DNA from: Escherichia phage Ecwhy_1
Length of the DNA stretch: 64,000 nucleotides
Sequence record: MH791411.1
Direction: 5' to 3' (one strand)
Shown: positions 1-64,000 of the stretch, piece after piece
Layout of the letters: each line of letters starts with the position of its first letter
How positions within the stretch are numbered: position 1 is the first letter of the stretch
The notes under the pieces: generated by a model
What the model was told of the DNA's origin: nothing
Database searches by the model: none
Seen by the model: only the letters and a program-made list of their open reading frames with translations
Translations under genes and position numbers: made by a program

Positions 1-1473
1 AATGGAAATGAAGTTCTTGTTATGATTAACATCAAATATACTGCTGAAACCTGGGAATTTGATGCGAATGGCGTTGAATATGTGTTCGTTGGTGGTGATA
101 AAGTTCGTTTTTACTTCGTTTCTTCTAAAAAGATAACTGATATTAGTACTGGTAGTGTTCAAAGTGACAAAATTGAAATTTTATCATCAAATACCACAAG
201 CAATAGTAATGCTGGGTTGACAAGTAACATAGATTTCCAAATTTATGACACAATTCAACAAGAAAACGGGTATCTTGATGGTTCTCGTGTGGTTATCACC
301 TCTGAAAACGTTGATAGTAATGGAATCCCACTAGAACCTAATCAATTCAGAGAAATTGTACCAAATTGGACTGGTGAAGATTCAGTTAAATATGGTGGTA
401 TATTGGTTTTCCAAGAAAACGATGATTTCACTATATCAGTACTGTCATTACCGAATGATACTTTCACTATTCTTGATTCTTCATGGGCTTATACAATGGA
501 TCAAGCACTTGCAGAAACTAATGCGTATAAGAGAAGTGAATTTGTTCGCAACAATGCTATTCGATCAACAACATTGAGTGGTATCTATAGTAAAGGTTCA
601 GGCTTTATAGTTGGCTTTAACTATGATGGTAAATATTACTTCATTGAACAAACTGTTGGTAATAATAATGACCGTTTAAACCAATTAATTGAGAACTTGA
701 CCTATTCTGATGATACAACTGCTGCAACTCCTGAACTTGCGTTTTATCGTGCTATTGTTAATATCGGTACTAATGCTGATGTTAACCAAAAGTTAGATTA
801 TTATGGTTATAAAGATGTAACTTCACAATATACCGTAAAAACGAATGCAAGAACTGGTATTGATTTCCACTGGAAACATTATGCACCAGATGATAATCGC
901 ATTGACCCAAGTAGAACAAACTTGATTGACATGTATGTATTAACCAATTCATACAAAACTGAAGTTGATGTATGGTTGAAGAATGGAACACAAGGTAATA
1001 TGCCTAAACCGCCAACATCTGTTGAATTGAAAGACATTTTTAAAGAAGTTGAACAAAAAATAGTCATCAGTGACAGTATTATTTGGCATAGTGCAGAATA
1101 TCTACCATTATTTGGTGCGAGTGCTGCTGAAGATTATAAAGCAGATTTTAAAGTCGTCAAATTGCCTAACAGTACAATGAGTGATGATGAAATTCGTCAA
1201 AATGTCGTAGCACTAACTAACGAGTATTTTAATGTTGACAACTGGGATTTTGGTGAAAGTTTCTATTACACAGACTTGTGTACATACATTCATTCCCAAT
1301 TAGGACGACATATTAGTACTATTGTTATCGTAGCTCAAAACCCTAACTCTAAATTTGGCTCACTATTTGAAATCCCTTCACGTTCTGACCAGATTTTCTT
1401 AAGTACTGCATCAGTTGATAACGTACAGATAGTCAATTCCTTGGCTAAGAGTAACATTAACATTGGTTCATAA
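1..1473 (+). CDS. Structural protein, 5'-truncated; hypothetical, possibly fibre or tail associated
   Basis: ORF-track frame stays open back to base 1 (NGNEVLV...) so the gene starts upstream of the window. Long ORF with consistent codon usage; contains a DGKYYF motif related to the GDYYY motif in the downstream fibre-like proteins; followed by a hairpin terminator. Confidence 0.6.
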   Translation, partial: NGNEVLVMINIKYTAETWEFDANGVEYVFVGGDKVRFYFVSSKKITDISTGSVQSDKIEILSSNTTSNSNAGLTSNIDFQIYDTIQQENGYLDGSRVVITSENVDSNGIPLEPNQFREIVPNWTGEDSVKYGGILVFQENDDFTISVLSLPNDTFTILDSSWAYTMDQALAETNAYKRSEFVRNNAIRSTTLSGIYSKGSGFIVGFNYDGKYYFIEQTVGNNNDRLNQLIENLTYSDDTTAATPELAFYRAIVNIGTNADVNQKLDYYGYKDVTSQYTVKTNARTGIDFHWKHYAPDDNRIDPSRTNLIDMYVLTNSYKTEVDVWLKNGTQGNMPKPPTSVELKDIFKEVEQKIVISDSIIWHSAEYLPLFGASAAEDYKADFKVVKLPNSTMSDDEIRQNVVALTNEYFNVDNWDFGESFYYTDLCTYIHSQLGRHISTIVIVAQNPNSKFGSLFEIPSRSDQIFLSTASVDNVQIVNSLAKSNINIGS

Positions 1474-1480
1474 CACATTA

Positions 1481-1507
1481 AGGCGTTCTTCGGAACGTCT
1501 TTTTTAT
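1481..1507 (+). terminator. Rho-independent terminator
   Basis: aggcgttc-ttcg-gaacgtct hairpin (8-bp stem, one mismatch) followed by TTTTTT, directly after the stop of the first ORF. Confidence 0.6.
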
Positions 1508-1553
1508 ATCATAAATAAATCAAATGAATGAACGAATTATATGGAGTCCAAAA

Positions 1554-4500
1554 ATGACTAATAATTTTAAGTTTCAACCTACACAGATGGCTGAAGCAGT
1601 ACAGAAGAAGCTTTTCATAAAAAGATTGCCTGAGTGGATGCAAGGCTTAGAAGATATTCAGAAAGTCAGTGATGATGTTATCCAACAATGGTTTAATCCG
1701 GCTGAAAACGAATTAGTTGACGGCTACATTGGTGACATGGGTTCTCCGGCAGCAGCAGGGAACATCTTCTTACACGAGTCAACAGTCGCACGTCAACTAT
1801 ATCAGTTGTCCACTGCGTATGTCTCAAGAAATGATGACTCCAGCATTCGTTCAATTCAATTTTATGATGATCTAGTTGGCTATATGAATCATTACGGTGC
1901 ACTAACCGAAAATGAAAGCCGTTTGTTTAATGGTAAGTTCTATTCATGGACCCCACCAATTAACCCAAATAAAATGAACAACTACAGTTCATACCTATGG
2001 GATTCCAAGAATAGCTATAATATCACAACTCCAGATTATATTGTAATGGAACGTGGTGCAGAAAATGGTAACACTTGGTCACTACAAAACTTCTGGTACA
2101 CATTAGGTGAAACTTTAGAAGATGGTACTATCCTAACTGAAGAACTAATGCAAGATTCCCGTTTTGTTCGTGCTCGTGCACCAATTATCGAATACAATAA
2201 AAATATCGAACTAATGAACTACGGTACTAAATTCCGTGGGACAGTTGATTTGTTCTCTGATATTATTAAACCTGAAGATATCGTACAAAAAGATATTAAC
2301 AGCGGTATACGTATTGATGGTATTATTCCACAAGATGGTATGCGTATTCTTTTCACCAGTATTGGTAACAATGGTGAAAACAACCGAATTTATAAAGTAT
2401 ATGTTAAACGTATGCAAGATGGAACACGTGTGTATGGTCTAGCATTAGATCCAGACGAAGAATCTGAAAGCCGTCCGAGTGGTGAACCACAAGATGGTGA
2501 CGTAGTTCTTATTATCAAAGGTAATGAATTTGGTAACAGTTCCATGTATTGGGACGGTTCTCATTGGATTCAAGCACAGTCTAAAACTTCTGTGAACGTA
2601 TTTCCACAATTCCAATTGTATGACCGTAATGGTGTTAAACTAAACAACACTACTACCTATCCATCAAGTACTTTTACTGGTTCTTCACTATTTGGTTTTA
2701 AAATTAACTATAATTATGCAACTGATAGCGTTTATGGTTATAATATTGAACTAGGTGATTACAATTATTACACATATGAGAATTTCCTACAATCAACTCG
2801 TTATACTTACGAGCATTTGGGTGTGGAAGTTGAAATTGATGGACTATATTACTATAACGTAATTGGTGAAGGTAATACAATGAACCTAGAAACTGATTGG
2901 GTTCGTAGTACTGAATACTCCAAACAATATGTTAAACAAACTCCACAGGTTGAACGTACAGTAATGTTCCGCGTGTTCAGTACTGTTTATGACATGGAAA
3001 GTTTCAAAGACCCAGTTGAAGGAATGTATGCTTATGTAATTGAAGTTGACAGAACTTATCAATATTACAAAGCAGAACGTGAAACATATCTTGATTGGCA
3101 TGTTATCGTTGGTGATGGGGTACAAAGCGTTAAGTACAATCATACATTTGAATTGGCACAAAAAGTACTAGATAATTCTGATGATATTATCGAACTAGTT
3201 GTTGATGGTGTGGAAATAAAAGAATACACCAAAACTGTAGTTAATAATCAAGTACAAAGTATTACAATTGATAGCTCTGTTGATTTGGATGAAGATTCTG
3301 TTGTACAAATCAGAACTTATAGTAGCACTATCACTCCTAATAAAGAGTTGGGTGCATATGAAGTTCCAATTAACCTACAAAATAACCCATATAATTCAAA
3401 CATTGAATACATCAACCAAGGTGATTACACCCTGCACTTCCAAGATATTATTCAAAAGAATATTACATCTGGTTCTGCTGATGACTTTAACAATTACGAA
3501 GAACGTTTGGCTGCTGGTTTGGTTAATAATGGTGTAGGCACTAAAATTATTCAAAACGAAGCGTCCATGTTACCACTAATGGCACATACCGCTAATGAAG
3601 ATATTGATTTGTTTGAATCAATCATGTTTATGCAAGCAGAATACTTCCGCTTCATTAACAAGTTCAACACTCAAATGCTTCGTTTGTATGAAGAAGACCC
3701 AAGTGCTTTTCTTGGTAATAGTGCATCAAACATCGTAGATGCGATTCTAACAGCTATTAATATGGGACGTGATAGTACATTCCCATTCTACTATGACAAC
3801 GTTGCAAGCACTGCTGGGTTTATTCGTGCATTTGTCCCACCAACTCCACAGTTCTTGGGTATTTTGCAAGCTTATACACCACAAAAAGCAACATTCTTAA
3901 CTGCTGGTAGTAAATCTAGCTGTTATAATATCAGTCATACTGGTATTATTTCAAAAGCATACCGTGTTATCAATGGTGTTGATAAAATGGATGACGTAGT
4001 TTTTGAATTGGAAAATCGTATCTTTAATAGTATTGATCTTACTTTCAAGGATATTGATTATAAACCAGTACTAAACAGTGAAGACCTATTCCCAACTCCA
4101 TATTTCACTGGTACTGATTATAGTGCAGAAGAAAAGAAAACTCTATTACTACGTGGTTACATTAACTTCACAGCAACCAATGGCATTAGTAACAGTACTC
4201 ATGATTATGATGCAAATAACTGGAGAACTTGGAACTATACTGGTAGTTATTATGTTGTTGATGGTCAACGTACTGAAATTCCTGCTCGTGGTTCATGGCG
4301 TGCAATCTATACTGACCAATATGGCACATATCGTCCAGCAACCCATCCGTGGGAAATGATGGGCTTCTCTCAACGTCCTACTTGGTGGAACCAAGAATAC
4401 GAACCAACCGCAGTTCAAGTTGGTGAACGTGAGGGTGATGTTGTTTATGTGTATGAAGCACTAGTAATGAATGAAAATGGTGATTTGGTCCCAAGTGGAT

Positions 4501-7500
4501 TGTGGGATATTGATGGTACTATCGGTGATAGCAGTACTGGTACTATTTTGTCAGGTGAACGCCGTGGTCAATATGACAAATACAAGCGTTTCGGTGTACA
4601 GCCATTTAAAATCACTAAGACTGGCGAGAAAACCAGTACTGGTATTGATATTTGTGAAGTTGAGTATATTGCACCTGAAGTTTTAGGTCTTGTTAGTGGT
4701 AATTTAGATCATCGTGCAGAACCGTGGTCTTATGGTGACATGGGTGACATGGAATTCACTTACATGAACACTGCGATGTTTGCTTATGACCAAATGCTTC
4801 TTCTATACAAAGCAAAACCAGCACAGTTTGCAAACTATTACTGGGATACCCGTAATGATAACCTTAAACCAGTTTATACTGATGGTTCACAGTTCCTTTA
4901 TGGTGAAACTCGTAAGCGTCTAAACTTTGACAGTACTACATTAGTACATGGTGAGAAAAACACCCGTACTATCGGTTATCAAATGTTTGTTAGTGACTAT
5001 TTGATGTATCAGAATAAGAACATTACCACCAAATACGGTGACGTTGTTCGTTCTTCTTATGTCAATGTCGCTCACAAAATTGGTGGCTTTACTAAAGCAG
5101 ACCAATTGACATTCACTGCTAAATCTTTCGGTTTGATTTCACAAGAAAACCAAACTATCGGTCTAGTTCGTTCCAATAACATTCGCGATGAGCAAATGAG
5201 TGCAGTAAAAATTACTTGGAATGGTAGTGCATATCAAATTGATGGTTATGATTTAGTTGGTGCTAAATTTAAATATAAAATTCCAGTTAAAAATGGAAGA
5301 AAAGTAACTCTTAAATTGGAAGACAGAACTGTTGTTCATTACAATGAATGGAAATCTGAAGGTACATTAGAATATGGTAAAATATTCAATACATACCAAG
5401 AAGTTTATACTTTCATTTGTGGATATGGTGAATATCTAAAAGAACATGGCTGGATTTTTGAAGATGTAAATGATAGTGGTACTCAACAAGACTGGACAAC
5501 TATTGCTAAAGACTTTGTTATTTGGAGTCAGAATAATTTAAGTACTGGTGAGTTCATCTCCTGCACTCCAAGTGCAGCTAATGCTAAATTTGGTGCGGAT
5601 TTTGGTTCAGTTCAATCTGTTACACAGAATAGTGGTGGTGTTTGGTCACTACTCGATGATGAAAACCAAGGTATCCGTCAATATGAAATCGAAACTTCGC
5701 GTATCGGTAACGTATTCACAGTGAGAACTACATCTGAATCACAAAAACGTATGGCGTTGATTCGTTTGAGCCTAAGTTCATATGAACACGCAGTTGTTTT
5801 TGATGATAAAACTATCTTTGGTGATTACATTTACCAACCAACTTATGGTGCTATTCAAGAATTGATTAAAATGTATGGTTACATTACTGGGTCATGGACT
5901 GGTCGCCTACAAGCACCTGGTTTCATTATCCTAGAAGCAGGAACTTTACCATCATTTGAAAAATTAGTAACTGATTTTGAATTATATTATAATAGTGAAA
6001 CTCCTGTGAGTGATGTTCAGCTTCAAGAGTTATCAAATCACTTGATTGGCTATCAAACTCGTGATTATCTACAACGTATGATTAGTAGTGATGTTAGTCG
6101 TGTTGATTTCTATAAAGGATTCATTCATGACAAAGGTACTAACCAAGTAATGGAAAAAGTACTACGCGTTTCTAAATCTTACGACACTGATGAATATAAA
6201 GCACTTCAGGAATGGGCATTTAAGATTGGTACTTATGGTAATATCAATGGTAAGAAAAATCTACAATTTAAACTAATCAATGACCAATTTAAACAACAAC
6301 CACAGATGGTTTCGTTTGATGTTAATGCTACATCAAATGGTACTGGTAATGGTATTGTTTATTACGGTGAACAAGGGGTTGACTCACGCTGGATTACTCG
6401 TCCAAATGGTAAGTTTTCATTCCCAATGCGTAGTGGAAGAAGTGAGAATATCCAACTTCCAGACATTGGTCCTGTAACACTAGATGAAATTTCATACGTT
6501 ACTAAAGATTTCAGTACTGCATATAATGATCGTATCAATTATATGAATAACAGTGGTGAAATCCCAGATTCTGTATGGATGTTTAAAGATGGTAATGATT
6601 TGTGGAATATTTTCGAACTAGTAGACACTGAAGTTGAGATGCTCTCTATCGTTCCAATTGAAAATACCGATGTATATGCAGAACAATTCTGTAAAGTAAC
6701 TCTAAGTGATGATATCCCACTAAATGATGGTGATTATTATTACTTTGTTGATGAAACTAACTTTATGCCAGATACATTGACTATAGAAAGTCAATATTAT
6801 ACTGCGGGTAATGACCCTAGAGTTATGGTAGTTCCGTTTGACACTTCAATCACTATTGACTTCACTGATCCTGATACTCGCCCACGCTTGTATCGTTATG
6901 TTTCACGATTCAGTACTGAAGAGATGCGTCAGGAATACATTGACAGAAAATATAGTTTTAAAGCTCCACAAAGTACTTTGTTTGACCGCCCAACCACATA
7001 TGATGAGCGTACTAACATTACTGCGTTGTACCTAAACGTGTTTGACCCAATCAACGGTGTTATTCCTGGTGCAGCGATGCAGAACGTTACCTACACATCT
7101 CCAGTTGACCCAGCACAATACAACAGCAATGGTGAATTGATTCAAGCATGGGGTGCTGATAAAGTTGGTCAGGTTTGGTGGAACACCAGCACTGCTTTCT
7201 ACTTAGATTACACTCGTGCAATCTATGATGCTGATGGTAATGTGGATGTTGATGCAACAAATGAATATAAACGTTATAACTGGGGCAGATTGCTACCGCA
7301 CAGTACTGTTGATGTTCTTGAATGGGTATGTTCACCAGTTGAACCATATAACTGGGACAAATACTGCAAAGACGTTGCTAACAAAAATAAAAACAACACT
7401 ATGTACCTACCAAGCGGAACCGCATTGGAAGATAATTATAGTACGTTCTTAGAATATGATAGCACAACTGATACTTATGTTACAAAATACTATTTCTGGG

Positions 7501-10500
7501 TTCGTGATACAATCTATGTACCACCATTGCATTCCAGAACTAAATCTTGTACTGATATTGCTCGTATTATTAAAGAACCAGCACAGCTTAACATTCCTTG
7601 GTTTGCACCAATCAATGAAAGCTCGTTCATTCTAAGTAATATGCAATTTGAAGTCAACGATGACACAAGTATTTTAACTGTTTCTTATTACATGGATAAT
7701 ACTGAAGTTATTAAACATGACCAGTATCAATTATGTAAAGAAGGTGATAGCTATAACTTCAATCCATCAATCTGGACTTCTATGTGGAATTCTATGATTG
7801 GTCAAGAAACTACTGAATCAGGAACTGTTATTGATTTACTATATCCTTTAGTACCAAACGGTTTAGGTTCTAATAAGACTTGGTTCCAAGATGTAATTGA
7901 AGCTCGTAGAAACTTTGTAGAAAGTGCAAATAACTATTATCGCTCACAGAATATAACAACTAACACTGTTCTAATGGACGAAGTGTTTAATGTTAAAACT
8001 ACTGAAGTTAACCCGAATGAAGTATCATATCGTGTACTAACTTACAATAGTGAATTAGTCATTGCACCTGAAAGTGACAAGTTCAAAGAAAACGACGCAG
8101 TACTAGTAAGTACTAGTGGTGTATTACCTAACCCACTATCAACTAGCTCTGTATATTTTGTGCATATTGATGCTAATGGTTATATTCATCTAATGAATAG
8201 TCCATCAAGTGCTGGTAGTGTGGTTACCATTACATTGGAAAACCGTGGTGAAGGTCAACAGAAAATGATTAAACAATCAGACTATGTTGAAGCACTAGGA
8301 ACTTCATTGGACATGACCCAGTACTGGTCACTAGCAGATTGGTATGATATTGGCTACGATAAAAATACTGCATATACACAAGAATCCAGCCTAGAAGATG
8401 CAAACACTAAGAACTATCAAGTTGGTGACATTATCAGAATTACAGATGTTGATGGCATCTGGACATTGTACATTAAAGCACAATCACGTGATTCAGTTTA
8501 CTGGAAAGCAATTGGTCGTGAAAATAGTACAGTTGAATTGAATGATATGTTATACGCTGACTATACAGTTCGTGATGCTAATGGTTCGTTGAGTAATCGT
8601 GAGATTAACGTTCGTAAAGCACTAGCTTTATTGAAGAACTCATTCGACTTACATCAGAGTGAAATTGTGTTTGATATGGTTAAGTATGTTCACGTAGAAC
8701 AAAGCGTTGTTGATTGGGTATTCAAAACATCTTACATTTATATTGTAGGTTTAGAACAATCATTAGTACAGAACTATTCCAACGACAACTTGATTAATCA
8801 AATCGTTGAGTACTTTGAAGAAGTTAAACCATATAGAACTAAGATTCGTTCCCAGATTGAACAGAAAACTTCAGATGATGATTTAATTAAAGGTTTGTGT
8901 AATGATTTAGATCCTAATGGCTATATATTTGCAGATGGGACTTGGGTTAAAACGGAAAAAGACATTTGGGATTATGAATATGCTCAATTCAATGAGGTAA
9001 CTCAACGTTGGGAGCAAGTTGGTGAATTGCCAAGTGATTTCGTAACACCTAATCGCCGTTTCCAAGAAATTGATGTTATCATGCACTACGACAACACTCA
9101 ATGTAAACCAAATGATAATTTGGCAAGTGTTGATGTATTGGAAGAAGTGAATAAGAAATATCAATCTAATGCACAAGATGTTGTTAGTAATTTTGAATTA
9201 CAACGTTACAAATATACATTCCCAGAATACAGTGATGAAGATTTCGACCTATTGGTTGCTTATCAGATGCAATTGTATTACCCAGAATTGAACGTAACTC
9301 TAGGGATTGCTTACGGTGTTAACCAATGGTATGCAGACCATGCAGATGATTTGGTAGCAACCGCAGAATTCACAGAAACGTTGAATCGTGTATATAAAGA
9401 ATCAACACAAAATGAAATGTTTAATGACGTAAATCATTATGTTCAGTATAACACACTCTCTAACCGTTTGAAATTGTACACAGGTGCAGATGATGAAGTA
9501 ATTCATGATGAGGTTGGATGTGGATTTAGTGGGTTAACCTATGATGATAATCCAAGCACCAGACTACCGTTTGGTTATGCATCCAGTACTGATTATAACT
9601 TTGGTTACTTTGAAGTTAGTAGTGAGTTGTATAAAAAGTATGTTTCTTTAATTAAAGAAAACAATACTACTGCAACTGATGATGAAGTTAGAATTATACT
9701 TGAAGTTGAATATGGTGTTTATTCATATCGCCATGTAGATGAAGATGGAAATCAACGATTCTACAATGACGCAATTCATGTATTGTCTGGTATGCGTGGT
9801 TTGTATGACAAAGATGCTACCGACCATTATGAAAAGGCTGAAGAAATACTAAGTAGAATGCCTATTGATATTCATGCATTTACTATGATGCCACGAAAAT
9901 ATGTTTATGTTAATGTTAATGGTGTATACGAGAGTATCCCAGATGACCAAAGCATTGATGATTTCATGGAAGACAAATTCATAACTGACGGTCAACTAGT
10001 TCAATTGGCAGAAATAAATCTTGATGACTTACCTCTTGATAGAAATAACCCAATGTACAGTGATTATCAGCACATCCTAGATAGCATCACCGATGCTAAG
10101 TACTACGATGATATGAATGCATTTGATAACCTAGCACTTGAATCACAAACTTCCGAGTTAAAATGGGAAGTTGAAGGTGACGAAGTAGATCCGTACATAA
10201 TCGACATTTCTGATATTAACCCATCAGGAAGAAAGATTGGTCAGATTCGCTTCACAGTTGATGGTTATGGATTCAATAGTGTTTCACTAGTTCAATTGAG
10301 AGACAATAGTAGATATAAAACTGAAGGTATGGTTATCATCAACCCTTATAAAACAACAGAAGCAATTGTTAGTATTCCTTCTTACGCTAAGATTGAAAAT
10401 GATATTAGTAAATCATACAGTAAGTATGATGAAAAATACTTCTATAAAATTAAATCAATTGTTAGTGATACAGAAGCTGAAGTAATTGACAATACCCTAT

Positions 10501-11525
10501 CTGATGGTGATAAGGTTATGATATTCACAACTGATGGTGAAGATTATGTGAGATACCAAAACAATGCATGGGAAACCATCTTGAGTGTATCAAAAATCAA
10601 AACTGACACCACACCAACCTTGTACACAGTAAGAAACACTGCGAACGGAACTGTAGAACTACTAGATAGTACTGGAGTTGTACTTCGTTATGATAACATC
10701 ACTAAACAACAACAGAATGAACCAGCAATACCTCTAGCATTGAACATCGTTCGTATTAGAACCTTTGCTGATCCAGAATTCTTGGTTGATGGTGTTAAGT
10801 TGTATGAAACAAATAGAAACTATGCTATCGACGCAATGAACTATGAAGTATTCTACGACACAACACTATACGGTGGTTCTTATAATGATGGAATTACACC
10901 AGATGACGTTGATGTTTGGGTAGTGTCTAACGAGATATTTGAAGTTGATGGTGTTACCATTGATAACGGATATAACTTACCAATTACTGGTGCAGGTGTT
11001 CTTAGTGAGTTAGTGAGAACCAAAATGACTGATAGTGTGGAAATTAACGTGTTCGAGTATGATGTTGGTATTATTCAACCAGTACTGAATACTGAAGGGG
11101 TATGGGAATATGCATATCCACTAGTTAGTGATACATATATTGGTGTAGTTGGTGGAACCGTAACTAACATTACTGCTATCAGTGAAGAAAATACTACTTA
11201 TGTTTCACAACCAGATTCAGTTAGTCCATATAGTGTTACTAATAATGTTCTATCTGGTGCTGGTGCAAGTATGAATGATATTATTTCTCTTGGTTTTGAA
11301 AAAGTTGAAGTACGTTTTGCAAATAACTTACTCCGTGGGGTAATGTATAGTGCAGAACACGACTTTAAAGAGAATGTGACATATTCATTTAATGGCTTGA
11401 ACTTAGGTAAAGTTAATTTACTAAAACGTTATAGTGTTAACAGTTATCCAATCGAACTATCTGTTTACTCCGATAGTTTGCAAATAAGTGGTACTGACAT
11501 TAAAAATCTATTAGAAGTTAAATAA
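1554..11525 (+). CDS. Giant protein of about 3,320 aa; putative virion (tail/baseplate or fibre-associated) protein of unknown function
   Basis: One uninterrupted ORF of about 10 kb. The likely start is the ATG at 1554, which has GGAG 10 nt upstream (tggagtccaaaaATGact); the ATG at 1524 has no ribosome-binding site. Sits among structural genes and contains the DGDYYYFVDE motif shared with neighbouring fibre-like proteins. Internal antisense ORFs are short and AT-biased. Confidence 0.8.
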   Translation: MTNNFKFQPTQMAEAVQKKLFIKRLPEWMQGLEDIQKVSDDVIQQWFNPAENELVDGYIGDMGSPAAAGNIFLHESTVARQLYQLSTAYVSRNDDSSIRSIQFYDDLVGYMNHYGALTENESRLFNGKFYSWTPPINPNKMNNYSSYLWDSKNSYNITTPDYIVMERGAENGNTWSLQNFWYTLGETLEDGTILTEELMQDSRFVRARAPIIEYNKNIELMNYGTKFRGTVDLFSDIIKPEDIVQKDINSGIRIDGIIPQDGMRILFTSIGNNGENNRIYKVYVKRMQDGTRVYGLALDPDEESESRPSGEPQDGDVVLIIKGNEFGNSSMYWDGSHWIQAQSKTSVNVFPQFQLYDRNGVKLNNTTTYPSSTFTGSSLFGFKINYNYATDSVYGYNIELGDYNYYTYENFLQSTRYTYEHLGVEVEIDGLYYYNVIGEGNTMNLETDWVRSTEYSKQYVKQTPQVERTVMFRVFSTVYDMESFKDPVEGMYAYVIEVDRTYQYYKAERETYLDWHVIVGDGVQSVKYNHTFELAQKVLDNSDDIIELVVDGVEIKEYTKTVVNNQVQSITIDSSVDLDEDSVVQIRTYSSTITPNKELGAYEVPINLQNNPYNSNIEYINQGDYTLHFQDIIQKNITSGSADDFNNYEERLAAGLVNNGVGTKIIQNEASMLPLMAHTANEDIDLFESIMFMQAEYFRFINKFNTQMLRLYEEDPSAFLGNSASNIVDAILTAINMGRDSTFPFYYDNVASTAGFIRAFVPPTPQFLGILQAYTPQKATFLTAGSKSSCYNISHTGIISKAYRVINGVDKMDDVVFELENRIFNSIDLTFKDIDYKPVLNSEDLFPTPYFTGTDYSAEEKKTLLLRGYINFTATNGISNSTHDYDANNWRTWNYTGSYYVVDGQRTEIPARGSWRAIYTDQYGTYRPATHPWEMMGFSQRPTWWNQEYEPTAVQVGEREGDVVYVYEALVMNENGDLVPSGLWDIDGTIGDSSTGTILSGERRGQYDKYKRFGVQPFKITKTGEKTSTGIDICEVEYIAPEVLGLVSGNLDHRAEPWSYGDMGDMEFTYMNTAMFAYDQMLLLYKAKPAQFANYYWDTRNDNLKPVYTDGSQFLYGETRKRLNFDSTTLVHGEKNTRTIGYQMFVSDYLMYQNKNITTKYGDVVRSSYVNVAHKIGGFTKADQLTFTAKSFGLISQENQTIGLVRSNNIRDEQMSAVKITWNGSAYQIDGYDLVGAKFKYKIPVKNGRKVTLKLEDRTVVHYNEWKSEGTLEYGKIFNTYQEVYTFICGYGEYLKEHGWIFEDVNDSGTQQDWTTIAKDFVIWSQNNLSTGEFISCTPSAANAKFGADFGSVQSVTQNSGGVWSLLDDENQGIRQYEIETSRIGNVFTVRTTSESQKRMALIRLSLSSYEHAVVFDDKTIFGDYIYQPTYGAIQELIKMYGYITGSWTGRLQAPGFIILEAGTLPSFEKLVTDFELYYNSETPVSDVQLQELSNHLIGYQTRDYLQRMISSDVSRVDFYKGFIHDKGTNQVMEKVLRVSKSYDTDEYKALQEWAFKIGTYGNINGKKNLQFKLINDQFKQQPQMVSFDVNATSNGTGNGIVYYGEQGVDSRWITRPNGKFSFPMRSGRSENIQLPDIGPVTLDEISYVTKDFSTAYNDRINYMNNSGEIPDSVWMFKDGNDLWNIFELVDTEVEMLSIVPIENTDVYAEQFCKVTLSDDIPLNDGDYYYFVDETNFMPDTLTIESQYYTAGNDPRVMVVPFDTSITIDFTDPDTRPRLYRYVSRFSTEEMRQEYIDRKYSFKAPQSTLFDRPTTYDERTNITALYLNVFDPINGVIPGAAMQNVTYTSPVDPAQYNSNGELIQAWGADKVGQVWWNTSTAFYLDYTRAIYDADGNVDVDATNEYKRYNWGRLLPHSTVDVLEWVCSPVEPYNWDKYCKDVANKNKNNTMYLPSGTALEDNYSTFLEYDSTTDTYVTKYYFWVRDTIYVPPLHSRTKSCTDIARIIKEPAQLNIPWFAPINESSFILSNMQFEVNDDTSILTVSYYMDNTEVIKHDQYQLCKEGDSYNFNPSIWTSMWNSMIGQETTESGTVIDLLYPLVPNGLGSNKTWFQDVIEARRNFVESANNYYRSQNITTNTVLMDEVFNVKTTEVNPNEVSYRVLTYNSELVIAPESDKFKENDAVLVSTSGVLPNPLSTSSVYFVHIDANGYIHLMNSPSSAGSVVTITLENRGEGQQKMIKQSDYVEALGTSLDMTQYWSLADWYDIGYDKNTAYTQESSLEDANTKNYQVGDIIRITDVDGIWTLYIKAQSRDSVYWKAIGRENSTVELNDMLYADYTVRDANGSLSNREINVRKALALLKNSFDLHQSEIVFDMVKYVHVEQSVVDWVFKTSYIYIVGLEQSLVQNYSNDNLINQIVEYFEEVKPYRTKIRSQIEQKTSDDDLIKGLCNDLDPNGYIFADGTWVKTEKDIWDYEYAQFNEVTQRWEQVGELPSDFVTPNRRFQEIDVIMHYDNTQCKPNDNLASVDVLEEVNKKYQSNAQDVVSNFELQRYKYTFPEYSDEDFDLLVAYQMQLYYPELNVTLGIAYGVNQWYADHADDLVATAEFTETLNRVYKESTQNEMFNDVNHYVQYNTLSNRLKLYTGADDEVIHDEVGCGFSGLTYDDNPSTRLPFGYASSTDYNFGYFEVSSELYKKYVSLIKENNTTATDDEVRIILEVEYGVYSYRHVDEDGNQRFYNDAIHVLSGMRGLYDKDATDHYEKAEEILSRMPIDIHAFTMMPRKYVYVNVNGVYESIPDDQSIDDFMEDKFITDGQLVQLAEINLDDLPLDRNNPMYSDYQHILDSITDAKYYDDMNAFDNLALESQTSELKWEVEGDEVDPYIIDISDINPSGRKIGQIRFTVDGYGFNSVSLVQLRDNSRYKTEGMVIINPYKTTEAIVSIPSYAKIENDISKSYSKYDEKYFYKIKSIVSDTEAEVIDNTLSDGDKVMIFTTDGEDYVRYQNNAWETILSVSKIKTDTTPTLYTVRNTANGTVELLDSTGVVLRYDNITKQQQNEPAIPLALNIVRIRTFADPEFLVDGVKLYETNRNYAIDAMNYEVFYDTTLYGGSYNDGITPDDVDVWVVSNEIFEVDGVTIDNGYNLPITGAGVLSELVRTKMTDSVEINVFEYDVGIIQPVLNTEGVWEYAYPLVSDTYIGVVGGTVTNITAISEENTTYVSQPDSVSPYSVTNNVLSGAGASMNDIISLGFEKVEVRFANNLLRGVMYSAEHDFKENVTYSFNGLNLGKVNLLKRYSVNSYPIELSVYSDSLQISGTDIKNLLEVK

Positions 11526-11560
11526 CAAAAAGGAGAGCAAATGCTCTCCTTTTCTTTTTT
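11526..11560. terminator. Bidirectional intrinsic terminator
   Basis: AAAAA-aggagagc-aaat-gctctcct-TTTCTTTTTT; perfect 8-bp stem with an A-run on one side and a T-run on the other, lying between the convergent giant gene (+) and the ClpA-like gene (-). Confidence 0.8.
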
Positions 11561-13847
11561 ACGCAATAACTTTTTCTACTGCTTTAGTGCGTTTAGGTTT
11601 GATAGCCAATTTACCATCAATCACATCAAACGTCACGTTACCACCATTAACTAGAGAACCACACAACATCTCTTTAGCTAGTGGAACACGGATGTTTTGC
11701 TCAATAGTGCGTTTCATTGGACGTGCACCCATCCCAACTTTAACACCATTTGTTGCCAACCACTCACGTGCCGCTTTAGTCAGGGAAACTTTAACTTTGC
11801 GGTCTTTGATTTGTTCATTCAGACTACCCATGAACTTATCAATGATGCTGTCAATCGCTTCGCTGCTTAGGTCTTTGAATGTCACAATACTATCGATACG
11901 GTTGATGAATTCAGGTGGCAAGAATGCTTTAATAGCTTTATCTTGTGCTGTATCACTACCGCTCATCCCAATACTACGCTTGGTTGAATCTGCTGCACCA
12001 AGGTTAGTCGTCATAATAACAGTTACGTTATTGAAGTAAACAGTTTTACCTTGTGAACCAGTCAAACGTCCTTCGTCCAGAACCTGTAGGAAGGTTAGTA
12101 GTACTTTACGATCAGCTTTTTCGATTTCATCAAGCAACAGTACTGCATTCGGGAACTGCTCAATCTTGTCGAGTAGCAGACCGTTACCAGAATCGTGACC
12201 AACATAGCCTGGAGGTGAACCAATCAGTTTAGCAACAGTATGTTCCTGTGAAAACTCGGACATATCGAAACGAATCAGTTCGGAACCAGTTGCATCAGCC
12301 AGTGCTTTGGTAATTTCAGTTTTACCAGTACCAGATGGACCAACAAACATGAATGCACCTTGAACACTTGATTTATCACGCAGACCAGCACGAGCTACCA
12401 TCACGTTATCAACCAGTTTCTGTACTGCTTCTTCTTGACCGTATACACGAGAACGGAGTGCATCTGGTAGATTACGCATACGTTCACTTTCAGTGCAAGC
12501 AACCACGTTAATATCTAGGTTTGCGATACCTGCAACAACTTCTTGAATCAGTGCAACAGTGATGATGTTATCATCAGTTTCACGAGAACGTACTTTCGCT
12601 GCTGCCGCATCCATTAGGTCGATTGCTTTGTCAGGGAAGTGTTTGTTCTTCAGGAACTTATCACTTAGTGTAATAACTGCATCCATTGCTTCAGTACTGA
12701 ACTCTACGTTATGGAAAGTTTCATAAGTAGATTTCAAACCATTCACAATCGCACGGGTTTCATCAATTGTTGGCTCAACTACATCAATTTTCATGAAACG
12801 GCGAGTTAGTGCACTATCTTTTTCGATGTTTTTACGATATTCATCGTAAGTTGTTGCACCGATTACACGAATCTCACCACGAGATAGTGCAGGTTTGAGC
12901 ATGTTGCTCATATCCATAGAACCGTTGCTTGCTGACCCAGCACCAACCATAATATGGATTTCATCGATGAACACAATAGTGTTTTCACGTTTCTTCAGTT
13001 CTTTTAGTAGGTTATCGATACGTTCTTCGAACTCACCACGGTACTTAGTACCAGCAGTCAGTGCACCTACGTTCAGAGACAGAATTTCAACATCTTTAAG
13101 ATGCTCTGGTACTTCACCATCAGCGATTGCCTGTGCTAGACCATCAATGATTTGAGTTTTACCAACACCAGCTTCACCAGTCAGGATGGCATTCTTCTTA
13201 GTCTTACGGGCCAGAGTTTCAATCAGTGCAGAAAGCTCTTTCTGGCGACCAATCATTGGGTCAAGTTTACCTTCTTTTGCAAGTGCGGTTAGGTTAGTGG
13301 TGTAATCTTCTAAACCTTTTTGTTTGGACGATGGTTGCTGTTGTGCCACTTTTTTCTCCCCAGTTGGCTCATCACTAATGCTTTGAAGGTTGATTCCGTT
13401 GTCGATTGCTTCTACGTGCTTCTGTAGAGTTCGTGCTGCTTCAGTACAAGTGATACCCTCTTCACGCAATGCTGCTTCTAGTGCAGTATTTGGGAAGGAC
13501 AAACACTCAAACAGTACAAAATAAGCATCAATTGAGAAATCATCACGTTTAAGTTGCTCAATTACTGATTTCTTAGAAAGTTCCTGAACTACACGGTTCA
13601 CGAGAAGTGATGTGCGGTTCGCTTCATCACCATCAGCACTTTTAGGTGCATGTGGGAATGTTGTATTCTTCAGATATGCAATCAAACGACCGTGTAGGTT
13701 GTCTGCATCGATGTTCATATCTTCAAATACTGCTTTGATGCTATCGATTGTCAGTACTGTAGCACTTAGATGGTCAATAGTCAAGAATGTATGACCCAGA
13801 GAAGTTGCCAGTTCGTCGCTTTTTTTGAATAATTGGGTAAGATTCAT
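11559..13847 (-). CDS. clpA: ClpA-type ATP-dependent protease ATP-binding (unfoldase) subunit homolog
   Basis: ClpA-like N-domain (MNLTQLFKKSDELATSLGHTFLTIDHL...). Two AAA+ modules with Walker A motifs GEAGVGKT and GPSGTGKT and sensor/arginine-finger regions. KRSIGMSGSD aligns with the E. coli ClpA ClpP-docking IGL loop. The start is the ATG at 13847, preceded by AGGAGA; the ORF track's GTG at 13871 lies inside the promoter/5'UTR. Confidence 0.85.
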   Translation of the reverse strand: MNLTQLFKKSDELATSLGHTFLTIDHLSATVLTIDSIKAVFEDMNIDADNLHGRLIAYLKNTTFPHAPKSADGDEANRTSLLVNRVVQELSKKSVIEQLKRDDFSIDAYFVLFECLSFPNTALEAALREEGITCTEAARTLQKHVEAIDNGINLQSISDEPTGEKKVAQQQPSSKQKGLEDYTTNLTALAKEGKLDPMIGRQKELSALIETLARKTKKNAILTGEAGVGKTQIIDGLAQAIADGEVPEHLKDVEILSLNVGALTAGTKYRGEFEERIDNLLKELKKRENTIVFIDEIHIMVGAGSASNGSMDMSNMLKPALSRGEIRVIGATTYDEYRKNIEKDSALTRRFMKIDVVEPTIDETRAIVNGLKSTYETFHNVEFSTEAMDAVITLSDKFLKNKHFPDKAIDLMDAAAAKVRSRETDDNIITVALIQEVVAGIANLDINVVACTESERMRNLPDALRSRVYGQEEAVQKLVDNVMVARAGLRDKSSVQGAFMFVGPSGTGKTEITKALADATGSELIRFDMSEFSQEHTVAKLIGSPPGYVGHDSGNGLLLDKIEQFPNAVLLLDEIEKADRKVLLTFLQVLDEGRLTGSQGKTVYFNNVTVIMTTNLGAADSTKRSIGMSGSDTAQDKAIKAFLPPEFINRIDSIVTFKDLSSEAIDSIIDKFMGSLNEQIKDRKVKVSLTKAAREWLATNGVKVGMGARPMKRTIEQNIRVPLAKEMLCGSLVNGGNVTFDVIDGKLAIKPKRTKAVEKVIA

Positions 13848-13885
13848 GTATTCTCCTAAATGAGTAGTCACTCTAATTAATAAAC

Positions 13886-13913
13886 ATTATATCACATTCT
13901 TTGCGTTTGTCAA
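13886..13913 (-). promoter_or_regulatory. Sigma70-consensus promoter, TTGACA-N16-TGaTATAAT, reading leftward
   Basis: Minus strand reads ccTTGTTGACAaacgcaaagaatgTGaTATAATg: perfect -35, 16-nt spacer, extended -10. Sits about 33 nt upstream of the ClpA ATG. The same 12-mer (cattatatcaca on the + strand) recurs at 43184 and 55526. Confidence 0.7.
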
Positions 13914-13943
13914 CAAGGTAAATAAAGATATACCCGATTTATT

Positions 13944-15452
13944 TTGGAGACAAACATGGCATATAGAATGTGGAAAAAAGGTAGAACCAATGATTACAAG
14001 TTCATTGACTCTGCCATAGCAGAACAATACAACATCGGTGGTGTTGACATGTGGCTTTATGCCTATGTCGGACCAAAACAAGTCGCTGATAACACTGATT
14101 TATCATACGGCGGTGATTATTATGGATCAGATAGTACCGTTGTGTCAAGCATTGGTGATTTAATTTTTGGTGACACTCCAAGTCGTAACTATAATCTCGA
14201 AGCTATCACCTTAAGTTGCGTCTACCAAGTCCAAGAAGCAACTCCTGACTTGAAAATCCCAGGATTGTTCTTCAACTTTAACACTATGGACATCACAATT
14301 CATTATAACACAATGATTCAGCGTTTGGGAAGAAAAATTATGCCAGGTGACGTAATCGAACTTCCTAACTTACGTGATTTTGATGTACTTGGTAAAGATT
14401 CTGGTTTAAACCGCTTCTATGTAGTACAAGATGGGTTTAGAACGTCAGAAGGTTACTCAGTTACATGGCAACATCACATTTACAAACTCCGTGTTAAACC
14501 TCTTACTGATTCACCAGAGTACTCTGACCTTCTAGGTAACAATAACTACCCTGATGACCCAGATGATCCAAACAACGGCAATGGTAATACTGATGATGGC
14601 TCTTCAGAGAACAGCAGCTATGGTAATGAAATGGATATTATGAACCGTATCATTATGCAAGCTGATGATGAAGTACCATACATTCATTTTACTAACGAAC
14701 ACTTGTTCGATGACAGACCAGATACTGTTGATTTGTCTAAGTATATGCTAAATGGATACGAATTACCAGAGGAACCAGCAAATAAAATGTATTTCCTCAA
14801 GAAAACTTACCCAGTACTGAAAGAACTATCTAATGATACATGGATTTCTGTAGAAGTCAAGCGTGGAACAATCTTTCCTCGCAAACCGATGGATGGTGAC
14901 TTCTTCTTTAAAGAAAACGAGGCTGATGTCACTGGCTTCTCATTGTATCAATACGATAAATCTGCCAAAAAGTGGCTAAATTGTGATGTTGAGTATACTA
15001 CAGAAAGCACACCACCACAAGGGGTTGATGATTTTTATATTGAATACAAAGAACCACACATTTATCAGTACTTAAATGGTAAATGGGGAGAACCAGAAGT
15101 AACTTACGTTAATGACCCATTCACTTCTAATAGTGTTTATGGAAATATCGATTCACAACAAGATTATCGTCCTAAGATTCCTCCAGCACGAGGTACAGTT
15201 CCTGAAGGTAATATGTTCCCAAGTGATGCAGTTGATGGTGATTACTACTATCGTACCGATTATACACCAGTAACCCTATGGGAATACAGTGCGTCCAAGA
15301 ATTCTTGGGTGATTTTCGATTACGGTGGTAGAAAACCGTGGGAAGGTGCAGATCTTGCTCTAACAGAATTTGTTAATAGCCCGAACCGTGTACCATTACA
15401 TGATGCAGTTAAACCTAATACAGCGTATCGTATACATAAGGATTCAGAATGA
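13944..15452 (+). CDS. Structural protein, putative tail fibre or receptor-binding component (hypothetical)
   Basis: RBS tTGGAGAcaaacATG. Asn/Asp/Gly-rich linker (NNYPDDPDDPNNGNGNTDDG). Repeated C-terminal modules carrying DGDFFFKEN and DGDYYYRTDY motifs that are also present in the giant ORF and the 654-aa fibre. ATGA-coupled to the next gene. Confidence 0.6.
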   Translation: METNMAYRMWKKGRTNDYKFIDSAIAEQYNIGGVDMWLYAYVGPKQVADNTDLSYGGDYYGSDSTVVSSIGDLIFGDTPSRNYNLEAITLSCVYQVQEATPDLKIPGLFFNFNTMDITIHYNTMIQRLGRKIMPGDVIELPNLRDFDVLGKDSGLNRFYVVQDGFRTSEGYSVTWQHHIYKLRVKPLTDSPEYSDLLGNNNYPDDPDDPNNGNGNTDDGSSENSSYGNEMDIMNRIIMQADDEVPYIHFTNEHLFDDRPDTVDLSKYMLNGYELPEEPANKMYFLKKTYPVLKELSNDTWISVEVKRGTIFPRKPMDGDFFFKENEADVTGFSLYQYDKSAKKWLNCDVEYTTESTPPQGVDDFYIEYKEPHIYQYLNGKWGEPEVTYVNDPFTSNSVYGNIDSQQDYRPKIPPARGTVPEGNMFPSDAVDGDYYYRTDYTPVTLWEYSASKNSWVIFDYGGRKPWEGADLALTEFVNSPNRVPLHDAVKPNTAYRIHKDSE

Positions 15453-16792
15453 AAATAGATTATTATTATGATGGTCAATTTCGTCGAGTACTGAAACATC
15501 TTATCAGAGTGTTTGGTGAATTTCAAGTACAAAATGGTGTTGATGCTGACGGAAAACCAAAATATAAGAAAGTTCCTTGCCGCTATGCAGATATTTCACG
15601 TATGGCAGCAGCAATTATTAATGGTAACAGTGAGAACGTGCTTCCAACAGCACCAATCATGACCATTAGTGTAAACCAACTTAAACTAGATCGCAAGTCA
15701 GTTCGTTCAAACGCAAATGAAACATTAGTTATGGGGACTAACAAGTCCCCTGGAATTAACGAATATACTAAAGACTTAGATAAACAGTATAAAGTAACTC
15801 GTCATAACCCAGTACCTTGGACATTTACGTTTGATGTTAATATTTGGGTTACACAAACACAAACTAAAATGGAACTATTTGAGCAAATTTCAACATTGTT
15901 TGCTCCTAGTATTCAATTACAACTCTCCGAGAACCCACTGGATTGGACATCATTGAGTGATGTGGAGTTGATTGACTGTCAATTTACTACTCGTGGTTTC
16001 CCACAAGGAACCGATAGTGATTTGGATATAATGGTATTGACATTTGAAACCACAATTTGGTTCTCTTTGCCAGCTATTGTTGAGAAACCAAAACTTATCC
16101 AACAAATCACCACCAATATTAAAGGTGCTCGTGATGAACTTGATTTTGAAATTGGTAATTACTCGGATATCATTACTGATGTATTCACACCAAAGAACTT
16201 ATGTATTAAAGTTGATGAAATAACAAACTCTGAACTTAATATTCCAGATACTTACCAACTCACTCTTGTTAGTCAATCACTATCAGAAACATCACCAAAT
16301 GGTGGGATTTATTCATGGGAAAAATACCTTAAGTACTTGGACCCAGAATATGAAGACAAGACTGTAGGTATTAAATTCCAACAAGCTATAGAAGAGGATA
16401 ACCCACTAAAAGGACATATCTCTTCATTTGGGGAAGGGGCTGATTCTAACAAGATTGTAGTTCAGCTTGATAATAGTAATTATACTGTTGATTATACAAT
16501 ACATGGATTCATTAGTAAAGACTCTTTGTTATATAACGCACTACCTGAACAATATTATGTAAATAATAGCATACATAACATCATTTACAAAGAGACTGAA
16601 ATCCCAGCGAACTATTTGTTTAAAATTACCAATGATGGAGCAGAACTTATTGAGCCATCGCGAGTACACAACTATGTTTATAATATGGAAGATAGTGGAT
16701 ATTATAGATATAATGACAAATTCAAATGGCATAAGAGTATTATGTCAGTATATCGTCAGGGATATTGGAAAATAACTTTCACTGACAAATAA
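15449..16792 (+). CDS. Hypothetical structural protein
   Basis: Start overlaps the upstream stop by 4 nt (ATGA). Long ORF in the same transcription unit as the structural genes. No recognisable catalytic motif. Confidence 0.6.
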   Translation: MKIDYYYDGQFRRVLKHLIRVFGEFQVQNGVDADGKPKYKKVPCRYADISRMAAAIINGNSENVLPTAPIMTISVNQLKLDRKSVRSNANETLVMGTNKSPGINEYTKDLDKQYKVTRHNPVPWTFTFDVNIWVTQTQTKMELFEQISTLFAPSIQLQLSENPLDWTSLSDVELIDCQFTTRGFPQGTDSDLDIMVLTFETTIWFSLPAIVEKPKLIQQITTNIKGARDELDFEIGNYSDIITDVFTPKNLCIKVDEITNSELNIPDTYQLTLVSQSLSETSPNGGIYSWEKYLKYLDPEYEDKTVGIKFQQAIEEDNPLKGHISSFGEGADSNKIVVQLDNSNYTVDYTIHGFISKDSLLYNALPEQYYVNNSIHNIIYKETEIPANYLFKITNDGAELIEPSRVHNYVYNMEDSGYYRYNDKFKWHKSIMSVYRQGYWKITFTDK

Positions 16793-16804
16793 GGAGGTGT
16801 TGTT

Positions 16805-17269
16805 ATGAATGAAGCAGTAGGTGCTATATTTTTATCTAAAAGTACTGGACACATGATGTTAAACTTGAGATCAGAAAGAAGTACGTATTCTAACAACTGG
16901 GCATTTGTTGGTGGGAAGCTTGAGTATAATGAAACTCCGTTACAGGGTCTTATGCGTGAGATTAAAGAAGAGCTAGGTGATTCTATTCCAACGATAATAG
17001 ATATTATACCATTTGATGTATTTTGTACGAAGAATGGTAAATTTAAATATTATTCATTTGTCATTGTAGTTGAAAATGAATTCGTACCTACTTTAAATCA
17101 TGAGAGTTCTGGTTATGCATGGGTTAAGATTGGCTCATGGCCCAAACCATTACATCCTGGTGCAAAAAACACATTACTCAACACAAATTTAATGAAGGAT
17201 TTCTATTCATTGTGGGAAAGTATACGACAAGGTACACAGTTTGTCAACAGCTTACCATATCGATATTAA
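16805..17269 (+). CDS. Nudix hydrolase
   Basis: Nudix box GGKLEYNETPLQGLMREIKEELGD matches GX5EX7REUXEEXGU. GGAGG-type RBS (aaggaggtgttgttATG). Followed by a bidirectional terminator. Confidence 0.75.
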   Translation: MNEAVGAIFLSKSTGHMMLNLRSERSTYSNNWAFVGGKLEYNETPLQGLMREIKEELGDSIPTIIDIIPFDVFCTKNGKFKYYSFVIVVENEFVPTLNHESSGYAWVKIGSWPKPLHPGAKNTLLNTNLMKDFYSLWESIRQGTQFVNSLPYRY

Positions 17270-17278
17270 TAAAAAAAA

Positions 17279-17307
17279 GGAGCCAATGGCTCCTTTTTTC
17301 TTTTTAT
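17279..17307. terminator. Bidirectional intrinsic terminator
   Basis: AAAAAAAA-ggagcc-aat-ggctcc-TTTTTTCTTTTT between the convergent Nudix gene (+) and the 366-aa gene (-). Confidence 0.75.
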
Positions 17308-18404
17308 ACCCCAATTAGTGGGATACCTGTTATATTAAGTAGAACCGATGCTTGAAGCTTAACTGACTCACCTGCCGAAAGGTTGTTTACTATACCATCG
17401 ACGCGGAACCCTAAGTTTTTATTAGAGTTAAGAGAGTTAACCACCCAGTTTTCGTAATCCGCTTTTGTAATACCATTCGGATTTGGGAGAGTTGGGTCAA
17501 CACCATTAATTACCATAGATACATCCCAATTAGGGCGACTACTTGTAATTACATCCTTGATTGATTCTAGTTGTGTTATGCGACGTGGGTCTGGAATCTG
17601 ACTTGCACCAATTGAACCAGGAACAAATGTACCTTGGTTATCAACATAGAACTGACCTTTAATGAAAAATGTTTTTGAATTATACGGAAGAGAAACAATT
17701 TCACCTGATGAATCACTAACTTCACGAATCATAATTTTCAATTCATAAAAATAGTTACTACCAAATTCAAACACACCAGTACCATTTGTAAATGTTGTCC
17801 AGTTATTTGAATCAACCTGTGAAGTACCACCCATATTGAAGTACGCTAATGGCTTAGTACTGTTACTTTGTGTAAATTCAATATATTTCTTACCTGTATC
17901 ATAGTTGATATCAAGTAGTGTGGAGTACTCTTTATTTTCTGGACGAGATGTTTGAATTTCACGCCATTCTTTATTTTTCATTAGGACACGAAGGGAATCA
18001 CCATTACTGGTAAGAACCATACGACCCATAATACTATTTTCACCATCTGGTACTGTGTTGAAAATTGAAATCATTGGGATAGATGCCCAGTCAGCTTCAG
18101 ATGCAGTATCTACTGGCTGACGAGCATTATCAACTAATGCAAGAAGTAGTTCGCCAGTGTTGCCAGTATTTCTGTACCAAATCTGACCATTAACGTTACC
18201 ACGAGGTGCAGTAGCTCCACTGAAGTTCTCAACCAAGTGGAGGAAGTTTTCGTTCCATGCTTGACCGTAACCAACTTTATTTCGACCTGCAAAGTTTAAC
18301 GGTACTGGGTTACTACCAGGTTGGTTTGGTCCTAATATTACGTTATTTGGAATGGTAGCATAAACGCTACCATTACTTCTATAAATTGTATAACTTACAC
18401 TCAT
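17304..18404 (-). CDS. Hypothetical structural protein (tail/baseplate candidate)
   Basis: 366-aa ORF, first of three tightly packed minus-strand ORFs (366/202/165 aa) separated by 9-12 nt. Asn/Gly/Thr-rich beta-type composition. Confidence 0.55.
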   Translation of the reverse strand: MSVSYTIYRSNGSVYATIPNNVILGPNQPGSNPVPLNFAGRNKVGYGQAWNENFLHLVENFSGATAPRGNVNGQIWYRNTGNTGELLLALVDNARQPVDTASEADWASIPMISIFNTVPDGENSIMGRMVLTSNGDSLRVLMKNKEWREIQTSRPENKEYSTLLDINYDTGKKYIEFTQSNSTKPLAYFNMGGTSQVDSNNWTTFTNGTGVFEFGSNYFYELKIMIREVSDSSGEIVSLPYNSKTFFIKGQFYVDNQGTFVPGSIGASQIPDPRRITQLESIKDVITSSRPNWDVSMVINGVDPTLPNPNGITKADYENWVVNSLNSNKNLGFRVDGIVNNLSAGESVKLQASVLLNITGIPLIGV

Positions 18405-18416
18405 ATCATCACCTTA

Positions 18417-19025
18417 TTATTGTAGTTGGACACGAACTGTGTATTTGATTTGCAAAACACGGTTAGCACTTTTCTCAACTGGGTGAAAAATAATATGGGT
18501 AAGTGGAATACCGCTATCACCATTTGTATATAAACCCAATTCGTCAAATACATATGTCCCATCCATGCTAGTACCAGAGCTAACACCTTGGTCAGATGGC
18601 TCACCTAAACCTAATGTACAAATACAGACGATATCAGTGTAAGCTTGACCTGGAATGTGAACAGTTGTAATGTTGTTATATTGTGAATCAATACCAGCAG
18701 AGATACGTGGGTTGATTTTTTTCAGATAAGTCTGAGAATATAGACCACCGAAAGAAGTAACGCGTGGTTTCTTGTATGTGATACGACCAGTACTCAAAAC
18801 TACTGTTCCACCATTACCAAAACGCATCTCACTAATAGATCCAATAGGAATACCAGTACTATCTTGATTATAAGCCAACGCATTAGCAATAGCAGTACTC
18901 ATATTTTCAGGGTGAATTGCGTTTGATTTATCCAAAACGATTTTTTGGTTAGATGGATCAGTAACGTCAGTAATTAGTACATGACCCTTAACAAATAGTT
19001 TTGGTTGTTCTGTTTCTAATTTCAT
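18417..19025 (-). CDS. Hypothetical structural protein
   Basis: 202-aa ORF translationally close to its neighbours on both sides. Confidence 0.5.
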   Translation of the reverse strand: MKLETEQPKLFVKGHVLITDVTDPSNQKIVLDKSNAIHPENMSTAIANALAYNQDSTGIPIGSISEMRFGNGGTVVLSTGRITYKKPRVTSFGGLYSQTYLKKINPRISAGIDSQYNNITTVHIPGQAYTDIVCICTLGLGEPSDQGVSSGTSMDGTYVFDELGLYTNGDSGIPLTHIIFHPVEKSANRVLQIKYTVRVQLQ

Positions 19026-19034
19026 TTCTAATCC

Positions 19035-19532
19035 TTAGTAGTTAATTAAAATTTGTTCTAACTTACCAGCTAAACTTTTTTGTACATCAGATGGATACTT
19101 GCTAATGTAATCACGGTCAATACCAACTTTCAGATAGGTAAAGTTTCCGGTTAAGGTTTCAGCGAATGTACCAGTTGTACCTTGTTCTCTAATAAGGTCA
19201 CCACCATTTGGGTTAAGAATGACATTATCAGTAAATTCAAGATAGAAGTTGCAGCTTTCGGTAAATTTAATTGGGAACCAATCATCGTCAGATGGATTAC
19301 TTGCCAGTGTAGCGAGTACGTAAATTCTACCAATGAAGTTACGTAGGGTAAAGGATATTGTATGTAATCCTGTAGTACTACCATAATAGCCGCCACTAGC
19401 TAATGGTAATGTTTGTTCGTTCCAATGATAATCTAAGTTAGCAGGATACCAGCTATCTGATTCAGGAAATTCTTGCCATGAACCATCTTTAGTTTTTCTT
19501 TTGAAGAGGAAGTCTTTTGATCTTAATGCCAT
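19035..19532 (-). CDS. Hypothetical structural protein
   Basis: 165-aa ORF; first gene of the leftward three-gene unit, divergent from the collagen-like fibre gene. Confidence 0.5.
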   Translation of the reverse strand: MALRSKDFLFKRKTKDGSWQEFPESDSWYPANLDYHWNEQTLPLASGGYYGSTTGLHTISFTLRNFIGRIYVLATLASNPSDDDWFPIKFTESCNFYLEFTDNVILNPNGGDLIREQGTTGTFAETLTGNFTYLKVGIDRDYISKYPSDVQKSLAGKLEQILINY

Positions 19533-19641
19533 TGTTAAGCCCTTTTAGTAGTGAACTTTCATTTATTTATTAATGGCAACGAAATGTATTTTGTACTGAT
19601 AAATATTGGTATATGACATTAACTCATACAAGGGAAATATT

Positions 19642-20769
19642 ATGACAATTTCATTCAACAATGGGTCAGGTGGTTCATGTAATAATTCTGGCATCAAAAG
19701 TTTAGTTATTAACGCTGCTGGACATTTAATTGTAACCTATTCCGACAATACAATCCAAGACCTAGGTCTAGTGGTTGGACAAAATGGTGCTAACGGTAGA
19801 AACTTTTATCCAAATGAGATAGGTTTTGAAGTTCCTAATGAACTCTTCCGTGTTGGTGAAGAACTAGGGTGGTGTTATCTTAGTCTTGCAAATGGCACTA
19901 GTACTTTATATTTCAAATCAAACGATGCACAAGAAGCAATTAGTACTTGGAACCGTGTAGAGTTTGGTAAAGGCGATACTGGTGAAACTGGTAAACCATT
20001 CCACATTGACAGTTCTGGTACGGTGTTTCCAACAACTGGTCTTTTCAATAATTACACATTCTATAATACTGAAGATGGTAAATTATATTTCTATCAAAGC
20101 GTAACTGCAACATGGAGTGATGGTATTCCTTTCCGTGGTGAACAAGGTCTACGTGGTCGTTTCCATATTGATAGTACTGGTAGTCAATTCCCAAGCATTG
20201 ATAATCTACCACAAGATTATTGCTTCTATAACACGACAGATGGTAATTTGTATTATGTCGATATCGTAACTACATCATCAACCCCAACTAAAGAGTGGAG
20301 TGCTGGTATCTTATTCCGTGGAAAAGACGGTGAAGAAGGTAAGCAAGGTGAACAAGGTATTCAGGGTGAACCAGGTAAAGATACAGTTGTTATCATCAAC
20401 ACTATTGATCATTCATGGACTAACGCATTGTTAGTTATTGGTACATGCCCTGCTGGATACCTAGTAACTAATATCGAAGTTGATATTAACCAAGCATATG
20501 ATGAACCAGTAAATGAAATGTTTGTACGTTTCGGTGGTGAAGCACAAGAAGATATTGGTGGTACTGTAATTGCACCTGTTGATTATTTCGATATCAACCG
20601 CAAAATGCGTTACATTGTTAACGAAACCAACCACGAAGTATCAAGTAAAGATGAAATCATTTCTTGTGTATTCAATGATTCCGTAAACAACAGTTCATTT
20701 GGTGAAATGAAGATCGTTTGTACTTTATCATGGCAAGCACCTATTCAGCCTATTCAAGATAACATTTAA
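19642..20769 (+). CDS. Collagen-like repeat tail fibre protein
   Basis: Gly-X-Y triplet run GKDGEEGKQGEQGIQGEPGKD plus shorter runs (FRGEQGLRGR). Two repeated beta modules (FHIDSSGTVFPTTGLF.../FHIDSTGSQFPSIDNL...). Likely start is the ATG at 19642 (aagggaaatattATG); the ORF-track start at 19606 is a TTG. Confidence 0.7.
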   Translation: MTISFNNGSGGSCNNSGIKSLVINAAGHLIVTYSDNTIQDLGLVVGQNGANGRNFYPNEIGFEVPNELFRVGEELGWCYLSLANGTSTLYFKSNDAQEAISTWNRVEFGKGDTGETGKPFHIDSSGTVFPTTGLFNNYTFYNTEDGKLYFYQSVTATWSDGIPFRGEQGLRGRFHIDSTGSQFPSIDNLPQDYCFYNTTDGNLYYVDIVTTSSTPTKEWSAGILFRGKDGEEGKQGEQGIQGEPGKDTVVIINTIDHSWTNALLVIGTCPAGYLVTNIEVDINQAYDEPVNEMFVRFGGEAQEDIGGTVIAPVDYFDINRKMRYIVNETNHEVSSKDEIISCVFNDSVNNSSFGEMKIVCTLSWQAPIQPIQDNI

Positions 20770-20783
20770 AAGAGGGTTGATAA

Positions 20784-22925
20784 ATGGCAGTTTTTTCCAA
20801 TTTAGAAGGGACCATGATGCCAACATTCAAGTTGGGTAAACGTGGTGCTTCTATTAATTTTGTAAACGATTCTGTCGCAATCAAAGACTTTTTAGGCGAA
20901 ACGTTCCTACCTGTTAAGGTGGGAACTCCTAATGACGATGATTCCGCAGTAAACGTTAGGTATCTTGAAGATAACCCAAATGCTTTATTTGGCGTACTTC
21001 CACCAACAAATGACATTGGTAAAAATAACAACACTTATTTTCAAGTTGATTCTGAGGGTATTGTTGATATCTTTGCAAAAACAAATGATGTTTGGGTAAA
21101 ATCATTATACATTAATAAAAATGTCCTTTCCAGTGTTAACGGTGCTGATTATATCGGACTTATTACTGGAGGAACACTTCAACAGGCACAGTTTTACATA
21201 ACTCCAGAAGAGTTTGGTGCAAAAGGTGATGGCATCACTGATGACACGGCGGCGGTTAACGCATGTGCAGTTTATGCTAAAGAACACAAAATCCAAATTC
21301 AAGCTGGTGGTAATTATCGTATCAGAACTGCTGTTTATTTGAATGATATTCAATGGTTTGGTGGTACAATCACTGGTAACGGTGGCACAATGGTATCGGT
21401 ACTGAATAGTACAATCCAACAAGCAACATTAACAGGATGTTATTTAAAATTCTTTGGTGGTAATGGTAAATTTTATTTTAATAAATTTATTAATATTACA
21501 AGTACTGCTGCATTTCTAATGCAAGGTATGACTGAATCAGGTACTATCGACTTCTGCTTTAATGAAATGACACAATGTAAGTACGGTGTTCTTCAGCAAG
21601 GCACTGGTGAGAAAATGACCGTTGGGCGTTATTCATACAACCACATCCATGATATATATGGTGATGCAATTGAATTGAACGTAGTCAACTCACATTACCC
21701 AGACGGATTTGTAATAGAAGGTAACTTGATTGAAAACGTAGATGGTACAAATGCACCAATTCCTCTTTCAAACTGGGGTATTGGTATCGGTGTTGCAGGT
21801 TCTGGTCCTTATGATGTGAATGCTGATGATTCACAATATGTAAAAAAATTCGTTATAAAAAATAACCGCTTGTACAATGTCCGTCAATGTATTCACGTTG
21901 AGTTGGGTAAAGACTTTAAAATTCTCAATAATGAAGTTTATCCATCAACGTTGGTATCAATTGGTACTGGTTTGACAACCGCTGGTGTAATTACTTATGG
22001 TTCTGTTGATTTTATTATTGATGGCCTATCTGGGCATCTATTAAATGATCCATCAGTAACTAACCGTATGGTTTCTATTAACTGGGGCGTAACATCTGGT
22101 AAATTTGCTGGTCCTCCACGAAACTTTAAATTATGTAATCTCCACATTCCTGAGTCGTCTATTATTGTGTATACTTCAGGCTCTGATAATTGGCTAAATA
22201 CTACTGAACTTTCTAATATTACATGTAGTAGAATTCAATGGCGTGGATTGCCGTCATCTTCCAAGTTTAATAATATCAGTACTAAAGAACTTGATGTTAT
22301 TGGACAACACCTTGCAACTGAAGGTGAAGGAGGGGGCTTATATACTCGCTCTAAATATACATATACCAACTGGACTAATTGTGTTGTTCAAGATGATTGT
22401 AACATATCAAAATATAGTTTCTCAAGAATGTATGTTGACCGTATTGACCAATCATCTAATAACTTTAAAGTAACCACTGCAATTGATGGAACGGGTCATC
22501 GTGGACCTGTAGTAATACCTGTAGTTGAACAGTATTACGTGCCTTATGATGTTTTTCCTGGTGGGAGATATTTCCCAGCAGGAACAATTATCCATAAACA
22601 ATCAGGTGGAAAATTTATTGTTACAGTAGGTGGTTCTTTCTTTGGTCGATATGACACAATTAGACAAACAGTTGCAGGACAAACTTATATCGAAGCATTG
22701 GGTGTATCATGGGGTGATAATCAATATGCTAAAGCTGCTGGAACCGAAATCCTAATCACAGGAGCAGGGGAAAATGGCGAAGATTTAAAAACATATATCA
22801 CTAGAGCAGTTTATGTTGTTAATAATGCGTATCGTATCGATATTGCCGATCCGATTGTTACTGCTACCGCAGCAGGGGCATTATTGAAAGCTGCTCAACC
22901 AATAACATATATCACCCTATCTTAA
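20784..22925 (+). CDS. Tailspike/depolymerase with pectate-lyase-like beta-helix domain
   Basis: ITPEEFGAKGDGITDDTAAVNAC is the hallmark N-terminal motif of pectate_lyase_3/P22-tailspike-like beta-helix proteins. Repeated NN.L.N blocks are typical of parallel beta-helix rungs. The N-terminal 11 aa MAVFSNLEGTM are shared with the next gene. Confidence 0.75.
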   Translation: MAVFSNLEGTMMPTFKLGKRGASINFVNDSVAIKDFLGETFLPVKVGTPNDDDSAVNVRYLEDNPNALFGVLPPTNDIGKNNNTYFQVDSEGIVDIFAKTNDVWVKSLYINKNVLSSVNGADYIGLITGGTLQQAQFYITPEEFGAKGDGITDDTAAVNACAVYAKEHKIQIQAGGNYRIRTAVYLNDIQWFGGTITGNGGTMVSVLNSTIQQATLTGCYLKFFGGNGKFYFNKFINITSTAAFLMQGMTESGTIDFCFNEMTQCKYGVLQQGTGEKMTVGRYSYNHIHDIYGDAIELNVVNSHYPDGFVIEGNLIENVDGTNAPIPLSNWGIGIGVAGSGPYDVNADDSQYVKKFVIKNNRLYNVRQCIHVELGKDFKILNNEVYPSTLVSIGTGLTTAGVITYGSVDFIIDGLSGHLLNDPSVTNRMVSINWGVTSGKFAGPPRNFKLCNLHIPESSIIVYTSGSDNWLNTTELSNITCSRIQWRGLPSSSKFNNISTKELDVIGQHLATEGEGGGLYTRSKYTYTNWTNCVVQDDCNISKYSFSRMYVDRIDQSSNNFKVTTAIDGTGHRGPVVIPVVEQYYVPYDVFPGGRYFPAGTIIHKQSGGKFIVTVGGSFFGRYDTIRQTVAGQTYIEALGVSWGDNQYAKAAGTEILITGAGENGEDLKTYITRAVYVVNNAYRIDIADPIVTATAAGALLKAAQPITYITLS

Positions 22926-22939
22926 AGGAGATTATAAAA

Positions 22940-23839
22940 ATGGCAGTTTTTTCTAATTTAGAAGGAACCATGAAGAAGACCTTCATACTTGGTAAAAATG
23001 GTGCACAAATTGCCACTAATGGTAATGTTGTTCAAATCCAGAACTACACGGGTACACAACTTCTTCCTGTTTCAGCAGGTGACCCAACCGCAAATACACA
23101 CTTGGTTACATTGGGTTATTTGAATACACATAGCGGTGGTGGTGGTGGTTCCGGTATTTTACGTGGAACTATTGCACCATCTGAATCAATCGGTGTAGAT
23201 GGTGACGCTTACTTCTTAGTTGACAGTACTAATATTATTCAGATCTATATTAAAGACCTTGGTGTTTGGAAGCCTCTCCAAAGCACAACTCCAGGTACTG
23301 ATAGTTCTTACGTTACTACTGAAATCGTTCCTGTATCGGCATTTACATTAGTTCCTGGAACAACAGATCAATATACTTATTCTTTGCCTGAATCAGTACA
23401 TGGTCGTGGTCCAGATATTATGGTTCAGCTACAGGGTGATCCTGGTAACATCCCACTTGACACTGTATTCCAAACTAACGTCACTGTGAGTGGTATTGGT
23501 GACATTACGATTGATGTTATTGGTCAAATCACTGAATACACAAGTGTCAAAGTCAACATCATAGGAGCAACAACAATGACAGTACCTTATAGTAAATTAA
23601 TTAATATAGCAGATTGGGTAGCATCTGGTGATGATTACACCATTACTGTTCCAGCGTCAGAACATAACCAAACACCTGACAATTTGTATATTTCTATATA
23701 TTCAAATAAAACACCAGGCAGTACAGCAGCATCACCATTTGAACTGGTAATAACCGAAACTCAAATTGATGCAAGTGGTAATGTTACATTCACTTCTGAC
23801 GAAGCGTTTAGTGGTAAAATAGTAATTTCCGGTAAATAA
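22940..23839 (+). CDS. Second receptor-binding protein (short fibre/spike) sharing an N-terminal anchor with the tailspike
   Basis: Begins MAVFSNLEGTMKKTFILGKNGA against MAVFSNLEGTMMPTFKLGKRGA in the upstream gene; about 30 nt are near-identical at DNA level. Poly-Gly linker GGGGGSG. Followed by a terminator. Confidence 0.65.
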   Translation: MAVFSNLEGTMKKTFILGKNGAQIATNGNVVQIQNYTGTQLLPVSAGDPTANTHLVTLGYLNTHSGGGGGSGILRGTIAPSESIGVDGDAYFLVDSTNIIQIYIKDLGVWKPLQSTTPGTDSSYVTTEIVPVSAFTLVPGTTDQYTYSLPESVHGRGPDIMVQLQGDPGNIPLDTVFQTNVTVSGIGDITIDVIGQITEYTSVKVNIIGATTMTVPYSKLINIADWVASGDDYTITVPASEHNQTPDNLYISIYSNKTPGSTAASPFELVITETQIDASGNVTFTSDEAFSGKIVISGK

Positions 23840-23847
23840 AAAAAATA

Positions 23848-23881
23848 GTCCAGACTATGATTCATCTAGTCTGGATTTTTT
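23848..23881 (+). terminator. Rho-independent terminator
   Basis: ccagacta-tgattcatc-tagtctgg hairpin followed by ATTTTTT. Confidence 0.65.
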
Positions 23882-23887
23882 ATATCA

Positions 23888-23913
23888 ATAACTAAATATA
23901 TGTATATTAACAA
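23888..23913 (+). promoter_or_regulatory. Conserved upstream element (putative late promoter) of fibre gene 1
   Basis: aactaaatatatgtatattaacaagg is almost identical to aaactaaatataagtatattaacaaaag upstream of fibre gene 2 at 28971. About 45-65 nt upstream of the respective ATGs, while the 5'UTRs otherwise differ. Confidence 0.5.
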
Positions 23914-23957
23914 GGTCAAATGTATTTTATGCTTTTTGCCTATTTGGAGGGAACTAA

Positions 23958-26900
23958 ATGTACTCGATTAAAACAGATCTCGATATAACTGGTGGTGCAA
24001 CGGTTGCTAAAGATCTTCTTGTGAAAGGCGATGCAGTATTCAATAAAAATCTAACAGTTAATGGAACTGTAACTTTTGCTGACGCTGTATTCACTGCAAT
24101 TGAAGCAGAAACTGTAGACATTTCATCTACACTAGATGTTGCTGGTAAAGCATCATTGAATGGTGGAATTGAAGTTCATGGTAATTCCGTAATTGGTAAT
24201 TTGCCTGTTGGTTCTGATACTGCAACGATTAATTCTAATGCACAATTCCAAAGCCCAGTATCAATGGCAGGTAATCTAACACAAACCGCTGGCACTGCTG
24301 TACTAAAAGATACCCAAGTGGCATCAATGGATGTTCTTGGGACTTCTTCATTTAAAGGTAATATTACTGCTGAAACTGGCACTACCGCAGCATTTGACAA
24401 AATAACTGCAACTGATGCAACATTCACAAACACTGCAACTACTGATATCACATCAACTGGAACTGCAAACTTTAAAGATGTGAATATTTCCGGTACACTA
24501 GGTGGAACATTTAGTCTATCTGATGTTAATGCAACAACTCTAACTGTTTCTGGTTTAACCAGTCTACAAGGTGGTGTTACATTAGGTTCCAACATTACTG
24601 GTGTGAATAGTAGTGCAAACTTCCGTGATATTAAAATTGGTTCCAATGCTGCAAACACTAACTACCGTTTGAGCTTTAACTATTCTGCTCCAAGTCTTCG
24701 TCCAACTGTAATTCTACAGAACGAAATCCAATCAGAATTGATGTCTCCAGCTACCCTAAGTGTATTGAAAACTGCATCTTTTGGTGATTCGTCACTATCC
24801 ACTTTTGGTATTACTGGTAATGGTCTAAACAAACTAGATTACCTAACAGTATCTGGTAACTCTGTTCAAGATCCAACAACTCCACTATTACAAGTAACTT
24901 CAGGTAAAACTAAAGTTCATGATTTCGAAGTAACAGGAACTGCAACTATTCCTAACATTGAAAGTACTGGTACTGCTAATTTTAATAACATCAACGTATC
25001 TGGTACACTCGGTGGTACTTTCAGTCTTGATGATATTGAAGCAAACACACTAACTGTATCCGGTTTAACTAGCCTTGTTGGTGGTGTAACTTTAGGTGCT
25101 GATATTTCCGGTGCTAATAGTACTGCTAATTTTAAAGCAGTAAGTTTAGGACAAAACGCCGCCGATGCTAACGTTAAGTATGGTTTTGCTTATTCTGCCC
25201 CTGGTGCTCGCCCAACTGTAATTCTACAAAATGAAATTCAGTCTGAGCTAGTATCTCCAGCAGTACTTAATGTACAAAAAACTGCAACCTTTGGTGATGC
25301 ATCTCTTGCAACCTATGGTATCACAGGTAACGGTCTAAACAAACTAGATTATCTATCTATTACTGGTAATGGTACACAAAGTCCAGCTACCCCACAACTA
25401 CAAGTTGCTGGTAAATCAGTACTAAATGATGTTGAATTCACTGGTACTGTAACTGGTCTAACTGTTGATGTGAGTGGACAAGATCTAACTCCTAAATCAG
25501 TAGATGCTGCTGAAGCAATCAAAGGTCAAACCCTTGAATCAGTTGGTCAAACCACAGTAGGAACTAACCTACAAGTTGGTGGAACTGCTAATGTTGTTGG
25601 TGCACTAACTGGTACTGCTGCTACCTTCACTGGTGATGTAAGTGCTGCTAAAGGTACTTTCAGTGGTGATGTTAGCGTTACTGGTCAAACTGTAACTGTA
25701 CGTGATTTAGTAGTAACTGGTACAACTACTGGTGTAACTGCCCAAGCTGATGTTGATGGTCTTGATATCGCCCCAAATAAAGTTGATGTTACAACAACAC
25801 TATCTGTTGCTGGGGACACTACTTTAGCTGGCCTAACTGCTAGTTCAGTAACCAGTACTGGTGATGTTACTGGTGCGTCTGTATCTGGTAATACAGTAAC
25901 TGCGGCTGGGGCACTATCTGGTGGTTCTCTTGCAGTAACTGGTGCTGGTTCTATGGCTTCACTAACTGTTCCAAGTATTACTGGTGACACTACTTTTGCT
26001 AATAACGTAACTATTACTGGAACACTAACTCCGAGTAGTATAGATTTAAGCACTACTGATGTAAGTGCTGCTTCTTTAACAACTACTGGTAACGTAACTG
26101 TTGGTGGTTCTCTTGCAGTAACTGGTGCTATTGATTTGTCTGCTGCTGATGTAGTAACAAAATCAGTTAGTGCAACTAACCCAAGTACATTTGGTGTAAT
26201 TAATGCATCTTCTGTTGCCGCAACTGGTGACGTTTCAGGTGGCACACTAACTACTACTGGTGCAGCGAAAGTAGGAACACTAACTAGTACTGGTGTAGTA
26301 TCTGGTTCGCGTTTGTCTTCTGGTACTGCAACAATCACAACTTCTGTAACAGTTCCAACTTTACAAGCTGAAGCTGCTGGTGCTGGTACACTAAATCTAG
26401 CAAGTAATGTTGTCGCGGCAAAAGATCTAACTGTCACTGGTGTATTCAAACCTGAAGGTGGTCTTGATCTAACAACTGTTGATATTACTGCAAACTCACT
26501 AACTACTACTGCTGATGTTAATGTTGGTGGAAACTTAGTAGTTGATGGTACTTTTGACCTAAGTGCTGCTGATGTGTCTGTGAAATCTCTTGCAAGTGCA
26601 GAGACAATTACAAGTGCTGGTGTTATTACCGTTACCGATTCAACCAATACTAGTTCGTTACCTAAAATTACTTCAACTGATGCAACACTCTTTACAGTAA
26701 ATGCAGGTACTATTAATGCAACTGGTAACAGTGTACTACAAAGTGTATCAGCTACTCAAGTAACTGCTAATAGTGCTGAATTTTCTGGTGGTGGCCTTGG
26801 TCTTCAAGTTGATAATGATGCAAACGTTGGTGGTGCATTATCTGTTGGTGGCATTGCAACTGTTGGTTCTTTAACAACAACTGCTGCTTCTCTTAATATT

Positions 26901-28892
26901 GCAAAAAATACTGCAATCACTGGTGATTTAGCTGTATCTGGCACACTAACTGCTGGTTCAATCGACCTAAGCAATACTGATGTAACCGTTAAATCTCTTG
27001 ATTCACTAGGTAACGCACACATTGCTGGTAACCTAACTGTAGATGGTGCATTCGACTTAAGTGCAACTAACCTTGTAGCTGCAAGTCTAGCAAGTACTGG
27101 TTCTACTACTGTTGGAACTGATCTAGTACTAACAACTGGTGTTGTGACTGGTAGCCCAGCTATCTCTGGTAATACAACAATCGGTGGAACTCTTGGTGTA
27201 ACTGGTGCTGTTAACCTAACTGATATTGTTAATATCGGTAAGAAAGTAACAGTGAGTACTGGTGGTATTCAGGTAGTTGATGGTGGTATCAATACTAACA
27301 CAATTAACGTTTCTGGTGCTTCTACTCTAGCAGGAACTTCCATTACTGGAACTTTAGGTGTAACTGGTGCTTCTACTCTAGCAGGTGTATCTGCGACATC
27401 ACTAACAGTTTCTGGTGACAGTACTGTTCAGAAACTAACTGTCCAAGGTGAATTGATCCCACAAGGTGGTCTTGACCTAAGCGGTGCAGACATTACTGCT
27501 AATAGTCTAACTACTGCGACAACTATCAATGCAACTGGCCTAAGTACTCTAAGTGGTGGTGTTAGTACTTCTACTGTGACTGCATCTGGTCTAGCAACTG
27601 TTGGAAGTTTAACTTCTACTGCAAACGCATCAGTTGGTGGTAATTTGGGTGTAACTGGAACTCTAGGTGTTACTGGTGCAACTACTGTATCTTCACTAAC
27701 AGCTACTGGTGCAGTGAAAACTGGTACAACCCTAACTGTTGGTACTCCAGTTGGTGAACAACCTGAAACTGTACAGATCATTCCAGATACTTATATTGCT
27801 GGTAAATTGCGTGTAATCGGTGGTATTAACGCTGAAATCGACGTAAGTGGTCAAACACTAGAACCATATGCAATTGAAGCTGCTGCAACACTATCTGCTG
27901 TTGGTAACATTACTTCTGGTGCAACCATCGTTTCTAAAGCTGCAACAATTGGTGATGTTGGTTCACAAAACAACAACCTAACTGTTAATGGTAACGTAGT
28001 AACTAATGGTGACTTCACCGTTACTGGTGTACTAAATGCACAATTGAACCAAGCAGATTCCGATGTAGCTGTTAAGTCTTTGACTGCAACTAATAACGTT
28101 GCGGCTGGTACTTCAATCACTGCTGGAACATCCATCACTGCATCAGGCTTACTAAAAGGTAATTCGTTAGAAGTCACCACTACTGGTTCATTTGGTGGTG
28201 CAGTAACTATGTCAAGTGGTGCAAACATCACTGGTACTGTTGGTATCACTGCTGGTGACCTAACAGTAGGTGGTAATATCTCTGCAACTGGTACTGCTGG
28301 ATTCGGTGCAACAACCGTTTCTACCATTACAACATCAGGTTTAGCTACCCTTGCAAGTGCATCTGTAACTGGTGCTCTAACTGTAGGTGGTACATTAACT
28401 GCAAATGGTAACACTGTGATTGGTGATGCTGCTGCTGATACTTTAACTGTAAATGCAACATCTACATTTAAAGAGAACGCAACATTTGATAAGAACCTAA
28501 CAGTGACTGGTTCTATTAACACCACCACTGCAAACTTCACTACAAACAACATGGTAACTAAGAAATATTCTGTTATCCCTGCTAGTGTTACTGCTTCTAC
28601 TGCTGCTGTAGGTGGCACTTGGACACCAGATGGTACTACTAACGTATATCGCTTAACTCTTGACCAAAGTGTTACAATGGATTCCATCGCGGGTCTAATT
28701 GGTAGTGGTCAAGCATGTTCAGTGTATATCTATGTAACTCCATCTGTTGCTGATACTACTTTCACCTTCGGTGGTGCATACTCTGTAGTTTCTGGTACAG
28801 TAAGTGCTGTAGTTGGTCAAACAAGTATTATCCAAGTAATCTATGATGGTTTCAGTACTGTGTTTGATACCTTCGTTGCACAACGTGTATAA
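23958..28892 (+). CDS. Giant repeat-containing tail fibre protein 1 (1,644 aa)
   Basis: RBS tttggagggaactaaATG. Thr/Gly/Ser/Val/Ala-dominated beta-strand repeats (…TGT.TV.G.LT…). N-terminal, C-terminal and several internal blocks are collinear with the downstream 1,899-aa paralog. All long antisense ORFs here are codon-bias artefacts. Confidence 0.85.
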   Translation: MYSIKTDLDITGGATVAKDLLVKGDAVFNKNLTVNGTVTFADAVFTAIEAETVDISSTLDVAGKASLNGGIEVHGNSVIGNLPVGSDTATINSNAQFQSPVSMAGNLTQTAGTAVLKDTQVASMDVLGTSSFKGNITAETGTTAAFDKITATDATFTNTATTDITSTGTANFKDVNISGTLGGTFSLSDVNATTLTVSGLTSLQGGVTLGSNITGVNSSANFRDIKIGSNAANTNYRLSFNYSAPSLRPTVILQNEIQSELMSPATLSVLKTASFGDSSLSTFGITGNGLNKLDYLTVSGNSVQDPTTPLLQVTSGKTKVHDFEVTGTATIPNIESTGTANFNNINVSGTLGGTFSLDDIEANTLTVSGLTSLVGGVTLGADISGANSTANFKAVSLGQNAADANVKYGFAYSAPGARPTVILQNEIQSELVSPAVLNVQKTATFGDASLATYGITGNGLNKLDYLSITGNGTQSPATPQLQVAGKSVLNDVEFTGTVTGLTVDVSGQDLTPKSVDAAEAIKGQTLESVGQTTVGTNLQVGGTANVVGALTGTAATFTGDVSAAKGTFSGDVSVTGQTVTVRDLVVTGTTTGVTAQADVDGLDIAPNKVDVTTTLSVAGDTTLAGLTASSVTSTGDVTGASVSGNTVTAAGALSGGSLAVTGAGSMASLTVPSITGDTTFANNVTITGTLTPSSIDLSTTDVSAASLTTTGNVTVGGSLAVTGAIDLSAADVVTKSVSATNPSTFGVINASSVAATGDVSGGTLTTTGAAKVGTLTSTGVVSGSRLSSGTATITTSVTVPTLQAEAAGAGTLNLASNVVAAKDLTVTGVFKPEGGLDLTTVDITANSLTTTADVNVGGNLVVDGTFDLSAADVSVKSLASAETITSAGVITVTDSTNTSSLPKITSTDATLFTVNAGTINATGNSVLQSVSATQVTANSAEFSGGGLGLQVDNDANVGGALSVGGIATVGSLTTTAASLNIAKNTAITGDLAVSGTLTAGSIDLSNTDVTVKSLDSLGNAHIAGNLTVDGAFDLSATNLVAASLASTGSTTVGTDLVLTTGVVTGSPAISGNTTIGGTLGVTGAVNLTDIVNIGKKVTVSTGGIQVVDGGINTNTINVSGASTLAGTSITGTLGVTGASTLAGVSATSLTVSGDSTVQKLTVQGELIPQGGLDLSGADITANSLTTATTINATGLSTLSGGVSTSTVTASGLATVGSLTSTANASVGGNLGVTGTLGVTGATTVSSLTATGAVKTGTTLTVGTPVGEQPETVQIIPDTYIAGKLRVIGGINAEIDVSGQTLEPYAIEAAATLSAVGNITSGATIVSKAATIGDVGSQNNNLTVNGNVVTNGDFTVTGVLNAQLNQADSDVAVKSLTATNNVAAGTSITAGTSITASGLLKGNSLEVTTTGSFGGAVTMSSGANITGTVGITAGDLTVGGNISATGTAGFGATTVSTITTSGLATLASASVTGALTVGGTLTANGNTVIGDAAADTLTVNATSTFKENATFDKNLTVTGSINTTTANFTTNNMVTKKYSVIPASVTASTAAVGGTWTPDGTTNVYRLTLDQSVTMDSIAGLIGSGQACSVYIYVTPSVADTTFTFGGAYSVVSGTVSAVVGQTSIIQVIYDGFSTVFDTFVAQRV

Positions 28893-28911
28893 CATTTTAA
28901 ATTAATAATTA

Positions 28912-28944
28912 AAGCCAACTTTTTTAGTTGGCTTTTTCTTTTGT
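28912..28944 (+). terminator. Rho-independent terminator
   Basis: aagccaact-ttttt-agttggctt hairpin followed by TTTTCTTTT after the fibre-1 stop. Confidence 0.75.
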
Positions 28945-28970
28945 ATTAGATAATAGTGTTTTTGTGAATT

Positions 28971-28998
28971 AAACTAAATATAAGTATATTAACAAAAG
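28971..28998 (+). promoter_or_regulatory. Conserved upstream element (putative late promoter) of fibre gene 2
   Basis: Near-identical copy of the 23888-23913 element. Confidence 0.5.
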
Positions 28999-29041
28999 AT
29001 GGGTTATGAATATATAGTTCATCGTTATAGGAGGGGACTCT

Positions 29042-32000
29042 ATGTACTCGATTAAAACGGATCTTGATGTATCTGGTAATTCCACGGTAGGTAAGGATCT
29101 TTTGGTCAAAGGTAATGCAGTATTCAGTAATGACCTAACGGTTAATGGGGAAGTGTCTTTTGCTAACGCAGTATTCACTGCAATTACCGCTGGTTCTGTG
29201 AATGTCACAGGTGCATTGGATGTTGCTGGTAAGGCAACCTTATCCGGTGGTGCTGATGTTTCAGGTGCTGCGACATTTGCAGGAAACATTACTGCTGCTG
29301 GCGGCACAACTGCAAAATTTGATAACTTAGAAGCTAATTCAGGATCATTTGATTCTGTTGAATCAACTGATATTACTTCAACTGGCACAGCAACTTTTAA
29401 AGATGTAAACATTTCTGGTACACTTGGTGGTACTTTTAATCTTTCTGATATTAATGCTACAACACTTAATGTGTCTGGTGCTTCAGCACTAACTGGTTCA
29501 GTCACATTGGGTGCAAATATCACTGGTCTTGCAAGTACTGCAAACTTCCGTGATATTCGTATCGGGCCTAATGAAGCAGGTCAAGCATATAGACTAAACT
29601 TTGGTTACACCGTTCCAGGACAACGACCAACCGTTCTTCTACAGAACGAAGTTCAATCCGAACTAATGTCACCAGCTAAGTTGAATGTTCTACAAACTGC
29701 AACATTTGGTGATTCTTCACTTTCAACTTACGGTATTACAGGTAATGGTTTAAACAAATTAGATTATGTAACTATTTCTGGTAACGCAATTCAATCACCA
29801 ACCACTCCTTTACTTGAAGTAACTAAAGGTAAAACTAAAGTTGTTGATTTAGAAGTAACTGGTGTAGCAACTATTCCTAATATCGAAAGTTCTGGTACTG
29901 CAAACTTTAACAACATCAACGTATCTGGTACTATTGGTGGTAGTTTTGATTTAGATGATATCCAAGCAACAACATTATCAGTATCCGGTGCTTCAGCACT
30001 AACTGGTGCAGTTACATTGGGTGCAAACATCACTGGTCTAGCAAGTACTGCAACATTCAAAGCAATCAATTTGGGTCAAAATACCGCTGATGCTAACGTT
30101 AAGCTAGGTTTTGCATATACTGCACCTAGTGCACGTCCAACAGTCTTGTTAGCAAACGAAGTTCAATCTGAACTAATGTCTCCTGCTAAGTTGAACGTTC
30201 TACAAACTGCAACCTTCGGTTCTGCTGCACTATCTACCTATGGTATTACTGGTAATGGTCTAAACAAATTAGATTATCTAACAATTACTGGTAACGCAAC
30301 ACAAAACCCTGCTACTCCACAACTTCAAGTTGGTGGTAAAGCAATTCTTAATGATGTTGAATTTACAGGTACTGTAACTGGCCTAACTGTTGATGTGAGT
30401 GGACAAGATCTAACTCCTAAATCAGTAGTTGCTGCTGAAGCAATCAAAGGTCAAACTCTTGAATCAGTTGGTCAAACAACTGTAGGTTCATCTCTACAAG
30501 TTGGCGGTACTGCAACTGTTACTGGTGCATTATCTGCTGCCTCTGGTACTTTCAGTGGTGATGTTAGTGGTTCTAAAGGTATCTTCAGTGGTAGCGTATC
30601 CGGTACAAGTGCAACCTTTACTGGGGATGTTAGCGGTGATAACGCAACCTTTAGTGGCGATTTATCTGCTGTAGCTGGCACTTTCAGTGGTGATGTAACC
30701 GTAACTGGTCAAACAATCACTGTTAAAGACTTGGTAGTAACTGGAACTTCAACTGGTGTAACTGCAATCGCTGACGTTGACGGTCTTGATATTGCTCCAA
30801 ACAAAGTTGATGTTACAACAACTCTATCTGTTGCTGGTGAATCAACTCTTGCTGGTATTACAGCAACTTCAATCAATAGTACTGGTGCAATTGCAGGTAC
30901 TGCAATTTCTGGCTCTACTATTACAGCAACTGGTGAAATTTCTGGTGCATCATCTGTAGTAACTGGTCTTTCTAAATCTGGTAGCGTTGAAACTGGTGCT
31001 CTAAAGGCATCTTCTGTTGAAACTGCAATCATTAGCAACACTGCTGGTGTGTCAATAACAAACAACACTTCCATTGCAGGTAATCTATCTGTGACTGGAA
31101 CTGTTACCCCTGGTGCAATTGACCTAAGCACTACTGATATTGATGCTAAGTCCCTAACTACAACTGAAGGTGCTAACATTGGTGGTAACCTAGTTGTTGC
31201 AGGTACAGTTGATCTAAGTGCTGCTGACGTTGCTGTTAAATCTCTAACCAGTACTGGTGCAGTTATTAGTTCTGAAGGTACTGTAAGTAGTGTTCTACCT
31301 AAACTTTCCAGTACTGAAGCTAATATTACCACAGTAACTGCAACCACTGCAAATGCTACCACACTAAATGTAACTGGTACATCAACTCTAGCTGGTGTTA
31401 ACGCTTCTGGTGCTATTACTTCTGCAACTAACATTACCGCTACTGGTGTATTAAAAGGTGCATCTGTTGAAACTGCGTCAATCAGCAATGCTGATGGTGT
31501 AGCAATTAACAATAACACTACAATCACTGGTAATTTGGACGTATCTGGGACATTGACCCCTGGTGCAATTGACCTAAGCACTACTGATATTAGTTCTAAG
31601 TCTCTAACCACAACTGAAGGTGCTACAATTGGTGGCGATCTTGTGGTAGCAGGTACTGTTGACCTAAGTGCTGCTGATGTGTCTGTGAAATCTCTTGCAA
31701 GTGCAGAGACAATTACAAGTGCTGGTGTTATTACAGTTTCGGATACAGTGAATTCTAGCACTCTACCAAAACTAATTACTACTGATGCAACTATTGGTGC
31801 TGTCCATGCAGCTACTATTGAAACAACTGGTTCAAGTACACTAAAACAAGTATCTGCTACTGAAGTAACAGCTACAAGTATTGTACTAAATTCAGTTGGT
31901 GAAGGTTTACGTGTTGACAATAATGCAAACATTAATGGTATATTAAGTGTTAATAATATTACTTCTACCAATGATACTATTGCAATTGCGAAAAGTGCTG

Positions 32001-34741
32001 CTATTACTGGTGATCTGACCGTATCTGGAACTGTTACCCCTGGTGCAATTGACCTAAGTACTACCGATATTAGTTCTAAATCCCTAAGTACTACTGAAGG
32101 TGCTACAATTGGTGGTGACCTAGTTGTTAATGGTTCAATTGATTTAAGTTCTTCCAATGTTTCAGCAATTACCCTTGCTAGTTCTGGTAATACTACCGTT
32201 GGTGGTAACCTAGTACTAACAACTGGTGTTGTAACTGGCAGCCCATCTGTATCTGGCAACCTTTCAGTTGCAGGTACTGCGGCAGTAACTGGTGCAACTA
32301 CCCTAACTGATATCGTAAATATCGGTAAGAAAGTAACTGTAAGCACTGGTGGTATTCAAGTAGTTGCAGGTGGTATTAATACCGACGCTATATTAGTATC
32401 CGGTGATACAACTTTAAACAACACTACTGTAAACACTACCTTAAATGTAACTGGTCAAAGTACAGTAGCTGCACTAAGTGCTGCATCTTTGAATGTATCT
32501 GGTGATAGTACTGTTCAAAAACTAACAGTTGAAGGTGAATTGGTTCCACAAGGTGGTATCGACCTAACTGGTGCAGATATTTCTGCTAATAGTCTTGCAA
32601 CTGCTTCAACAATCACTGCAACTGGACTAAGCACACTAAGTGGTGGTGTAAGTACTACTAATGTTACTGCATCTGGTACAGTGAATGCTGGTAGTTTGGA
32701 TGTTACTAACAACGCAACCGTTGGTGGTAATTTGGGTGTAACTGGTTCATTAACTTCTGGTCCATTGAGTGTAACAGGTATTGCGAATATTACTGGTGTA
32801 ACAACTGTTGGTTCATTGGTTTCCGGTGCAGTATCTGGTAGTACTGGTACATTTAGTTCAACATTAGGTGTAACTGGTGCAGCTACATTTGACAATGACG
32901 TAACTGTTGAAGGTGTATTCACCCCAGCAGGTGGTTTAGACCTAACAACTTCTGATATTACGGCTAAGAGTTTGTCAGTATCTGAAACTATTCACTCTGA
33001 TGGTGCAGCTTCCTTTGGTGGTAACACAACAGTAGGTGGTACATTGGGTGTAACTGGTGCAGTAACTGCTCCATCGGCAACCCTAAGTGGTACTGGTACT
33101 GCACTAGCAGTAACTAATAATGCAACTATTGGTGGTACATTAGGTGTAACTGGTCAAGCATCACTTGGTTCTATAGTAACTTCTGGCGTTTCTGCAACAA
33201 GTGGCTCTTTCAGTACTACTCTTGGCGTTACTGGTGCTGCGACATTTGGTAACGATGTAACTGTAGTTGGAACACTAACTCCTGGTAGCTTAGATCTAAC
33301 TGGTGCAGATATCTCTGCTAAAACACTAACTCTATCTGAAACATTAAATGCAACAGGTAATACTACCCTTGGTGGAACATTAGGTGTAACTGGTTTAGCA
33401 ACAATTGGTGGAACACTAACGTCTGGTGCAGTAACTGCTCCATCTGCAACCTTGAATGGTTCAGGTACTGGTCTAGCAGTAACTAACAACGCAACCGTTG
33501 GTGGAACATTAGGTGTAGTTGGTCAAACAACACTAGGTTCTGTTAAAACTGGTGCAACTCTAACAGTTGGTACACCATTAGGTGAGCAGCCTGAAACTGT
33601 ACAGATTATGCCAGACACTTATATTGCTGGTAAACTACGTGTTGAAGGTGGTATTAACGCAGATATCGATGTTGGTGGACAAACACTAGAACCGTTTGCA
33701 GTAATAGCATCTGATTCTTTATCTTCTGCTGGTAATATTACTGCTGGTGCAGCAATTATTTCAAGTTCTGCAACAATTGGTGAAGTCGGTTCACAAAACA
33801 ACAACCTAATCGTTAATGGTAACGTTGTAAACAACGGTAACTTCACTGTTACTGGTGTACTAAATGCACAATTGAACCAAGCAGATTCCGATGTAGCTGT
33901 TAAGTCTTTGACTGCAACTAACAACGTATCTGCTGGAACCACATTAAGTGCAGGTACTGCAATTACTGCTGGTACTTCCATCACTGCAACTGGATTACTT
34001 AAAGGTAATACTTTAGAAGTTACTACTACTGGTTCATTTGGTGGTTTAGTAACTATGTCAAGTGGTGCAAATATCACTGGTGCAATGACCACTGCGGGTA
34101 ACATAACAGTGGGTGGCAATATCACTGCAACTGGTACTGCTGGATTCGCTGCAACAACCGTTTCTACAATTACAACAACAGGTTTGGCTACAATTGCAAG
34201 TGCATCCATTACTGGTAACGCAACAGTAGGTGGAACACTAACTGCGAATGGTAACGTAACATTAGGTGACGCAGCGGCAGACGTTCTAACCGTTAATGCA
34301 ACTTCATCATTTAAAGAAAATGCTGTGTTTGATAAGGCAGTAACAGTAACTGGTGCACTAACCACTACTAATGCTAACTTAACTACTACAACAGTAACTA
34401 CCAAAAAGTATGATGTAATCCCAACTCAAGTTACATCATCAGTAATTGCTCCAACCGGAACATGGACTCCAGATGGTACAAGTAACGTATACTTCATCAC
34501 TCTAGACCAAGATACCACGTTGGCTCCAATTACTGGCCTAATTGGTGGTGGTAAAGCTGCATCAGTATACATCTATGTTAAACAAGATACAACTGGTAAC
34601 AGAAACTTTACAACTGATGGTACTTATGCTGTTGTTGATGGTGAACTAAACAAAACTGCTGGTAGTGTGACCATTTACCAAGTAATTTATGATGGTGTAA
34701 GTCCAGTTACTGATTTGTTCATTGCACAACGTACTGCTTAA
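29042..34741 (+). CDS. Giant repeat-containing tail fibre protein 2 (1,899 aa), paralog of fibre 1
   Basis: RBS ataggaggggactctATG. Same N-terminus (MYSIKTDLD...) and C-terminus (…IYQVIYDG.S.V.D.F.AQR) as fibre 1. Carries three internal repeats of about 470 bp (31090, 31545, 32025) encoding SGTLTPGAIDLSTTDI.SKSLTTTEGATIGGDLVVAGTVDLSAADV.VKSL. Confidence 0.85.
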   Translation: MYSIKTDLDVSGNSTVGKDLLVKGNAVFSNDLTVNGEVSFANAVFTAITAGSVNVTGALDVAGKATLSGGADVSGAATFAGNITAAGGTTAKFDNLEANSGSFDSVESTDITSTGTATFKDVNISGTLGGTFNLSDINATTLNVSGASALTGSVTLGANITGLASTANFRDIRIGPNEAGQAYRLNFGYTVPGQRPTVLLQNEVQSELMSPAKLNVLQTATFGDSSLSTYGITGNGLNKLDYVTISGNAIQSPTTPLLEVTKGKTKVVDLEVTGVATIPNIESSGTANFNNINVSGTIGGSFDLDDIQATTLSVSGASALTGAVTLGANITGLASTATFKAINLGQNTADANVKLGFAYTAPSARPTVLLANEVQSELMSPAKLNVLQTATFGSAALSTYGITGNGLNKLDYLTITGNATQNPATPQLQVGGKAILNDVEFTGTVTGLTVDVSGQDLTPKSVVAAEAIKGQTLESVGQTTVGSSLQVGGTATVTGALSAASGTFSGDVSGSKGIFSGSVSGTSATFTGDVSGDNATFSGDLSAVAGTFSGDVTVTGQTITVKDLVVTGTSTGVTAIADVDGLDIAPNKVDVTTTLSVAGESTLAGITATSINSTGAIAGTAISGSTITATGEISGASSVVTGLSKSGSVETGALKASSVETAIISNTAGVSITNNTSIAGNLSVTGTVTPGAIDLSTTDIDAKSLTTTEGANIGGNLVVAGTVDLSAADVAVKSLTSTGAVISSEGTVSSVLPKLSSTEANITTVTATTANATTLNVTGTSTLAGVNASGAITSATNITATGVLKGASVETASISNADGVAINNNTTITGNLDVSGTLTPGAIDLSTTDISSKSLTTTEGATIGGDLVVAGTVDLSAADVSVKSLASAETITSAGVITVSDTVNSSTLPKLITTDATIGAVHAATIETTGSSTLKQVSATEVTATSIVLNSVGEGLRVDNNANINGILSVNNITSTNDTIAIAKSAAITGDLTVSGTVTPGAIDLSTTDISSKSLSTTEGATIGGDLVVNGSIDLSSSNVSAITLASSGNTTVGGNLVLTTGVVTGSPSVSGNLSVAGTAAVTGATTLTDIVNIGKKVTVSTGGIQVVAGGINTDAILVSGDTTLNNTTVNTTLNVTGQSTVAALSAASLNVSGDSTVQKLTVEGELVPQGGIDLTGADISANSLATASTITATGLSTLSGGVSTTNVTASGTVNAGSLDVTNNATVGGNLGVTGSLTSGPLSVTGIANITGVTTVGSLVSGAVSGSTGTFSSTLGVTGAATFDNDVTVEGVFTPAGGLDLTTSDITAKSLSVSETIHSDGAASFGGNTTVGGTLGVTGAVTAPSATLSGTGTALAVTNNATIGGTLGVTGQASLGSIVTSGVSATSGSFSTTLGVTGAATFGNDVTVVGTLTPGSLDLTGADISAKTLTLSETLNATGNTTLGGTLGVTGLATIGGTLTSGAVTAPSATLNGSGTGLAVTNNATVGGTLGVVGQTTLGSVKTGATLTVGTPLGEQPETVQIMPDTYIAGKLRVEGGINADIDVGGQTLEPFAVIASDSLSSAGNITAGAAIISSSATIGEVGSQNNNLIVNGNVVNNGNFTVTGVLNAQLNQADSDVAVKSLTATNNVSAGTTLSAGTAITAGTSITATGLLKGNTLEVTTTGSFGGLVTMSSGANITGAMTTAGNITVGGNITATGTAGFAATTVSTITTTGLATIASASITGNATVGGTLTANGNVTLGDAAADVLTVNATSSFKENAVFDKAVTVTGALTTTNANLTTTTVTTKKYDVIPTQVTSSVIAPTGTWTPDGTSNVYFITLDQDTTLAPITGLIGGGKAASVYIYVKQDTTGNRNFTTDGTYAVVDGELNKTAGSVTIYQVIYDGVSPVTDLFIAQRTA

Positions 34742-34807
34742 TAATTATAATAAAAAAAACGGTGTCATCAATTATGGTGACACCATCTTAACAAGTGAGG
34801 TAGATAT

Positions 34808-35587
34808 ATGTTTACATATGTAAAAGGTAGTTCTAAAGAAAATTATGAATTGGGTAACATCATCTCCAACCCAGTTGGTGTTAAGGGTTTAAAAGAACGC
34901 CCTGGGGCAACTCCAGATGATGAACAAACATATCGTTATTTGTACAGTGATATCCGTGCACTTTATGGTATTTCAAGTAAAGATGGTTCTGAAATTGAAC
35001 CTAATAACGCTGTTCGCAAAGAAGAGGGTTTCTGGTGGTTGGAATATAAGAATGTTGGTAATGTGAACGCAATTAATGAGAATTTGGAATATATTAAACT
35101 ACAAGATAGTAATCAACCAGTCATCACATTCTTAGAAGAAGCAGAAGGTGAATATAAAGAGTTAACAGTACTGAAAACTTATAATTATGTTGATATGGAC
35201 ATTGCAGCAGTTAAATCTGATCTGAAAGCACGCACAGTATCATCTCGTAGTGATCGTATTAATGCTGGTTATATGTTTAACGGTCATCGTTATAGTACTG
35301 ATCTAGCTGGTCGTCAAATGCTTCTTAATTATTATACACAAGTAACTTCCGGTTCTGATAGCGTTTCGATTTTCCTTGATGACGCAATTGTAAAACTATC
35401 TGCTGCTGAAATGACTCAACTATACACTGAAGCATTTGCTATGGTTGAATCCCTATTTGCAGAGTGTAATAAGCAATGTGCTGACATTGATGCAGTTCCT
35501 GATGCTGATGAAGATGCAATTTATAAAGCACAACAGGCGGCTGTATGGGTATATGAAGGTATTGATATTCCTGAGCGTATTCGTTAA
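34808..35587 (+). CDS. Hypothetical protein, putative fibre assembly/chaperone or fibre-associated protein
   Basis: 259-aa ORF immediately after the fibre genes; RBS gtgaggtagatatATG. No catalytic motif recognised. The functional call rests on position only. Confidence 0.5.
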   Translation: MFTYVKGSSKENYELGNIISNPVGVKGLKERPGATPDDEQTYRYLYSDIRALYGISSKDGSEIEPNNAVRKEEGFWWLEYKNVGNVNAINENLEYIKLQDSNQPVITFLEEAEGEYKELTVLKTYNYVDMDIAAVKSDLKARTVSSRSDRINAGYMFNGHRYSTDLAGRQMLLNYYTQVTSGSDSVSIFLDDAIVKLSAAEMTQLYTEAFAMVESLFAECNKQCADIDAVPDADEDAIYKAQQAAVWVYEGIDIPERIR

Positions 35588-35600
35588 TTTATATTTTTTT

Positions 35601-35630
35601 AAAGGTCAACTATGGTTGGCCTTTTCTTTT
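35601..35630 (+). terminator. Rho-independent terminator
   Basis: aaaggucaac-uaug-guuggccuuu (10-bp stem with one G-U pair) followed by TCTTTT. Confidence 0.65.
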
Positions 35631-35678
35631 ATCTAAAATAAATACTTAATATATAATCTATTCTGAGGAAATATTTAA

Positions 35679-37643
35679 ATGAGTATAAATCGAATTAGAG
35701 GTGATGGTGGTGTAATTATAGATAGTCAGGCATTTCTAGAATTACCTAAAGCACCGACTAAAGAAACCGCTGATGTGGTTAGATCAGGGATGATTAGATA
35801 CAATAAAGGATGGAAAGCATTTGAAGGTGTACTAGACTTTGAAGATGGTTCAATGGCATATCGACGTTTTGCAAACCTAGATGCAAACGGTAAACTTCTT
35901 ACTTCCCAATTACCAGATTCAGTAACTAGTGGTTTACAATTTGTTGGTACATATAATCCCATCCCAGATGATATCGATCCACCTTTAGCACAAACTCCAC
36001 TACCAGCACCATCACCATCGCTTAATGGTGATTATTATGTCGTTCGTGGTATAATGGATGCCGCACAAGCACATTATGAAGCAAATAATCCACAAACAAG
36101 TCCTGTTACATTTACACCTACAAATCCAACTGGACAAGGTAATTGGATTGAAATTTTATATTATGTTGACTCTAATCCAAATATATCTGGTGCTAAACTA
36201 GTAACATACGCTTTTGCTAGAATTATTACTGCATCTATTCCCAGTACTGGACATGATGGCCTTGAAAATTTAGCAACAGATACTGACTTGACCAAACCAT
36301 TTGCATCTGGTGTTCCAATGAACCAAACTGCACTTTCAGATGGTGATTGGATTATTATAACTGAAGATAAGAATATACGTCTTCGTCAGTCAAGAACAAG
36401 CATTTCCGCTGCTTCAGTATTATATGACAATACTGTAATGATTGCAAATCATCGCCAATTTAGAACAAACGCAGGGACCGTTCAAACATCCATAGATAAC
36501 GTTGTGATTGAGTGTTTACGTAGAACTGGCGATTCCATGTATAATGATGGAACAGACGGCTCTGGGCGTTTTGGGGTGGTGTATGGCAGTGCAGCAGCAC
36601 CAGCATTGACATTTAATAATAATCCGTTTGACCCAACGAACAACCCAGGTAATGACCCAACTAAGTGGTCCGATGCTAATACTGGTATATTCCATCCAGC
36701 AGATGATGCAATTGGTTTTACAACAGCCGGAACTGAGCGTGTTAGAATTAATAATGGAACATTAACATTATTCCAAACTACCGCTACACCAGCAGCTACG
36801 CCAGTAATACGTTTTGATAATGCATCAAACACAAACGTAGGGATAAGTGCAAGTAGTAATATTATTTCTTTAAGTTCAATGAATAAAGTTCAAGTTGAAT
36901 TTAAAAATGGTGAATCACATTTTCATGGAAATATTATTGTAGATGGATCAACATCACTAACTGGTGATTTAAACGCAGGTAACATCACTGCCAGCGGGAA
37001 TTTAGTTGTTAAAGGTAATACAACACTAGGCGACACTACTGGTGACACTATTACAGTTAATGGTGTTAGTACTTATAATGCAAATACTAATTTCAATGGA
37101 ACTAATAACAAATTCAAAAACATAAACTTACTAGAGAATGGTGTATTCACATTAGAAAGTACTACAAACCAAAGTGATATAAAACTACTTGGTGCAGACT
37201 TACGTTTCACTATGGGAAGTTATGCTGATGTAAGTATATATGATAACGGTGTTATTCGTACTCGTTTCAACCGATATGGTATTCAATTACCAGTACTGGC
37301 TACAATTGATAACTCAGTTGGTGTTGATGGTATGATTGCATACTCAAATACCGAACGTACATCGATGCAGAAGGTCCAAGGACAATGGGTTCCAATTGGT
37401 TCTGGTTCTGTACGTACTGACCCGTTTACTGCGTCAGCGTGGGTTTTAAACGGCTCATATTACACATTAACAGTAACTGCTAGTAACATAGTAACTGCTG
37501 AAATTCAAGAACTCGTAAGTACTGGTGTTTACACTCGTGTTGAAGTTGATAGTGTTACATTCAATGGAACAAGCGTAGTGTTCAGTATTCCTGCAACTCC
37601 TGATGTGAGATTTGCCGGACGTACACTGGTTACATTAAGATAA
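35679..37643 (+). CDS. Tail fibre protein (654 aa)
   Basis: RBS tgaggaaatatttaaATG. Beta-rich segment with NGTLTLFQTT and TGDLNAGNITASGNLVVKGNTTLGDTTGDTITVNG repeats like the giant fibres. SLNGDYYVV motif. Confidence 0.75.
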   Translation: MSINRIRGDGGVIIDSQAFLELPKAPTKETADVVRSGMIRYNKGWKAFEGVLDFEDGSMAYRRFANLDANGKLLTSQLPDSVTSGLQFVGTYNPIPDDIDPPLAQTPLPAPSPSLNGDYYVVRGIMDAAQAHYEANNPQTSPVTFTPTNPTGQGNWIEILYYVDSNPNISGAKLVTYAFARIITASIPSTGHDGLENLATDTDLTKPFASGVPMNQTALSDGDWIIITEDKNIRLRQSRTSISAASVLYDNTVMIANHRQFRTNAGTVQTSIDNVVIECLRRTGDSMYNDGTDGSGRFGVVYGSAAAPALTFNNNPFDPTNNPGNDPTKWSDANTGIFHPADDAIGFTTAGTERVRINNGTLTLFQTTATPAATPVIRFDNASNTNVGISASSNIISLSSMNKVQVEFKNGESHFHGNIIVDGSTSLTGDLNAGNITASGNLVVKGNTTLGDTTGDTITVNGVSTYNANTNFNGTNNKFKNINLLENGVFTLESTTNQSDIKLLGADLRFTMGSYADVSIYDNGVIRTRFNRYGIQLPVLATIDNSVGVDGMIAYSNTERTSMQKVQGQWVPIGSGSVRTDPFTASAWVLNGSYYTLTVTASNIVTAEIQELVSTGVYTRVEVDSVTFNGTSVVFSIPATPDVRFAGRTLVTLR

Positions 37644-37644
37644 T

Positions 37645-37678
37645 AAAAAAGGGAGACATAAGTCTCCCTTTTCTTTTA
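37645..37678. terminator. Bidirectional intrinsic terminator
   Basis: AAAAAA-gggagac-ataa-gtctccc-TTTTCTTTT between the convergent 654-aa fibre gene (+) and thyA (-). Confidence 0.8.
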
Positions 37679-38605
37679 TACAGCCATTGGTGCTTTGATT
37701 GTTGGCATTGGATCGTAATTAACTAATTTGAAAGAATCCATAGTGAAATCTTCAATATCAGTAATAGTAGGATCTAGCCATAATTCTGGTAATGTACGTG
37801 GTTCACGTTGGAGTTGCTCTTTTACTTGTTCAATATGGTTTTGATAGATATGGCAGTCGCCACCATTCCAAATAAATTCACCAACATCTAACCCTGTAAT
37901 TTGTGCAATCATATGAGTTAGTAGTGAGTAACTACTAATATTAAATGGCACACCAAGGAATAGATCAGCACTACGTTGATGAAGAATACAACTTAGTTTA
38001 CCCTGTACAACACAAAACTGCACAAAGCTATGACAGGGTGGCAAAGTCATAGCATCAAGCTCACCAACGTTCCATGCACTTAGAATGTGACGACGACCGT
38101 ATGGATCAGTATTGATACCTTCAATAACTTGTTTTAGCTGGTCAGTTACACGACGCATAATAACACCATGTGAACCAGTATAATCAATAACTTTATACCC
38201 TTTATCTTTTAGTTCTTGAATTTCTTCAGTACTGGAACTGAATTTATAATCTTCCCATTCACGCCATTGTTTACCATAAACTGGGCCAAGCTCACCATCA
38301 GAATACCCAAGGCTTACACCTTGATTAAGGTAGTTGTCTGTCCAAATTGTTTTCTTTTCTACATCACGTGTCCCGTGTAAAATTTCACACAGACGACGCT
38401 CATCGTGAGAACCTTCAATAAACCATAACAATTCTGAAGTCATTGCTTTCCAAGCCAAACGTTTAGTAGTTACTGCTGGGAAACCTTCTTTTAGGTCAAA
38501 ACGCATTTGTTGTCCGATTAGCTTGATAGTGCCAACACCAGTACGATCAACGCTTTCGACACCTTGATCCAGAATTCTTTGATATAGTTCTTGTAGTTGT
38601 TTCAT
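37676..38605 (-). CDS. thyA: Thymidylate synthase (ThyA family, T4 td-like with insertion)
   Basis: Near-collinear with E. coli ThyA: DRTGVGTIKLIGQQMRFDL, VTTKRLAWK, ELLWFI, catalytic PCH, SAWNVGELD, LGVPFNISSYSLLTHMIAQ, GDCHIY, KAP. Contains an insertion of about 50 aa (…EDYKFSSSTEEIQELKDKGYKVIDY…) as in phage T4 td. Confidence 0.9.
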   Translation of the reverse strand: MKQLQELYQRILDQGVESVDRTGVGTIKLIGQQMRFDLKEGFPAVTTKRLAWKAMTSELLWFIEGSHDERRLCEILHGTRDVEKKTIWTDNYLNQGVSLGYSDGELGPVYGKQWREWEDYKFSSSTEEIQELKDKGYKVIDYTGSHGVIMRRVTDQLKQVIEGINTDPYGRRHILSAWNVGELDAMTLPPCHSFVQFCVVQGKLSCILHQRSADLFLGVPFNISSYSLLTHMIAQITGLDVGEFIWNGGDCHIYQNHIEQVKEQLQREPRTLPELWLDPTITDIEDFTMDSFKLVNYDPMPTIKAPMAV

Positions 38606-39198
38606 TTTACGTCCTTGAAAAATGTAATAAAGTGTTCCATGTGTTTTTGTGTAGCATTACGTGAACCAATCCCAGTCCAATTACCGTGTGGTGCTGGTAT
38701 TGAGAATGTTTCAGTAAACTCTTTCAGTACTGTATCATAATAAAATACAGAGCGAGTGTTCATATCATAACAATATATTTCTGGATTGTCAACTGAATCC
38801 ATATACATCTGTACGGCCCATGCAGTTCCACCTGAAACTTGCGTAGGTGATGTAATATTTGCAATACAATATACTCTTTTTGTATTAAGTATCTGGTAAC
38901 TATTCCTTGCAAGTAAGTTATATACATACGAACCAGGCTTAGGAACTTTACGGCGTAAAGAGTAACATGCAATGTTTAATTGTTTTAATATTGAACTATC
39001 ACAAAGGATATTGGGTGGAATTTCTAATATAGTATTTTCATCTACGCTGCTTTGGTGACCCTTGAATGAAAAATTTATTACTTCAAATCCATTGTCTTTT
39101 GCATAGATAGAAAAAAGGCGGTCAGCACCTGCTGCCCCGCCACTGAAACATACATTAGATAAACCATTGATTGCTTCATCTAATTCTATTTTATTCAT
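38602..39198 (-). CDS. DprA/Smf-like Rossmann-fold (SLOG superfamily) protein
   Basis: CFSGGAAGADRLFSIYAKDNGFEV matches the DprA (S)GxAxGIDxxAH glycine-rich loop. LARNSYQILNTKRVYCIANITSPTQVSGGTAWAVQMYMD matches the DprA FPxRNRIIxGLSxxVxVVEAxxxSGSLxTA segment. Stop overlaps the thyA start (ATGA). Confidence 0.55.
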   Translation of the reverse strand: MNKIELDEAINGLSNVCFSGGAAGADRLFSIYAKDNGFEVINFSFKGHQSSVDENTILEIPPNILCDSSILKQLNIACYSLRRKVPKPGSYVYNLLARNSYQILNTKRVYCIANITSPTQVSGGTAWAVQMYMDSVDNPEIYCYDMNTRSVFYYDTVLKEFTETFSIPAPHGNWTGIGSRNATQKHMEHFITFFKDVK

Positions 39199-39203
39199 TT
39201 ATA

Positions 39204-39857
39204 TTATTTTGCTTTACGTTCAGCAAATGCCTGTTTAACTTTCTCAATTGCTTTGGTTTGTGAAATTCCTTCTGGGATTTCAATATAGAAAGTTTTGCTA
39301 TCAGGTGCTACAGGTGTTGCTTGAACTTGTGGACGTAGAGATGGTTCTAAGTTGTAAGCACGTTCAAAGTGCTCTTTAGCCAACTGCTCATAACGTTGTG
39401 CATCTTTAAGTAGTTGCTCAACAATGGTAGCTTCTTCAACAGAAGTATCGACTTCTTGTGGCTTGAATGGGTTGTATTCTTTAACTTTACCATCTTCATG
39501 TTTTTTAGCATCATTATCATTGATTGCGTTGTTTAGAACATCAAGAGAAATCTTACTGTTTCCACCAACATGCATATCAATATCACAAGTACGTGCACGA
39601 CGCAAATGTTGTAGATTATGAAGAACATCTAGCATTTTGCGACCGTCTAGATGACCAATCTTATGCATAACTTCCCACAAATCTACATTCGATTGACCTT
39701 GATTCATTACTAAATCTGCAACAGATTGAGCATATGCTTCAGGAAGTGAGTCGCGATAAACAATGAGACAATGTTCTGGATCATCAGGGAGTGAACGCCA
39801 TACCACAAATACTCGTGAACCCGTATTACGTACTACACCAACGTGACGAATAGCCAT
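39204..39857 (-). CDS. Hypothetical protein (217 aa)
   Basis: ORF in the same leftward operon, 2 nt from the downstream gene and 2 nt from the upstream one. Charged coiled-coil-like C-terminal half. Confidence 0.55.
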   Translation of the reverse strand: MAIRHVGVVRNTGSRVFVVWRSLPDDPEHCLIVYRDSLPEAYAQSVADLVMNQGQSNVDLWEVMHKIGHLDGRKMLDVLHNLQHLRRARTCDIDMHVGGNSKISLDVLNNAINDNDAKKHEDGKVKEYNPFKPQEVDTSVEEATIVEQLLKDAQRYEQLAKEHFERAYNLEPSLRPQVQATPVAPDSKTFYIEIPEGISQTKAIEKVKQAFAERKAK

Positions 39858-39859
39858 TA

Positions 39860-40105
39860 TTATTCTCCTTTATTTTGTTCAGCAGCAGCTTGTGCAGCAT
39901 CAGCTTCTTCTTGTGCTTTGATATCTTCGAGTGCAGAGTTAGCAAACTCAACAAACTTAGATACGACTGGAGCAACATCAACAAGTTCTTCGACTTTAAA
40001 TGAATTACGAGCCACAGCAGCTTCCATGATTTTAGCAGCGTTGATTAGGTCGATTAGGGTTAGTTGAATTTTTTCTGGTTCTTGTTCCATTTTAATACTC
40101 TCCAT
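39860..40105 (-). CDS. Small acidic hypothetical protein (81 aa)
   Basis: The ORF-track start at 40189 overlaps the promoter. The ATG at 40105 (MESIKMEQEPEK...) sits 20-25 nt downstream of the TGaTATAAT -10 element. Acidic and Ala/Glu-rich. Confidence 0.5.
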   Translation of the reverse strand: MESIKMEQEPEKIQLTLIDLINAAKIMEAAVARNSFKVEELVDVAPVVSKFVEFANSALEDIKAQEEADAAQAAAEQNKGE

Positions 40106-40119
40106 GTATGTTGTTACAA

Positions 40120-40140
40120 ATATAATTATATCACCTTTTT
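40120..40140 (-). promoter_or_regulatory. Extended -10 promoter (TGaTATAAT) for the leftward DprA-like/thyA operon
   Basis: Minus strand reads aaaaaggTGaTATAATtatatttgtaacaacatacATG. No good -35, but the TGn extension is present. Located just downstream of the VWA-gene terminator. Confidence 0.5.
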
Positions 40141-40156
40141 CCAAGCTGTCCCGCTG

Positions 40157-40187
40157 AAAAAAGTAGAGAACGGAATTTTCCGTTCTC
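40157..40187 (-). terminator. Rho-independent terminator (minus strand)
   Basis: gagaacgg-aatttt-ccgttctc, 8-bp perfect stem. On the minus strand it is followed by TTTTTT; placed after the VWA/metallopeptidase gene stop at 40200. Confidence 0.75.
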
Positions 40188-40199
40188 ATTATTTAGTAC

Positions 40200-41609
40200 T
40201 TAGCTACGTTGACGCTTTTTGTCAGCTTCATATTCGTAGTGTACAGTTTCGCCAAATGGTGCTTGTTTGTTAGGATTACTGTGGATAACAAACAGTGTCT
40301 TACAGTAATCAGGATCACCCCATGACTGCCACGGCTCACCATCTGTAAACATAATAAGCTGTTTAGGCTTATAGTTGTCATGCTTCATATGAACCCATAC
40401 TGCTTCAAAGTCAGTACCACCACCACCTTTCACTGGATATTCGAGAATCTTACTCTCTTCACCAGTTTTGTAATCTTTCACAGTATAAACTTCAGTATCG
40501 AACGTCATGATACGGATTTTAAATTGTTTAAACTGCTTAGTGATACCCAGTACTTCACTGATGAAATCACGGAGCATATCTTCAGAGATAGAACCGGATG
40601 CATCTAGTGCAATTGCAATATCAATATCATCATCTGGTTTCATACCAGGGAAGATTGGATTCCCGTAGAATGAACCAGAACTACCAAAACCAGCACCCCA
40701 TGAACGACGATTAGGATTTTGATAAGTTGCATCAGACTTCAACCAGCTACGCAGTGTGCGGTGAAGTTTGGAACGCCAGTCAATCTTAGGTTCTTTGAAG
40801 TTGTTAATCATACGTGCGATTTCAGCAGGAGTACCACCTGCACGAGCAGCATTCATCATTGCTGTTTTGAAATCATCCATATAATCACGTTTTTGTTTAT
40901 CACTTGAACCACCTTCTTGACCTTCTTGTGGAACGTCATGCTGGTCGATTGTTGTACCTTTGCCTTTACCATCTTTGATATCACCAAAAGTACCGCGTGA
41001 TTTACCTTCACCCTCACCACTACCAGCCTGTGGATTTCCTTCACCTTCTCCGTCTTGATCCTGCTTATCTTCTTCTTCGAGAATGTTATAAATCTCTTCA
41101 GCAGTCATACCATCGTACTTTTTATCGTACAGCCATTGGCTTTGGATTTTACCAATTTTATCACGAACAAGAATCTGGTTAATTGCATAGTCAGCAGCAC
41201 GGTTATAACGCTGCGGGTCACGCATACCACGACGCAAGAAGTGGTCATATGCACAGTGAAGAATCTCATGACAGATAACTGCAATCAGGTTTTCATCGGT
41301 CAAACCTTCTGTCATTTCTTTAAGTTGTTCTTCAGTTACTTCAGGATGTTTCTCACGAATTGCTTCTTCGTATGCTGACTTTTTGGATTGGTCCTGAATA
41401 CCCATGATGAATTCTACGTTGTAGAATAAATGCTTACCATCTACAGCCAAAGTACGACACCATGTGTTGTTTGCAACTGGACGCAGACGAGAAGCCAGTA
41501 CACCAAAGAATGGGAATGTTAGCATTAAAGATGTGCGAGCTAAGATCAGACGATCTTGACATTCTTTCTGGAGAGCCGGAGTAACATCACTGAAACGTTT
41601 ATCTGACAT
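40200..41609 (-). CDS. VWA-domain protein with N-terminal HExxH metallopeptidase-like domain (DUF2201-type partner of a MoxR ATPase)
   Basis: Zinc-binding motif VICHEILHCAYDH in the N-terminal half. C-terminal von Willebrand A domain with MIDAS motif IALDASGSIS, and …ILEYPVKGGGGTDFEAV…IMFTDGE. Gly/Glu-rich acidic linker between the two domains. Confidence 0.8.
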   Translation of the reverse strand: MSDKRFSDVTPALQKECQDRLILARTSLMLTFPFFGVLASRLRPVANNTWCRTLAVDGKHLFYNVEFIMGIQDQSKKSAYEEAIREKHPEVTEEQLKEMTEGLTDENLIAVICHEILHCAYDHFLRRGMRDPQRYNRAADYAINQILVRDKIGKIQSQWLYDKKYDGMTAEEIYNILEEEDKQDQDGEGEGNPQAGSGEGEGKSRGTFGDIKDGKGKGTTIDQHDVPQEGQEGGSSDKQKRDYMDDFKTAMMNAARAGGTPAEIARMINNFKEPKIDWRSKLHRTLRSWLKSDATYQNPNRRSWGAGFGSSGSFYGNPIFPGMKPDDDIDIAIALDASGSISEDMLRDFISEVLGITKQFKQFKIRIMTFDTEVYTVKDYKTGEESKILEYPVKGGGGTDFEAVWVHMKHDNYKPKQLIMFTDGEPWQSWGDPDYCKTLFVIHSNPNKQAPFGETVHYEYEADKKRQRS

Positions 41610-41632
41610 TTGTATTTCCTCGTTTAGTTAAG

Positions 41633-41660
41633 ATAAAAGAAGGATACCATGTGGTATCCT
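41633..41660 (-). terminator. Intergenic hairpin/partial terminator between the MoxR and VWA genes
   Basis: aggatacca-tg-tggtatcct inverted repeat. On the minus strand it is followed by TCTTTTAT. Lies in the 75-nt gap between the MoxR stop (41685) and the VWA start (41609). Confidence 0.45.
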
Positions 41661-41684
41661 CCTTGTCAACACTCTTTTTAATTA

Positions 41685-43013
41685 TTAACCAAGAGAGCGT
41701 GCTTTACGTACTAGGTCAGAGTACTTCATAACGAAGTCTTTAAACGCTGGTACATCTTTAATCGTAATCGCTACTTTATGAAGCGTGATGGTACGAATCG
41801 CCAGTACTGCCAGTTCTGCTTGAGTTGCAGAGAAGTTATGGTCTAGGAAGGTGATGAAGTTGTTGCACAGCTTACCCCAATCTTCCACTGGTAGACGTTG
41901 TTCTTGCTTCTCATTGTAGAGGTCGATAATTTTGTAAACCAGATTCAGAGTGATGAAGTAGTTCGCGGAAATATCAAGCGAAGCATCAATCTCTTTAATC
42001 TCACCCTGTAGGATGGACATGGTATCTGGTAGTTTAGCTACGTTATCAACATACTCGATGTATTCAGTTGCTACGCCTTCACCAACACGACCTGCAATCA
42101 TCGCACGGAACACTTCTTTATCAATGTTCTTAACTTTCTTCAGATCTTCGTAGCGTGCTACTGCTTCCCATGAACGTGGAGAAGTACCACCACAGTGAGA
42201 AGGATCTTGTGGGCTAAGGGTGTTGAAGTGTTTAGCACCAGTGTTGTTGATGAACGCTACAGTTGCTGGGTTCAAACGCTTACCAATCGCATAATCGTTA
42301 ATCCAATCTTGATGATAAGGAATCATTTCGATGTGGGTCATACGGTCACGCAGTGGTGTAGCTAGAGAGAACGTTACACCGCCATCAGTTTCACGGTTAC
42401 CTGCTGCGAGAATCAGTGCAGTCTTAGGTAGCTTCATCTCACCAACACAACGGTCGAGGATTAGCTGATAAGACGCTGCCTGTACAATCGGCATTGCAGA
42501 GTTGATTTCGTCAAACAGAATAACACCTTTCCAATCTGGAGACAGTTTCAGTACTTTAGGTGCTGCCCACACAACTGCTGTTTCAGCGATGTAATCTTGT
42601 GCACTAGCCAGTTCAGATTCAATCAGTTGCTTACCATCCATATCAAGGAACACTTTCTCTGGAACTGGGATACCGCGAAGGTCACTTGGTTCAATCTGAG
42701 ACAAACGGAAATCGATAAAGTTAGTGTCTTGGTCGATTAGTTTGGCTTCAAACGCTGCCAGTTCACGGCGAAGTTGATCAGCATTTTCAGTATCAGCTTC
42801 GATTTGTTGTTTCATGAACTCAATTTTTGCCACGTTATCTTTACGCAGTGGGTAGTTCTCATCAGCGTATTGACGTGCGATAGCAGATTTACCGATACCA
42901 GGGCTACCCCAAATCATCAGGCTATCTTGAATCATGTCAGCCAGTGCCATTGCTTCTTTAGCTTTCTTAGGAGTCAGTTTTACGTTCAGGATATCGTTGT
43001 TTTGAGTAGACAT
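41685..43013 (-). CDS. MoxR/CobS-like AAA+ ATPase
   Basis: Walker A IWGSPGIGKSAI, Walker B VILFDEINSA, sensor region TALILAAGNRETDGG. A coiled-coil insertion of about 50 aa lies between Walker A and B (EFMKQQIEADTENADQLRRELAAFEAKL). Adjacent VWA partner. Confidence 0.8.
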   Translation of the reverse strand: MSTQNNDILNVKLTPKKAKEAMALADMIQDSLMIWGSPGIGKSAIARQYADENYPLRKDNVAKIEFMKQQIEADTENADQLRRELAAFEAKLIDQDTNFIDFRLSQIEPSDLRGIPVPEKVFLDMDGKQLIESELASAQDYIAETAVVWAAPKVLKLSPDWKGVILFDEINSAMPIVQAASYQLILDRCVGEMKLPKTALILAAGNRETDGGVTFSLATPLRDRMTHIEMIPYHQDWINDYAIGKRLNPATVAFINNTGAKHFNTLSPQDPSHCGGTSPRSWEAVARYEDLKKVKNIDKEVFRAMIAGRVGEGVATEYIEYVDNVAKLPDTMSILQGEIKEIDASLDISANYFITLNLVYKIIDLYNEKQEQRLPVEDWGKLCNNFITFLDHNFSATQAELAVLAIRTITLHKVAITIKDVPAFKDFVMKYSDLVRKARSLG

Positions 43014-43053
43014 GTATATTTTCCTTTTGTTGGATAAAATCGTTTAGGTTTCT

Positions 43054-43082
43054 ATTATAGCCAATCCGTGGGCAAAAGTAAA
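43054..43082 (-). promoter_or_regulatory. Proximal promoter P3 (TTTACT-N17-TATAAT) for the MoxR gene
   Basis: Minus strand reads cTTTACTtttgcccacggattggcTATAATagaaacc, about 40 nt upstream of the MoxR ATG. Confidence 0.4.
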
Positions 43083-43120
43083 GGAACTGTGTTAAAAGAA
43101 TTTTTAACTTATCAGTTCCT
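43081..43120 (-). promoter_or_regulatory. 5'-leader stem-loop
   Basis: ggaactg-(23 nt)-cagttcc inverted repeat in the leader transcribed from the upstream tandem promoters. Confidence 0.3.
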
Positions 43121-43178
43121 TTGTTACTTCATGAATCATCCGTGTATTTAAAAAGGCATTTCTCTTTGCCGTCTTGAT

Positions 43179-43222
43179 GTGGTCATTATATCACATCGTT
43201 CAGGCTTGTCAACAACTTTTTT
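43179..43222 (-). promoter_or_regulatory. Tandem promoter copy 1: TTGACA-N16-TGaTATAAT (minus strand)
   Basis: + strand gtggtcATTATAtcacatcgttcaggctTGTCAAcaactttttt. Reverse complement gives a perfect -35 and an extended -10 with 16-nt spacer. Confidence 0.7.
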
Positions 43223-43269
43223 ATTTCTTTTTCAATCTCACATCTTGTGATTTTGAAAACTTGCTTCGT

Positions 43270-43315
43270 GGTGGTCATTATAACACATCATTCGGCGTTG
43301 TCAACATCTTTTTTT
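43270..43315 (-). promoter_or_regulatory. Tandem promoter copy 2: TTGACA-N16-TGtTATAAT (minus strand)
   Basis: + strand gtggtcATTATAacacatcattcggcgtTGTCAAcatcttttttt. A direct repeat about 91 bp from copy 1 with the same architecture. Confidence 0.7.
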
Positions 43316-43329
43316 CTTTATTTTCGAAG

Positions 43330-43707
43330 CTACATGTGCATCGAAAATAACATTCTAAAATCATCACCACACAATGTTAACTCTGTAACTATCATTGCGT
43401 CCGAGAGGTATATGTACTGCCCTTCTACATAGTAGGGTGAAGTACATATCCTATCAAGCGATGTAAAGATTATAGAACTTTTGAACTCTCTTTGCAAGGG
43501 GATTTTTGTAAATTCGTAAAGAATGTTTTCTTTACAAATTGTATATCCAAACTTGCTAAGTCTTAAACCACCGCCAGTTCTGAAATTTTCAAAAATTGAC
43601 ATCAGAAGCATACGGTCTGTTAATTCAGCGTCTGATCCATGTACTTCTCTAACTTTTAAAAGTACATCGTTTTGAAATTCAGTACTGTTGTGTGGTTCAG
43701 GAATCAT
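43330..43707 (-). CDS. Hypothetical protein (125 aa)
   Basis: ATG lies 4 nt after the stop of the upstream 130-aa gene (tightly coupled). No motif recognised. Confidence 0.45.
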   Translation of the reverse strand: MIPEPHNSTEFQNDVLLKVREVHGSDAELTDRMLLMSIFENFRTGGGLRLSKFGYTICKENILYEFTKIPLQREFKSSIIFTSLDRICTSPYYVEGQYIYLSDAMIVTELTLCGDDFRMLFSMHM

Positions 43708-43710
43708 AAA

Positions 43711-44103
43711 TTACATCCCCACGAAACCCTGTCTTGCTGCATATGAAGGAGCATCTTTAACTTTATAGTCTTGGACACCATCTTTACCAATTTTCGGACC
43801 CATATCTTTGGTTCCGAAGCAGCAATCAGTGGATTCATCAACTTCTTCAGTACTTTCATCATTATATCGAACATCCGATAAAATGTCACACGCTTTTTGA
43901 AGCTTTTCTACGATTTCTTTTTGATCTTCACCTGATTTAACCTTATCCACAATGTGGATAAGGCATTCGGTGATATCTTTAAGTAAATCGGTGGCAACAG
44001 CATCAGAAGGAGTCTCAACTGCAAAACTTTCTTCTTCAGTAGATTCTTCACTAGAAGTGATTTCATCTAATGCTTCAACCAATTCACGATAATTATATCC
44101 CAT
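43711..44103 (-). CDS. Acidic hypothetical protein (130 aa)
   Basis: Start 2 nt after the stop of the 330-aa acidic protein gene. Glu/Asp-rich. Confidence 0.5.
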   Translation of the reverse strand: MGYNYRELVEALDEITSSEESTEEESFAVETPSDAVATDLLKDITECLIHIVDKVKSGEDQKEIVEKLQKACDILSDVRYNDESTEEVDESTDCCFGTKDMGPKIGKDGVQDYKVKDAPSYAARQGFVGM

Positions 44104-44104
44104 C

Positions 44105-45097
44105 TTATTTGTCCCCTAGAAATTGTTGATATTTCTTCTGGAGACTTTCGAAAATGTCTTCGACTTCTTCATCGCTTTCATCTTCTAGTTCTTCGTTACC
44201 TTCCACTGACTCATCACTCTCATTAACATTGAGTGGGTTGTCACCTAGAGCAGTACCTGGAAACTTAGGTTCAAATTTGTGAACACGGTTCTCGTTACCG
44301 TCATTGTCATAGTACTCTGGTTCAGGACGATTGTCAACATCTTCATCAACGACACGTCTCCAGTAGAACTTGTTACCCTTGGTAATAACAACAAAGTGGT
44401 CACCTTCTACACCATTAGTTTTAGCTTGACCGTCACGAACAGCATCAGCTTCAGTGTTGTAAGGACCAAAATCAGTACTGTCACCTTGTTCTTCATCTTC
44501 AGAGATGGTTAGGTCTGGTAGGAAAGTGTTTTCTTCAACTTTAACTTCAGTATCTGGGTTACCTTCTACTGAATATTCATCTTCTGGTTCGTCTTGAAGA
44601 CCAGCTAGAGATAGCATACGACTGAAATCGAATTCTTCTTCGATGATTTCTTCTTCTTCTTCCTCTTCTTCAACTGATTCTAGTTGAGGTTGACCGGAAA
44701 GATCTAAAGAAAACTCTTCTTCATCTGCAACACCAGGCTCTTCGAACTCTGCATCCATACTTACTTCTTCAGAATCACCACCAAAATCACCAGCTTCAGC
44801 AGATAGTGAGTCAGCAGCTACTTCCAATGGGTCTTCAACTGGTGCATCAATCGCACCATCCATTGTACCACCAACTTCTTCTTCAGCACCCGCACCAATG
44901 GAATCCATGTCGAGTGGAGCGATTGGTGGTAGAGAAGGGGTCATAGACCCCATAGAAGGAACTGGAGCAGCAACAGGAGAAGCTTGACGCTCTGCTTGAC
45001 CAGCTAATGCAAGCATACGAGATAGTGTTTCTAGATCTTCAGATTCTAGACCTGCGATATCGATTTTAACTTGTGCTTCATTAATTTTTTTAGCCAT
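44105..45097 (-). CDS. Highly acidic protein with poly-Glu tract (virion assembly/internal protein candidate)
   Basis: EEEEEEEEIIEEEF run and very low predicted pI. Part of a leftward array of small acidic or coiled-coil proteins upstream of the tail tube/sheath genes. Confidence 0.55.
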   Translation of the reverse strand: MAKKINEAQVKIDIAGLESEDLETLSRMLALAGQAERQASPVAAPVPSMGSMTPSLPPIAPLDMDSIGAGAEEEVGGTMDGAIDAPVEDPLEVAADSLSAEAGDFGGDSEEVSMDAEFEEPGVADEEEFSLDLSGQPQLESVEEEEEEEEIIEEEFDFSRMLSLAGLQDEPEDEYSVEGNPDTEVKVEENTFLPDLTISEDEEQGDSTDFGPYNTEADAVRDGQAKTNGVEGDHFVVITKGNKFYWRRVVDEDVDNRPEPEYYDNDGNENRVHKFEPKFPGTALGDNPLNVNESDESVEGNEELEDESDEEVEDIFESLQKKYQQFLGDK

Positions 45098-45119
45098 TTT
45101 AAATAAATCCTTTTAGTTA

Positions 45120-46631
45120 TCAATCATTCTTATTTAATGATTTTAAAATTTGCACTGTTTCATCCTTTTTACCAGATAGTAAAATGTCAGCAGCAATTAG
45201 AGAAACCTCATCACCACGCGTTAAGAGTACTGTAATTTTCTTAGCGTAAGGTGATTCTTTAATTCGTGAAGCCAATGATTGAACTTCATCACCAGGAGCA
45301 GGAACTTCAGGTTCTGGCTCTGATACAGGTTCTGGTTCTTTAGTAGGTTCAGCTTTTGGTTCAACTACATCAGTACTTGATACTTCAGCATCTACTTTCT
45401 CTTCAGGTTCTTCTTCTTTCTTATCAGCATGTTCTGCATCATAACGAGCAAGAATGTCATCAGCAGTTGATTTTGGAATCAATTTACCTTCTGCACTGAT
45501 AAAGCGGTTACCACCGATATAAGAATACTCTGTGCCTTTCTTAGATTTTACTTTAGTTCCGATTTTCATTGCACCAGAACTGTTATGGCGAATTATATCA
45601 CGTTGAGCAGCACGTTCAACACTTTTTGCAGCACTAGAATTTAGTTGTTTTTTAGTTTCTACATCAAACCATGCATTTTTTTGTTTAATGTATGTTTTAC
45701 CTTTATTTGAAGTAATGCGGTAACCATGTGGAACCACAACAGATTCAGTTTCTTCAATCTCTTCATCTGCTTCATTAATGGATTCTTTTGTTGCGAATAC
45801 TGGCTGTTTTACTGGTTGTTTAGGTTGTTCTGGCTTTTCACCTGAACCAAAACGTTGTTCACCTGATTCATGATCACCAGTTAGTGAAGGAAAATCACCA
45901 GGGTTAGCCTTAACAAATTGCTGATATGCATTAAAGATTACATGTGCATTTTGTTCTGGAATTACAACATTACCATCATTATCACAAAATTCTTTACCAT
46001 TCCATTCTGAACGAGTATTACCTTGTACTAATGTAGATTTAATTGGAATTAGTTTGTTTTTTGGTGCTAATTGGCGAGCAATACGCATACCTTCATCGGA
46101 AAGTTTACGTGTCATTGCTGGGTCAACTGGACGTCCAGATTTTGCATCAACAAAACGGTGATTTTTAGGGATGAATTTAAATCCACTAACTTCCATACCT
46201 GCTGGAATAGAAATATCATCAGCATATGGTGGAAGGATATAGAATTTTAGGGAGTTCCATTCTTTTTGTAGAGTTTCTTTTGAAACATTATATACACGGT
46301 GGTCATCTGCCATTAGTTCAGTGATAATTTCACTTTCAGTTAGTAGAATTCCATCTTTAGAATTGAAACGATTTTCACCAAGAAATGTACACTCTTTACC
46401 TTCAAGAATATATTTTTTACCAATTTTATATTCACTAGAAGATAGATTGTGCTCAACAATCTGTTGTCGAGCACTTGCGTACATGGATGGGTATTTTTTA
46501 GGGTCTACCATTAACATATTATTGTCGTTAAACCAGAAACCTTCTAGAAATACATATTTGCCACCAGTGTGAGAAGTATATACATATCCATTAGGTACTG
46601 TGGTAGTTTCAGTACTGAAAAAATTATCCAT
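45120..46631 (-). CDS. Hypothetical protein with three internal YxxTSxxGxxY-type repeats and a Pro/Glu-rich linker
   Basis: Likely start is the ATG at 46631 (taAGGAGAatcaacacATG). Repeats: YVYTSHTGGKYVF, YRITSNKGKTYIK, EYSYIGGNRFIS. Acidic PEPEPV linker near the C-terminus. Confidence 0.55.
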   Translation of the reverse strand: MDNFFSTETTTVPNGYVYTSHTGGKYVFLEGFWFNDNNMLMVDPKKYPSMYASARQQIVEHNLSSSEYKIGKKYILEGKECTFLGENRFNSKDGILLTESEIITELMADDHRVYNVSKETLQKEWNSLKFYILPPYADDISIPAGMEVSGFKFIPKNHRFVDAKSGRPVDPAMTRKLSDEGMRIARQLAPKNKLIPIKSTLVQGNTRSEWNGKEFCDNDGNVVIPEQNAHVIFNAYQQFVKANPGDFPSLTGDHESGEQRFGSGEKPEQPKQPVKQPVFATKESINEADEEIEETESVVVPHGYRITSNKGKTYIKQKNAWFDVETKKQLNSSAAKSVERAAQRDIIRHNSSGAMKIGTKVKSKKGTEYSYIGGNRFISAEGKLIPKSTADDILARYDAEHADKKEEEPEEKVDAEVSSTDVVEPKAEPTKEPEPVSEPEPEVPAPGDEVQSLASRIKESPYAKKITVLLTRGDEVSLIAADILLSGKKDETVQILKSLNKND

Positions 46632-46644
46632 GTGTTGATTCTCC

Positions 46645-47190
46645 TTAAGAAAGCATACGCAAAAGTTGTTCACGCTGCTCTGGACTTAATTTTTGTAGAG
46701 CATCAGGGATACTAGAACCTTGTGCTTTTGGCTGTTCCTGTGGTGCTGGTTGTGGAGCATTGTCAGGTTGAGCTTGTGGTGCAGGACGTTGTTGTTCTTC
46801 ACCTTTATCATCATCACGATAATCATTCATCAAGTCACGTGCTGCTGCCAATAGAGCAGAACCAACATCTTTAGGAGTAAAAGTACGACGACTGTTATTT
46901 CCCAGGTGTTTTATATCAAGGTTATTTCCTTTGAAGAATTGTGCAACATCAGCATATGGTACTGATGGCTGTGCTTTACCGTATTTGCGACCAACATAGC
47001 GTTTAAATTCAGCCCAAAGACGGTTTGCTTCTGCACCAACTTCTTGTGCACCTTGTTCTACTTGACCACTACCGAAAAAGCCTTTTACTTTTCCTTTTGC
47101 ACTATCTACTGCACTTTGTGAACGACTATATGGACGAGCTTCATTTAGCTCTTCATCATTATAGTCTAACATTTCATTAAGTATACTCAT
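46645..47190 (-). CDS. Hypothetical protein (181 aa) with Gln/Pro-rich low-complexity C-terminus
   Basis: QQRPAPQAQPDNAPQPAPQEQPKAQ tract. Start 3 nt after the upstream gene stop. Confidence 0.5.
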   Translation of the reverse strand: MSILNEMLDYNDEELNEARPYSRSQSAVDSAKGKVKGFFGSGQVEQGAQEVGAEANRLWAEFKRYVGRKYGKAQPSVPYADVAQFFKGNNLDIKHLGNNSRRTFTPKDVGSALLAAARDLMNDYRDDDKGEEQQRPAPQAQPDNAPQPAPQEQPKAQGSSIPDALQKLSPEQREQLLRMLS

Positions 47191-47193
47191 GTC

Positions 47194-47727
47194 TCAATCC
47201 TTTTTACCAAAACCAGCACTCATATATTGAGAGTATTTATTGTCACTTTTAACTGCTTCAATCGCATCTTTAACTGCGGTTACAGCACGTTCTTCACCAG
47301 CTAAATCATGGCTGTCTTCTGGTTTGCCAAAATCAACACCAATTACTGGTTCGTAATCGTCAAAGTCAATATCATCTTCGAGTTCGGTCATTTCTTGTTG
47401 ACGTGGTTCATCTTTACTACGTACACGGATTAGAGCTTCAGTCATACTTAGTAGGTTGCCAATTTCATACATTAGTACGTTTGATTGAACACCACGGTGG
47501 CATTTGAAATCAAACATCCAAATTTCACCACAATCTAATTCATAAAAATCTAGTGGTCTTTCCATGAAAATAGTTTTCTTTAGTGCACCAATATCAAATG
47601 CATCATAACGATCCATTAGGCGTTGTGATACTTTACTTAGTTGCTCATTGGTAGGTTCAACTGCAAACTTGACTCGGTATTCAAAAACTGGTTTTTTATC
47701 CGTTAGGATTTGTTGTAATCTATTCAT
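47194..47727 (-). CDS. Hypothetical protein (177 aa)
   Basis: ORF with an acidic C-terminal region; tightly spaced with its neighbours. Confidence 0.5.
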   Translation of the reverse strand: MNRLQQILTDKKPVFEYRVKFAVEPTNEQLSKVSQRLMDRYDAFDIGALKKTIFMERPLDFYELDCGEIWMFDFKCHRGVQSNVLMYEIGNLLSMTEALIRVRSKDEPRQQEMTELEDDIDFDDYEPVIGVDFGKPEDSHDLAGEERAVTAVKDAIEAVKSDNKYSQYMSAGFGKKD

Positions 47728-47754
47728 TTTAATAACTCCATAAGGTCGTTTAAG

Positions 47755-48771
<1,017 letters not shown>

Positions 48772-49866
48772 TTAAAAATCTCCTAATATGTTACCTAATC
48801 CGAATTTTGAGCTTGCAGAAGAAACGATGCTTCCTAAACCAATAGCATTTGCACCTCTTGTCACTGCGGAACCTATGTTTCGGATGGTATCAGGAGTAAT
48901 GTCACCACGAAGGATATCACCAGCACTACTGATTATATCACTAACTGATGTTCCTGCTCGGATAATTTTACCAACTGTCGAAATTCCTTTAGTTTTGTCA
49001 TCAAGTTCACCAAAGTACTTAAAGAATCCACTCACACCAAGACCTTCAGTATCGGTGATGAGTTGTGCAATTTCCATTGTAGGGACACCAATACTCAAGT
49101 ACCCTTCAGGACCAAAGTTGTTACACGCTTCATAACGCATAGTCAAAGATAATAGTGCTGGGTCACCTTCACTTTCCATAGATTTAGTTTCTAATTGTAT
49201 ATCTTCGATGAATACATTTATCATGTTATGAACTGTATAGGTTTCATTATCAATTTCATAGATATTAATTGATTTGAAAAAGTACTGGTTGTCGTAGTTA
49301 CCATTGTTCATTACAGAACGACCCCAGTTTCCACCTAAACCATTGAAATTTTCGGGTGTACTGAGTACGTCATTTCGGTAAGATTGTGGGTTCTTGTCAA
49401 AGAAGTCACCATAGTAGAACTTACGATATGCGTCCATTAGGAGATATCCAGCACCATCAACAGTATCGTAGAAGACAACATTACTTGGTTTATAAACAAT
49501 ATCACCAGTAACTAAACGTTTTTTGTTGTATTGGTTTACGGTTTCAACACTAAAAGAAAAACTAGGAAGTGTTACATCTTTTACAAAGCACGATACATTA
49601 TTAACATCAAAATCAGTATGTGTATCTGGGAGTTGGGTTTTAATAAAGTTCTTTGCGAACGGGGTTAGTACAAATTCGATAATAAAACTGTTCTTAAATT
49701 TTGGTAAATTATAGAATGAAAAACCCATTTCACCTGCTGTACCAAACACACGTTGTGCAGCGTTATAATTCTCAAAAGCTGGTTCTCTAATGATGTTGAT
49801 ATTGTCAATAACACCATTAACTATACTAGTTCCAGTACTGACAAATGAATCAAAAAAATCACTCAT
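48772..49866 (-). CDS. Hypothetical tail/baseplate protein (364 aa; tube-initiator-like by position)
   Basis: Start 1 nt after the stop of the 142-aa gene; lies directly downstream of the two tube-like genes. Gly/Ser-rich C-terminus. The functional call rests on position only. Confidence 0.45.
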   Translation of the reverse strand: MSDFFDSFVSTGTSIVNGVIDNINIIREPAFENYNAAQRVFGTAGEMGFSFYNLPKFKNSFIIEFVLTPFAKNFIKTQLPDTHTDFDVNNVSCFVKDVTLPSFSFSVETVNQYNKKRLVTGDIVYKPSNVVFYDTVDGAGYLLMDAYRKFYYGDFFDKNPQSYRNDVLSTPENFNGLGGNWGRSVMNNGNYDNQYFFKSINIYEIDNETYTVHNMINVFIEDIQLETKSMESEGDPALLSLTMRYEACNNFGPEGYLSIGVPTMEIAQLITDTEGLGVSGFFKYFGELDDKTKGISTVGKIIRAGTSVSDIISSAGDILRGDITPDTIRNIGSAVTRGANAIGLGSIVSSASSKFGLGNILGDF

Positions 49867-49877
49867 GGGTTATCTCC

Positions 49878-50654
49878 TTATAATCCAATGCTACCGAAAA
49901 CACGGTCAATGATATCTAATCCTTGGTTTACGTTTTCAGGTAAAAGTGAATTTATTCTAGTACTGTACATTTCTTCGATATTATCGAATTGGATACAATT
50001 ATCAGGTTTTATTGTAATAACCATTTCAACAGGAGAACTTGAACTATAGTCAAGTGAATCATATGATATATTTTGTATAACACATCCTGTTAGTACAAAG
50101 TACTCCATAACGCCAGCACTATTGTATGATGAACCACCAATGAACTGATCAACAGCGTTGACTAATCCAGTATTGTTGGTAGCGGCAGTTGTTGCATTAA
50201 CTAATGTGTTTCTTCCCAAGTCTTCTAGTGTATCATCAGAGTTGCGACCATTCAACATCTGAATGACAATTCCGAACTTATATGAACCATAATCATGGTC
50301 AGTTCTGGAAGTAATTCTTCGTTGAAAATCTAATTGTTTCTGTAATTGTCTTGACAAGGCTTTTGCTGATGCATTACCAACTGAATCACGGATAGTTAAA
50401 GTAATTGGGTCCCAATCGTGACTACCAATGTAAGATGTATTTGTTGTAAATTGATATAGTTTATGAGTACTGAAAGTAACAGTAGGTCTATCAACTTTAT
50501 CAACATCTAATGCAATGTGATCACGCTCATCTATATCAGTACCGAAATTATATACAATAACACGAAATTTGTATTTTGCTTTCGGTTGTAACATTGAACG
50601 GTTACGTCCTGATGGTAGAGGAACGCCATATTTATTAATCATGTTATTTGCCAT
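49878..50654 (-). CDS. Tail tube-like protein, paralog 2
   Basis: N-terminus MANNMINKYGVPLPSGRNRSMLQPKAKYKFRVIVYNFG is clearly paralogous to the 228-aa gene (MATMLDRYGVPLAGGGRISMKQPKAKYKFRVVFFGFG). Located downstream of the sheath gene. Confidence 0.5.
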   Translation of the reverse strand: MANNMINKYGVPLPSGRNRSMLQPKAKYKFRVIVYNFGTDIDERDHIALDVDKVDRPTVTFSTHKLYQFTTNTSYIGSHDWDPITLTIRDSVGNASAKALSRQLQKQLDFQRRITSRTDHDYGSYKFGIVIQMLNGRNSDDTLEDLGRNTLVNATTAATNNTGLVNAVDQFIGGSSYNSAGVMEYFVLTGCVIQNISYDSLDYSSSSPVEMVITIKPDNCIQFDNIEEMYSTRINSLLPENVNQGLDIIDRVFGSIGL

Positions 50655-50703
50655 AGCAACCTCTTTTATTTTATAAGGTATTATACTTTATTTAGCATAA
50701 AAA

Positions 50704-50732
50704 AAGCCCCGAACTAGTTCGAGGCTTACGTT
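50704..50732 (-). terminator. Rho-independent terminator (minus strand)
   Basis: aagcctcgaac-tagttcggggctt palindrome followed on the minus strand by TTTTTTT, between the two tube-like genes. Confidence 0.65.
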
Positions 50733-50743
50733 TAAAAGAAAAA

Positions 50744-51430
50744 TTAATTTTCGTAGAAGTTACTATCTGGTAGAGTAGTACTACTAATGTTGGTTTGTGC
50801 ACCACTAATAGAGGTAGCAGTGGATGGGTTACCGAAACCAGTAATTTCATCACCGAACGCTTCACCATTAGGACCGAGTTTTGCACAGCCGTCTGGTTGA
50901 ATTGTCATAGAAATAACTTGTGCTTCACTTGAGGAATAATCCCAGTCACCAAAGTTACTAGATTCGATAAAGCAGCCTTGACATACCCAAGTACTCAAAG
51001 TACCTTCAAAAAGGTTAGAAGTGTTTTCACTATTGGAGCCATCTAGCTCTTGAATCCACATTTCAAATTTGAACTGGGAATCAGTCATACGAGATTCTTG
51101 ACTGTAATAGTTAAATTCTTTACGCATTTGGTTATAAAGAGCTTTAGCAGAAGCATTACCAACTGAATCACGGAAAGCCACATCAATAGTATCCCAAGTA
51201 TACTTACCTTTATAGTGAGCAGAACTGTTATAACTATGCACAGTGACGTTTTCATGTGATACAGATACAGCACCAACGGTGTTGGTATCTAGGGTAATCA
51301 TATTGCCATCGTCGTTAGCACCGAAGCCAAAGAAAACAACACGGAATTTATATTTTGCTTTAGGTTGTTTCATAGAGATACGACCACCGCCAGCGAGCGG
51401 AACGCCATATCGATCAAGCATTGTAGCCAT
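50744..51430 (-). CDS. Tail tube-like protein, paralog 1
   Basis: Paralog of the 258-aa protein. First structural gene after the sheath, with its own upstream AT-rich promoter-like element (gataaataatataaag) and RBS caggagaatataaATG. Confidence 0.5.
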   Translation of the reverse strand: MATMLDRYGVPLAGGGRISMKQPKAKYKFRVVFFGFGANDDGNMITLDTNTVGAVSVSHENVTVHSYNSSAHYKGKYTWDTIDVAFRDSVGNASAKALYNQMRKEFNYYSQESRMTDSQFKFEMWIQELDGSNSENTSNLFEGTLSTWVCQGCFIESSNFGDWDYSSSEAQVISMTIQPDGCAKLGPNGEAFGDEITGFGNPSTATSISGAQTNISSTTLPDSNFYEN

Positions 51431-51587
51431 TTATATTCTCCTGTTATGGAATGACATCTTTATATTATTTATCTATTACTTACACTTTTATTGAAGTATC
51501 TCATCAACAGGAAACCAATCTATATTCACACAATACAAGTACTTTTTTTCTTGTTTATGATCTGTATAGTTTACACCAACCGACCAT

Positions 51588-51734
51588 TTACCATTTGTGT
51601 AAACATTGTATTCTCGAATTATACCGACAATGTTCCAAATTTTGTATAAAAGCTTTAAGGATTTTTACGGCATCGTCCTGTGTTGCTACAGTTTTACTTA
51701 CATCTTGTAATGTTTTTTTAAGTATTTCTTCCAT
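51588..51734 (-). CDS. Small ORF (48 aa) between the sheath and tube genes
   Basis: Not in the ORF track (below its length cutoff). ATG preceded by AGGAAtaat; translation MEEILKKTLQDVSKTVATQDDAVKILKAFIQNLEHCRYNSRIQCLHKW. Confidence 0.3.
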   Translation of the reverse strand: MEEILKKTLQDVSKTVATQDDAVKILKAFIQNLEHCRYNSRIQCLHKW

Positions 51735-51788
51735 ATTATTCCTGATCGTTGAATTAATAACATAACGTATTTAATTTTAAACAATAAA

Positions 51789-51812
51789 AAAGGGAACCAA
51801 AAGGTTCCCTTA
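51789..51812 (-). terminator. Rho-independent terminator (minus strand) after the sheath gene
   Basis: gggaacc-aaaa-ggttccc hairpin flanked by AAAAAA (+), which gives a T-run on the minus strand. Confidence 0.75.
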
Positions 51813-51817
51813 GTGTT

Positions 51818-54481
51818 TTATTGAGTCTTTTCAATACGAATAGGTACGTAAATGAAGTTGATAGACTTAGTAGGTTGGATTGCAATATCCATCCAAAGTT
51901 CGTTACGGTCAATACGTTCAGAAGTGTTGTTACTTTCGTCACAAACTACTGCGAAGTTATATAGACCTTGTTGTTGAACGATTTCAGCTAGGAAGCTATT
52001 CACTACACCACTGAATTCCTGACGAGTACTTGGAGTATTCAAACGGAATAGGAATGGTTCAGAGATGATTTCTAGTTGACGACGAATGTAAACAACCAAA
52101 CGAGCAACGTTAACACGGCTTAGTGCAGAGGTTTGGTTAGCAGATAGTGTTTTATCACCATATACTAGCAAGCCACGGTTAGGACGCATTGCAATTGGGT
52201 TAATGTTGTTGGTATACATCACGTCACGTTGACCTTGGTTGTATACTACTGGTTGATATTCACCTTCACTGTTAATGAAACCAGTACTTGCAGCGTTGGT
52301 TACAACACCACGAGTAGTACCAGCAGGTGGATACCACACATAACTAACACTATCACTGTACGCATAGGTACGCATTGCAACAGTACTGCCTGGAACTGCA
52401 ACTTCTTCACCATCAACGTTAGTACTTAAACACCAGCCCATGTACTGAGCAGCATAATCATATGCAGAAGTACGGCCTACTGAACCATTACTTGGTGCGT
52501 TGTTTGCGTTGGTAGCCCATTCTTGAACTGCACTACCGTTTCCGGTTGGGTTCAAACGAGCAGGTACATCAGTTACGATAAACGCTGTTTCTTTACGATC
52601 AGTGTTTAGGGTAATACATTCATCTAGAGTTTCTACATAACCAGGAACACAGATTAGGTTAAAGTTGATGAATTCAGAACGGATATCATCATTACCGATG
52701 ATTACAGCAGCTAGTGCTTCAACGATTAGTTTGCGTTGTGCTGCACGACCGAATAGACCTGCACCATCAAGACTAACACCACTAACAACTTGCCATTGAC
52801 CATTAACCATTTTCTTAACAACACCTTCGGTATTACCGAGGTCAATTGCAAGCATACCATTCTGATAAAGAGCAGCAGAAGCAACTTGTTCAGGGAAGTT
52901 AAAGTCAGCGAAAATCATACCGTTTAGAGTACTTTGGTCAGTATTGTCTAGTTTAACCCACTCACCATCAACGTTACGATAGAAATCATAACCATCAATT
53001 CCTTGAGATAGAGGGCGTACCCAAATTAGACGGTCTGCCGAAGGTTCATCAACTTGAACATATTTGTTATCTTCTTGTACTAGATCCCATTCGTCATTTG
53101 CAACATCTGCAATGTACATGGTAACAGTTAGGTTATCGGAATTACCGAAATCATACCAAATAGTACCGTCTTTAGCAATACTACGTGGAACAGAAGAGCT
53201 AACACGTAAGTTATTAACGTTAACTAGAGAATAGTTGTTACTATCTACAGTTAGTTTAGCTAGTTCATTCGCTGCAAAAATATCATCACCGCTTTGGGTA
53301 ACTTTAAAGCTATAACCTTTGGTGTTTGTAACTACCAAACCGCCATTAGATTCACGTTTGAATTTGAATCCATCATTGATAAGATCAGCACTAACATTTA
53401 GATTATCGATGATAGTTTGAGTATTAATTACGCCACCTTGTGGTACTGCAAGTACTTTAACAGATTTGTTTAGGTAAGCGAAAGTCAAATAACTATTTTC
53501 ACCAGCTTGCTCAATAACAGTTTCACCTAGTGGTACTGCTGGAGCACTAATTGCTGATAGTTTTGCACTTTGAATATAGAAAGAGAAACTCTTACTATCG
53601 TCATCAAAACGGCAAGCAATATAACTGTTGTTTAGTACACCACTCTTAGCTTCAACTTCTTGGAAAGAATTACCAGTATATGCTGGAACGATATTCCAAA
53701 CTTGAGTTAGAGATGCATAACGTTTTAGAACAAAGCGAGTGCCAAAATAGTTTGAACCATTTTGAGTATAACCATCACGAATCCATACGTTACCTTGTTC
53801 AACAGTTGAACCAACTGGAACTTTGTTGATTGGTGATAGATAAGTTTCAACCTGTACTAGACCAGATGCTGCACGTTTGTACATAAGCATTTGACCATTA
53901 CTTGGCTTATAACGTAGAACTAGATCATCAACGTTTAGACCAACTAGGCTAACATCGTCAACTTCTTCAGAACTTACGATGGTAACAGGCTTCAATTGCC
54001 AGTCATAGAAGCTGCTTGGGCTGTCTTTCTTAGCAACATAAGCTTCAATTTGTGATTGAGCAGCATCAAACCATAGAGTACCATTTGGTACTGGACCAGT
54101 TGGTGCAGTTGCACTTGGTGATAGTTGAGCTAAATCGATATCAGCACGAATAACATATGCACGGTTGGTGATGCCTAGATAAGAATACACAGCATGTAGA
54201 CCATATTCGTTTAGTTCGTCACCTTGAACAACTGAACCATTGTTCATTTGGAAAATTGGTGAGCCAAATGTATCTAGTGAGCTTTTCTGTGATGTTAGTA
54301 GCTGTAGTTTACCAGCGTTTGCTTTAGTGGTTCCCGCAGCGATTGCACTGCTACCAGGAACAAGTTTGTCTTCAGCAGTAGCGATTACAAATAGTGGTAC
54401 TGTGCCAGGAGCAGCAGCAGTACTCATACTTTCATCAGTTACTGAAATGGAAACGCCAGGTGAGAGTAGATCTCCTGCCAT
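51818..54481 (-). CDS. Contractile tail sheath protein (887 aa)
   Basis: N-terminus MAGDLLSPGVSISVTDES matches the conserved sheath N-terminal signature (T4 gp18 MTLLSPGIELKE…). Size and position next to tube-like genes fit. RBS tttggaggatttaatATG. Confidence 0.65.
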   Translation of the reverse strand: MAGDLLSPGVSISVTDESMSTAAAPGTVPLFVIATAEDKLVPGSSAIAAGTTKANAGKLQLLTSQKSSLDTFGSPIFQMNNGSVVQGDELNEYGLHAVYSYLGITNRAYVIRADIDLAQLSPSATAPTGPVPNGTLWFDAAQSQIEAYVAKKDSPSSFYDWQLKPVTIVSSEEVDDVSLVGLNVDDLVLRYKPSNGQMLMYKRAASGLVQVETYLSPINKVPVGSTVEQGNVWIRDGYTQNGSNYFGTRFVLKRYASLTQVWNIVPAYTGNSFQEVEAKSGVLNNSYIACRFDDDSKSFSFYIQSAKLSAISAPAVPLGETVIEQAGENSYLTFAYLNKSVKVLAVPQGGVINTQTIIDNLNVSADLINDGFKFKRESNGGLVVTNTKGYSFKVTQSGDDIFAANELAKLTVDSNNYSLVNVNNLRVSSSVPRSIAKDGTIWYDFGNSDNLTVTMYIADVANDEWDLVQEDNKYVQVDEPSADRLIWVRPLSQGIDGYDFYRNVDGEWVKLDNTDQSTLNGMIFADFNFPEQVASAALYQNGMLAIDLGNTEGVVKKMVNGQWQVVSGVSLDGAGLFGRAAQRKLIVEALAAVIIGNDDIRSEFINFNLICVPGYVETLDECITLNTDRKETAFIVTDVPARLNPTGNGSAVQEWATNANNAPSNGSVGRTSAYDYAAQYMGWCLSTNVDGEEVAVPGSTVAMRTYAYSDSVSYVWYPPAGTTRGVVTNAASTGFINSEGEYQPVVYNQGQRDVMYTNNINPIAMRPNRGLLVYGDKTLSANQTSALSRVNVARLVVYIRRQLEIISEPFLFRLNTPSTRQEFSGVVNSFLAEIVQQQGLYNFAVVCDESNNTSERIDRNELWMDIAIQPTKSINFIYVPIRIEKTQ

Positions 54482-54575
54482 ATTAAATCCTCCAAAAATA
54501 ATTGGTTATTCGAATTATATTCGTATAGTCTTATTTATTGAAGGATTTGAATGTCAAGTCCTAATTGTTTTAATT

Positions 54576-55202
54576 TCACTTATTGGCATAAATAACGCTC
54601 AATGCTTGTTGGTGCAACGCTTCAATTGTGCTATTATTTTGTACAATGATATCAGGATTATTGATACCAATCCACGCCCATTCAGATTCATGAACTGATT
54701 CTAACTCAATTGGTTTCATGCTAATATCACCTTTATTAAAAGATGCTGCTAAACCATACCAGTGTGGGAGGGTACGCTGAACTTCAATCACAATACCATT
54801 TAATGAACGAATCATTTTTAGTTCATTTGGAAATCGGCAGTCAGTAATGATAATATTCCCTTCAACAGATTGCATTGACTTCTCTAAGCTATGGACCCAA
54901 ATATCATTATGAAAGTACTTACGCAAAATATTAGTACCGTAATTCTGTAATACCCAACGAGGGGAAACATCATCACGCCCCAACTTCTCACACCAGTACT
55001 GGTCTGGCTCTTCACGGAGTTTACGACTTTCCTTAGTCGAACCCTCAAGCATTTCACGATCCCATCCAAAGATAGCAGCAACTGAATCTTTAAGATTAGT
55101 TGCAAATGACATTCTTGTGTAACCATTATTGATAAAAGTTTCACCAAAAGTATCTTTGCCACTACCGATAGTACCGTTAATTGCAATTATTTGTCTTTCC
55201 AT
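54576..55202 (-). CDS. Deoxynucleoside monophosphate kinase (T4 gene 1-like)
   Basis: P-loop AINGTIGSGKDTFGE (T4 gp1 has FLSGVKRSGKDTTAD). ITDCRFPNE block resembles T4 VPDTRQDHE. Confidence 0.6.
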   Translation of the reverse strand: MERQIIAINGTIGSGKDTFGETFINNGYTRMSFATNLKDSVAAIFGWDREMLEGSTKESRKLREEPDQYWCEKLGRDDVSPRWVLQNYGTNILRKYFHNDIWVHSLEKSMQSVEGNIIITDCRFPNELKMIRSLNGIVIEVQRTLPHWYGLAASFNKGDISMKPIELESVHESEWAWIGINNPDIIVQNNSTIEALHQQALSVIYANK

Positions 55203-55220
55203 AATACTTCTCCATGTATA

Positions 55221-55499
55221 TTATATAAGTACTACTAAATCCTTTCCTACTAAACATTCAAGTAATCCAACTATAAACTCACTCCCATAATATATAGTAA
55301 CATAAGTGATGTAGAATGTTTCTCCATTATCATCACGACATATACTCGCCCACGCGTTTATTCGATCTCTACCGAAAACATCTACGATTGATTCTTTTAT
55401 AAATTTCCAGTTCTTTTCGGTTGATTCATAATCCAATGTAGGTGCTCCACAAGTATATTTGTTATACATTGCATACACTGCATCTATGTTGTTATTCAT
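55221..55499 (-). CDS. Hypothetical protein (92 aa)
   Basis: ORF directly downstream of a TGTGATATAAT element; RBS aaaggaacctgacATG. Confidence 0.5.
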   Translation of the reverse strand: MNNNIDAVYAMYNKYTCGAPTLDYESTEKNWKFIKESIVDVFGRDRINAWASICRDDNGETFYITYVTIYYGSEFIVGLLECLVGKDLVVLI

Positions 55500-55525
55500 G
55501 TCAGGTTCCTTTAGATTAATATTAT

Positions 55526-55537
55526 CATTATATCACA
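55526..55537 (-). promoter_or_regulatory. Extended -10 promoter element TGtGATATAAT (third exact copy of the cattatatcaca 12-mer)
   Basis: Exact 12-mer cattatatcaca on the + strand. No TTGACA at -35 because the terminator hairpin sits there. 28 nt upstream of the 92-aa gene ATG. Confidence 0.45.
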
Positions 55538-55540
55538 ACA

Positions 55541-55570
55541 TATAAAAAAAGACCCCATATAGGAGTCTTT
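55541..55570. terminator. Bidirectional terminator
   Basis: AAAAAAA-gacccc-atat-aggagtc-TTTTTTTT (imperfect stem) after the 263-aa gene. Confidence 0.55.
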
Positions 55571-55578
55571 TTTTTGTT

Positions 55579-56370
55579 TTATCCGATAATCATTCCAAGT
55601 GGGTCACCACCATCTTTGTATCTCTTCAACTGTTCTTTAAGCTGTTCTTGAAGTTGTGCACCTTCATTACGTAATGTATCACCATCCATAGAGAATGTAC
55701 CCTGTGGTCCAGGCAATGTAGCAAATTTAGCACGGTTGCGACCCAACATAATCATAGCTTCAGACAATGCCCAGTCACGTAGCCAAGGATAGCTTTGTTG
55801 ACGTTGGAATAGCAATGGTTCAGGTATATTATGATATACATGTAATAGCACTTCTTCAGTACCGCGAATATCACGATCAATTATTAGTTTTTTGGTCATT
55901 GGGTTGAACTGGAAGATGATTTCTCTACCAAACATACGCCCAACTAATTCTTGGAATTGAAAACTAAAATCATAAGTAGTTAAGTCATAACCACCAGCGT
56001 TACGTGCAGACGTTAAAAGGTAAGTGTTGGTAAATGCGAGTGAAAAAGGGTCTACTGAGTTACCACTACCAGAACTTAGATAACCGTTACCATAACGATA
56101 AATCTGTTTGACAATTTCAACTTCAGTAGGAAGCATGTATACAGATTGTGAATCATAGAATTTCATGTTCAAGAATGCTTCTTCTTTTGAAGCAGAACTC
56201 CATGCTCGGTAGTTTGATACCGCATTATCAATTGCAATTTCCAATTGACCATCAGTAATTTCAACTTCAACTGCACCAGCACCTAACATTTGAGTGATAA
56301 CATCTTTCAGTTTTTCACGATGATCAAAGTTTGGAGCATCTGGGTTTCCACCCATATAATCGTAAGACAT
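55579..56370 (-). CDS. Hypothetical protein (263 aa), possibly virion or neck associated
   Basis: Likely start is the ATG at 56370 (aatGAGGTGcttttttATG); the ORF-track start is 5 codons upstream, inside the SD. Confidence 0.5.
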   Translation of the reverse strand: MSYDYMGGNPDAPNFDHREKLKDVITQMLGAGAVEVEITDGQLEIAIDNAVSNYRAWSSASKEEAFLNMKFYDSQSVYMLPTEVEIVKQIYRYGNGYLSSGSGNSVDPFSLAFTNTYLLTSARNAGGYDLTTYDFSFQFQELVGRMFGREIIFQFNPMTKKLIIDRDIRGTEEVLLHVYHNIPEPLLFQRQQSYPWLRDWALSEAMIMLGRNRAKFATLPGPQGTFSMDGDTLRNEGAQLQEQLKEQLKRYKDGGDPLGMIIG

Positions 56371-56420
56371 AAAAAAGCACCTCATTAATGTTTATATACA
56401 TTATTTAGAGGTGCTAATAG

Positions 56421-56639
56421 TTATTTGGAATTATACAAGCAATACAAGTATACCATAGGAGCAAAATGTTCGGTATCAACTAAGTATATTAACTGGGTGT
56501 CATATATACCGTACAAATCTCGAAATTTATCTCTGTACAGCAACAATGACTTATTGTTGTGTGGGTCAACCCAGTACTTTAAGTCATTGTAGTGCAACGT
56601 GTTATTACGGTAACCTGATAATATTTGTTTTTTAGCCAA
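56421..56639 (-). CDS. Hypothetical protein (72 aa)
   Basis: ORF whose start overlaps the stop of the 125-aa gene by 8 nt. Confidence 0.4.
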   Translation of the reverse strand: MAKKQILSGYRNNTLHYNDLKYWVDPHNNKSLLLYRDKFRDLYGIYDTQLIYLVDTEHFAPMVYLYCLYNSK

Positions 56640-57009
56640 CTTTTTTACAATTACTTAGTAAATGCATGATGGCATCAGCGGTAAATGGTCCCAGTACTAA
56701 AACTTCTTCTCCATTACCGAAGATACTCAATGGTACAGATTGTTGTCCTGCTAGATATTCGATTTGTTCTAATTCGAAAATGTCATCAGCAGCATAAACA
56801 ACCTGTTCCATTTCATTATCTTTAATCCATGACTGCCAATGTTCTTTAAACTGCTTCGCTTCGTATTCCAGTACATAGTTAGGTGATTCTGGATTGTACT
56901 GATGTAGCATTGTCATACCAGCCATAACCAGTTCTTTTGGTGATGGAGTAGAATCTTTCAGTACTACGATAGCTTGGATAGTTTTAACTTTAACGTTTTG
57001 AGCAGCCAT
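56632..57009 (-). CDS. Hypothetical protein (125 aa); weak resemblance to Pth2-type peptidyl-tRNA hydrolase
   Basis: Segments KTIQAIVVLKDS… and …EEVLVLGPFTADAIMHLLSNCK resemble the start and the C-terminal …IGLGP…KITGKYKLL of Pth2 proteins. Judged by eye only. Confidence 0.3.
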   Translation of the reverse strand: MAAQNVKVKTIQAIVVLKDSTPSPKELVMAGMTMLHQYNPESPNYVLEYEAKQFKEHWQSWIKDNEMEQVVYAADDIFELEQIEYLAGQQSVPLSIFGNGEEVLVLGPFTADAIMHLLSNCKKVG

Positions 57010-57021
57010 TAGATACCTCTA

Positions 57022-57339
57022 TTATAGAATGATTTTGTTATCAGGAACAATCAGTGCTGGTTTTTCTTCGATAGCCTTGATTGCTTCAACATAAGCTTCA
57101 ACTAGTGCAGGGTTTGCATCGCTGATGCTAATGATGTTGGATTTATAAAAAATAACGCCTTTTTCAGAACTAATGAATTCTAGATAATCACGTAGAATGA
57201 TTTCACCTTGTTCGTCAGTACCTAGCTGTGCTGGGTAGTTAACTACTACTGCTTCTGGTGCATCATTTTGTAGAATTGCTAGTACTGGGCCAACGCTGTT
57301 GATGTTTAGTAGTTTAACGGTCATAGTCATTTTTGTCAA
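57022..57339 (-). CDS. Hypothetical protein (105 aa)
   Basis: ORF 12 nt upstream of the 125-aa gene. Confidence 0.45.
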   Translation of the reverse strand: MTKMTMTVKLLNINSVGPVLAILQNDAPEAVVVNYPAQLGTDEQGEIILRDYLEFISSEKGVIFYKSNIISISDANPALVEAYVEAIKAIEEKPALIVPDNKIIL

Positions 57340-57349
57340 GTCCTTTTGT

Positions 57350-57829
57350 TTATTTTAGAATGTATAAGTGTTTTTCTGCATTAACCAGTCTGTGGTCAAT
57401 GATTTCTTTGATAACGTTCCAGTTACCACCGCCTAAATCGGCTCCAATTTTCGGGAAGTGTACATGGATCTCTTGTGGTTCATTTTTAATGAATTCATTC
57501 ATCGAGTTAAATGCAAGGTCAATCGCATCATAACTTACATACTTCTTACCATCATTACCATAATACTCTTGTGTAATGCAGTTTGCAATAATTAAGTTAT
57601 TATTTGGTGCTGCATAGACAACTTCACCCAATTTCAAACCATTCTGATTGGTATAACGTGTATGATACACATCATATGCCAATTGGTGACGCTTTCTTAA
57701 TTCTTTTGCAAAACCAGAACCCATCTTACCCTGAGCGTTACAACCATGAGCGATAATATGTAATGCAGTTTGATCAGTAGTAACAGTACTGAATAAATCA
57801 AACAGATTACCACAATGTTCATGTATCAT
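57350..57829 (-). CDS. Macro-domain protein (ADP-ribose binding or processing)
   Basis: HIIAHGCNAQGKMGSGFAKEL matches the macro-domain core (…H.CN…G.MG.GIA…); about 160 aa is typical of a stand-alone macro domain. Confidence 0.6.
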   Translation of the reverse strand: MIHEHCGNLFDLFSTVTTDQTALHIIAHGCNAQGKMGSGFAKELRKRHQLAYDVYHTRYTNQNGLKLGEVVYAAPNNNLIIANCITQEYYGNDGKKYVSYDAIDLAFNSMNEFIKNEPQEIHVHFPKIGADLGGGNWNVIKEIIDHRLVNAEKHLYILK

Positions 57830-57848
57830 TATATTCTCCGAAAAGAAA

Positions 57849-57870
57849 GGACTCTGTAATCAGAGTCCTT
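57849..57870 (-). terminator. Rho-independent terminator (minus strand)
   Basis: aggactctg-taat-cagagtcct, 9-bp stem. The minus-strand T-rich run comes from + gaaaagaaag. Confidence 0.65.
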
Positions 57871-57880
57871 AATTTATATT

Positions 57881-58138
57881 TTATTCTTCTTCACCGAATC
57901 GAATTTTTTTCAATTCTTTTCGTTGTTTGCGAGCAATGGTACTTTTGTGAAGTCTATTACCACGTTTTGTGTCTTTCGTAATGTACCATGAATCTTCTGG
58001 TGCATTATAATCACAATAACCATCTTCTGTAATCGTCCCTAAGAAAGCAGACTTTTTAGGAATGGATGTTTGAGCTTTAGCAGCGAATTGGCCTTTTGCT
58101 AATTGTTCACGAAAACTGAGCATAATAGTATCTCCCAA
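57881..58138 (-). CDS. Hypothetical basic protein (85 aa)
   Basis: Lys/Arg-rich C-terminus. Confidence 0.45.
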   Translation of the reverse strand: MGDTIMLSFREQLAKGQFAAKAQTSIPKKSAFLGTITEDGYCDYNAPEDSWYITKDTKRGNRLHKSTIARKQRKELKKIRFGEEE

Positions 58139-58168
58139 ATTGTTACGAAGAACTTGTGTTCTTCATTA

Positions 58169-58411
58169 TTATTTAGGGTTGCTCGAAACCTCTACTGAAG
58201 CGATGAATGCCAAAATATCATCTTTACTGAAAGCTTCAATAATATAAGCAACCGCTTTATCGTACTGTTCTTTCTTAGTAGTGTATTCTTTCATTTTGTG
58301 AATTTTACGTTGTGCTTTAACTTTTGCAGCTTCCATATCAGGCATTTTAAATTCAACACCCAATGTGTCAGCTAAATGTTTTGCACGAGATGATACTTTA
58401 TCAATATTCAT
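58169..58411 (-). CDS. Hypothetical protein (80 aa)
   Basis: ORF whose stop overlaps the glutaredoxin gene start by 1 nt. Confidence 0.45.
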   Translation of the reverse strand: MNIDKVSSRAKHLADTLGVEFKMPDMEAAKVKAQRKIHKMKEYTTKKEQYDKAVAYIIEAFSKDDILAFIASVEVSSNPK

Positions 58412-58659
58412 TAATTCCAGCGACCTTCTTTAAGACCTTCAACGAAACCAGTACAGCCACCTGGAACGTAAACATCGTTTACGAAAATTTGTGGAACCTG
58501 TCGTACTGGCTCACCACATAGTTCAGATAGTTTAGCACCATCAATACCAGCGGTAACAATATCGATAAACTCCATATCAAATTTGTTATTTTCACATACT
58601 GCTTTAGCAGTGTCGCAGAATTTACAACCAGTAGTGCGACCATAAATTTTAACTTTCAT
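58411..58659 (-). CDS. nrdC: Glutaredoxin/NrdH-like thioredoxin-fold protein (T4 NrdC-like)
   Basis: MKVKIYGRTTGCKFCDTAK has the CxxC active site inside the beta-alpha-beta start of a thioredoxin fold. Overall size and layout resemble T4 NrdC (KVYGYDSNIHKCVYCDNAK). Confidence 0.7.
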   Translation of the reverse strand: MKVKIYGRTTGCKFCDTAKAVCENNKFDMEFIDIVTAGIDGAKLSELCGEPVRQVPQIFVNDVYVPGGCTGFVEGLKEGRWN

Positions 58660-59062
58660 TTCTTTTCCCTTTATTTCGTTGAAACATTGTAACAGCCTTT
58701 ATTATACTGTTACACATTCGTTCAGTCAAATACTTTTGACAATCTAGTACATCAATGTACATGAACTTATCCAATTCTGGGTGACTTCTACCATATCTGT
58801 TTGTGTAAGTACTTTTACACTCCAACTCTTCTGGTATAGGCTTATCTTTGGCTGTATAGAAAAATAAAACTAAACGTTTCCCCTTTCTATACGATACATC
58901 ACCAAGAAACAGAAGATCATCTTCATCGATTTCATATCCTGTCTCTTCGTAGCATTCACGTACAGCAGCCTCTTTAAATGTTTCTGTACCTTCAGTTTTA
59001 CCTTTAGGTAAGTCCCAGTGATTCTGTCCGTGTTGTATGCCCGATAAGTATCTGACCATCAC
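58649..59062 (-). CDS. Nudix hydrolase (second copy)
   Basis: Nudix box LPKGKTEGTETFKEAAVRECYEETGYEI (GX5EX7REUXEEXGU). Confidence 0.75.
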   Translation of the reverse strand: MMVRYLSGIQHGQNHWDLPKGKTEGTETFKEAAVRECYEETGYEIDEDDLLFLGDVSYRKGKRLVLFFYTAKDKPIPEELECKSTYTNRYGRSHPELDKFMYIDVLDCQKYLTERMCNSIIKAVTMFQRNKGKRNES

Positions 59063-59168
59063 GATAAAATATTATACCACAGCTATAACGCATAATCTTA
59101 TCTCTTTATCATCAAGTGATGTTCAGATACTAGTAATTATATCAGAAGATGTTAACTTGTCCCAGCTT

Positions 59169-60284
59169 TTAGAACATTTGCTTGATTGCTTCAATACGCA
59201 ATTCAGCAACAAAATCACGAATCTCCGATGTTTGGAGTTCACCATCTTTCACTAACTGCTGAATATCAGGTAATTCAACATCAGTATAACGATCATAAAC
59301 TTTAATAATCAAATCTTCAAGTTCAGAATCAATTTCTTTGTTCAAAATGAAGTTTTCCAGTACTTTGTAAAGGAAATCTTCACCACCATTGTTTTTGATA
59401 TTCATATCCAGTAAGATTTGTCCCATTTCAACTGGGGTCTTCTTACGGAAGGTTTTAATATCTTCACGGAAACGCTTGATGTAATTACTAAACTTAACGT
59501 ACTTAACTGGAACCTTAATGGAACCGTTAAGTACTGAATCATTATTTACTTCTTCATTTTCAAGAAGTACTGTCCATAAGAAATATGGTTTATATTCTTC
59601 TGTACAATTTGCAGCGATAGAATCAATTAATTCCAGACGTTTCTTGGTAACTGGAACTGTAGTAAATGCCTTTTCGTAATAACCAAATTGTACCAGAGTT
59701 TTGATAAACTTGGAAGGGTTTTCTTCAGAAAGTGCTTTTTCGAATTCAACAAAAACACGATCTGGAACTAGATGGTCTAGTTCACCAGTACTAACCATAT
59801 CTTTACACATTGTCATAGTATCATCATGGATTGTAAAGTCGGAGTAACGCGTAGCGAAACGGGCCAAACGTAGAACACGCAATGGATCTTCTTTAAAGTG
59901 TTCTGATACATGACGAAGTACTTTGTTCTTGATATCAGCTTTCCCGCCATAAGGGTCGATGTGAATCTGGAGTACTGGATCATATGCAATACTATTGATT
60001 GTGAGATCACGACGATATAGATCTTGTTCTAGTGTCACACCTTTTGTATTCACTTCGAAGCCACCATATCCAGTACCAGTTTTACGCTCAGTACGGGCTA
60101 ATGCGTGTTCATTACCTTCTGGACTTAGATATACAGGGAAATCCTTACCTACTTGCTTGTATCCAATACTTTGCAAGTATTTAATATCGGATTCGGTAGC
60201 ACCGACAATAACATAATCTTTGTCTTTTGCACGGATACCCATTAAACGGTCACGAACGTAGCCACCAACCAAATACTTTTTCAT
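59169..60284 (-). CDS. cca: CCA-adding tRNA nucleotidyltransferase (class II, head/neck/body only)
   Basis: MKKYLVGGYVRDRLMGIRAKDKDYV, GYKQVGKDFPVYLSPEGNEHALARTERKTGTGYGGF, RRDLTINSIAYD and EDPLRVLRLARFATRY are collinear with the E. coli CCA N-terminal half. No HD domain. Confidence 0.85.
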   Translation of the reverse strand: MKKYLVGGYVRDRLMGIRAKDKDYVIVGATESDIKYLQSIGYKQVGKDFPVYLSPEGNEHALARTERKTGTGYGGFEVNTKGVTLEQDLYRRDLTINSIAYDPVLQIHIDPYGGKADIKNKVLRHVSEHFKEDPLRVLRLARFATRYSDFTIHDDTMTMCKDMVSTGELDHLVPDRVFVEFEKALSEENPSKFIKTLVQFGYYEKAFTTVPVTKKRLELIDSIAANCTEEYKPYFLWTVLLENEEVNNDSVLNGSIKVPVKYVKFSNYIKRFREDIKTFRKKTPVEMGQILLDMNIKNNGGEDFLYKVLENFILNKEIDSELEDLIIKVYDRYTDVELPDIQQLVKDGELQTSEIRDFVAELRIEAIKQMF

Positions 60285-60285
60285 A

Positions 60286-60408
60286 TCATTCCCCCATCAA
60301 CCAATCACGTAGACGTTCCCAGAAGCCTTTTGGCTGATATTCTGGATATTCATATTCATCTGTTCCTTGCTCGGAAACACCCCAATCTTCTTCTAATACT
60401 GTAATCAC
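60286..60408 (-). CDS. Acidic micro-ORF A (40 aa), translationally coupled to cca
   Basis: Not in the ORF track (below its length cutoff). GGAGG-cattGTG start. Translation VITVLEEDWGVSEQGTDEYEYPEYQPKGFWERLRDWLMGE. Stop TGA lies 1 nt before the cca ATG. A paralog sits at 61418-61543. Confidence 0.4.
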   Translation of the reverse strand: MITVLEEDWGVSEQGTDEYEYPEYQPKGFWERLRDWLMGE

Positions 60409-60419
60409 AATGCCTCCAA

Positions 60420-60857
60420 TTAAATTAATCTATCACGTAGACGGTCGTAATATTTTGCATGTATATCTAGTATACACTGAAATGATGGATAGTCAATACT
60501 AAATGTATCATCAATGAACATGTACTGAAGAAGTGTTTCTGGTCCATTATCAACAACTGGTAATGTCCCTTCTTTTTTTGATAGGGTGTGCCACATCAAC
60601 TCACTTTCAATATGGTGAGTTGCGTATGTCAATTCAATCTTACTTTTTCGTAGTAAAATTAACAATTCATCATTGTCATCGAGTGCATTACGAAATTTAA
60701 TACGAACTGTACCCTGGAAATTATTAGTGTACATAACACGATGATGATTGTATGAAATTAAACCACGTCTTTCAGTACTGATTTCATGTTCAGCAAAGTA
60801 CTTTAACGTTTCATTAAATTTTGGAATTTTACTTGCGTCCACCAATGTAATCCTCAT
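60420..60857 (-). CDS. Hypothetical protein (about 145 aa), paralog of the adjacent 137-aa protein
   Basis: Shares the motif LLQYMFIDDTFSIDY with YLQYQFIDDTFGFDF in the adjacent 137-aa gene. Confidence 0.5.
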   Translation of the reverse strand: MRITLVDASKIPKFNETLKYFAEHEISTERRGLISYNHHRVMYTNNFQGTVRIKFRNALDDNDELLILLRKSKIELTYATHHIESELMWHTLSKKEGTLPVVDNGPETLLQYMFIDDTFSIDYPSFQCILDIHAKYYDRLRDRLI

Positions 60858-61242
60858 ATACATGATATACGTTCATTATACTATTATATAGTTCAAAGTC
60901 AAATCCAAATGTGTCATCAATGAACTGGTATTGCAGATATTCTTCATATGAAGCATCAATTGGTAATGATCCAGCACGAATATCATCTGATTTAAAATCG
61001 TCAATGTATCTTAATGTTATGTCTTCATCAACAGTAATATCTATCATCAACGTATCGTCACTGTACCAAAGGTTATGTATACGGATGTAAAGTTTCTTAG
61101 CACGATTAAAACTAGATACATTGGTATTGCGATGGAGTTTATCTAAGTTGAAGTAAAAACCAGGCTCGTTTTTACTTATGTTTTTCATATGTTCTGCAAT
61201 CGAATCAATTATATAATCAATGTTGAATGTTCTCATAAACAA
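60829..61242 (-). CDS. Hypothetical protein (137 aa), paralog of the adjacent 145-aa protein
   Basis: Tandem duplicate. Its 3' end overlaps the start of the next gene by about 29 nt. Confidence 0.5.
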   Translation of the reverse strand: MFMRTFNIDYIIDSIAEHMKNISKNEPGFYFNLDKLHRNTNVSSFNRAKKLYIRIHNLWYSDDTLMIDITVDEDITLRYIDDFKSDDIRAGSLPIDASYEEYLQYQFIDDTFGFDFELYNSIMNVYHVYEDYIGGRK

Positions 61243-61418
61243 ATCTCATAGCGGTTTGTGTTTGGATTGTAGCAATAGGTATCATTAATTTTAACACCAG
61301 GTTTAAGTGTTATTGTTGTTCCTACTTCAGTACTGGGTTCTGCATCACAATAAATCATCACACCAACGCCACAGATTAAAGCTAAGATACAAATAATAGC
61401 ACATATTGTATATTCCAT
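61233..61418 (-). CDS. Small single-pass membrane protein (61 aa)
   Basis: MEYTICAIICILALICGVGVMIYCDAEP…: one hydrophobic helix followed by a Cys-containing soluble tail. SD gatGGGGGAGtgATG. The ORF-track start is a TTG 6 codons upstream. Confidence 0.45.
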   Translation of the reverse strand: MEYTICAIICILALICGVGVMIYCDAEPSTEVGTTITLKPGVKINDTYCYNPNTNRYEICL

Positions 61419-61543
61419 CACTCCCCCATCAGCCAATCAAAGAGACGTTCCAAGAAGCCATTAGGCTTGTATTCTGGTTCTTTGTTCACGTCGGTTTCTT
61501 GTTCATAAACACCCAAATCTTCTTCAAGTATAATTGTATTCAT
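61418..61543 (-). CDS. Acidic micro-ORF B (41 aa), paralog of micro-ORF A
   Basis: Not in the ORF track (below its length cutoff). MNTIILEEDLGVYEQETDVNKEPEYKPNGFLERLFDWLMGE. Its ATG overlaps the upstream TAA by 1 nt and its TGA overlaps the downstream ATG by 1 nt. Confidence 0.4.
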   Translation of the reverse strand: MNTIILEEDLGVYEQETDVNKEPEYKPNGFLERLFDWLMGE

Positions 61544-61926
61544 TATATATTATACTCTATTATACCATCATCACTTTCACCAGACAACCACTTAATGTAA
61601 TTTACTTTGTAGAAATTAATCAATGCATAAGTGCTGTACTCAATCAACAAGTGATCTCTCAAGAATTCGTCTTGAGCATATCCATCTTCATCCAAATCTG
61701 TTGGAATATCAGTTTCTTTGTCTTGAATGTGTAAAGTTATTGTGTCTTTTGTTATACAAATTGTTATATGATTACAAATAGTAATGATGATTATGCTATA
61801 TGTTCTATTGAAATATATTGTGAAATCTTCATTAATATTATATCTTCGACTTTCTTCATATTTCTGATATGGGTCGAAATGTGATAAATTAACTTTAATT
61901 AATGTATTTCTCAACTTACACCTCAA
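61544..61926 (-). CDS. Hypothetical protein (127 aa)
   Basis: ORF translationally coupled to micro-ORF B. Confidence 0.45.
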
Positions 61927-62307
61927 TCATATAAAGTAATTATACATTTTATTGTACAATATAAAAAGGTCTTTAACATTATCATAAGTAATATCAGATA
62001 CATCATGAATTAATGATAACTGGAAAAATGATGCTTCGTCTATCTCTACTGGGATTATAACATCATAGTCTTCGTCAATTTTATGGGTGTAGTATTTTAT
62101 GTGATCAGCATTCAACACAAGGTTGTATTTTGTATCATCTTCAATTAATCCGACAAATTGAGATTTTTGATTAATAAAAAATCCAATCCCAACACAACGG
62201 TTATCTGGATATGGATAGTACCATCTATTAATAACTAGGTGTTCAGGTAAGTCCATATCATGTGTTGATATTAAAGATTTTACAATTCCCATCCAGGAAT
62301 AATTCAT
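61927..62307 (-). CDS. Hypothetical protein (126 aa)
   Basis: ORF abutting the next gene with no gap. Confidence 0.45.
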   Translation of the reverse strand: MNYSWMGIVKSLISTHDMDLPEHLVINRWYYPYPDNRCVGIGFFINQKSQFVGLIEDDTKYNLVLNADHIKYYTHKIDEDYDVIIPVEIDEASFFQLSLIHDVSDITYDNVKDLFILYNKMYNYFI

Positions 62308-62327
62308 AATTAAAACTCCATAAGAAA

Positions 62328-62349
62328 AGGGACAGAATAATCTCTGTCC
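62328..62349 (-). terminator. Rho-independent terminator (minus strand)
   Basis: gggacaga-ataatc-tctgtccc, 8-bp stem with T/A-rich flanks, after the HPF gene. Confidence 0.65.
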
Positions 62350-62361
62350 CTTTATTATATC

Positions 62362-62694
62362 TTACTCTTCGTCTTCAGTCAAGTCTTCTTGAACTGGATG
62401 TTCGGGGTGGTTACGGCGATGCAATTTGATGCTTTTGTCTTTACCTAAGACAGTTTCCATTTTTTCAAATGAATCACCAATTGCTTTGTATAAATCTGCA
62501 TCATCGGCGGTGACAATCTTACCACCTGATGTTAAAGTTACGGAATATTGATTCTTATGCTCTTTCTTCACATGAACACCGATATAAAGTACTGAAGAAT
62601 CACTAAACTTCGTTAGTGCATTTGCTTCTGCATGAATCGCGTCATTGATTGCTGGAGTAATATCAACATTACCTTGGATAACTAAATCTAGCAT
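62362..62694 (-). CDS. hpf: Ribosome hibernation-promoting factor/RaiA family protein
   Basis: MLDLVIQGNVDITPAINDAIHAEANALTKF…VHVKKEHKNQYSVTLTSGGKIVTADDADLYKAIGDSFEKMETVLGKDKSIKLHRRNH is collinear with bacterial HPF (M.LNITG.HVEITPAL…L.V.G..I.A….D.Y.AID….KL.RQL.KHK). Confidence 0.7.
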   Translation of the reverse strand: MLDLVIQGNVDITPAINDAIHAEANALTKFSDSSVLYIGVHVKKEHKNQYSVTLTSGGKIVTADDADLYKAIGDSFEKMETVLGKDKSIKLHRRNHPEHPVQEDLTEDEE

Positions 62695-62719
62695 AATTTA
62701 CCTACCTTTTTTTTTAGTT

Positions 62720-63646
62720 TTAAAGATTACTAACTAACAATTCTGCACGGTTTCCTACTTGACGATACCATAGAGAATTCTTAATTTCTTTTTTGAACTT
62801 GTTATTATTTTGATTATCAACGCTTTTCCATAATTTATTGAAAGTATTTAACTTATCAACTCCTAATGTAAATGCCATCTCAAATAAAATTCGTTGTTGT
62901 TCAGCCGTAAGGTTTGTTGCATTTCTTTTCTTCAATAATAAAACTAAATCATTATTAGTTCGTTCCATGTCAGACAATAAAAGTTTATGTGCTTGTGACT
63001 TCGTAATACCATTACGATACTTACTTGCATCTGATTCTTTCTTTCCAAGATAATGTCCGTACCCAATAGTGAAGTTACCTTTTATATCACGATACGGATA
63101 AAATTTAGAATTTCGATATGGAACTCCAACTTTCCCACCAAGTAAACGTCGTTTGTTCTTGGACTGAAATTCAATAGAACCTTCAGCTTCTTTGATGTGA
63201 TTGACAATTTCTGGATCTTTATAATCAAACAGTACAGTCACATCTGGTAACAATACGTGCTTCAAATCCTCTTTTGTTGGGATAAAGATACCCTGAGAAG
63301 TATGAAGAGTTGCATTTAAGTTGATGTTCTTCAACAAAATGACATAATCTTCAATCTGTACATTTTTAGGTTTAAATTTCTGTGCAATAGAATAATAACT
63401 ATCACCAGGTTGAACCGTATAATGTTTCTCGCTGCTTGGAACTGCTTTTGGTACTGACACCTGTGGTAGTTCCTGCTTTTGAATTTGCGTAACTTGTGGT
63501 TTTAAATTATGCACCTGACTTTCGTCTAATGATGATGCACGATCACTTTGAGAAAAACCATAAAATCCAATCGCAGCGAATAGGGCTGATGAAACTAATA
63601 CGCCTACGGCAATTTTAGTTTTCAGTTCTTTTTTCGCTTTTTTCAA
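62720..63646 (-). CDS. Peptidoglycan hydrolase: signal-anchor (SAR-like) + LysM + GH24 lysozyme
   Basis: Probable TTG start 4 nt after AAAGGAGG. The N-terminus then reads MKKAKKELKTKIAVGVLVSSALFAAIGFYGF, a basic n-region followed by a Gly/Ala/Ser-rich helix. LysM (YTVQPGDSYYSIAQKF). T4-lysozyme-like core (GNFTIGYGHYLG…ITKSQAHKLLLSDMERTNNDL…ILFEMAFTLG…SLWYRQVGNRAE). Confidence 0.75.
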   Translation of the reverse strand: MKKAKKELKTKIAVGVLVSSALFAAIGFYGFSQSDRASSLDESQVHNLKPQVTQIQKQELPQVSVPKAVPSSEKHYTVQPGDSYYSIAQKFKPKNVQIEDYVILLKNINLNATLHTSQGIFIPTKEDLKHVLLPDVTVLFDYKDPEIVNHIKEAEGSIEFQSKNKRRLLGGKVGVPYRNSKFYPYRDIKGNFTIGYGHYLGKKESDASKYRNGITKSQAHKLLLSDMERTNNDLVLLLKKRNATNLTAEQQRILFEMAFTLGVDKLNTFNKLWKSVDNQNNNKFKKEIKNSLWYRQVGNRAELLVSNL

Positions 63647-63762
63647 AACGCCTCCTTTGTTGGTTGTTAACAATGAGCAATCACAAAGAGGGCAAAGAGG
63701 CCATTTGCAAAAGCCTCATTGGACTTTCTACAGTACTCAGTTGTTCTTTGGAACATTTAAGT

Positions 63763-63790
63763 AGTATAGCATACTTTTTAGTTATATCAA
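63763..63790 (-). promoter_or_regulatory. Candidate sigma70 promoter TTGATA-N16-TATACT for the lysin gene
   Basis: Minus strand reads TTGATAtaactaaaaagtatgcTATACT, about 115 nt upstream of the lysin start. Confidence 0.35.
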
Positions 63791-63813
63791 GACCTATTTA
63801 CCAAATAACCACA

Positions 63814-64000
63814 TTAATCGTAGTATGTTCTACCAATGGTGATGTGATATTTGAAATATTTAGATGCCAAACCCAGTTCATTACGAATATGTGCAATGAA
63901 ATCATCTTCAAACTCTATGATAAAGAATGACCCAGGTTTCTTATTGTCTTTTACTTCTTCGATGAAAGGATCGAACTTAATCTTAACTTTCATACCATCG
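63814..64000 (-). CDS. Hypothetical protein, 5'-truncated by the window edge
   Basis: Open minus-strand frame from the window end to the TAA at 63814 (…FIIEFEDDFIAHIRNELGLASKYFKYHITIGRTYYD*). Only about 62 C-terminal residues are visible. Confidence 0.4.
   Translation of the reverse strand, partial: DGMKVKIKFDPFIEEVKDNKKPGSFFIIEFEDDFIAHIRNELGLASKYFKYHITIGRTYYD

What the first reader, a model, noticed from the sequence alone, without database searches (positions are those of the whole stretch)
37676..40140. DprA/SLOG-like Rossmann protein translationally coupled to a T4-td-like thymidylate synthase in a four-gene early operon
- Operon order on the minus strand: TGaTATAAT promoter, 81-aa acidic protein, 217-aa unknown, 198-aa DprA-like protein, thyA, bidirectional terminator.
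- The DprA-like stop overlaps the thyA start (ATGA).
- The 198-aa protein has both DprA Rossmann signatures: the Gly-rich loop SGGAAGADRLF and …RNSYQILNTKRVYCIA…SGGTAWAVQMYMD. It is only the Rossmann core, with no SAM or winged-helix domains.
- SLOG/DprA-like domains bind nucleotides or ssDNA and have been implicated in nucleotide-centred conflict systems.
- Coupling to dTMP synthesis suggests a role in nucleotide or nucleobase processing, for example a nucleoside 2'-deoxyribosyltransferase/LOG-like activity or modified-base metabolism, rather than classical transformation.
Basis: partly seen in the sequence, partly recalled or inferred. Interest (0 to 1): 0.65.

Follow-up and report, generated by a model that had tools for sequence, protein, structure and literature searches.

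The report
Permuted DprA-like protein beside phage thyA
A jumbo E. coli phage carries a small nucleotide-binding protein of the DprA/SLOG fold (with its strands in rearranged order) in one transcription unit with an ordinary thymidylate synthase; public records already label it "DprA-like", its function is untested, and the link to thymidylate synthesis holds only in this phage lineage.

Summary
The cassette is real. The window is a 121Q/RaK2-like jumbo coliphage, 99.8% identical to fEgEco12.

Minus-strand order: terminator, TG-extended -10 promoter, 76/81-aa acidic ORF, 217-aa ORF, 198-aa ORF, thyA (ATGA overlap), bidirectional terminator. Promoter and terminator positions recur in seven distant relatives.

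The 198-aa protein:
- It is a single-domain SLOG protein (AF2 pLDDT 97).
- It appears circularly permuted: the DprA "G-S/T-R" strand lies at the C-terminus.
- Both published DprA pocket motifs are invariant. The LOG catalytic Glu is absent.
- No Pfam model reaches threshold. phrog_768 ("DprA-like") matches at 5e-27.
- The family is large: 2,824 clusters at 50% identity.

Context:
- thyA adjacency occurs only in the 13 RaK2-like loci of 79 viral loci.
- A dNMP kinase is the commonest neighbour elsewhere (11 of 36 dereplicated lineages).
- Other neighbours include primase, SbcCD, ligase, dUTPase and ThyX. The domain is also fused to NADAR and sits inside giant proteins.

ThyA is a genuine thymidylate synthase by sequence.

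Verdict: new member of a known kind. It is probably a non-LOG nucleotide/ssDNA-pocket protein in phage DNA or dNTP metabolism. Interest is modest.

The parts
40166..40187 (.). Bidirectional hairpin terminator ending the upstream VWA/DUF2201 gene. It marks the 5' boundary of the cassette.
   Evidence: 9-bp stem, 5 GC pairs, T-run. A hairpin lies at the same place in seven RaK2-like relatives, each with a different stem sequence.
40125..40152 (-). Sigma-70-type promoter: -35-like GGGACA, 16-nt spacer, TG-extended -10 (TGATATAAT at 40125-40133).
   Evidence: motif enriched, 15 against 6.4 expected. TGnTATAAT is preceded by TGGGACA, TGAAACG or TGGAACG in 121Q, GAP32, CBB and fHe-Yen9-04. This matches the 'divergent RpoD-like' class of PMC5259590.
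40095..40109 (-). Short inverted repeat ATACA-TGGAG-(A/T)GTAT enclosing the Shine-Dalgarno sequence of the first ORF.
   Evidence: It recurs as ATACATGGAG(A/T)GTAT in six of the seven relatives examined. It has no other exact copy in the window. Function not tested.
39860..40105 (-). Small acidic ORF, 81 aa from ATG 40105 or more likely 76 aa from ATG 40090. Clade-specific, function unknown.
   Evidence: phrog_13789 at E 1.1e-31; annotated as 76 aa in fEgEco12 g310.
39204..39857 (-). 217-aa protein found only in RaK2-like phages. N-terminal SH3/KOW-like beta-barrel domain, then a disordered linker and long helices. Function unknown.
38602..39198 (-). 198-aa single-domain, apparently circularly permuted SLOG (DprA/YpsA-type) protein. 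Invariant S19-G-G-A-x-G-A-D26, L95-L-x-R98-N99-x-x-Q102, G123-G-T125 and C-terminal G176-I-G-S/T-R180.
37676..38605 (-). thyA: classical (ThyA-type) thymidylate synthase, 309 aa. Its start overlaps the SLOG stop (ATGA).
   Evidence: PF00303 at E 3.6e-101. NCBIfam NF002497 scores 343.1 against a cut-off of 327. PDB ThyA chains match at E about 1e-80.
37645..37674 (.). Bidirectional intrinsic terminator shared with the convergent 654-aa tail-fibre-like gene (35679-37643, + strand).
   Evidence: 13-bp stem, T-runs on both strands. A stem-plus-T-run directly follows thyA in six of seven relatives, each with a different stem. Only sub-threshold Rfam hits, consistent with a terminator hairpin.

Best explanation
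The cassette is one transcription unit of a 121Q/RaK2-like jumbo coliphage, read by host sigma-70 RNA polymerase from a TG-extended -10 promoter. It ends in a genuine thymidylate synthase.

The 198-aa gene product is a stand-alone SLOG domain. Its polypeptide order appears circularly permuted relative to DprA, YpsA and LOG: the strand-loop that carries DprA's G-S/T-R motif comes last instead of first.

It keeps, invariant, both motifs shown in H. pylori DprA to form the small pocket that holds one nucleotide base under an arginine lid. These are G-S/T-R (here G178-S-R180) and F/L/Y-x-x-R-N/D (here L95-L-A-R98-N99). It lacks the Glu of the LOG hydrolase motif.

I therefore think it works as a non-LOG, probably non-catalytic nucleotide-pocket protein. 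It would grip a (deoxy)nucleotide, either one flipped out of single-stranded DNA as in DprA or a free pyrimidine dNMP. It would serve phage DNA or DNA-precursor metabolism during genome replication.

Shown here: the fold, the motifs, the operon boundaries, the ThyA identity and the gene neighbourhoods. Inferred: the ligand, the absence of catalysis, the timing of expression and the biological role.
For: Identity of the phage: 99.8% nucleotide identity to Escherichia phage fEgEco12 and about 83.6% to 121Q and PBECO4.

Family: phrog_768 'DprA-like' at E 4.7e-27. The profile finds 2,824 clusters at 50% identity.

Motifs: G178 63/63, S/T179 63/63, R180 63/63, L95 61/63, R98 63/63, N/D99 63/63, D26 63/63. 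These are the two signature motifs and pocket residues defined experimentally for HpDprA (R52, F140, R143, N144; PMC3950713).

Permutation:
- The GSR strand is the last strand of the model, E174-178.
- A profile with the C-terminal module moved to the front aligns co-linearly across the junction with S. pneumoniae DprA (iGsR...SGGAaGaD against VGSR...SGLAKGID), but only at E 0.21. The native profile gives no DprA hit at E up to 10.

No LOG Glu: position 130 is Q in 56, E in 6 and V in 1; A128 is invariant.

Role in DNA or precursor metabolism:
- The protein is found in every RaK2-like genus sampled.
- It is coupled to thyA here.
- dNMP kinase is adjacent, often with a 4-nt overlap, in 11 of 36 dereplicated viral lineages. 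It is found within the roughly 6-kb flanks of 40 of 66 non-RaK2 loci.
- Single cases: dUTPase, a dCTP-deaminase-like gene, ThyX in L101, and dCMP deaminase 3 kb away.
- Other neighbours are primase, exonucleases, SbcCD (gp46/47 in Cr30) and DNA ligase.

Operon boundaries recur in seven relatives.
Against: - No member of this family has been tested, nor to my knowledge any member of the 3imk/cpYpsA family. Ligand and activity are pure inference.
- The permutation test against DprA is statistically weak (E 0.21). I could not do a permutation-aware structural superposition.
- The protein is near-neutral (pI 6.4; family median 6.7). That is not what is expected of a dedicated ssDNA binder.
- HpDprA needs a dimer and at least 20-35 nt of ssDNA for tight binding. 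Oligomeric state here is unknown.
- Much of the dNMP-kinase adjacency lies inside one old synteny block (neck, kinase, SLOG, tail sheath). It may therefore count as few independent events.
- thyA adjacency is a single event in one clade.
- Invariant D26, R83, R98 and Q102 could equally be catalytic residues of an unknown enzyme.
- Fusions to NADAR and histidine phosphatase, and placement inside giant proteins that include a virion RNA polymerase, point to other roles.
Confidence: 0.45

Rival explanations
1. It is an enzyme of the thymidylate/dNMP branch. The permuted SLOG domain binds a pyrimidine dNMP (dUMP, dTMP or a modified form) and chemically processes it, for example by N-glycosidic cleavage, base exchange or another modification. 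It would act with ThyA and dNMP kinase. This is essentially the first reader's idea.
For: - Tight coupling to thyA (ATGA) and to dNMP kinase (4-nt overlaps in many loci).
- All metabolic neighbours lie on the route to dTTP: a dCTP-deaminase-like gene, dUTPase, dCMP deaminase, ThyA, ThyX and dNMP kinase.
- One family member is fused to a histidine phosphatase.
- SLOG relatives of the LOG/PpnN type are nucleotide N-glycosidases (family knowledge).
- The protein is near-neutral.
- D26, R83, R98 and Q102 are invariant or nearly so.
Against: - The LOG motif PGGxGTxxE is not kept: Q130 or A128 replaces the Glu.
- The conserved residues are exactly those of the non-catalytic DprA pocket.
- Adjacency to thyA is clade-specific.
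- The RaK2-like phage CBB already encodes the standard set of nucleotide enzymes, including DHFR, dCMP deaminases and thymidine kinase (PMC5259590).
Confidence: 0.22
2. It is a classical DprA-type recombination mediator. It binds ssDNA and helps load the phage RecA homologue UvsX. This is what the GenBank and PHROG label implies, and Iyer et al. 2021 suggested it for jumbo-phage DprA/Smf proteins.
For: - Both DprA ssDNA-pocket motifs are invariant.
- In Caulobacter phage Cr30 the gene directly follows gp47/gp46 with abutting stop and start.
- Neighbours elsewhere include primase, exonucleases, PD-(D/E)XK nucleases and ligase.
- A BFVD structural match lies inside a protein named DNA 3'-5' helicase.
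- The domain sits inside the virion RNA polymerase of phage Pylas. N4-type virion polymerases use single-stranded templates (my knowledge).
- RaK2-like phages encode UvsX.
- Iyer et al. proposed jumbo-phage DprA as an extra ssDNA-binding protein (PMC7824862).
Against: - Pfam DprA membership fails.
- There are no SAM or winged-helix domains. The DprA dimer and RecA-binding surfaces are untested.
- Group 2 jumbo phages keep UvsY according to Iyer et al., so no mediator is missing.
- pI is near neutral.
- The most frequent neighbour is a nucleotide kinase, not a recombination gene.
Confidence: 0.2
3. It is a counter-defence factor. The SLOG pocket would bind or process an NAD- or nucleotide-derived immune signal (ADPR, cADPR isomers or cyclic nucleotides), or help remove ADP-ribose from DNA, protecting the phage from Thoeris-, CBASS- or DarT-type systems.
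For: - The domain is fused to a NADAR domain in a 2,942-aa giant protein (E 1.5e-12) and weakly in P0216.
- A NADAR gene and an Acb1 gene lie within two genes in single lineages.
- NAD-salvage genes (NAMPT, NMNAT-Nudix) lie 1-3 kb away in L163/L164.
- The domain is embedded in giant proteins of N4-like and crAss-like phages, one of them a virion RNA polymerase.
- The ThsA SLOG domain binds 3'cADPR (7uxs is listed).
- Iyer et al. predict NAD-derived chemistry for jumbo-phage YAcAr-type SLOG domains.
Against: - There is no PADLOC hit.
- Each of these associations is a single event.
- The gene is conserved across a whole phage group at a fixed position among DNA-metabolism genes. Anti-defence genes are usually variable.
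- The motifs match DprA rather than ThsA.
Confidence: 0.08

Closest known systems
PDB 3imk, 'putative molybdenum carrier protein' from Syntrophus aciditrophicus. From memory, this is the type structure of Pfam PF12694, cpYpsA (circularly permuted YpsA SLOG family).
   Same: - It is a single-domain protein of similar size.
- Low-identity (about 25%) relatives of the phage family are recovered from Syntrophobacterales and Desulfobacterota genomes.
- Two family members give sub-threshold PF12694 hits.
   Different: - The query itself gives no PF12694 hit at E up to 1.
- Profile searches of PDB sequences do not find 3imk.
- The phage family adds a beta-hairpin (residues 141-164) and carries DprA-type G-S/T-R and L-x-x-R-N motifs.
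- To my knowledge the function of 3imk's family is also unknown.
DprA/Smf (Pfam PF02481), including the DprA-like antitoxin ShosA
   Same: - Both signature ssDNA-pocket motifs and the SGxAxGxD loop are conserved.
- Two family members outside the 63-sequence alignment give weak PF02481 hits, the best at 6.2e-6. Two members of the alignment give weaker ones, the best at 6.3e-3.
- Public records label the protein 'DprA-like'.
   Different: - It is below the Pfam threshold.
- The GSR strand is at the C-terminus, not the N-terminus.
- There are no SAM or winged-helix/DML1 domains.
- pI is near neutral.
- The genomic partners are nucleotide enzymes rather than competence or RecA-related genes.
- ssDNA and RecA binding, shown for DprA and ShosA, are untested here.
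YAcAr / DUF2493 (Pfam PF10686), the label used in the fEgEco12 record
   Same: There is a sub-threshold match over the Gly-rich loop: residues 15-44, E 1.2e-3. Fifteen of 63 family members match likewise. The family is also common in phages, for example an N4-like early gene and the ICP1 HelB C-terminus.
   Different: The score is 19.1 bits against a gathering score of 28.2, and only 30 residues are matched. The YAcAr-labelled phage proteins cited are about 120-130 aa. The 'DUF2493 domain-containing' label is therefore not justified by Pfam's own cut-off.
LOG / PpnN nucleotide 5'-monophosphate N-glycosidases (Pfam PF03641)
   Different: The catalytic motif PGGxGTxxE is not kept. The sequence is SGGTAWAVQ, with Q in 56, E in 6 and V in 1 of 63 at the Glu position, or an invariant Ala in the other register.
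T4 td and bacterial ThyA (for the downstream gene)
   Same: Full-length ThyA with the catalytic Cys and the dUMP-specifying Asn. E is about 1e-80 to bacterial ThyA and 8.6e-75 to T4 td.
   Different: It has an insertion of about 35 residues (about 119-153) relative to E. coli ThyA. There is no intron, unlike T4 td (my knowledge of td). It is no closer to T4 td than to bacterial enzymes.

Membership tests
SLOG superfamily (SMF/DprA-LOG Rossmannoid fold) | Rossmann-like three-layer fold that superposes on known SLOG members | tested here: met
   [not shown]
SLOG superfamily (SMF/DprA-LOG Rossmannoid fold) | Gly-rich ligand-binding loops after the core strands | tested here: met
   S19-G-G-A-x-G-A-D26, G123-G-T125 and G176-I-G-S/T-R180 are invariant or nearly so in 63 sequences.
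DprA (Pfam PF02481, DNA_processg_A) | Score at or above the Pfam gathering threshold | tested here: not met
   The query gives no PF02481 hit at E up to 1. Only 2 of 63 family members match, best E 6.3e-3. The distant members P0216 and P0243 score 26.0 and 20.2 bits against 29.6.
DprA (Pfam PF02481, DNA_processg_A) | Signature motif 1, G-S/T/A-R, as defined by Wang et al. 2014 | tested here: met
   G178 63/63, S/T179 63/63, R180 63/63. Motif definition from PMC3950713. The motif is located at the C-terminus.
DprA (Pfam PF02481, DNA_processg_A) | Signature motif 2, F/L/Y-x-x-R-N/D | tested here: met
   L95 61/63, R98 63/63, N99 61/63 plus D in 2/63 (definition).
DprA (Pfam PF02481, DNA_processg_A) | Canonical order of elements: GSR strand before the SGxAxGxD strand | tested here: not met
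   GSR lies on the last strand, E174-178. Only a profile with the C-terminal module moved to the front aligns co-linearly with SpDprA, and weakly (E 0.21, against no hit).
DprA (Pfam PF02481, DNA_processg_A) | ssDNA binding as a dimer and loading of RecA | not testable with these tools
   Needs EMSA or MST and RecA/UvsX interaction assays.
cpYpsA (Pfam PF12694) | Score at or above the Pfam gathering threshold | tested here: not met
   No hit for the query. P0216 and P0224 score 19.5 and 17.4 bits against 26.2.
cpYpsA (Pfam PF12694) | Close structural similarity to the family's solved structure (3imk), with the permuted strand order | tested here: inconclusive
   [not shown]
YAcAr / DUF2493 (Pfam PF10686) | Score at or above the Pfam gathering threshold | tested here: not met
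   19.1 bits against 28.2; residues 15-44 only. Fifteen of 63 members match, all sub-threshold.
LOG / PpnN phosphoribohydrolases | Catalytic motif PGGxGTxxE with the Glu | tested here: not met
   The sequence is SGGTAWAVQ. Position 130 is Q in 56, E in 6 and V in 1; A128 is invariant.
Known anti-phage defence proteins (PADLOC models) | Match to any PADLOC model | tested here: not met
   No hit at E up to 1 for the SLOG protein, p217, the small ORF or the VWA protein.
Thymidylate synthase ThyA (for 37676-38605) | Family HMM above the curated cut-off | tested here: met
   PF00303 scores 338 bits against 24.3. NCBIfam equivalog NF002497 scores 343.1 against 327.
Thymidylate synthase ThyA (for 37676-38605) | Catalytic Cys (PCH) and the Asn of PFNI that selects dUMP | tested here: met
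   PPCHSF and VPFNISSY are in the translation and align to ThyA of 4fog.
Thymidylate synthase ThyA (for 37676-38605) | Methyl transfer rather than hydroxymethyl transfer | not testable with these tools
   Sequence favours a true thymidylate synthase. Only an enzyme assay or base analysis of virion DNA can exclude a dUMP hydroxymethylase.

The most novel reading that the evidence does not exclude
The permuted SLOG family is a dedicated accessory of the thymidylate branch, not yet described. It would be a pyrimidine-dNMP/ssDNA-pocket protein that hands dTMP from thymidylate synthase to dNMP kinase, or that tethers these precursor enzymes to single-stranded DNA at replication forks. The second role resembles the one proposed for gp32 in the T4 dNTP-synthetase complex.

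This reading would explain why the gene is coupled to dNMP kinase in many phages, to ThyA in RaK2-like phages and lies near ThyX in an archaeal virus-like contig, while still carrying DprA's ssDNA-pocket motifs.
Probability: 0.12. Interest if true: 0.7.

Novelty: new member of a known kind. Interest (0 to 1): 0.33.

Why it matters
A protein family of at least 2,800 sequence clusters is labelled "DprA-like recombination mediator" or "DUF2493" on thin evidence. It is conserved across the RaK2-like jumbo phages and also occurs inside the giant proteins of N4-like and crAss-like phages.

This analysis shows three things:
- The family is a distinct SLOG family outside every Pfam model, apparently circularly permuted.
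- It keeps the DprA single-nucleotide pocket but not the LOG catalytic residue.
- Its most recurrent partners are enzymes of the dTTP branch.

That turns a vague annotation into a few cheap, decisive binding and activity experiments. If the thymidylate link were real, it would add a new component to phage dNTP synthesis. If not, the protein is one more DNA-metabolism accessory, and the thyA coupling is a lineage-specific accident of gene order.

Tried and rejected
- NCBIfam and PADLOC scans of the SLOG protein, p217 and the small ORF found nothing.
- PDB sequence searches with the native family profile gave only spurious matches to designed WD40-like proteins.
- The afdb50 fold library was unavailable.
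- Burroughs et al. 2015, the paper that defined SLOG families, is not held. The supplements of Iyer et al. 2021 are not held either. I could not check how those authors classed this exact protein.
- An internal promoter-like site inside the SLOG gene is the best sigma-70 match in the region (TTGACA-17-TATGAT, 38792..38764). I rejected it because its -35 is not conserved in 121Q or RaK2.
- An Rfam scan of 36-42 kb gave only sub-threshold hits on the terminator hairpin.
- The 'DprA replaces a missing UvsY' idea was rejected for this phage group, because Iyer et al. report UvsY conserved across group 2 jumbo phages.
- TadIV-1, a phage sponge for a Thoeris signal, was checked as a possible relative. 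It is an unrelated helical dimer.
- thyA as a family-wide partner was rejected. It is absent from the roughly 6-kb flanks of all 66 non-RaK2 viral loci and all 80 bacterial loci.

Full report
WHAT THE WINDOW IS. The 4-kb stretch around the finding is 99.8% identical to Escherichia phage fEgEco12. It is 99.1-99.7% identical to WPEC3, vB_Ec-M-J, CMSTMSU and others, and about 83.6% identical to 121Q and PBECO4. The window therefore comes from a RaK2-like jumbo myovirus of about 350-385 kb. In those records the 198-aa gene is already labelled "DprA-like DNA recombination-mediator protein", "DUF2493 domain-containing protein" or "hypothetical protein".

THE OBSERVATION. The ORF list and the sequence confirm the layout on the minus strand:
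- hairpin terminator, 40187-40166;
- promoter-like site GGGACA-16 nt-(TG)TATAAT, 40152-40125;
- small acidic ORF, 81 aa from 40105, or more likely 76 aa from 40090, which has GGAG 7 nt upstream and is the start annotated in fEgEco12;
- 217-aa ORF, 39857-39204;
- 198-aa ORF, 39198-38602;
- thyA, 38605-37676, whose ATG overlaps the preceding TGA (ATGA);
- 13-bp bidirectional terminator, 37674-37645, shared with the convergent 654-aa tail-fibre-like gene.

The regulatory signals are more than chance. TGNTATAAT occurs 15 times in the window against 6.4 expected, and none of 100 shuffles reached 15. Comparison with seven RaK2-like relatives adds to this. The set includes 121Q, RaK2, GAP32, CBB and fHe-Yen9-04. 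A hairpin and a TGnTATAAT lie in the same place upstream of the cassette in all seven, although the sequences differ. A stem-plus-T-run directly follows thyA in six of them, each with a different stem.

The -35-like element reads TGGGACA, TGAAACG or TGGAACG. That is the "divergent RpoD-like" class (-35 TGAAACG) which Buttimer et al. found mainly before DNA-synthesis genes in CBB, not the canonical TTGACA class they assigned to early genes (PMC5259590). "Early" is therefore unproven. A middle, DNA-metabolism timing class is at least as likely.

The four-gene, ATGA-coupled form is particular to this subclade. 121Q has a 1-nt overlap and RaK2 a 2-nt gap. Ten of the 13 RaK2-like loci have an extra ORF of about 115 aa between the SLOG gene and thyA.

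THE 198-aa PROTEIN: FOLD AND FAMILY. PHROGs places it in phrog_768, "DprA-like", at E 4.7e-27. In Pfam the only hit is a 30-residue, sub-threshold match to YAcAr/DUF2493 (19.1 bits against 28.2). When all 63 aligned homologues are scanned, none reaches any Pfam gathering score: YAcAr matches 15 of 63 and DprA 2 of 63, all sub-threshold. NCBIfam and PADLOC give nothing.

Superfamily membership is therefore established. Membership of DprA proper is not.

CIRCULAR PERMUTATION AND THE POCKET MOTIFS. The invariant residues fall into four groups:
- S19-G-G-A-x-G-A-D26;
- L95-L-x-R98-N99-x-x-Q102;
- G123-G-T125-x-W-A128;
- G176-I-G-S/T-R180, on the last beta-strand of the model (E174-178).

In DprA and YpsA the equivalent "VGSR/ITGYK" strand comes first.

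I tested the permutation by moving the C-terminal module of 24 family members to the front and searching PDB sequences. The permuted profile aligns co-linearly across the junction with S. pneumoniae DprA (iGsR...helix...SGGAaGaD against VGSR...SGLAKGID). The E-value is only 0.21. The native profile finds no DprA at E up to 10. This is weak on its own. It agrees with the top fold match being 3imk, which I recall as the type structure of Pfam's "circularly permuted YpsA" family.

Wang et al. showed by crystal structure and mutagenesis that HpDprA holds ssDNA by inserting one base into a small conserved pocket. The pocket is formed by R52 of a "G-S/T/A-R" motif and by F140, R143 and N144 of an "F/L/Y-x-x-R-N/D" motif. 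They proposed these two motifs as the DprA signature, in contrast with LOG's "PGGxGTxxE" (PMC3950713). Both DprA motifs are kept essentially without exception in the phage family. The LOG Glu is not kept: that position is Q in 56, E in 6 and V in 1 of 63, or an invariant Ala in the other register.

The conserved chemistry is therefore that of the DprA nucleotide pocket, not of the LOG hydrolase.

SIZE AND SPREAD OF THE FAMILY. A profile search of 1.84 billion cluster representatives finds 2,824 proteins at E up to 1e-3, and 1,966 at E up to 1e-10. Most are stand-alone proteins of 175-210 aa.

Fusions:
- a histidine phosphatase domain (P0152);
- a NADAR domain in a 2,942-aa giant protein (E 1.5e-12), and weakly in P0216;
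- an uncharacterised C-terminal extension of about 100 aa;
- two further giant proteins of about 3,000-3,400 aa with no Pfam hit.

Among isolated phages the protein is found in every RaK2-like genus sampled. It also occurs in Agrobacterium phage Atu_ph07, Caulobacter phage Cr30, Sinorhizobium phage Phosso and crAss-like phages, and as a domain inside the virion RNA polymerase of the N4-like Klebsiella phage Pylas.

Relatives at 24-33% identity occur in bacterial chromosomes (Flavobacterium/Paenimyroides and many Desulfobacterota), next to ordinary housekeeping genes.

GENE NEIGHBOURHOODS. thyA lies in the roughly 6-kb flanks of 13 of the 79 viral loci fetched. All 13 are RaK2-like, and in them the whole block from the VWA gene to thyA is syntenic. 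The thyA link is therefore one lineage-specific event.

In the other 66 loci a dNMP kinase (PF21448, phrog_139) lies in the flanks of 40. It usually sits immediately upstream with a 4-nt overlap. The flanks vary, and the order is reversed in L014 and L029.

I dereplicated the loci at 60% identity, giving 36 lineages and 91 neighbours within two genes. The counts are:
- dNMP kinase, 11;
- PTH2, 3;
- DNA primase, two PHROG families with 2 members each;
- PD-(D/E)XK nuclease, 2;
- exonuclease, 2;
- SbcCD, ligase, dUTPase, dCTP-deaminase-like, NAD synthase, NADAR, Acb1 and peptide deformylase, 1 each.

Further single cases:
- In Cr30 the gene follows gp47/gp46 with abutting stop and start.
- On a Methanobacterium MAG contig the SLOG gene lies about 1 kb from a ThyX gene.
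- In L163/L164 a dCMP deaminase lies 3 kb upstream and NAMPT plus NMNAT-Nudix lie 1-3 kb downstream.

One caveat matters. Much of the kinase adjacency lies inside one old synteny block: neck protein, dNMP kinase, SLOG, tail sheath. Phosso, Atu_ph07 and contigs of about 550 kb show this block.

The window itself has this block (neck 55579-56385, kinase 54576-55202, sheath 51818-54481), but without the SLOG gene, which sits 15 kb away beside thyA. When the gene left the kinase in this lineage, it therefore landed next to the enzyme one step upstream in dTTP synthesis. That is suggestive, but it is still one event.

THE OTHER GENES.
- ThyA is a normal thymidylate synthase by sequence. PF00303 gives 3.6e-101, the NCBIfam equivalog is above its cut-off, the catalytic PPCH and PFNISSY are present, and E is about 1e-80 to bacterial ThyA against 8.6e-75 to T4 td. 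It is not specifically T4-like. It carries an insertion of about 35 residues. Hydroxymethylase activity cannot be excluded by sequence alone, but nothing suggests it.
- The 217-aa protein has homologues of at least 40% identity only, and every one that carries a source name is from a RaK2-like phage or an enterobacterial record. Its N-terminal domain is an SH3/KOW-like barrel (Z no higher than 7.1), followed by a disordered linker and long helices. This gives no functional lead.
- The small acidic ORF is likewise clade-specific.

HOW IT MOST LIKELY WORKS. Shown: the fold, the apparent permutation, the DprA-type pocket motifs, the absence of the LOG Glu, co-transcription with a true ThyA, and a family-wide setting among DNA-precursor and DNA-replication or repair genes.

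Inferred: the protein uses the pocket to hold one nucleotide under Arg180, as HpDprA does with Arg52. The nucleotide could be in ssDNA or a free pyrimidine dNMP. On this reading the protein is an accessory of phage DNA or dNTP metabolism rather than a LOG-like hydrolase.

I give this general reading 0.45. The rivals are:
- a true enzyme of the dTTP branch, 0.22;
- a classical recombination mediator, 0.20. Iyer et al. already suggested an extra ssDNA-binding role for jumbo-phage DprA, but they also report UvsY conserved in this phage group;
- a counter-defence ligand binder, 0.08.

The near-neutral pI (6.4; family median 6.7) argues mildly against a dedicated ssDNA binder. The exact retention of DprA's non-catalytic pocket residues argues mildly against an enzyme.

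COMPARISON WITH WHAT IS KNOWN, AND NOVELTY. SLOG domains in phages, including DprA and YAcAr types in jumbo phages, have been described (PMC7824862). A circularly permuted SLOG family is, from memory, already defined in Pfam (cpYpsA). PHROGs already holds this family, and GenBank records already carry the DprA-like label.

Four points are new here:
- the family lies outside every Pfam model;
- it combines a 3imk-like, apparently permuted scaffold with both DprA pocket motifs;
- the "DUF2493" and "recombination mediator" labels are not earned by threshold or by experiment;
- the recurrent partners are dTTP-branch enzymes.

That makes it a new member of a known kind, of modest interest (0.33). 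The most novel reading not excluded is a dedicated thymidylate-branch accessory that channels dTMP or tethers precursor enzymes to ssDNA. I give that about 0.12.

Noticed in passing
window 51818-56385 (- strand): The conserved block runs neck protein (55579-56385), a 92-aa ORF, dNMP kinase (54576-55202), tail sheath (51818-54481). In Phosso, Atu_ph07 and contigs of about 550 kb the SLOG gene sits between the kinase and the sheath. Here that slot is empty and the SLOG gene is 15 kb away beside thyA. The kinase unit has its own terminator followed by a TGATATAAT promoter at 55527-55535.
   Followed up: partly
window 40095-40109 (- strand); L001, L003, L006, L008, L009, L012 at the equivalent position: An inverted repeat ATACA-TGGAG-(A/T)GTAT encloses the Shine-Dalgarno sequence of the first ORF of the cassette. 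It recurs in six of the seven RaK2-like relatives examined, while the flanking sequence diverges. It could be a small translational-control hairpin or a protein-binding site. There is no second exact copy in the window.
   Followed up: partly
window 40200-41609 (- strand): The 469-aa protein upstream of the cassette has a DUF2201_N putative metallopeptidase domain plus a VWA-like DUF2201 domain (E 3e-36 and 1e-21). PHROG and GenBank nevertheless call it 'HNH endonuclease'. It follows a gene annotated as an ATPase in fEgEco12. The label looks like a propagated misnomer.
   Followed up: no
L080 (Klebsiella phage Pylas NC_049444.1), match at locus 3001-3492, inside the virion RNA polymerase CDS: The same permuted SLOG domain (31.6% identity) is embedded in the giant virion RNA polymerase of an N4-like phage, at roughly residues 980-1145. 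Similar domains lie in giant proteins of crAss-like phages, and next to a NADAR domain in a 2,942-aa metagenomic protein (P0200).
   Followed up: partly
L101 (Methanobacterium sp. MAG contig PLXT01000105.1), 3786-4421 and 5385-6314: A 211-aa family member lies about 1 kb upstream of a flavin-dependent thymidylate synthase, ThyX (RHRxxS...SxRY motif). This is a second, non-homologous thymidylate synthase next to the family, on an archaeal and possibly viral contig.
   Followed up: partly
[not shown]
   Followed up: partly
window 38764-38792 (- strand), inside the SLOG gene: This is the best sigma-70 consensus match of the region (TTGACA-17-TATGAT with TG, 11 of 12), about 160 nt upstream of thyA. 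Its -35 is not conserved in 121Q (TTGAAA) or RaK2, so it is probably chance.
   Followed up: yes
window 13886, 43185, 43277 (- strand): Three canonical promoters (TTGACA, 13-nt spacer, TGnTATAAT) lie in intergenic positions. The two at 43185 and 43277 are tandem and near-identical. They differ in -35 class from the cassette's promoter, which suggests at least two sigma-70-type promoter classes in this phage.
   Followed up: no
L083-L098 (Flavobacterium and Paenimyroides genomes): Chromosomal relatives of about 30% identity sit in a fixed context: a MiaB-like gene (divergent), the SLOG gene, a 309-aa ORF, a topoisomerase I-like gene. I assigned these neighbours by reading the sequences, not with a tool. 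From memory, bacterial dprA is often next to topA. This may hint at a DprA-like housekeeping role for the cellular branch.
   Followed up: no

Follow-up and report, generated by a model that had tools for sequence, protein, structure and literature searches.

The closest described relatives of the locus reported here are gene pairs of other phages. Iyer et al. (2021; PMC7824862) described a MoxR-vWA chaperone pair, to which a metallopeptidase is fused, in exactly the jumbo-phage group to which our sequence belongs, so the pair itself was already known. In N4-like phages the corresponding proteins, gp24 and gp25, are core gene products; their function is listed as 'Unknown' and our literature search found no functional study of them. 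Among cellular MoxR/VWA couples, NorQ and NorD form a NorQ6:NorD1 assembly with a finger of the VWA protein in the pore, an arrangement proposed to be general for such couples (PMC9976466). Among phage gene modules of putative function this pair is a comparatively widespread one, present in more than 700 sequenced phages; besides being core in the N4-like viruses, it is found in rV5-like and Rak2-like jumbo phages that are used in therapy work. Identification of its client would fill a gap in our picture of mid-infection and its organisation in large virulent phages.

We analysed a 64,000-nucleotide stretch of Escherichia phage Ecwhy_1, hereafter the window. A preliminary description of this DNA took it to be of phage origin, and it does derive from an Asteriusvirus, a Rak2-like jumbo coliphage, with 99.9% identity to deposited genomes. 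Genes for a MoxR ATPase and a DUF2201_N/VWA partner both lie on the minus strand, with the ATPase gene upstream; two perfect sigma70 promoters precede the pair, a terminator follows it and a conserved partial terminator separates the two genes. The novelty implied in the preliminary description does not hold, since the 2021 study had already described the pair from this phage group and our finding repeats that description. What is new here is the extension of the cassette, the cross-genus intercistronic terminator, a clade-specific insert in the ATPase and a hairpin between the second promoter and the gene.

The ATPase and its putative zinc-peptidase/VWA partner

The protein features, all encoded on the minus strand, are as follows.

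41685..43013 (−): MoxR-class AAA+ ATPase, 442 aa, N4 gp24-like, phrog_1297, assigned from sequence, family alignment and model
42723..42851 (−): predicted helical-hairpin insert in the ATPase, aa ~55–97, between the Walker A helix and strand beta2 (alignment A1 and AlphaFold2 model)
40200..41609 (−): partner protein, 469 aa, predicted DUF2201_N zincin metallopeptidase plus VWA/MIDAS domain, N4 gp25-like, phrog_1314
41256..41270 (−): HEILH zinc site of the partner, H114/E115/H118, invariant in alignment A2
40590..40604 (−): MIDAS motif DASGS of the partner, D336/S338/S340, completed by T399 and D423
39860..40105 (−): g81, a small acidic protein of 81 aa with net charge −9, phrog_13789, part of the conserved cassette
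39204..39857 (−): g217, 217-aa protein, phrog_15894, conserved cassette member (alignment A4)

All elements of an AAA+ core, namely Walker A (GSPGIGKS, aa 36–43), Walker B (ILFDE, aa 165–169), a sensor-1 asparagine and an arginine finger, are present in the ATPase, and residues G36, G39, K42, S43, D168, E169, N206, R207, R224, P279 and R280 are invariant in a 49-sequence family alignment (A1). AlphaFold2 models the protein as an alpha/beta core with a helical lid (pLDDT 86). MoxR proteins carry the signature R-x-Q-x-x-P-x-L-x-P-S-D-x-x-G after beta2 and an SPR sensor-2 motif in the lid. Set beside this consensus, the stretch FRLSQIEPSDLRG of the window ATPase has D101, R103, L104, D111, R113 and G114 invariant, and its lid motif is SPRSW, with P279 and R280 the invariant positions. 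The nearest solved structures are MoxR proteins (CbbQ and NorQ), and in a HMMER search of the PDB, sequence similarity to the cellular MoxR/VWA couples was too low to detect.

The window ATPase scores below the Pfam gathering thresholds for AAA_3 (17.9 bits, cut-off 27) and AAA_5 (15.5 bits, cut-off 22). When the 49 family members were scanned at E<=0.001, AAA_5 was matched in 14, AAA_3 in 12 and bpMoxR in 9; these matches come from the shorter members, the bpMoxR matches of some of them being weak. Homologues at 31–34% identity carry precomputed PF07728 and PF07726 assignments. Two inserts probably break the Pfam match of the window protein. The first, of ~43 aa, is confined to the jumbo-phage clade and is lacking in relatives of 370–405 aa; we describe it as a helical hairpin because AlphaFold2 places two helices there (residues 57–73 and 75–91, block pLDDT 92–95). 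An insert between Walker A and B had been recognised in the preliminary description, albeit as a coiled coil of ~50 aa. The second, smaller insert lies at aa ~120–145. The designation MoxR/CobS-like, given to this 442-aa protein in the preliminary description, stands for the MoxR class and fails for CobS: there is no NCBIfam match, and among its PHROG matches phrog_1297 is found and the CobS-like phrog_249 is absent. The partner likewise argues against a CobS identity, being a DUF2201 protein with no match to CobT. Of the profile matches predicted for the two proteins, DUF2201_N and VWA were recovered, AAA_5 fell below the cut-off and CobS was unmatched.

The partner was expected to combine an N-terminal HExxH zinc site with a C-terminal VWA domain bearing a full MIDAS, and this architecture is confirmed by Pfam matches to DUF2201_N (3e-36) and the VWA-like DUF2201 (1e-21), the DUF2201_N score (PF13203) being 125.8 bits against a cut-off of 23.2. 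The eight residues H114, E115, H118, D336, S338, S340, T399 and D423 are invariant in alignment A2, giving a DxSxS...T...D MIDAS on a VWA fold, and the nearly invariant H123 completes an HExxHxxxxH motif. Across homologous loci that include the N4-like and rV5-like clades, HExxH is present in 114 of 115 and the DxSxS of the MIDAS in all 112. Family members give weak matches to Peptidase_M48, PhageMetallopep, DUF5700 and VWA_CoxE. Structure searches with the partner returned matches to the VWA domain alone and none to a peptidase fold, and our literature search found no biochemical data on the zincin fold or proteolytic activity of DUF2201_N. The Agrobacterium phage Atu_ph07 has HQxxH at this site, so catalysis may, judging from the motif, be dispensable in at least one lineage.

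Both phrog_1314 and many GenBank records bear the label 'HNH endonuclease'. Pfam shows DUF2201_N, DUF2201 and VWA only, with no HNH or His-Me finger, and this wrong annotation has spread through PHROG-based pipelines.

Distribution and gene neighbourhood

The two families occur in 724 and 808 of 50,697 phage records, and tblastn searches with both window proteins as queries reached the N4-like genomes. Linkage is almost complete: the VWA gene is preceded by an ATPase gene of like orientation at 79 of 80 viral loci and at all 22 usable genome loci. Phages of hosts as different as E. coli, Roseobacter, Agrobacterium and Bacillus carry the pair, as do podoviruses and myoviruses with unrelated tails. 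In several virulent phage lineages it behaves as a conserved, core-like module and no variable accessory island.

Two further genes extend the cassette. At 66 of 80 viral loci the VWA gene is followed downstream by a g217 homologue, and g81 is homologous throughout the 65 loci in which it occurs together with g217. Searches of g217 against Pfam and the PDB gave no match. Upstream of g81 a candidate promoter (GGGACA-16-TGaTATAAT) is present at 40152..40125 on the minus strand. Beyond g81 and g217, the pair is accompanied in the window by a SLOG/DprA-like gene and ThyA. Nearby genes elsewhere encode dCTP deaminase and ThyX (N4-like phage IME11), thymidylate kinase and MazG (BIS47), DNA polymerase, glutaredoxin and ThyX (Atu_ph07), or DNA ligase and clamp (a Brucella prophage). 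The usual neighbours of the pair are genes of DNA or nucleotide metabolism. In Rak2-like phages, the window included, the operon immediately follows genes for virion proteins.

Transcriptional organisation of the operon

The regulatory features, again on the minus strand, are as follows.

43277..43304 (−): P1, perfect sigma70 promoter TTGACA-N16-TG-n-TATAAT with an A-rich, UP-like tract upstream (motif match)
43185..43212 (−): P2, second perfect sigma70 promoter, in direct repeat with P1 (motif match)
43073..43122 (−): leader stem-loop, arms 43122..43113 and 43089..43080, then ACUUUUG; between P2 and P3, terminator-like
43054..43082 (−): P3, candidate promoter TTTACT-17-TATAAT, 10/12 positions, match quality at chance frequency
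41631..41664 (−): intercistronic hairpin, 12-bp stem and U-run, predicted partial terminator/attenuator (z −4.0)
40166..40187 (−): intrinsic terminator, 9-bp stem, bidirectional, closing the two-gene unit (z −3.8)

The preliminary description had reported perfect TTGACA-N16-TGnTATAAT sequences at two promoters, and these are indeed found at 43304..43277 and 43212..43185; the repeat in which they lie, given there as 45 bp, measures 55 nt, with 82% identity between the copies (43179–43233 and 43271–43325) at a spacing of 92 nt. The window contains three perfect sigma70 sites where 0.19 are expected, and the complete genome of a phage with 99% identity contains 28 where 0.7 are expected; in that genome the ATPase gene is the only one with two perfect sites in tandem. 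In Klebsiella phage KP13-7, P1 is kept without a mismatch and P2 is degenerate; in G17, P2 is perfect and P1 differs at one position (TACAAT).

Both the hairpin with its T-run between the two genes, at 41664..41637, and the terminator after them, at 40187..40166, had been noted before and are present. The site equivalent to the end terminator is annotated as such in G17. The intercistronic hairpin occurs at the same position with different stem sequences in G17, KP13-7, CBB, L034 and L036, so that a terminator position is kept across at least four genera. By analogy with NorQ6:NorD1, this conserved partial terminator would fit a 6:1 ratio of ATPase to partner.

No late-type ATAAATA sequence is found upstream of the operon, whereas the flanking structural genes have one. 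The CBB operon has a TGAAACG-type promoter, a class that the authors of the CBB study link to DNA-synthesis genes, and N4 gp24 and gp25 are middle transcripts made by N4 RNAPII. Promoter class in the window, CBB and N4 thus points to expression before the late genes, and the earlier suggestion that strong sigma70 promoters place the operon under host sigma70 RNA polymerase ahead of that stage is plausible.

Proposed function and alternatives

The evidence tips, by a little, towards a MoxR-type AAA+ ring ATPase that acts with a dedicated VWA/zinc-metallopeptidase cofactor as a split ATP-dependent protease or maturation machine, expressed before the late genes and directed at a client of the DNA/nucleotide phase. 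Host sigma70 RNA polymerase would transcribe the operon ahead of the late structural genes, and the intercistronic terminator would pass part of the transcripts, leaving the ATPase in excess over its partner. If the pair works like the solved MoxR/VWA couples, a single partner molecule would dock on an ATPase hexamer. The MIDAS of its VWA domain could then capture a carboxylate on the client protein, ATP hydrolysis would remodel the client and the HExxHxxxxH domain would cleave it, making the whole a substrate-specific machine. The likeliest client would be a phage or host protein handled during DNA or nucleotide metabolism, and g81 and g217 may act as adaptors or substrates.

Against this explanation stand the structure searches, which recovered the VWA domain alone, the HQxxH of Atu_ph07 and the leader hairpin discussed below. 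Two further observations count against it and are consistent with the published proposal for this jumbo-phage group, in which the pair would serve virion assembly, by folding or assembling components of the particle and processing structural proteins, much as MoxR/vWA proteins do in tail development of the Acidianus two-tailed virus (Iyer et al., 2021; PMC7824862). The upstream side of the operon adjoins virion genes in this phage. In addition, mass spectrometry of virion preparations has detected ATPase orthologues, namely gp265c in purified phAPEC6 virions (six peptides, 19% coverage) and the PA5oct protein, flagged by ESI-MS/MS. However, the phAPEC6 list also holds thymidylate synthase and SSB, and so is contaminated by abundant non-structural proteins, and the peptidase/VWA partner is absent from it. 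The operon has sigma70 or middle-type promoters, as against the late ATAAATA of the neighbouring structural genes; N4 gp24 and gp25 are middle genes, phages with unrelated tails share the pair and, outside the Rak2-like group, its neighbours serve replication or nucleotide metabolism. Promoter and context data do not favour a role in virion assembly, which we regard as rather unlikely.

A further alternative concerns the promoters. P1 and P2 might mainly yield a short leader RNA ending at 43122..43080, with transcription of the operon left to the weaker P3 or to regulated read-through. The preliminary description overlooked the conserved hairpin at this position. It is shared by G17, where it is annotated as a terminator, and KP13-7, and takes the form of a canonical terminator in CBB; conservation of the leader between the window and G17 exceeds the regional average of 87%. 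The fold has a z-score of −3.4, but the U-tract (ACUUUUG) is interrupted, the loop region is long and an Rfam search of the leader gave no match. Since this terminator-like hairpin stands between P1/P2 and the gene, the real output of these strong promoters is uncertain, and the claim that three stacked promoters drive the pair has to be qualified; P3 in turn is a chance-level match, identical in G17 and partly retained in KP13-7. The CBB operon shows no promoter past the hairpin and must depend on read-through, which speaks against a mainly leader-producing role; we consider such a role unlikely.

The preliminary description favoured an early host-takeover or counter-defence device that would remodel or cleave a host defence, replication or transcription protein soon after infection. 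Consensus sigma70 promoters do resemble those of the early region, the other late-region gene with this promoter subtype encodes a ClpA/B-type AAA+ protein, and MoxR-vWA modules occur in cellular conflict systems (PMC7159879). Yet the pair lies outside the early small-gene region, neither protein gave a significant match to the PADLOC defence models, and the locus has no VMAP or effector third gene. Its core-like conservation across hosts, beside DNA and nucleotide genes, is unlike the fast turnover of anti-defence genes. A takeover device now seems improbable. Most doubtful of all is a chaperone of the CobST, BchID, NorQD or CbbQO kind that inserts a metal cofactor into, or activates, a phage metabolic enzyme such as one of the adjacent nucleotide-metabolism set: it is favoured by CbbQ and NorQ, the nearest relatives with solved structures, which act in enzyme activation or metal insertion, and by the repeated presence nearby of genes for thymidylate synthase, dCTP deaminase and glutaredoxin, but CobST-type chaperones have no counterpart of the near-invariant HExxHxxxxH fused to VWA, the ATPase family is not the CobS-like phrog_249 and no specific client enzyme accompanies the pair in every lineage.

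The split protease or maturation machine can be extended, as a decidedly speculative proposal, to a four-protein system of ATPase, peptidase/VWA partner, g81 and g217. Switched on before the late genes, it would act as a phage-specific ATP-dependent protease on a replication-stage or DNA-bound client, in the manner of Wss1/Cdc48 or FtsH, and would be tuned by a conserved promoter-leader-terminator switch and the intercistronic attenuator. If true, this would give a function to N4 gp24 and gp25. Concrete experimental handles are offered by the regulatory layout of the operon and by g81 and g217, which are inherited along with the pair.

Comparison with known systems

Both families match N4 gp24 and gp25, as reflected in the annotations 'N4 gp24-like' and 'gp25-like', and the N4-like phages share with the window the gene order, the HExxHxxxxH and MIDAS motifs and nearby thymidylate-synthase and dCTP-deaminase genes. 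Identity, however, is only about 25–30%, the N4-like ATPases (~350 aa) have no helical-hairpin insert, g81 and g217 are missing and transcription is by N4 RNAPII as middle genes, whereas the window pair has sigma70 promoters. The Atu_ph07 proteins ASV44729.1 and ASV44728.2, exemplars of 'group 2.2' of Iyer et al., belong over their full length to the same families (E 5e-51 and 6e-65) and have the same architecture, and the genus of the window is among the 'group 2.2' phages. The Atu_ph07 ATPase nevertheless lacks the insert, its partner has HQxxH in place of HExxH and ~7 kb separate the pair from the g217 homologue.

The cellular couples CbbQ/CbbO and NorQ/NorD, as well as RavA/ViaA and CoxD/CoxE, resemble the window pair in having an adjacent VWA partner with a MIDAS, and their hexamer:monomer logic would fit the conserved intercistronic attenuator; their partners, in contrast, have no peptidase domain and their clients are defined metabolic enzymes. 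In FtsH and Wss1/SPRTN-Cdc48 an AAA+ ring is coupled to an HExxH zinc protease, a likeness to the window pair that is one of analogy only; FtsH is a single membrane-anchored chain, and we know of no detectable homology between either system and the window peptidase domain. The vWA-MoxR ternary conflict systems of multicellular prokaryotes (Kaur et al., 2020) have the MoxR and vWA core in common with the window, where the VMAP/iSTAND third component and effector array of those systems are absent; the window pair is phage-borne and conserved, whereas the ternary systems are diversifying.

Genomic setting of the ATPase/partner locus

A 3.4-kb region of the window shares 99.9% identity with Escherichia phages EC.P1 and fEgEco12 and about 87% with 121Q, PBECO4, G17 and phAPEC6. 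These identities make the window a piece of an Asteriusvirus genome (Rak2-like jumbo myophage, about 350 kb). Virion proteins, with tail sheath, tail tube, head closure and giant fibre-like ORFs among them, take up most of the window. The 181-aa product of 46645-47190 (minus strand) falls in phrog_16152, which carries the name 'Hsp70 heat shock protein'; it has no Pfam match and the name looks doubtful. The locus of interest encodes an AAA+ ATPase and a partner protein, and has the following features.

Features of the ATPase/partner locus, in order of transcription
43304..43277, minus strand: P1, a perfect sigma70 site (TTGACA-N16-TGnTATAAT) with an A-rich tract upstream
43212..43185, minus strand: P2, a perfect sigma70 site (TTGACA-N16-TGnTATAAT) with an A-rich tract upstream
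43122..43073, minus strand: stable, terminator-like leader stem-loop followed by ACUUUUG, between P2 and the weaker candidate promoter P3
43013..41685, minus strand: AAA+ ATPase placed in the MoxR class, 442 aa, Walker A GSPGIGKS, Walker B ILFDE
41664..41637, minus strand: intercistronic hairpin and U-run, more stable than shuffled sequence (z -4.0)
41609..40200, minus strand: partner, predicted zincin-type peptidase plus VWA, 469 aa, Pfam DUF2201_N 3e-36 and DUF2201/VWA 1e-21
40187..40166, minus strand: terminator 3' of the partner gene, more stable than shuffled sequence (z -3.8)
40105..39860, minus strand: small acidic protein, 81 aa, net charge -9, phrog_13789
39857..39204, minus strand: 217-aa protein, phrog_15894

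Domain architecture of the two proteins

The HExxH zinc site and C-terminal VWA domain with an intact MIDAS that the preliminary description saw in the partner are borne out by the DUF2201_N and DUF2201 Pfam matches and by the motif residues, since H114, E115, H118, D336, S338, S340, T399 and D423 are invariant in the family (43 sequences). Of 115 homologous loci, 114 retain HExxHxxxxH, those of N4-like and rV5-like phages among them, and DxSxS is present in 112 of 112. From its motifs, the partner is probably a fusion of a zincin-type peptidase domain with a VWA domain whose MIDAS is complete. The sole exception to HExxH is the partner of Agrobacterium phage Atu_ph07 (ASV44728.2; record 6254-7543), where HQILH stands in the expected place and the catalytic Glu is therefore replaced; this protein is the exemplar partner named by Iyer et al. 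(2021). 'HNH endonuclease', the name of phrog_1314, has been copied to many GenBank phage records as a systematic mis-annotation, and is groundless as a label for the partner given the domains found in the Pfam searches.

Alignment of 49 members of the ATPase family revealed invariant G36, G39, K42, S43, D168, E169, N206, R207, R224, P279 and R280. For AAA_3 and AAA_5 the window ATPase does not reach the Pfam thresholds, and we place it in the MoxR class on the matches of its shorter homologues to AAA_5, AAA_3 and bpMoxR together with its tie to a VWA partner. An NCBIfam search assigned no family, and on this result and the PHROG family match a CobS identity was rejected. HMMER searches of PDB sequences, with single sequences and profiles of both proteins, returned only P-loop matches and weak integrin VWA matches. 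Residues ~55-97 and part of ~120-145 are insertions of the jumbo-phage clade, because relatives of 370-405 aa are without them. In an AlphaFold2 model (mean pLDDT 86) the first insert forms helices 57-73 and 75-91 (pLDDT >90), and is predicted to be a helical hairpin placed after the Walker A helix and before strand beta2; an insert between Walker A and B, previously described as a coiled coil, is therefore present, and is modelled as this hairpin.

Promoters, terminators and expression timing

P1 and P2 lie within a 55-nt direct repeat of 82% identity, and the window contains three perfect sites where 0.19 are expected. P3 (43082..43054), the third of what had been called three stacked promoters, matches 10 of 12 positions, which on its own is no better than chance. 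We assembled the complete genome of TH47 (352 kb), a 99%-identical phage, and scanned it for perfect sigma70 sites. This revealed 28 such sites (0.7 expected), every one on the same strand; 25 precede small ORFs in the early-type region at 47-206 kb, and the three in the late region comprise two before the ATPase gene and one before a 770-aa ClpA/B-type AAA+ gene. The sites look like a phage-specific early promoter family, and many of the 25 have AGTACTGTATAAT in common. No other gene in the TH47 scan has two perfect promoters in tandem, so that 'heavily promoted' is a fair account of the ATPase gene.

The third perfect promoter of the window (13913..13886) drives the 770-aa double AAA+ gene (11559-13913, minus strand), whose product belongs to phrog_4871 and contains AAA, AAA_lid_9, AAA_2 and ClpB_D2-small domains. 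An extended motif, TTGACAA-N8-RATGTGWTATAATG, is common to this promoter, P1 and P2; in IMG/VR, the 121Q genome and the RaK2 genome each contain it only once.

The hairpin between the two genes and the terminator after them were both found as previously noted. The leader stem-loop, which had been missed, is an annotated terminator in G17. Klebsiella phage KP13-7 retains it, and in CBB it takes the form of a canonical terminator. P1 and P2 may yield a short leader RNA, or read-through may govern the ATPase operon. Rfam searches of the whole window gave nothing at gathering thresholds, and the leader gave chance-level matches only. A mini-ORF upstream of the leader hairpin was dropped because it is not conserved in KP13-7.

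ATAAATA occurs ten times in the window, eight of these 1-51 nt upstream of structural ORFs, in agreement with what has been proposed as the late motif of CBB and GAP32, and is absent before the genes for the ATPase, partner, 81-aa protein, 217-aa protein and ThyA. Nowhere in the window does the T4-type late-promoter octamer TATAAATA occur (0 against 7 expected), and it is the shorter ATAAATA that marks late genes. In CBB, early RpoD-like promoters, TGAAACG-type promoters before DNA-synthesis genes and late ATAAATA promoters have been set apart (PMC5259590), and TGAAACG-N16-TATAAT precedes the CBB ATPase gene. Promoter class thus separates the ATPase operon from its late neighbours.

Distribution and gene neighbourhoods

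When 50,697 phage records were searched by tblastn, 724 of them matched the partner and 808 the ATPase, and the counts per genus are nearly the same for both; carriers include Rak2-like and PA5oct-like jumbo phages, Vequintavirinae, N4-like podoviruses and Bacillus phage G. Among loci retrieved via the partner, 79/80 from IMG/VR and 22/22 usable genome loci have an ATPase homologue upstream of it in the same orientation, usually across a gap of 50-240 nt. In PA5oct, a putative homing endonuclease and three small ORFs split the two genes (record 5096-7857); the endonuclease was considered as the partner and rejected, because tblastn places the partner in the gene that follows, with the endonuclease as an insertion. 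In Vequintavirinae the genes are 3.6-4 kb apart on opposite strands, and a chromosomal copy in Brucella pecoris belongs to a prophage-like replication module that also has genes for DNA ligase and a clamp.

In 66 of the 80 viral loci the partner gene is followed, after about 550-600 nt, by a gene for a homologue of the 217-aa protein (median tblastn E 5e-14), and the small acidic protein has a homologue in all 65 environmental phage loci that carry the 217-aa gene. The gene cassette extends past the pair to both genes. Among cultured phages, only jumbo ones have the two genes conserved after the partner, with 85 records for the 217-aa family; the 217-aa protein has no Pfam match and its family profile no PDB match. 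The WPEC5 record names this gene 'thymidylate synthase', a mis-annotation.

ThyA and a DprA/SLOG-like gene come after the cassette in the window. The latter (38602-39198, minus strand; 198 aa, phrog_768, weak YAcAr match) lies between the 217-aa gene and the thymidylate synthase gene, which it overlaps by 4 nt. Outside the Rak2-like phages, the pair has genes of DNA or nucleotide metabolism as neighbours. In N4-like IME11, for example, these include dCTP deaminase and ThyX; BIS47 has thymidylate kinase and MazG, while the genes near the Atu_ph07 pair encode DNA polymerase, glutaredoxin, RNA ligase and ThyX.

Possible function and comparison with known systems

The best-supported reading, which we regard as somewhat probable, combines a general MoxR mechanism with production of the system before the late genes: a MoxR hexamer would pair with one VWA/peptidase cofactor, whose MIDAS site would capture a client for remodelling by the ATPase and subsequent cleavage by the peptidase. 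A role in virion assembly and processing, proposed for the pair by Iyer et al. (2021; PMC7824862), is possible though rather unlikely. The operon adjoins virion genes in Rak2-like phages, and the ATPase orthologue was seen in virion preparations of phAPEC6 and PA5oct, a finding explained either by packaging or by the carry-over of proteins present in abundance; carry-over is likely because the same lists also hold thymidylate synthase, SSB and RNase H. In phAPEC6, mass spectrometry of purified virions (gp265c, gp262c, gp259c) reported the ATPase orthologue (6 peptides) and thymidylate synthase, and a 25-kDa protein (1 peptide) that is probably the 217-aa gene product (PMC7247149). PA5oct gp335 belongs with these orthologues.

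The architecture and regulation in the preliminary description stand, while the counter-defence function drawn from them is unsupported: promoter strength is all that speaks for such a device, a PADLOC defence-model search gave no match, and we consider it improbable. A metal-insertion chaperone, which would leave the conserved peptidase motif unexplained, is more improbable still.

The ATPase/partner module was accurately observed, well above chance, and is already described. In Klebsiella phage K64-1 the partner bears the annotation 'gp25-like', and in LIT1 the ATPase is labelled 'N4 gp24-like'; gp24 and gp25 are among 14 core genes of N4-like phages and belong to the middle transcripts (PMC4193335), with their function in N4 given as unknown (PMC2784036). 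Both accessions of Iyer et al. were placed in Atu_ph07 and are homologous to the window proteins over their full length (E 5e-51 and 6e-65). Functional or experimental studies were not found in the literature on DUF2201, N4 gp24/gp25 or phage MoxR plus VWA pairs, nor were the larger cassette, conserved intercistronic terminator, promoter-class split and neighbour pattern found in the published accounts consulted. The phage module is very widespread, and its extended cassette and regulatory layout offer testable leads on function. The position of the intercistronic terminator is kept in Asteriusvirus, Alcyoneusvirus, Mimasvirus and two more genomes, with differing stem sequences. This fits a need for more ATPase than partner, an imbalance that the NorQ6:NorD1 complex also shows; the architecture of that complex has been put forward as a general one for MoxR/VWA couples (PMC9976466).

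Follow-up and report, generated by a model that had tools for sequence, protein, structure and literature searches.

We identified a control region that probably governs a two-gene ATPase/VWA operon in the window, i.e. the whole stretch of 64,000 nucleotides of Escherichia phage Ecwhy_1 DNA (MH791411.1) analysed here. Within a gap of 316 bp (43014-43329), located between a 125-aa open reading frame and the ATPase gene, two near-ideal promoters precede a leader conserved in related phages. We favour, with moderate confidence, an explanation in which strong promoters are served by the host RNA polymerase and their output is attenuated or regulated within this leader. The features on which this reading is built are:

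43330-43707, minus strand: 125-aa open reading frame closing the upstream co-directional block, whose preceding genes carry virion structural annotations
43277-43325, minus strand: predicted promoter P1, with an A-rich UP-like tract (43325-43305), -35 TTGACA (43304-43299), TG (43285-43284) and -10 TATAAT (43282-43277)
43185-43233, minus strand: predicted promoter P2, with an A-rich tract (43233-43213), -35 TTGACA (43212-43207), TG (43193-43192) and -10 TATAAT (43190-43185)
43136-43147, minus strand: upstream ANGGA motif AUACACGGAUGA, 5' of HP1 in the leader
43073-43122, minus strand: HP1 and its U tract, a terminator-like hairpin AAAGGAACUG...CAGUUCCUUU (43122-43080) with U-rich UUUACUUUUG (43082-43073)
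43060-43073, minus strand: HP2, a small hairpin GCC(C)A-CGGA-U(U)GGC that follows the U tract immediately, its loop carrying GGA
43054-43082, minus strand: candidate promoter P3, TTTACT-17-TATAAT, 10/12 in the consensus scan and without TG
43024-43022, minus strand: GGA of the Shine-Dalgarno sequence AAAAGGAAAA of the ATPase gene
41685-43026, minus strand: 442-aa AAA-type ATPase gene (resembling MoxR and N4 gp24) starting with ATG at 43013, Shine-Dalgarno sequence included
40200-41609, minus strand: 469-aa ATPase partner gene; domains: DUF2201_N (putative metallopeptidase) and DUF2201 (VWA-like)

The source of the window is a RaK2/121Q-like jumbo myophage of E. coli, the region being 100% identical to that of phage fEgEco12. 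Identity amounts to 99.8-100% across fEgEco12, EC.P1, WPEC3/5, BF17 and vB_Ec-M-J, to ~84% with Asteriusvirus (121Q, PBECO4, G17) and to ~74% with the Klebsiella phages RaK2 and K64-1. All genes around the promoter pair are encoded on the minus strand. The ATPase gene shows Pfam matches to AAA, AAA_3 and Mg_chelatase, all of them weak, and its orthologues in relatives are annotated as ATPase, gp24-like or MoxR; its partner matches DUF2201_N and DUF2201 with E-values of 3e-36 and 1e-21, respectively. The MoxR/VWA operon that an earlier note on this DNA had placed downstream of the promoters is thus recovered by Pfam as an AAA-type ATPase followed by a DUF2201_N/DUF2201 VWA-like protein. Such ATPase/VWA gene pairs are widespread, occurring in N4-like, rV5-like and jumbo phages. 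Proteomics of phAPEC6 detected the ATPase in virions, a hint that it may have to be expressed into late infection as well.

Both P1 and P2 are intergenic, lie on the coding strand upstream of the gene and reach 12/12 in the consensus scan with a 16-nt spacer and an extended -10 element (TGtTATAAT in P1, TGaTATAAT in P2), in agreement with the near-ideal minus-strand sigma-70 promoters with extended -10 described in the earlier note. Counting against the preferred reading, the spacer falls 1 nt short of the 17-nt optimum. Transcription is predicted to start near 43272-43269 for P1 and near 43180-43178, within ACATCAAGACG, for P2, i.e. ~257 nt and ~165 nt, respectively, from the ATG of the ATPase gene. 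The two promoters belong to directly repeated segments of 55 nt with 82% identity (43179-43233 and 43271-43325), which includes the A-rich UP-like tracts upstream of each -35 element. The repeat had been described as two 45-bp copies lying 91 bp apart; the two copies stand, the start-to-start spacing being 92 bp and the repeat 55 nt long. A 38-nt core pattern occurs twice in the 64-kb window, in P1 and P2 alone, which answers, for this stretch, the earlier question as to whether the 45-mer recurs elsewhere in the phage genome.

The history of the promoter pair was reconstructed from an alignment of the gap of five phages together with the upstream regions of 28 related loci. P1 is present in all five aligned phages and aligns with the single promoter of RaK2, in which P2 is decayed to TTGAAT-17-CATAAT. 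Its position is also that of the single promoter in the Munch-like, Hallingskeid, GAP32 and Eneladusvirus clades. This promoter has a GGGACA -35 element in the Munch-like clade and a TGAAAC(G) -35 element, overlapping the TGA stop codon of the upstream gene, in GAP32 and Eneladusvirus. One promoter is present in five more distant clades and two in Asteriusvirus and the clade of the window, P2 being common to the latter two and perfect in Asteriusvirus. From this distribution we conclude that P1 marks the ancestral promoter position and P2 the added, duplicated copy, and that the pair derives from a tandem duplication of one module of ~92 bp, probably by slippage between A tracts. The number of copies differs among relatives from one to three, and duplication and decay of the module are therefore recurrent: in 121Q and G17 P1 slipped to TACAAT with P2 remaining perfect, both copies are perfect in JNE01 as in the window, SP27 carries an exact further duplication of 94 nt resulting in three promoters, and EJP2 has a P2-like cassette between HP1 and HP2, downstream rather than upstream of HP1. 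At least one perfect or near-perfect promoter copy is kept in every lineage examined.

P1 and P2 are members of a known, abundant sigma-70-type promoter population and are ordinary for this phage. The window contains three perfect TTGACA-N16-18-TATAAT sites compared to 0.19 expected, a number reached in 0/100 shuffles; the third (13913-13886) precedes a ClpB-like AAA gene by 39 nt. We assembled the complete fEgEco12 genome and scanned it, using expectations from Markov simulations, and found 43 perfect matches to the sigma-70 consensus where 0.8 were expected, and 143 TTGACA-16..18-TATAAT sites with at most one mismatch. The duplication had been called rare. Given this abundance of near-consensus promoters, the term does not hold, and only the adjacency is unusual: two perfect copies side by side are unique to this locus in the genome. 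A second pattern, nnGACA-N13/14-TGnTATAAT, has 27 sites in fEgEco12 compared to 0.2 expected, 27/27 on the strand with most genes. Its -35 variants include GGGACA, GAGACA and AGGACA, and it precedes the gp32-like, primase and exonuclease genes. The early region in the terminal repeat uses a stereotyped module, aaaaagtaTTGACA-16-..AGTACTGTATAAT..ACATCAAG, and late genes of the phage carry ATAAATA, like T4 late promoters. P1 and P2 mix the first two classes by combining the architecture of the nnGACA class (16-nt spacer, gaTGTGnTATAAT) with a perfect -35 element, and the start region ACATCAAGACG of P2 is common to the early promoters of the terminal repeat.

Tandem strong promoters for the host RNA polymerase are classical in coliphages, as exemplified by T7 A1/A2/A3 and by the early promoters of T5 and T4. 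P1 and P2 resemble these in being near-consensus sigma-70 sites of the same direction within a few hundred bp, with A-rich upstream tracts and an extended -10, and in presumably being efficient at capturing the host polymerase. They differ in their location, which is in front of one small operon among late/structural genes and not at the genome end, in being a recent duplication with variable copy number, and in the terminator-like leader right after them. Within the phage group itself, RpoD-like promoters with UP-like elements were earlier predicted for CBB and GAP32, and TGAAACG was described as a divergent promoter class linked to DNA-synthesis genes in CBB (PMC5259590). The promoter classes of fEgEco12 agree with the predictions for its relative CBB (PMC5259590): the same types occur, with an UP-like element, and in GAP32 and Eneladusvirus the orthologous ATPase gene has a promoter of the TGAAAC(G) type. 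That study contains no tandem arrangement, ATPase leader or hairpins, and the predictions are computational there and here. Related phages use the host RNA polymerase, and such promoters are predicted for them (PMC7318152; PMC5259590). The papers on fEgEco12, RaK2, phAPEC6 and UE-S1 contain no promoter or transcript maps; among relatives, RNA-seq is available for the distant PA5oct only (PMC7318152), and the region upstream of its ATPase gene is without this leader.

The mixed architecture of P1 and P2 brings up the first alternative, according to which both are middle-class promoters, used mainly by a phage sigma-70-like factor or with the help of an activator and not at once by the unaided host holoenzyme. 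The 16-nt spacer and the TGTGnTATAAT element shared with the nnGACA class, the GGGACA or TGAAAC(G) -35 elements of the orthologous promoters in other clades and the presence of sigma-like proteins encoded by the phage are all consistent with it. However, a perfect TTGACA combined with an extended -10 element already makes an optimal E. coli sigma-70 site without further elements, P2 carries the early-type start region ACATCAAGACG, and Gp519, a sigma-70-like factor encoded by fEgEco12 that might serve P1 and P2, is absent from its close relative Ecwhy_1. We consider this alternative unlikely, albeit the strongest of those discussed here. As to timing, the perfect -35 element argues for immediate use by the host holoenzyme, which we regard as uncertain, and the likeness to the replication-gene class and the phage sigma-like genes would be compatible with a role in the middle phase.

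Every clade shows the same leader order, i.e. promoter(s), ANGGA (in 18/19), HP1, U-rich tract, HP2 and ribosome-binding site. The arms of HP1 in the window comprise 10 nt each (43122-43113 and 43089-43080), are 100% complementary and are separated by 23 nt, which hold a further A-U helix of 6-7 bp. The earlier note had seen this hairpin with its 23 nt between the arms and had given the stem as 7 bp instead of 10. The window sequence folds into a long two-part stem of -14.6 kcal/mol; overall, HP1 by itself has a stability of -12 to -15 kcal/mol, longer segments that take in an upstream helix reach -20.5 kcal/mol, and in relatives 4-7 U fall within the next 10 nt. Covariation across 19 sequences supports the helix: 86.5% of cells are paired and double changes occur in five pairs (16 cells), resulting in a score of 0.213 compared to 0.096 for shuffled alignments, with 0/500 shuffles reaching the observed score and the slide control being best at 0. 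RNAalifold independently predicts the same helix. The core ACUG/CAGU is invariant and its flanks covary, as illustrated by the arms AAGGCACUG/CAGUGCCUU, AAGACACUG/CAGUGUCUU, GCACUGG/CCAGUGC, AAAGGAACUG/CAGUUCCUUU and AGGACUG/CAGUCCU.

Past the upstream gene block, HP1 is the first structure that resembles a terminator. ARNOLD marks it as a terminator in G17, and in GAP32 and pEa50 a simple scan finds a canonical terminator with 10 pairs, a 4-nt loop and a T-rich tail. No promoter-like site is present between HP1 and the ATG in GAP32 or pEa50, so that in these phages the ATPase gene would be reachable by read-through only. In the clade of the window HP1 is AU-richer, with a long inter-arm segment, no more than four G-C pairs in its outer stem and a U tract that is interrupted, and the simple scan does not call it; HP1 may thus be a weak terminator here, which weighs against the preferred reading. 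On inspecting the fold, no alternative (antiterminator) pairing was evident.

Directly behind the U tract, HP2 has a stem of 3-6 bp whose sequence is clade-specific (GCC/GGC, GCUU/AAGC, GCUCAA/UUGAGC, UCAGAU/AUCUGA, CCAAA/UUUGG) and a loop, N-GGA(-N), in which GGA is invariant. HP2 covaries in alignment A3 (16 sequences), with 81.3% of cells paired, 17 cells changed on both sides and a score of 0.517 compared to 0.172 for shuffled alignments. None of 500 shuffles reached the score and the slide control was best at 0; the second-best slide score is found at +1 because three sequences have a loop longer by 1 nt. The complete fEgEco12 genome contains a single HP1-type anchor with HP2 behind it. 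The ANGGA motif is located 14-20 nt 5' of HP1 in 18/19 distinct leaders, and the leader body is otherwise poorly conserved. This conserved structured leader, of which neither hairpin matches an Rfam family, is apparently undescribed so far.

These data suggest a model according to which E. coli sigma-70 RNA polymerase would start strongly at P1 and P2 from the onset of infection, HP1 would stop part of the transcripts and the remainder would read through to the ATPase gene, carrying HP2 to the ATPase start. HP1 would probably also terminate the upstream late operon. The leader would set or regulate the output of the operon, and additional promoter copies, plus P3 in some lineages, would raise the flux past the HP1 attenuator. 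Since the terminator-like HP1 stands between the two promoters and the ATPase gene, operon output cannot be deduced directly from the strength of P1 and P2. Very high expression of the operon is plausible; the earlier proposal of a very high and very early expression is overstated, given that HP1 lies before the gene and that P1 and P2, by their spacer and TGTGnTATAAT, resemble the replication-gene class and not the early class of the terminal repeat.

A different use of the same elements would be that P1 and P2 together with HP1 form sRNA genes producing abundant RNAs of ~107 and ~199 nt with their 3' ends at the HP1 terminator. These RNAs would act in trans, e.g. by sequestering CsrA, and the ATPase would be expressed mainly via P3 or minor read-through. 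Promoter, short AU-rich body, hairpin and U tail together have the anatomy of an sRNA gene, the unit spans only ~60-75 nt in GAP32 and pEa50, ANGGA is the element kept in the body, and the promoter amplification in SP27 would fit a titrating RNA. HP2 speaks against it: its stem still covaries although it lies 3' of the terminator, so that the read-through RNA must be functional and under selection, as fits an attenuating leader better than a pure sRNA gene. Moreover, the body sequence apart from ANGGA is poorly conserved, each short RNA would offer one GGA site (two with HP2), which is few for a sponge, and the RNAs are without an Rfam match (Rfam 15 searched with the window and six relatives; nothing near threshold, best 13-24 bits compared to gathering thresholds of 48-114). 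We consider this reading improbable.

Closely connected is the question of what might read the leader. CsrA has the SELEX consensus RUACARGGAUGU and prefers GGA in hairpin loops (PMC4347634). The upstream motif AUACACGGAUGA matches this consensus at 10/12 positions, including ACA and GGA; this match in sequence also counts in favour of the sRNA reading. As in leaders and sRNAs bound by CsrA/RsmA, conserved ANGGA motifs are present, one being displayed by a short covarying hairpin in its loop, and a further GGA is part of the Shine-Dalgarno sequence. The cultured hosts in the set all belong to genera of the Enterobacterales, an order carrying CsrA/RsmA; for the loci derived from IMG/VR no host is stated. 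Unlike in the CsrA/RsmA systems, outside the E. coli phages ANGGA alone is kept and not ACA, and a tblastn search of the phage genome with an E. coli CsrA sequence returned nothing better than E = 0.6, i.e. no phage CsrA homologue. The likeness is limited by the GGA motifs being short and also resembling ribosome-binding sites. That the leader is an undescribed phage cis-regulatory RNA read by host CsrA or by a phage RNA-binding protein, gating read-through by the state of the host or giving rise, from the multiplied promoters, to short RNAs by which CsrA is titrated while the phage takes over the host, is a speculative extension, to which we give a small chance.

P3 offers another route to the ATPase gene. 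The earlier note had listed it as a third promoter, TTTACT-N17-TATAAT, and the site is indeed present, its -35 element, however, being merely the U tract of HP1 and the site being lineage-specific; its -10 element abuts HP2. P3 is limited to the window, Asteriusvirus, RaK2 and Hallingskeid lineages, conserved in Asteriusvirus and changed to TATCAT in RaK2 and to TGGTATAAT in Hallingskeid; the Munch-like, GAP32 and Eneladusvirus clades do not have it. Transcripts started at P3 would be without both HP1 and HP2, and through P3 the promoters P1 and P2 could be dispensable for the ATPase in the window lineage. One may accordingly propose that P3 is the real ATPase promoter, that HP1 serves as terminator of the upstream late operon only and that P1 and P2 are a neutral or decaying duplication or a sink or decoy for RNA polymerase. 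HP1 being the first terminator-like structure past the upstream block, P3 being a reasonable 10/12 site downstream of it, and the decay of one copy in RaK2 and of P1 to TACAAT in 121Q and G17 would agree with this. Yet clades without P3 have their sole promoter upstream of HP1, and every lineage retains a perfect or 11/12 copy, both copies being perfect in the window and in JNE01. No observation supports the decoy part, which includes the decoy or titration role suggested in the earlier note. We thus judge this proposal to be very unlikely.

That the repeat is part of an unannotated coding sequence or a chance resemblance is next to impossible: a 30-aa open reading frame is annotated in WPEC3 at 43278-43186, but its ATG lies in the -10 region and is missing in G17, no conserved open reading frame exists on either strand among the relatives, and 0/100 shuffles match the observed number of perfect sites. 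The earlier note had named an unannotated coding sequence as one of the findings that would speak against promoters; no open reading frame of at least 20 aa is shared, on either strand, among the window, G17, JNE01, SP27 and RaK2. We regard the WPEC3 annotation as an artefact, its start codon falling inside the TATAATG of P1 and being replaced in G17 by TACAATAAG. Three further candidates were rejected: a leader peptide of 11 aa encoded by ATGATTCATGAAGTAACAAAGGAACTGATAAGTTAA, as RaK2 has only ATGAATTACTAA there; a small hairpin GGCAAAGAGAAAUGCC with U5 just past the P2 start, which is not conserved in G17 or JNE01; and an inverted repeat (43318-43350) spanning the upstream gene's stop codon, which lacks a U tail on the gene strand and does not occur in G17.

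The reading we prefer, i.e. strong host-polymerase promoters with an attenuating or regulating leader, has parallels in phage lambda, in which promoter-proximal terminators gate operons, as in PR'-tR' with 6S RNA and Q, and in tL1/tR1 with N. As in lambda, a promoter predicted to be strong and constitutive is followed within ~100-200 nt by a putative intrinsic terminator, and the downstream genes are predicted to need read-through. Unlike in lambda, neither an antiterminator protein nor a qut/nut-like site nor an alternative pairing was identified at this locus.

Taken by themselves, the promoters add little, confirming the heavy use of sigma-70-type promoters by RaK2/121Q-like jumbo phages. 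The locus forms a natural copy-number series of one, two and three modules, which is useful for promoter-dosage tests. If the GGA motifs bind CsrA, expression of phage genes would be linked to a global regulator of the host. The leader, conserved across genera, provides a concrete and testable handle on the timing and control of the ATPase/VWA module.

In SP27, the ATPase leader is preceded by three promoter modules, the result of an exact 94-nt tandem duplication (positions 1686-1873 of its segment, L005). Among about 45 related records, this phage alone has a match long enough for an extra promoter copy. EJP2 has a rearranged order (about 380-700 of its segment, L019), consisting of the ancestral promoter, the terminator-like leader hairpin HP1, a P2-like cassette (TTGACA-17-TATAAT..ACATCAAGACG) and the small hairpin HP2. 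Transcripts starting from the cassette inserted between HP1 and HP2 would carry HP2 and lack the terminator. The ATPase promoter of Eneladusvirus and GAP32 has a -35-like TGAAAC that shares bases with the TGA stop codon ending the upstream gene (segments L014, 1054-1059, and L015, about 1032-1037).

The annotation of the related phage WPEC3 and the window contain the following further features, all on the minus strand:

43186-43278 (537-629 of the WPEC3 segment, L038): annotated 30-aa hypothetical protein spanning both promoters
41637-41669: 12-bp terminator-like hairpin AAGGAGGATACCACATGGTATCCTTCTT with T-rich tail, overlapped by a TTGACA hexamer
40125-40187: GGGACA-16-TGaTATAAT site following a terminator hairpin (sequence pattern)
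59136-59163: GGGACA-16-TGaTATAAT site (sequence pattern)
13886-13913: perfect TTGACA-16-TGaTATAAT promoter (consensus match)

The WPEC3 protein is almost certainly spurious, its ATG lying within a -10 hexamer without a ribosome-binding site and the frame not being conserved. The hairpin with its overlapping TTGACA is located between the ATPase and VWA genes, so that strict co-transcription of the two may not hold.

The first GGGACA site is directly preceded at its 5' side by the 9-bp terminator hairpin (40187-40166). Both GGGACA sites fall into a nnGACA-N13/14-TGnTATAAT class, found 27 times in the complete genome of fEgEco12, a phage identical to the window at the ATPase locus, versus 0.2 expected by chance. 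The class is found upstream of replication and nucleotide-metabolism genes and may represent the middle promoters of the phage. A GAGACA-16-TGcTATAAT site on the plus strand (fEgEco12 195695; about 45695 of segment L009), in a stretch with all annotated genes on the minus strand, may point to a gene missed by the annotation or to an antisense RNA.

The early promoters in the fEgEco12 terminal repeat (about 3400-19700 of segment L006), which lies beyond the window, share a conserved start region, ACATCAAG, and carry the palindrome AGTACT immediately 5' of the -10, as AGTACTGTATAAT or AGTACTGGCATAAT, often a second time immediately 5' of the -35; this arrangement is a possible operator for early shut-off. 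Also beyond the window, fEgEco12 has another pair of neighbouring perfect TTGACA-17-TATAAT matches, 78 nt apart (274368-274474, segment L011). This pair probably represents coding repeats rather than promoters, because it lies within duplicated units of ribosome-binding site, ATG and signal-peptide-like coding start.

Besides the tandem promoters P1 and P2 preceding the ATPase/VWA gene pair, the only perfect TTGACA-16-TGaTATAAT promoter in the 64-kb window is that at 13886-13913, placed in a gap between divergent genes and surrounded by genes for baseplate and tail. A ClpB-like AAA+ gene starts 39 nt downstream (ATG at 13847). With AAA+ genes downstream in both cases, AAA+ ATPases are what both predicted perfect-promoter loci of the late region drive.
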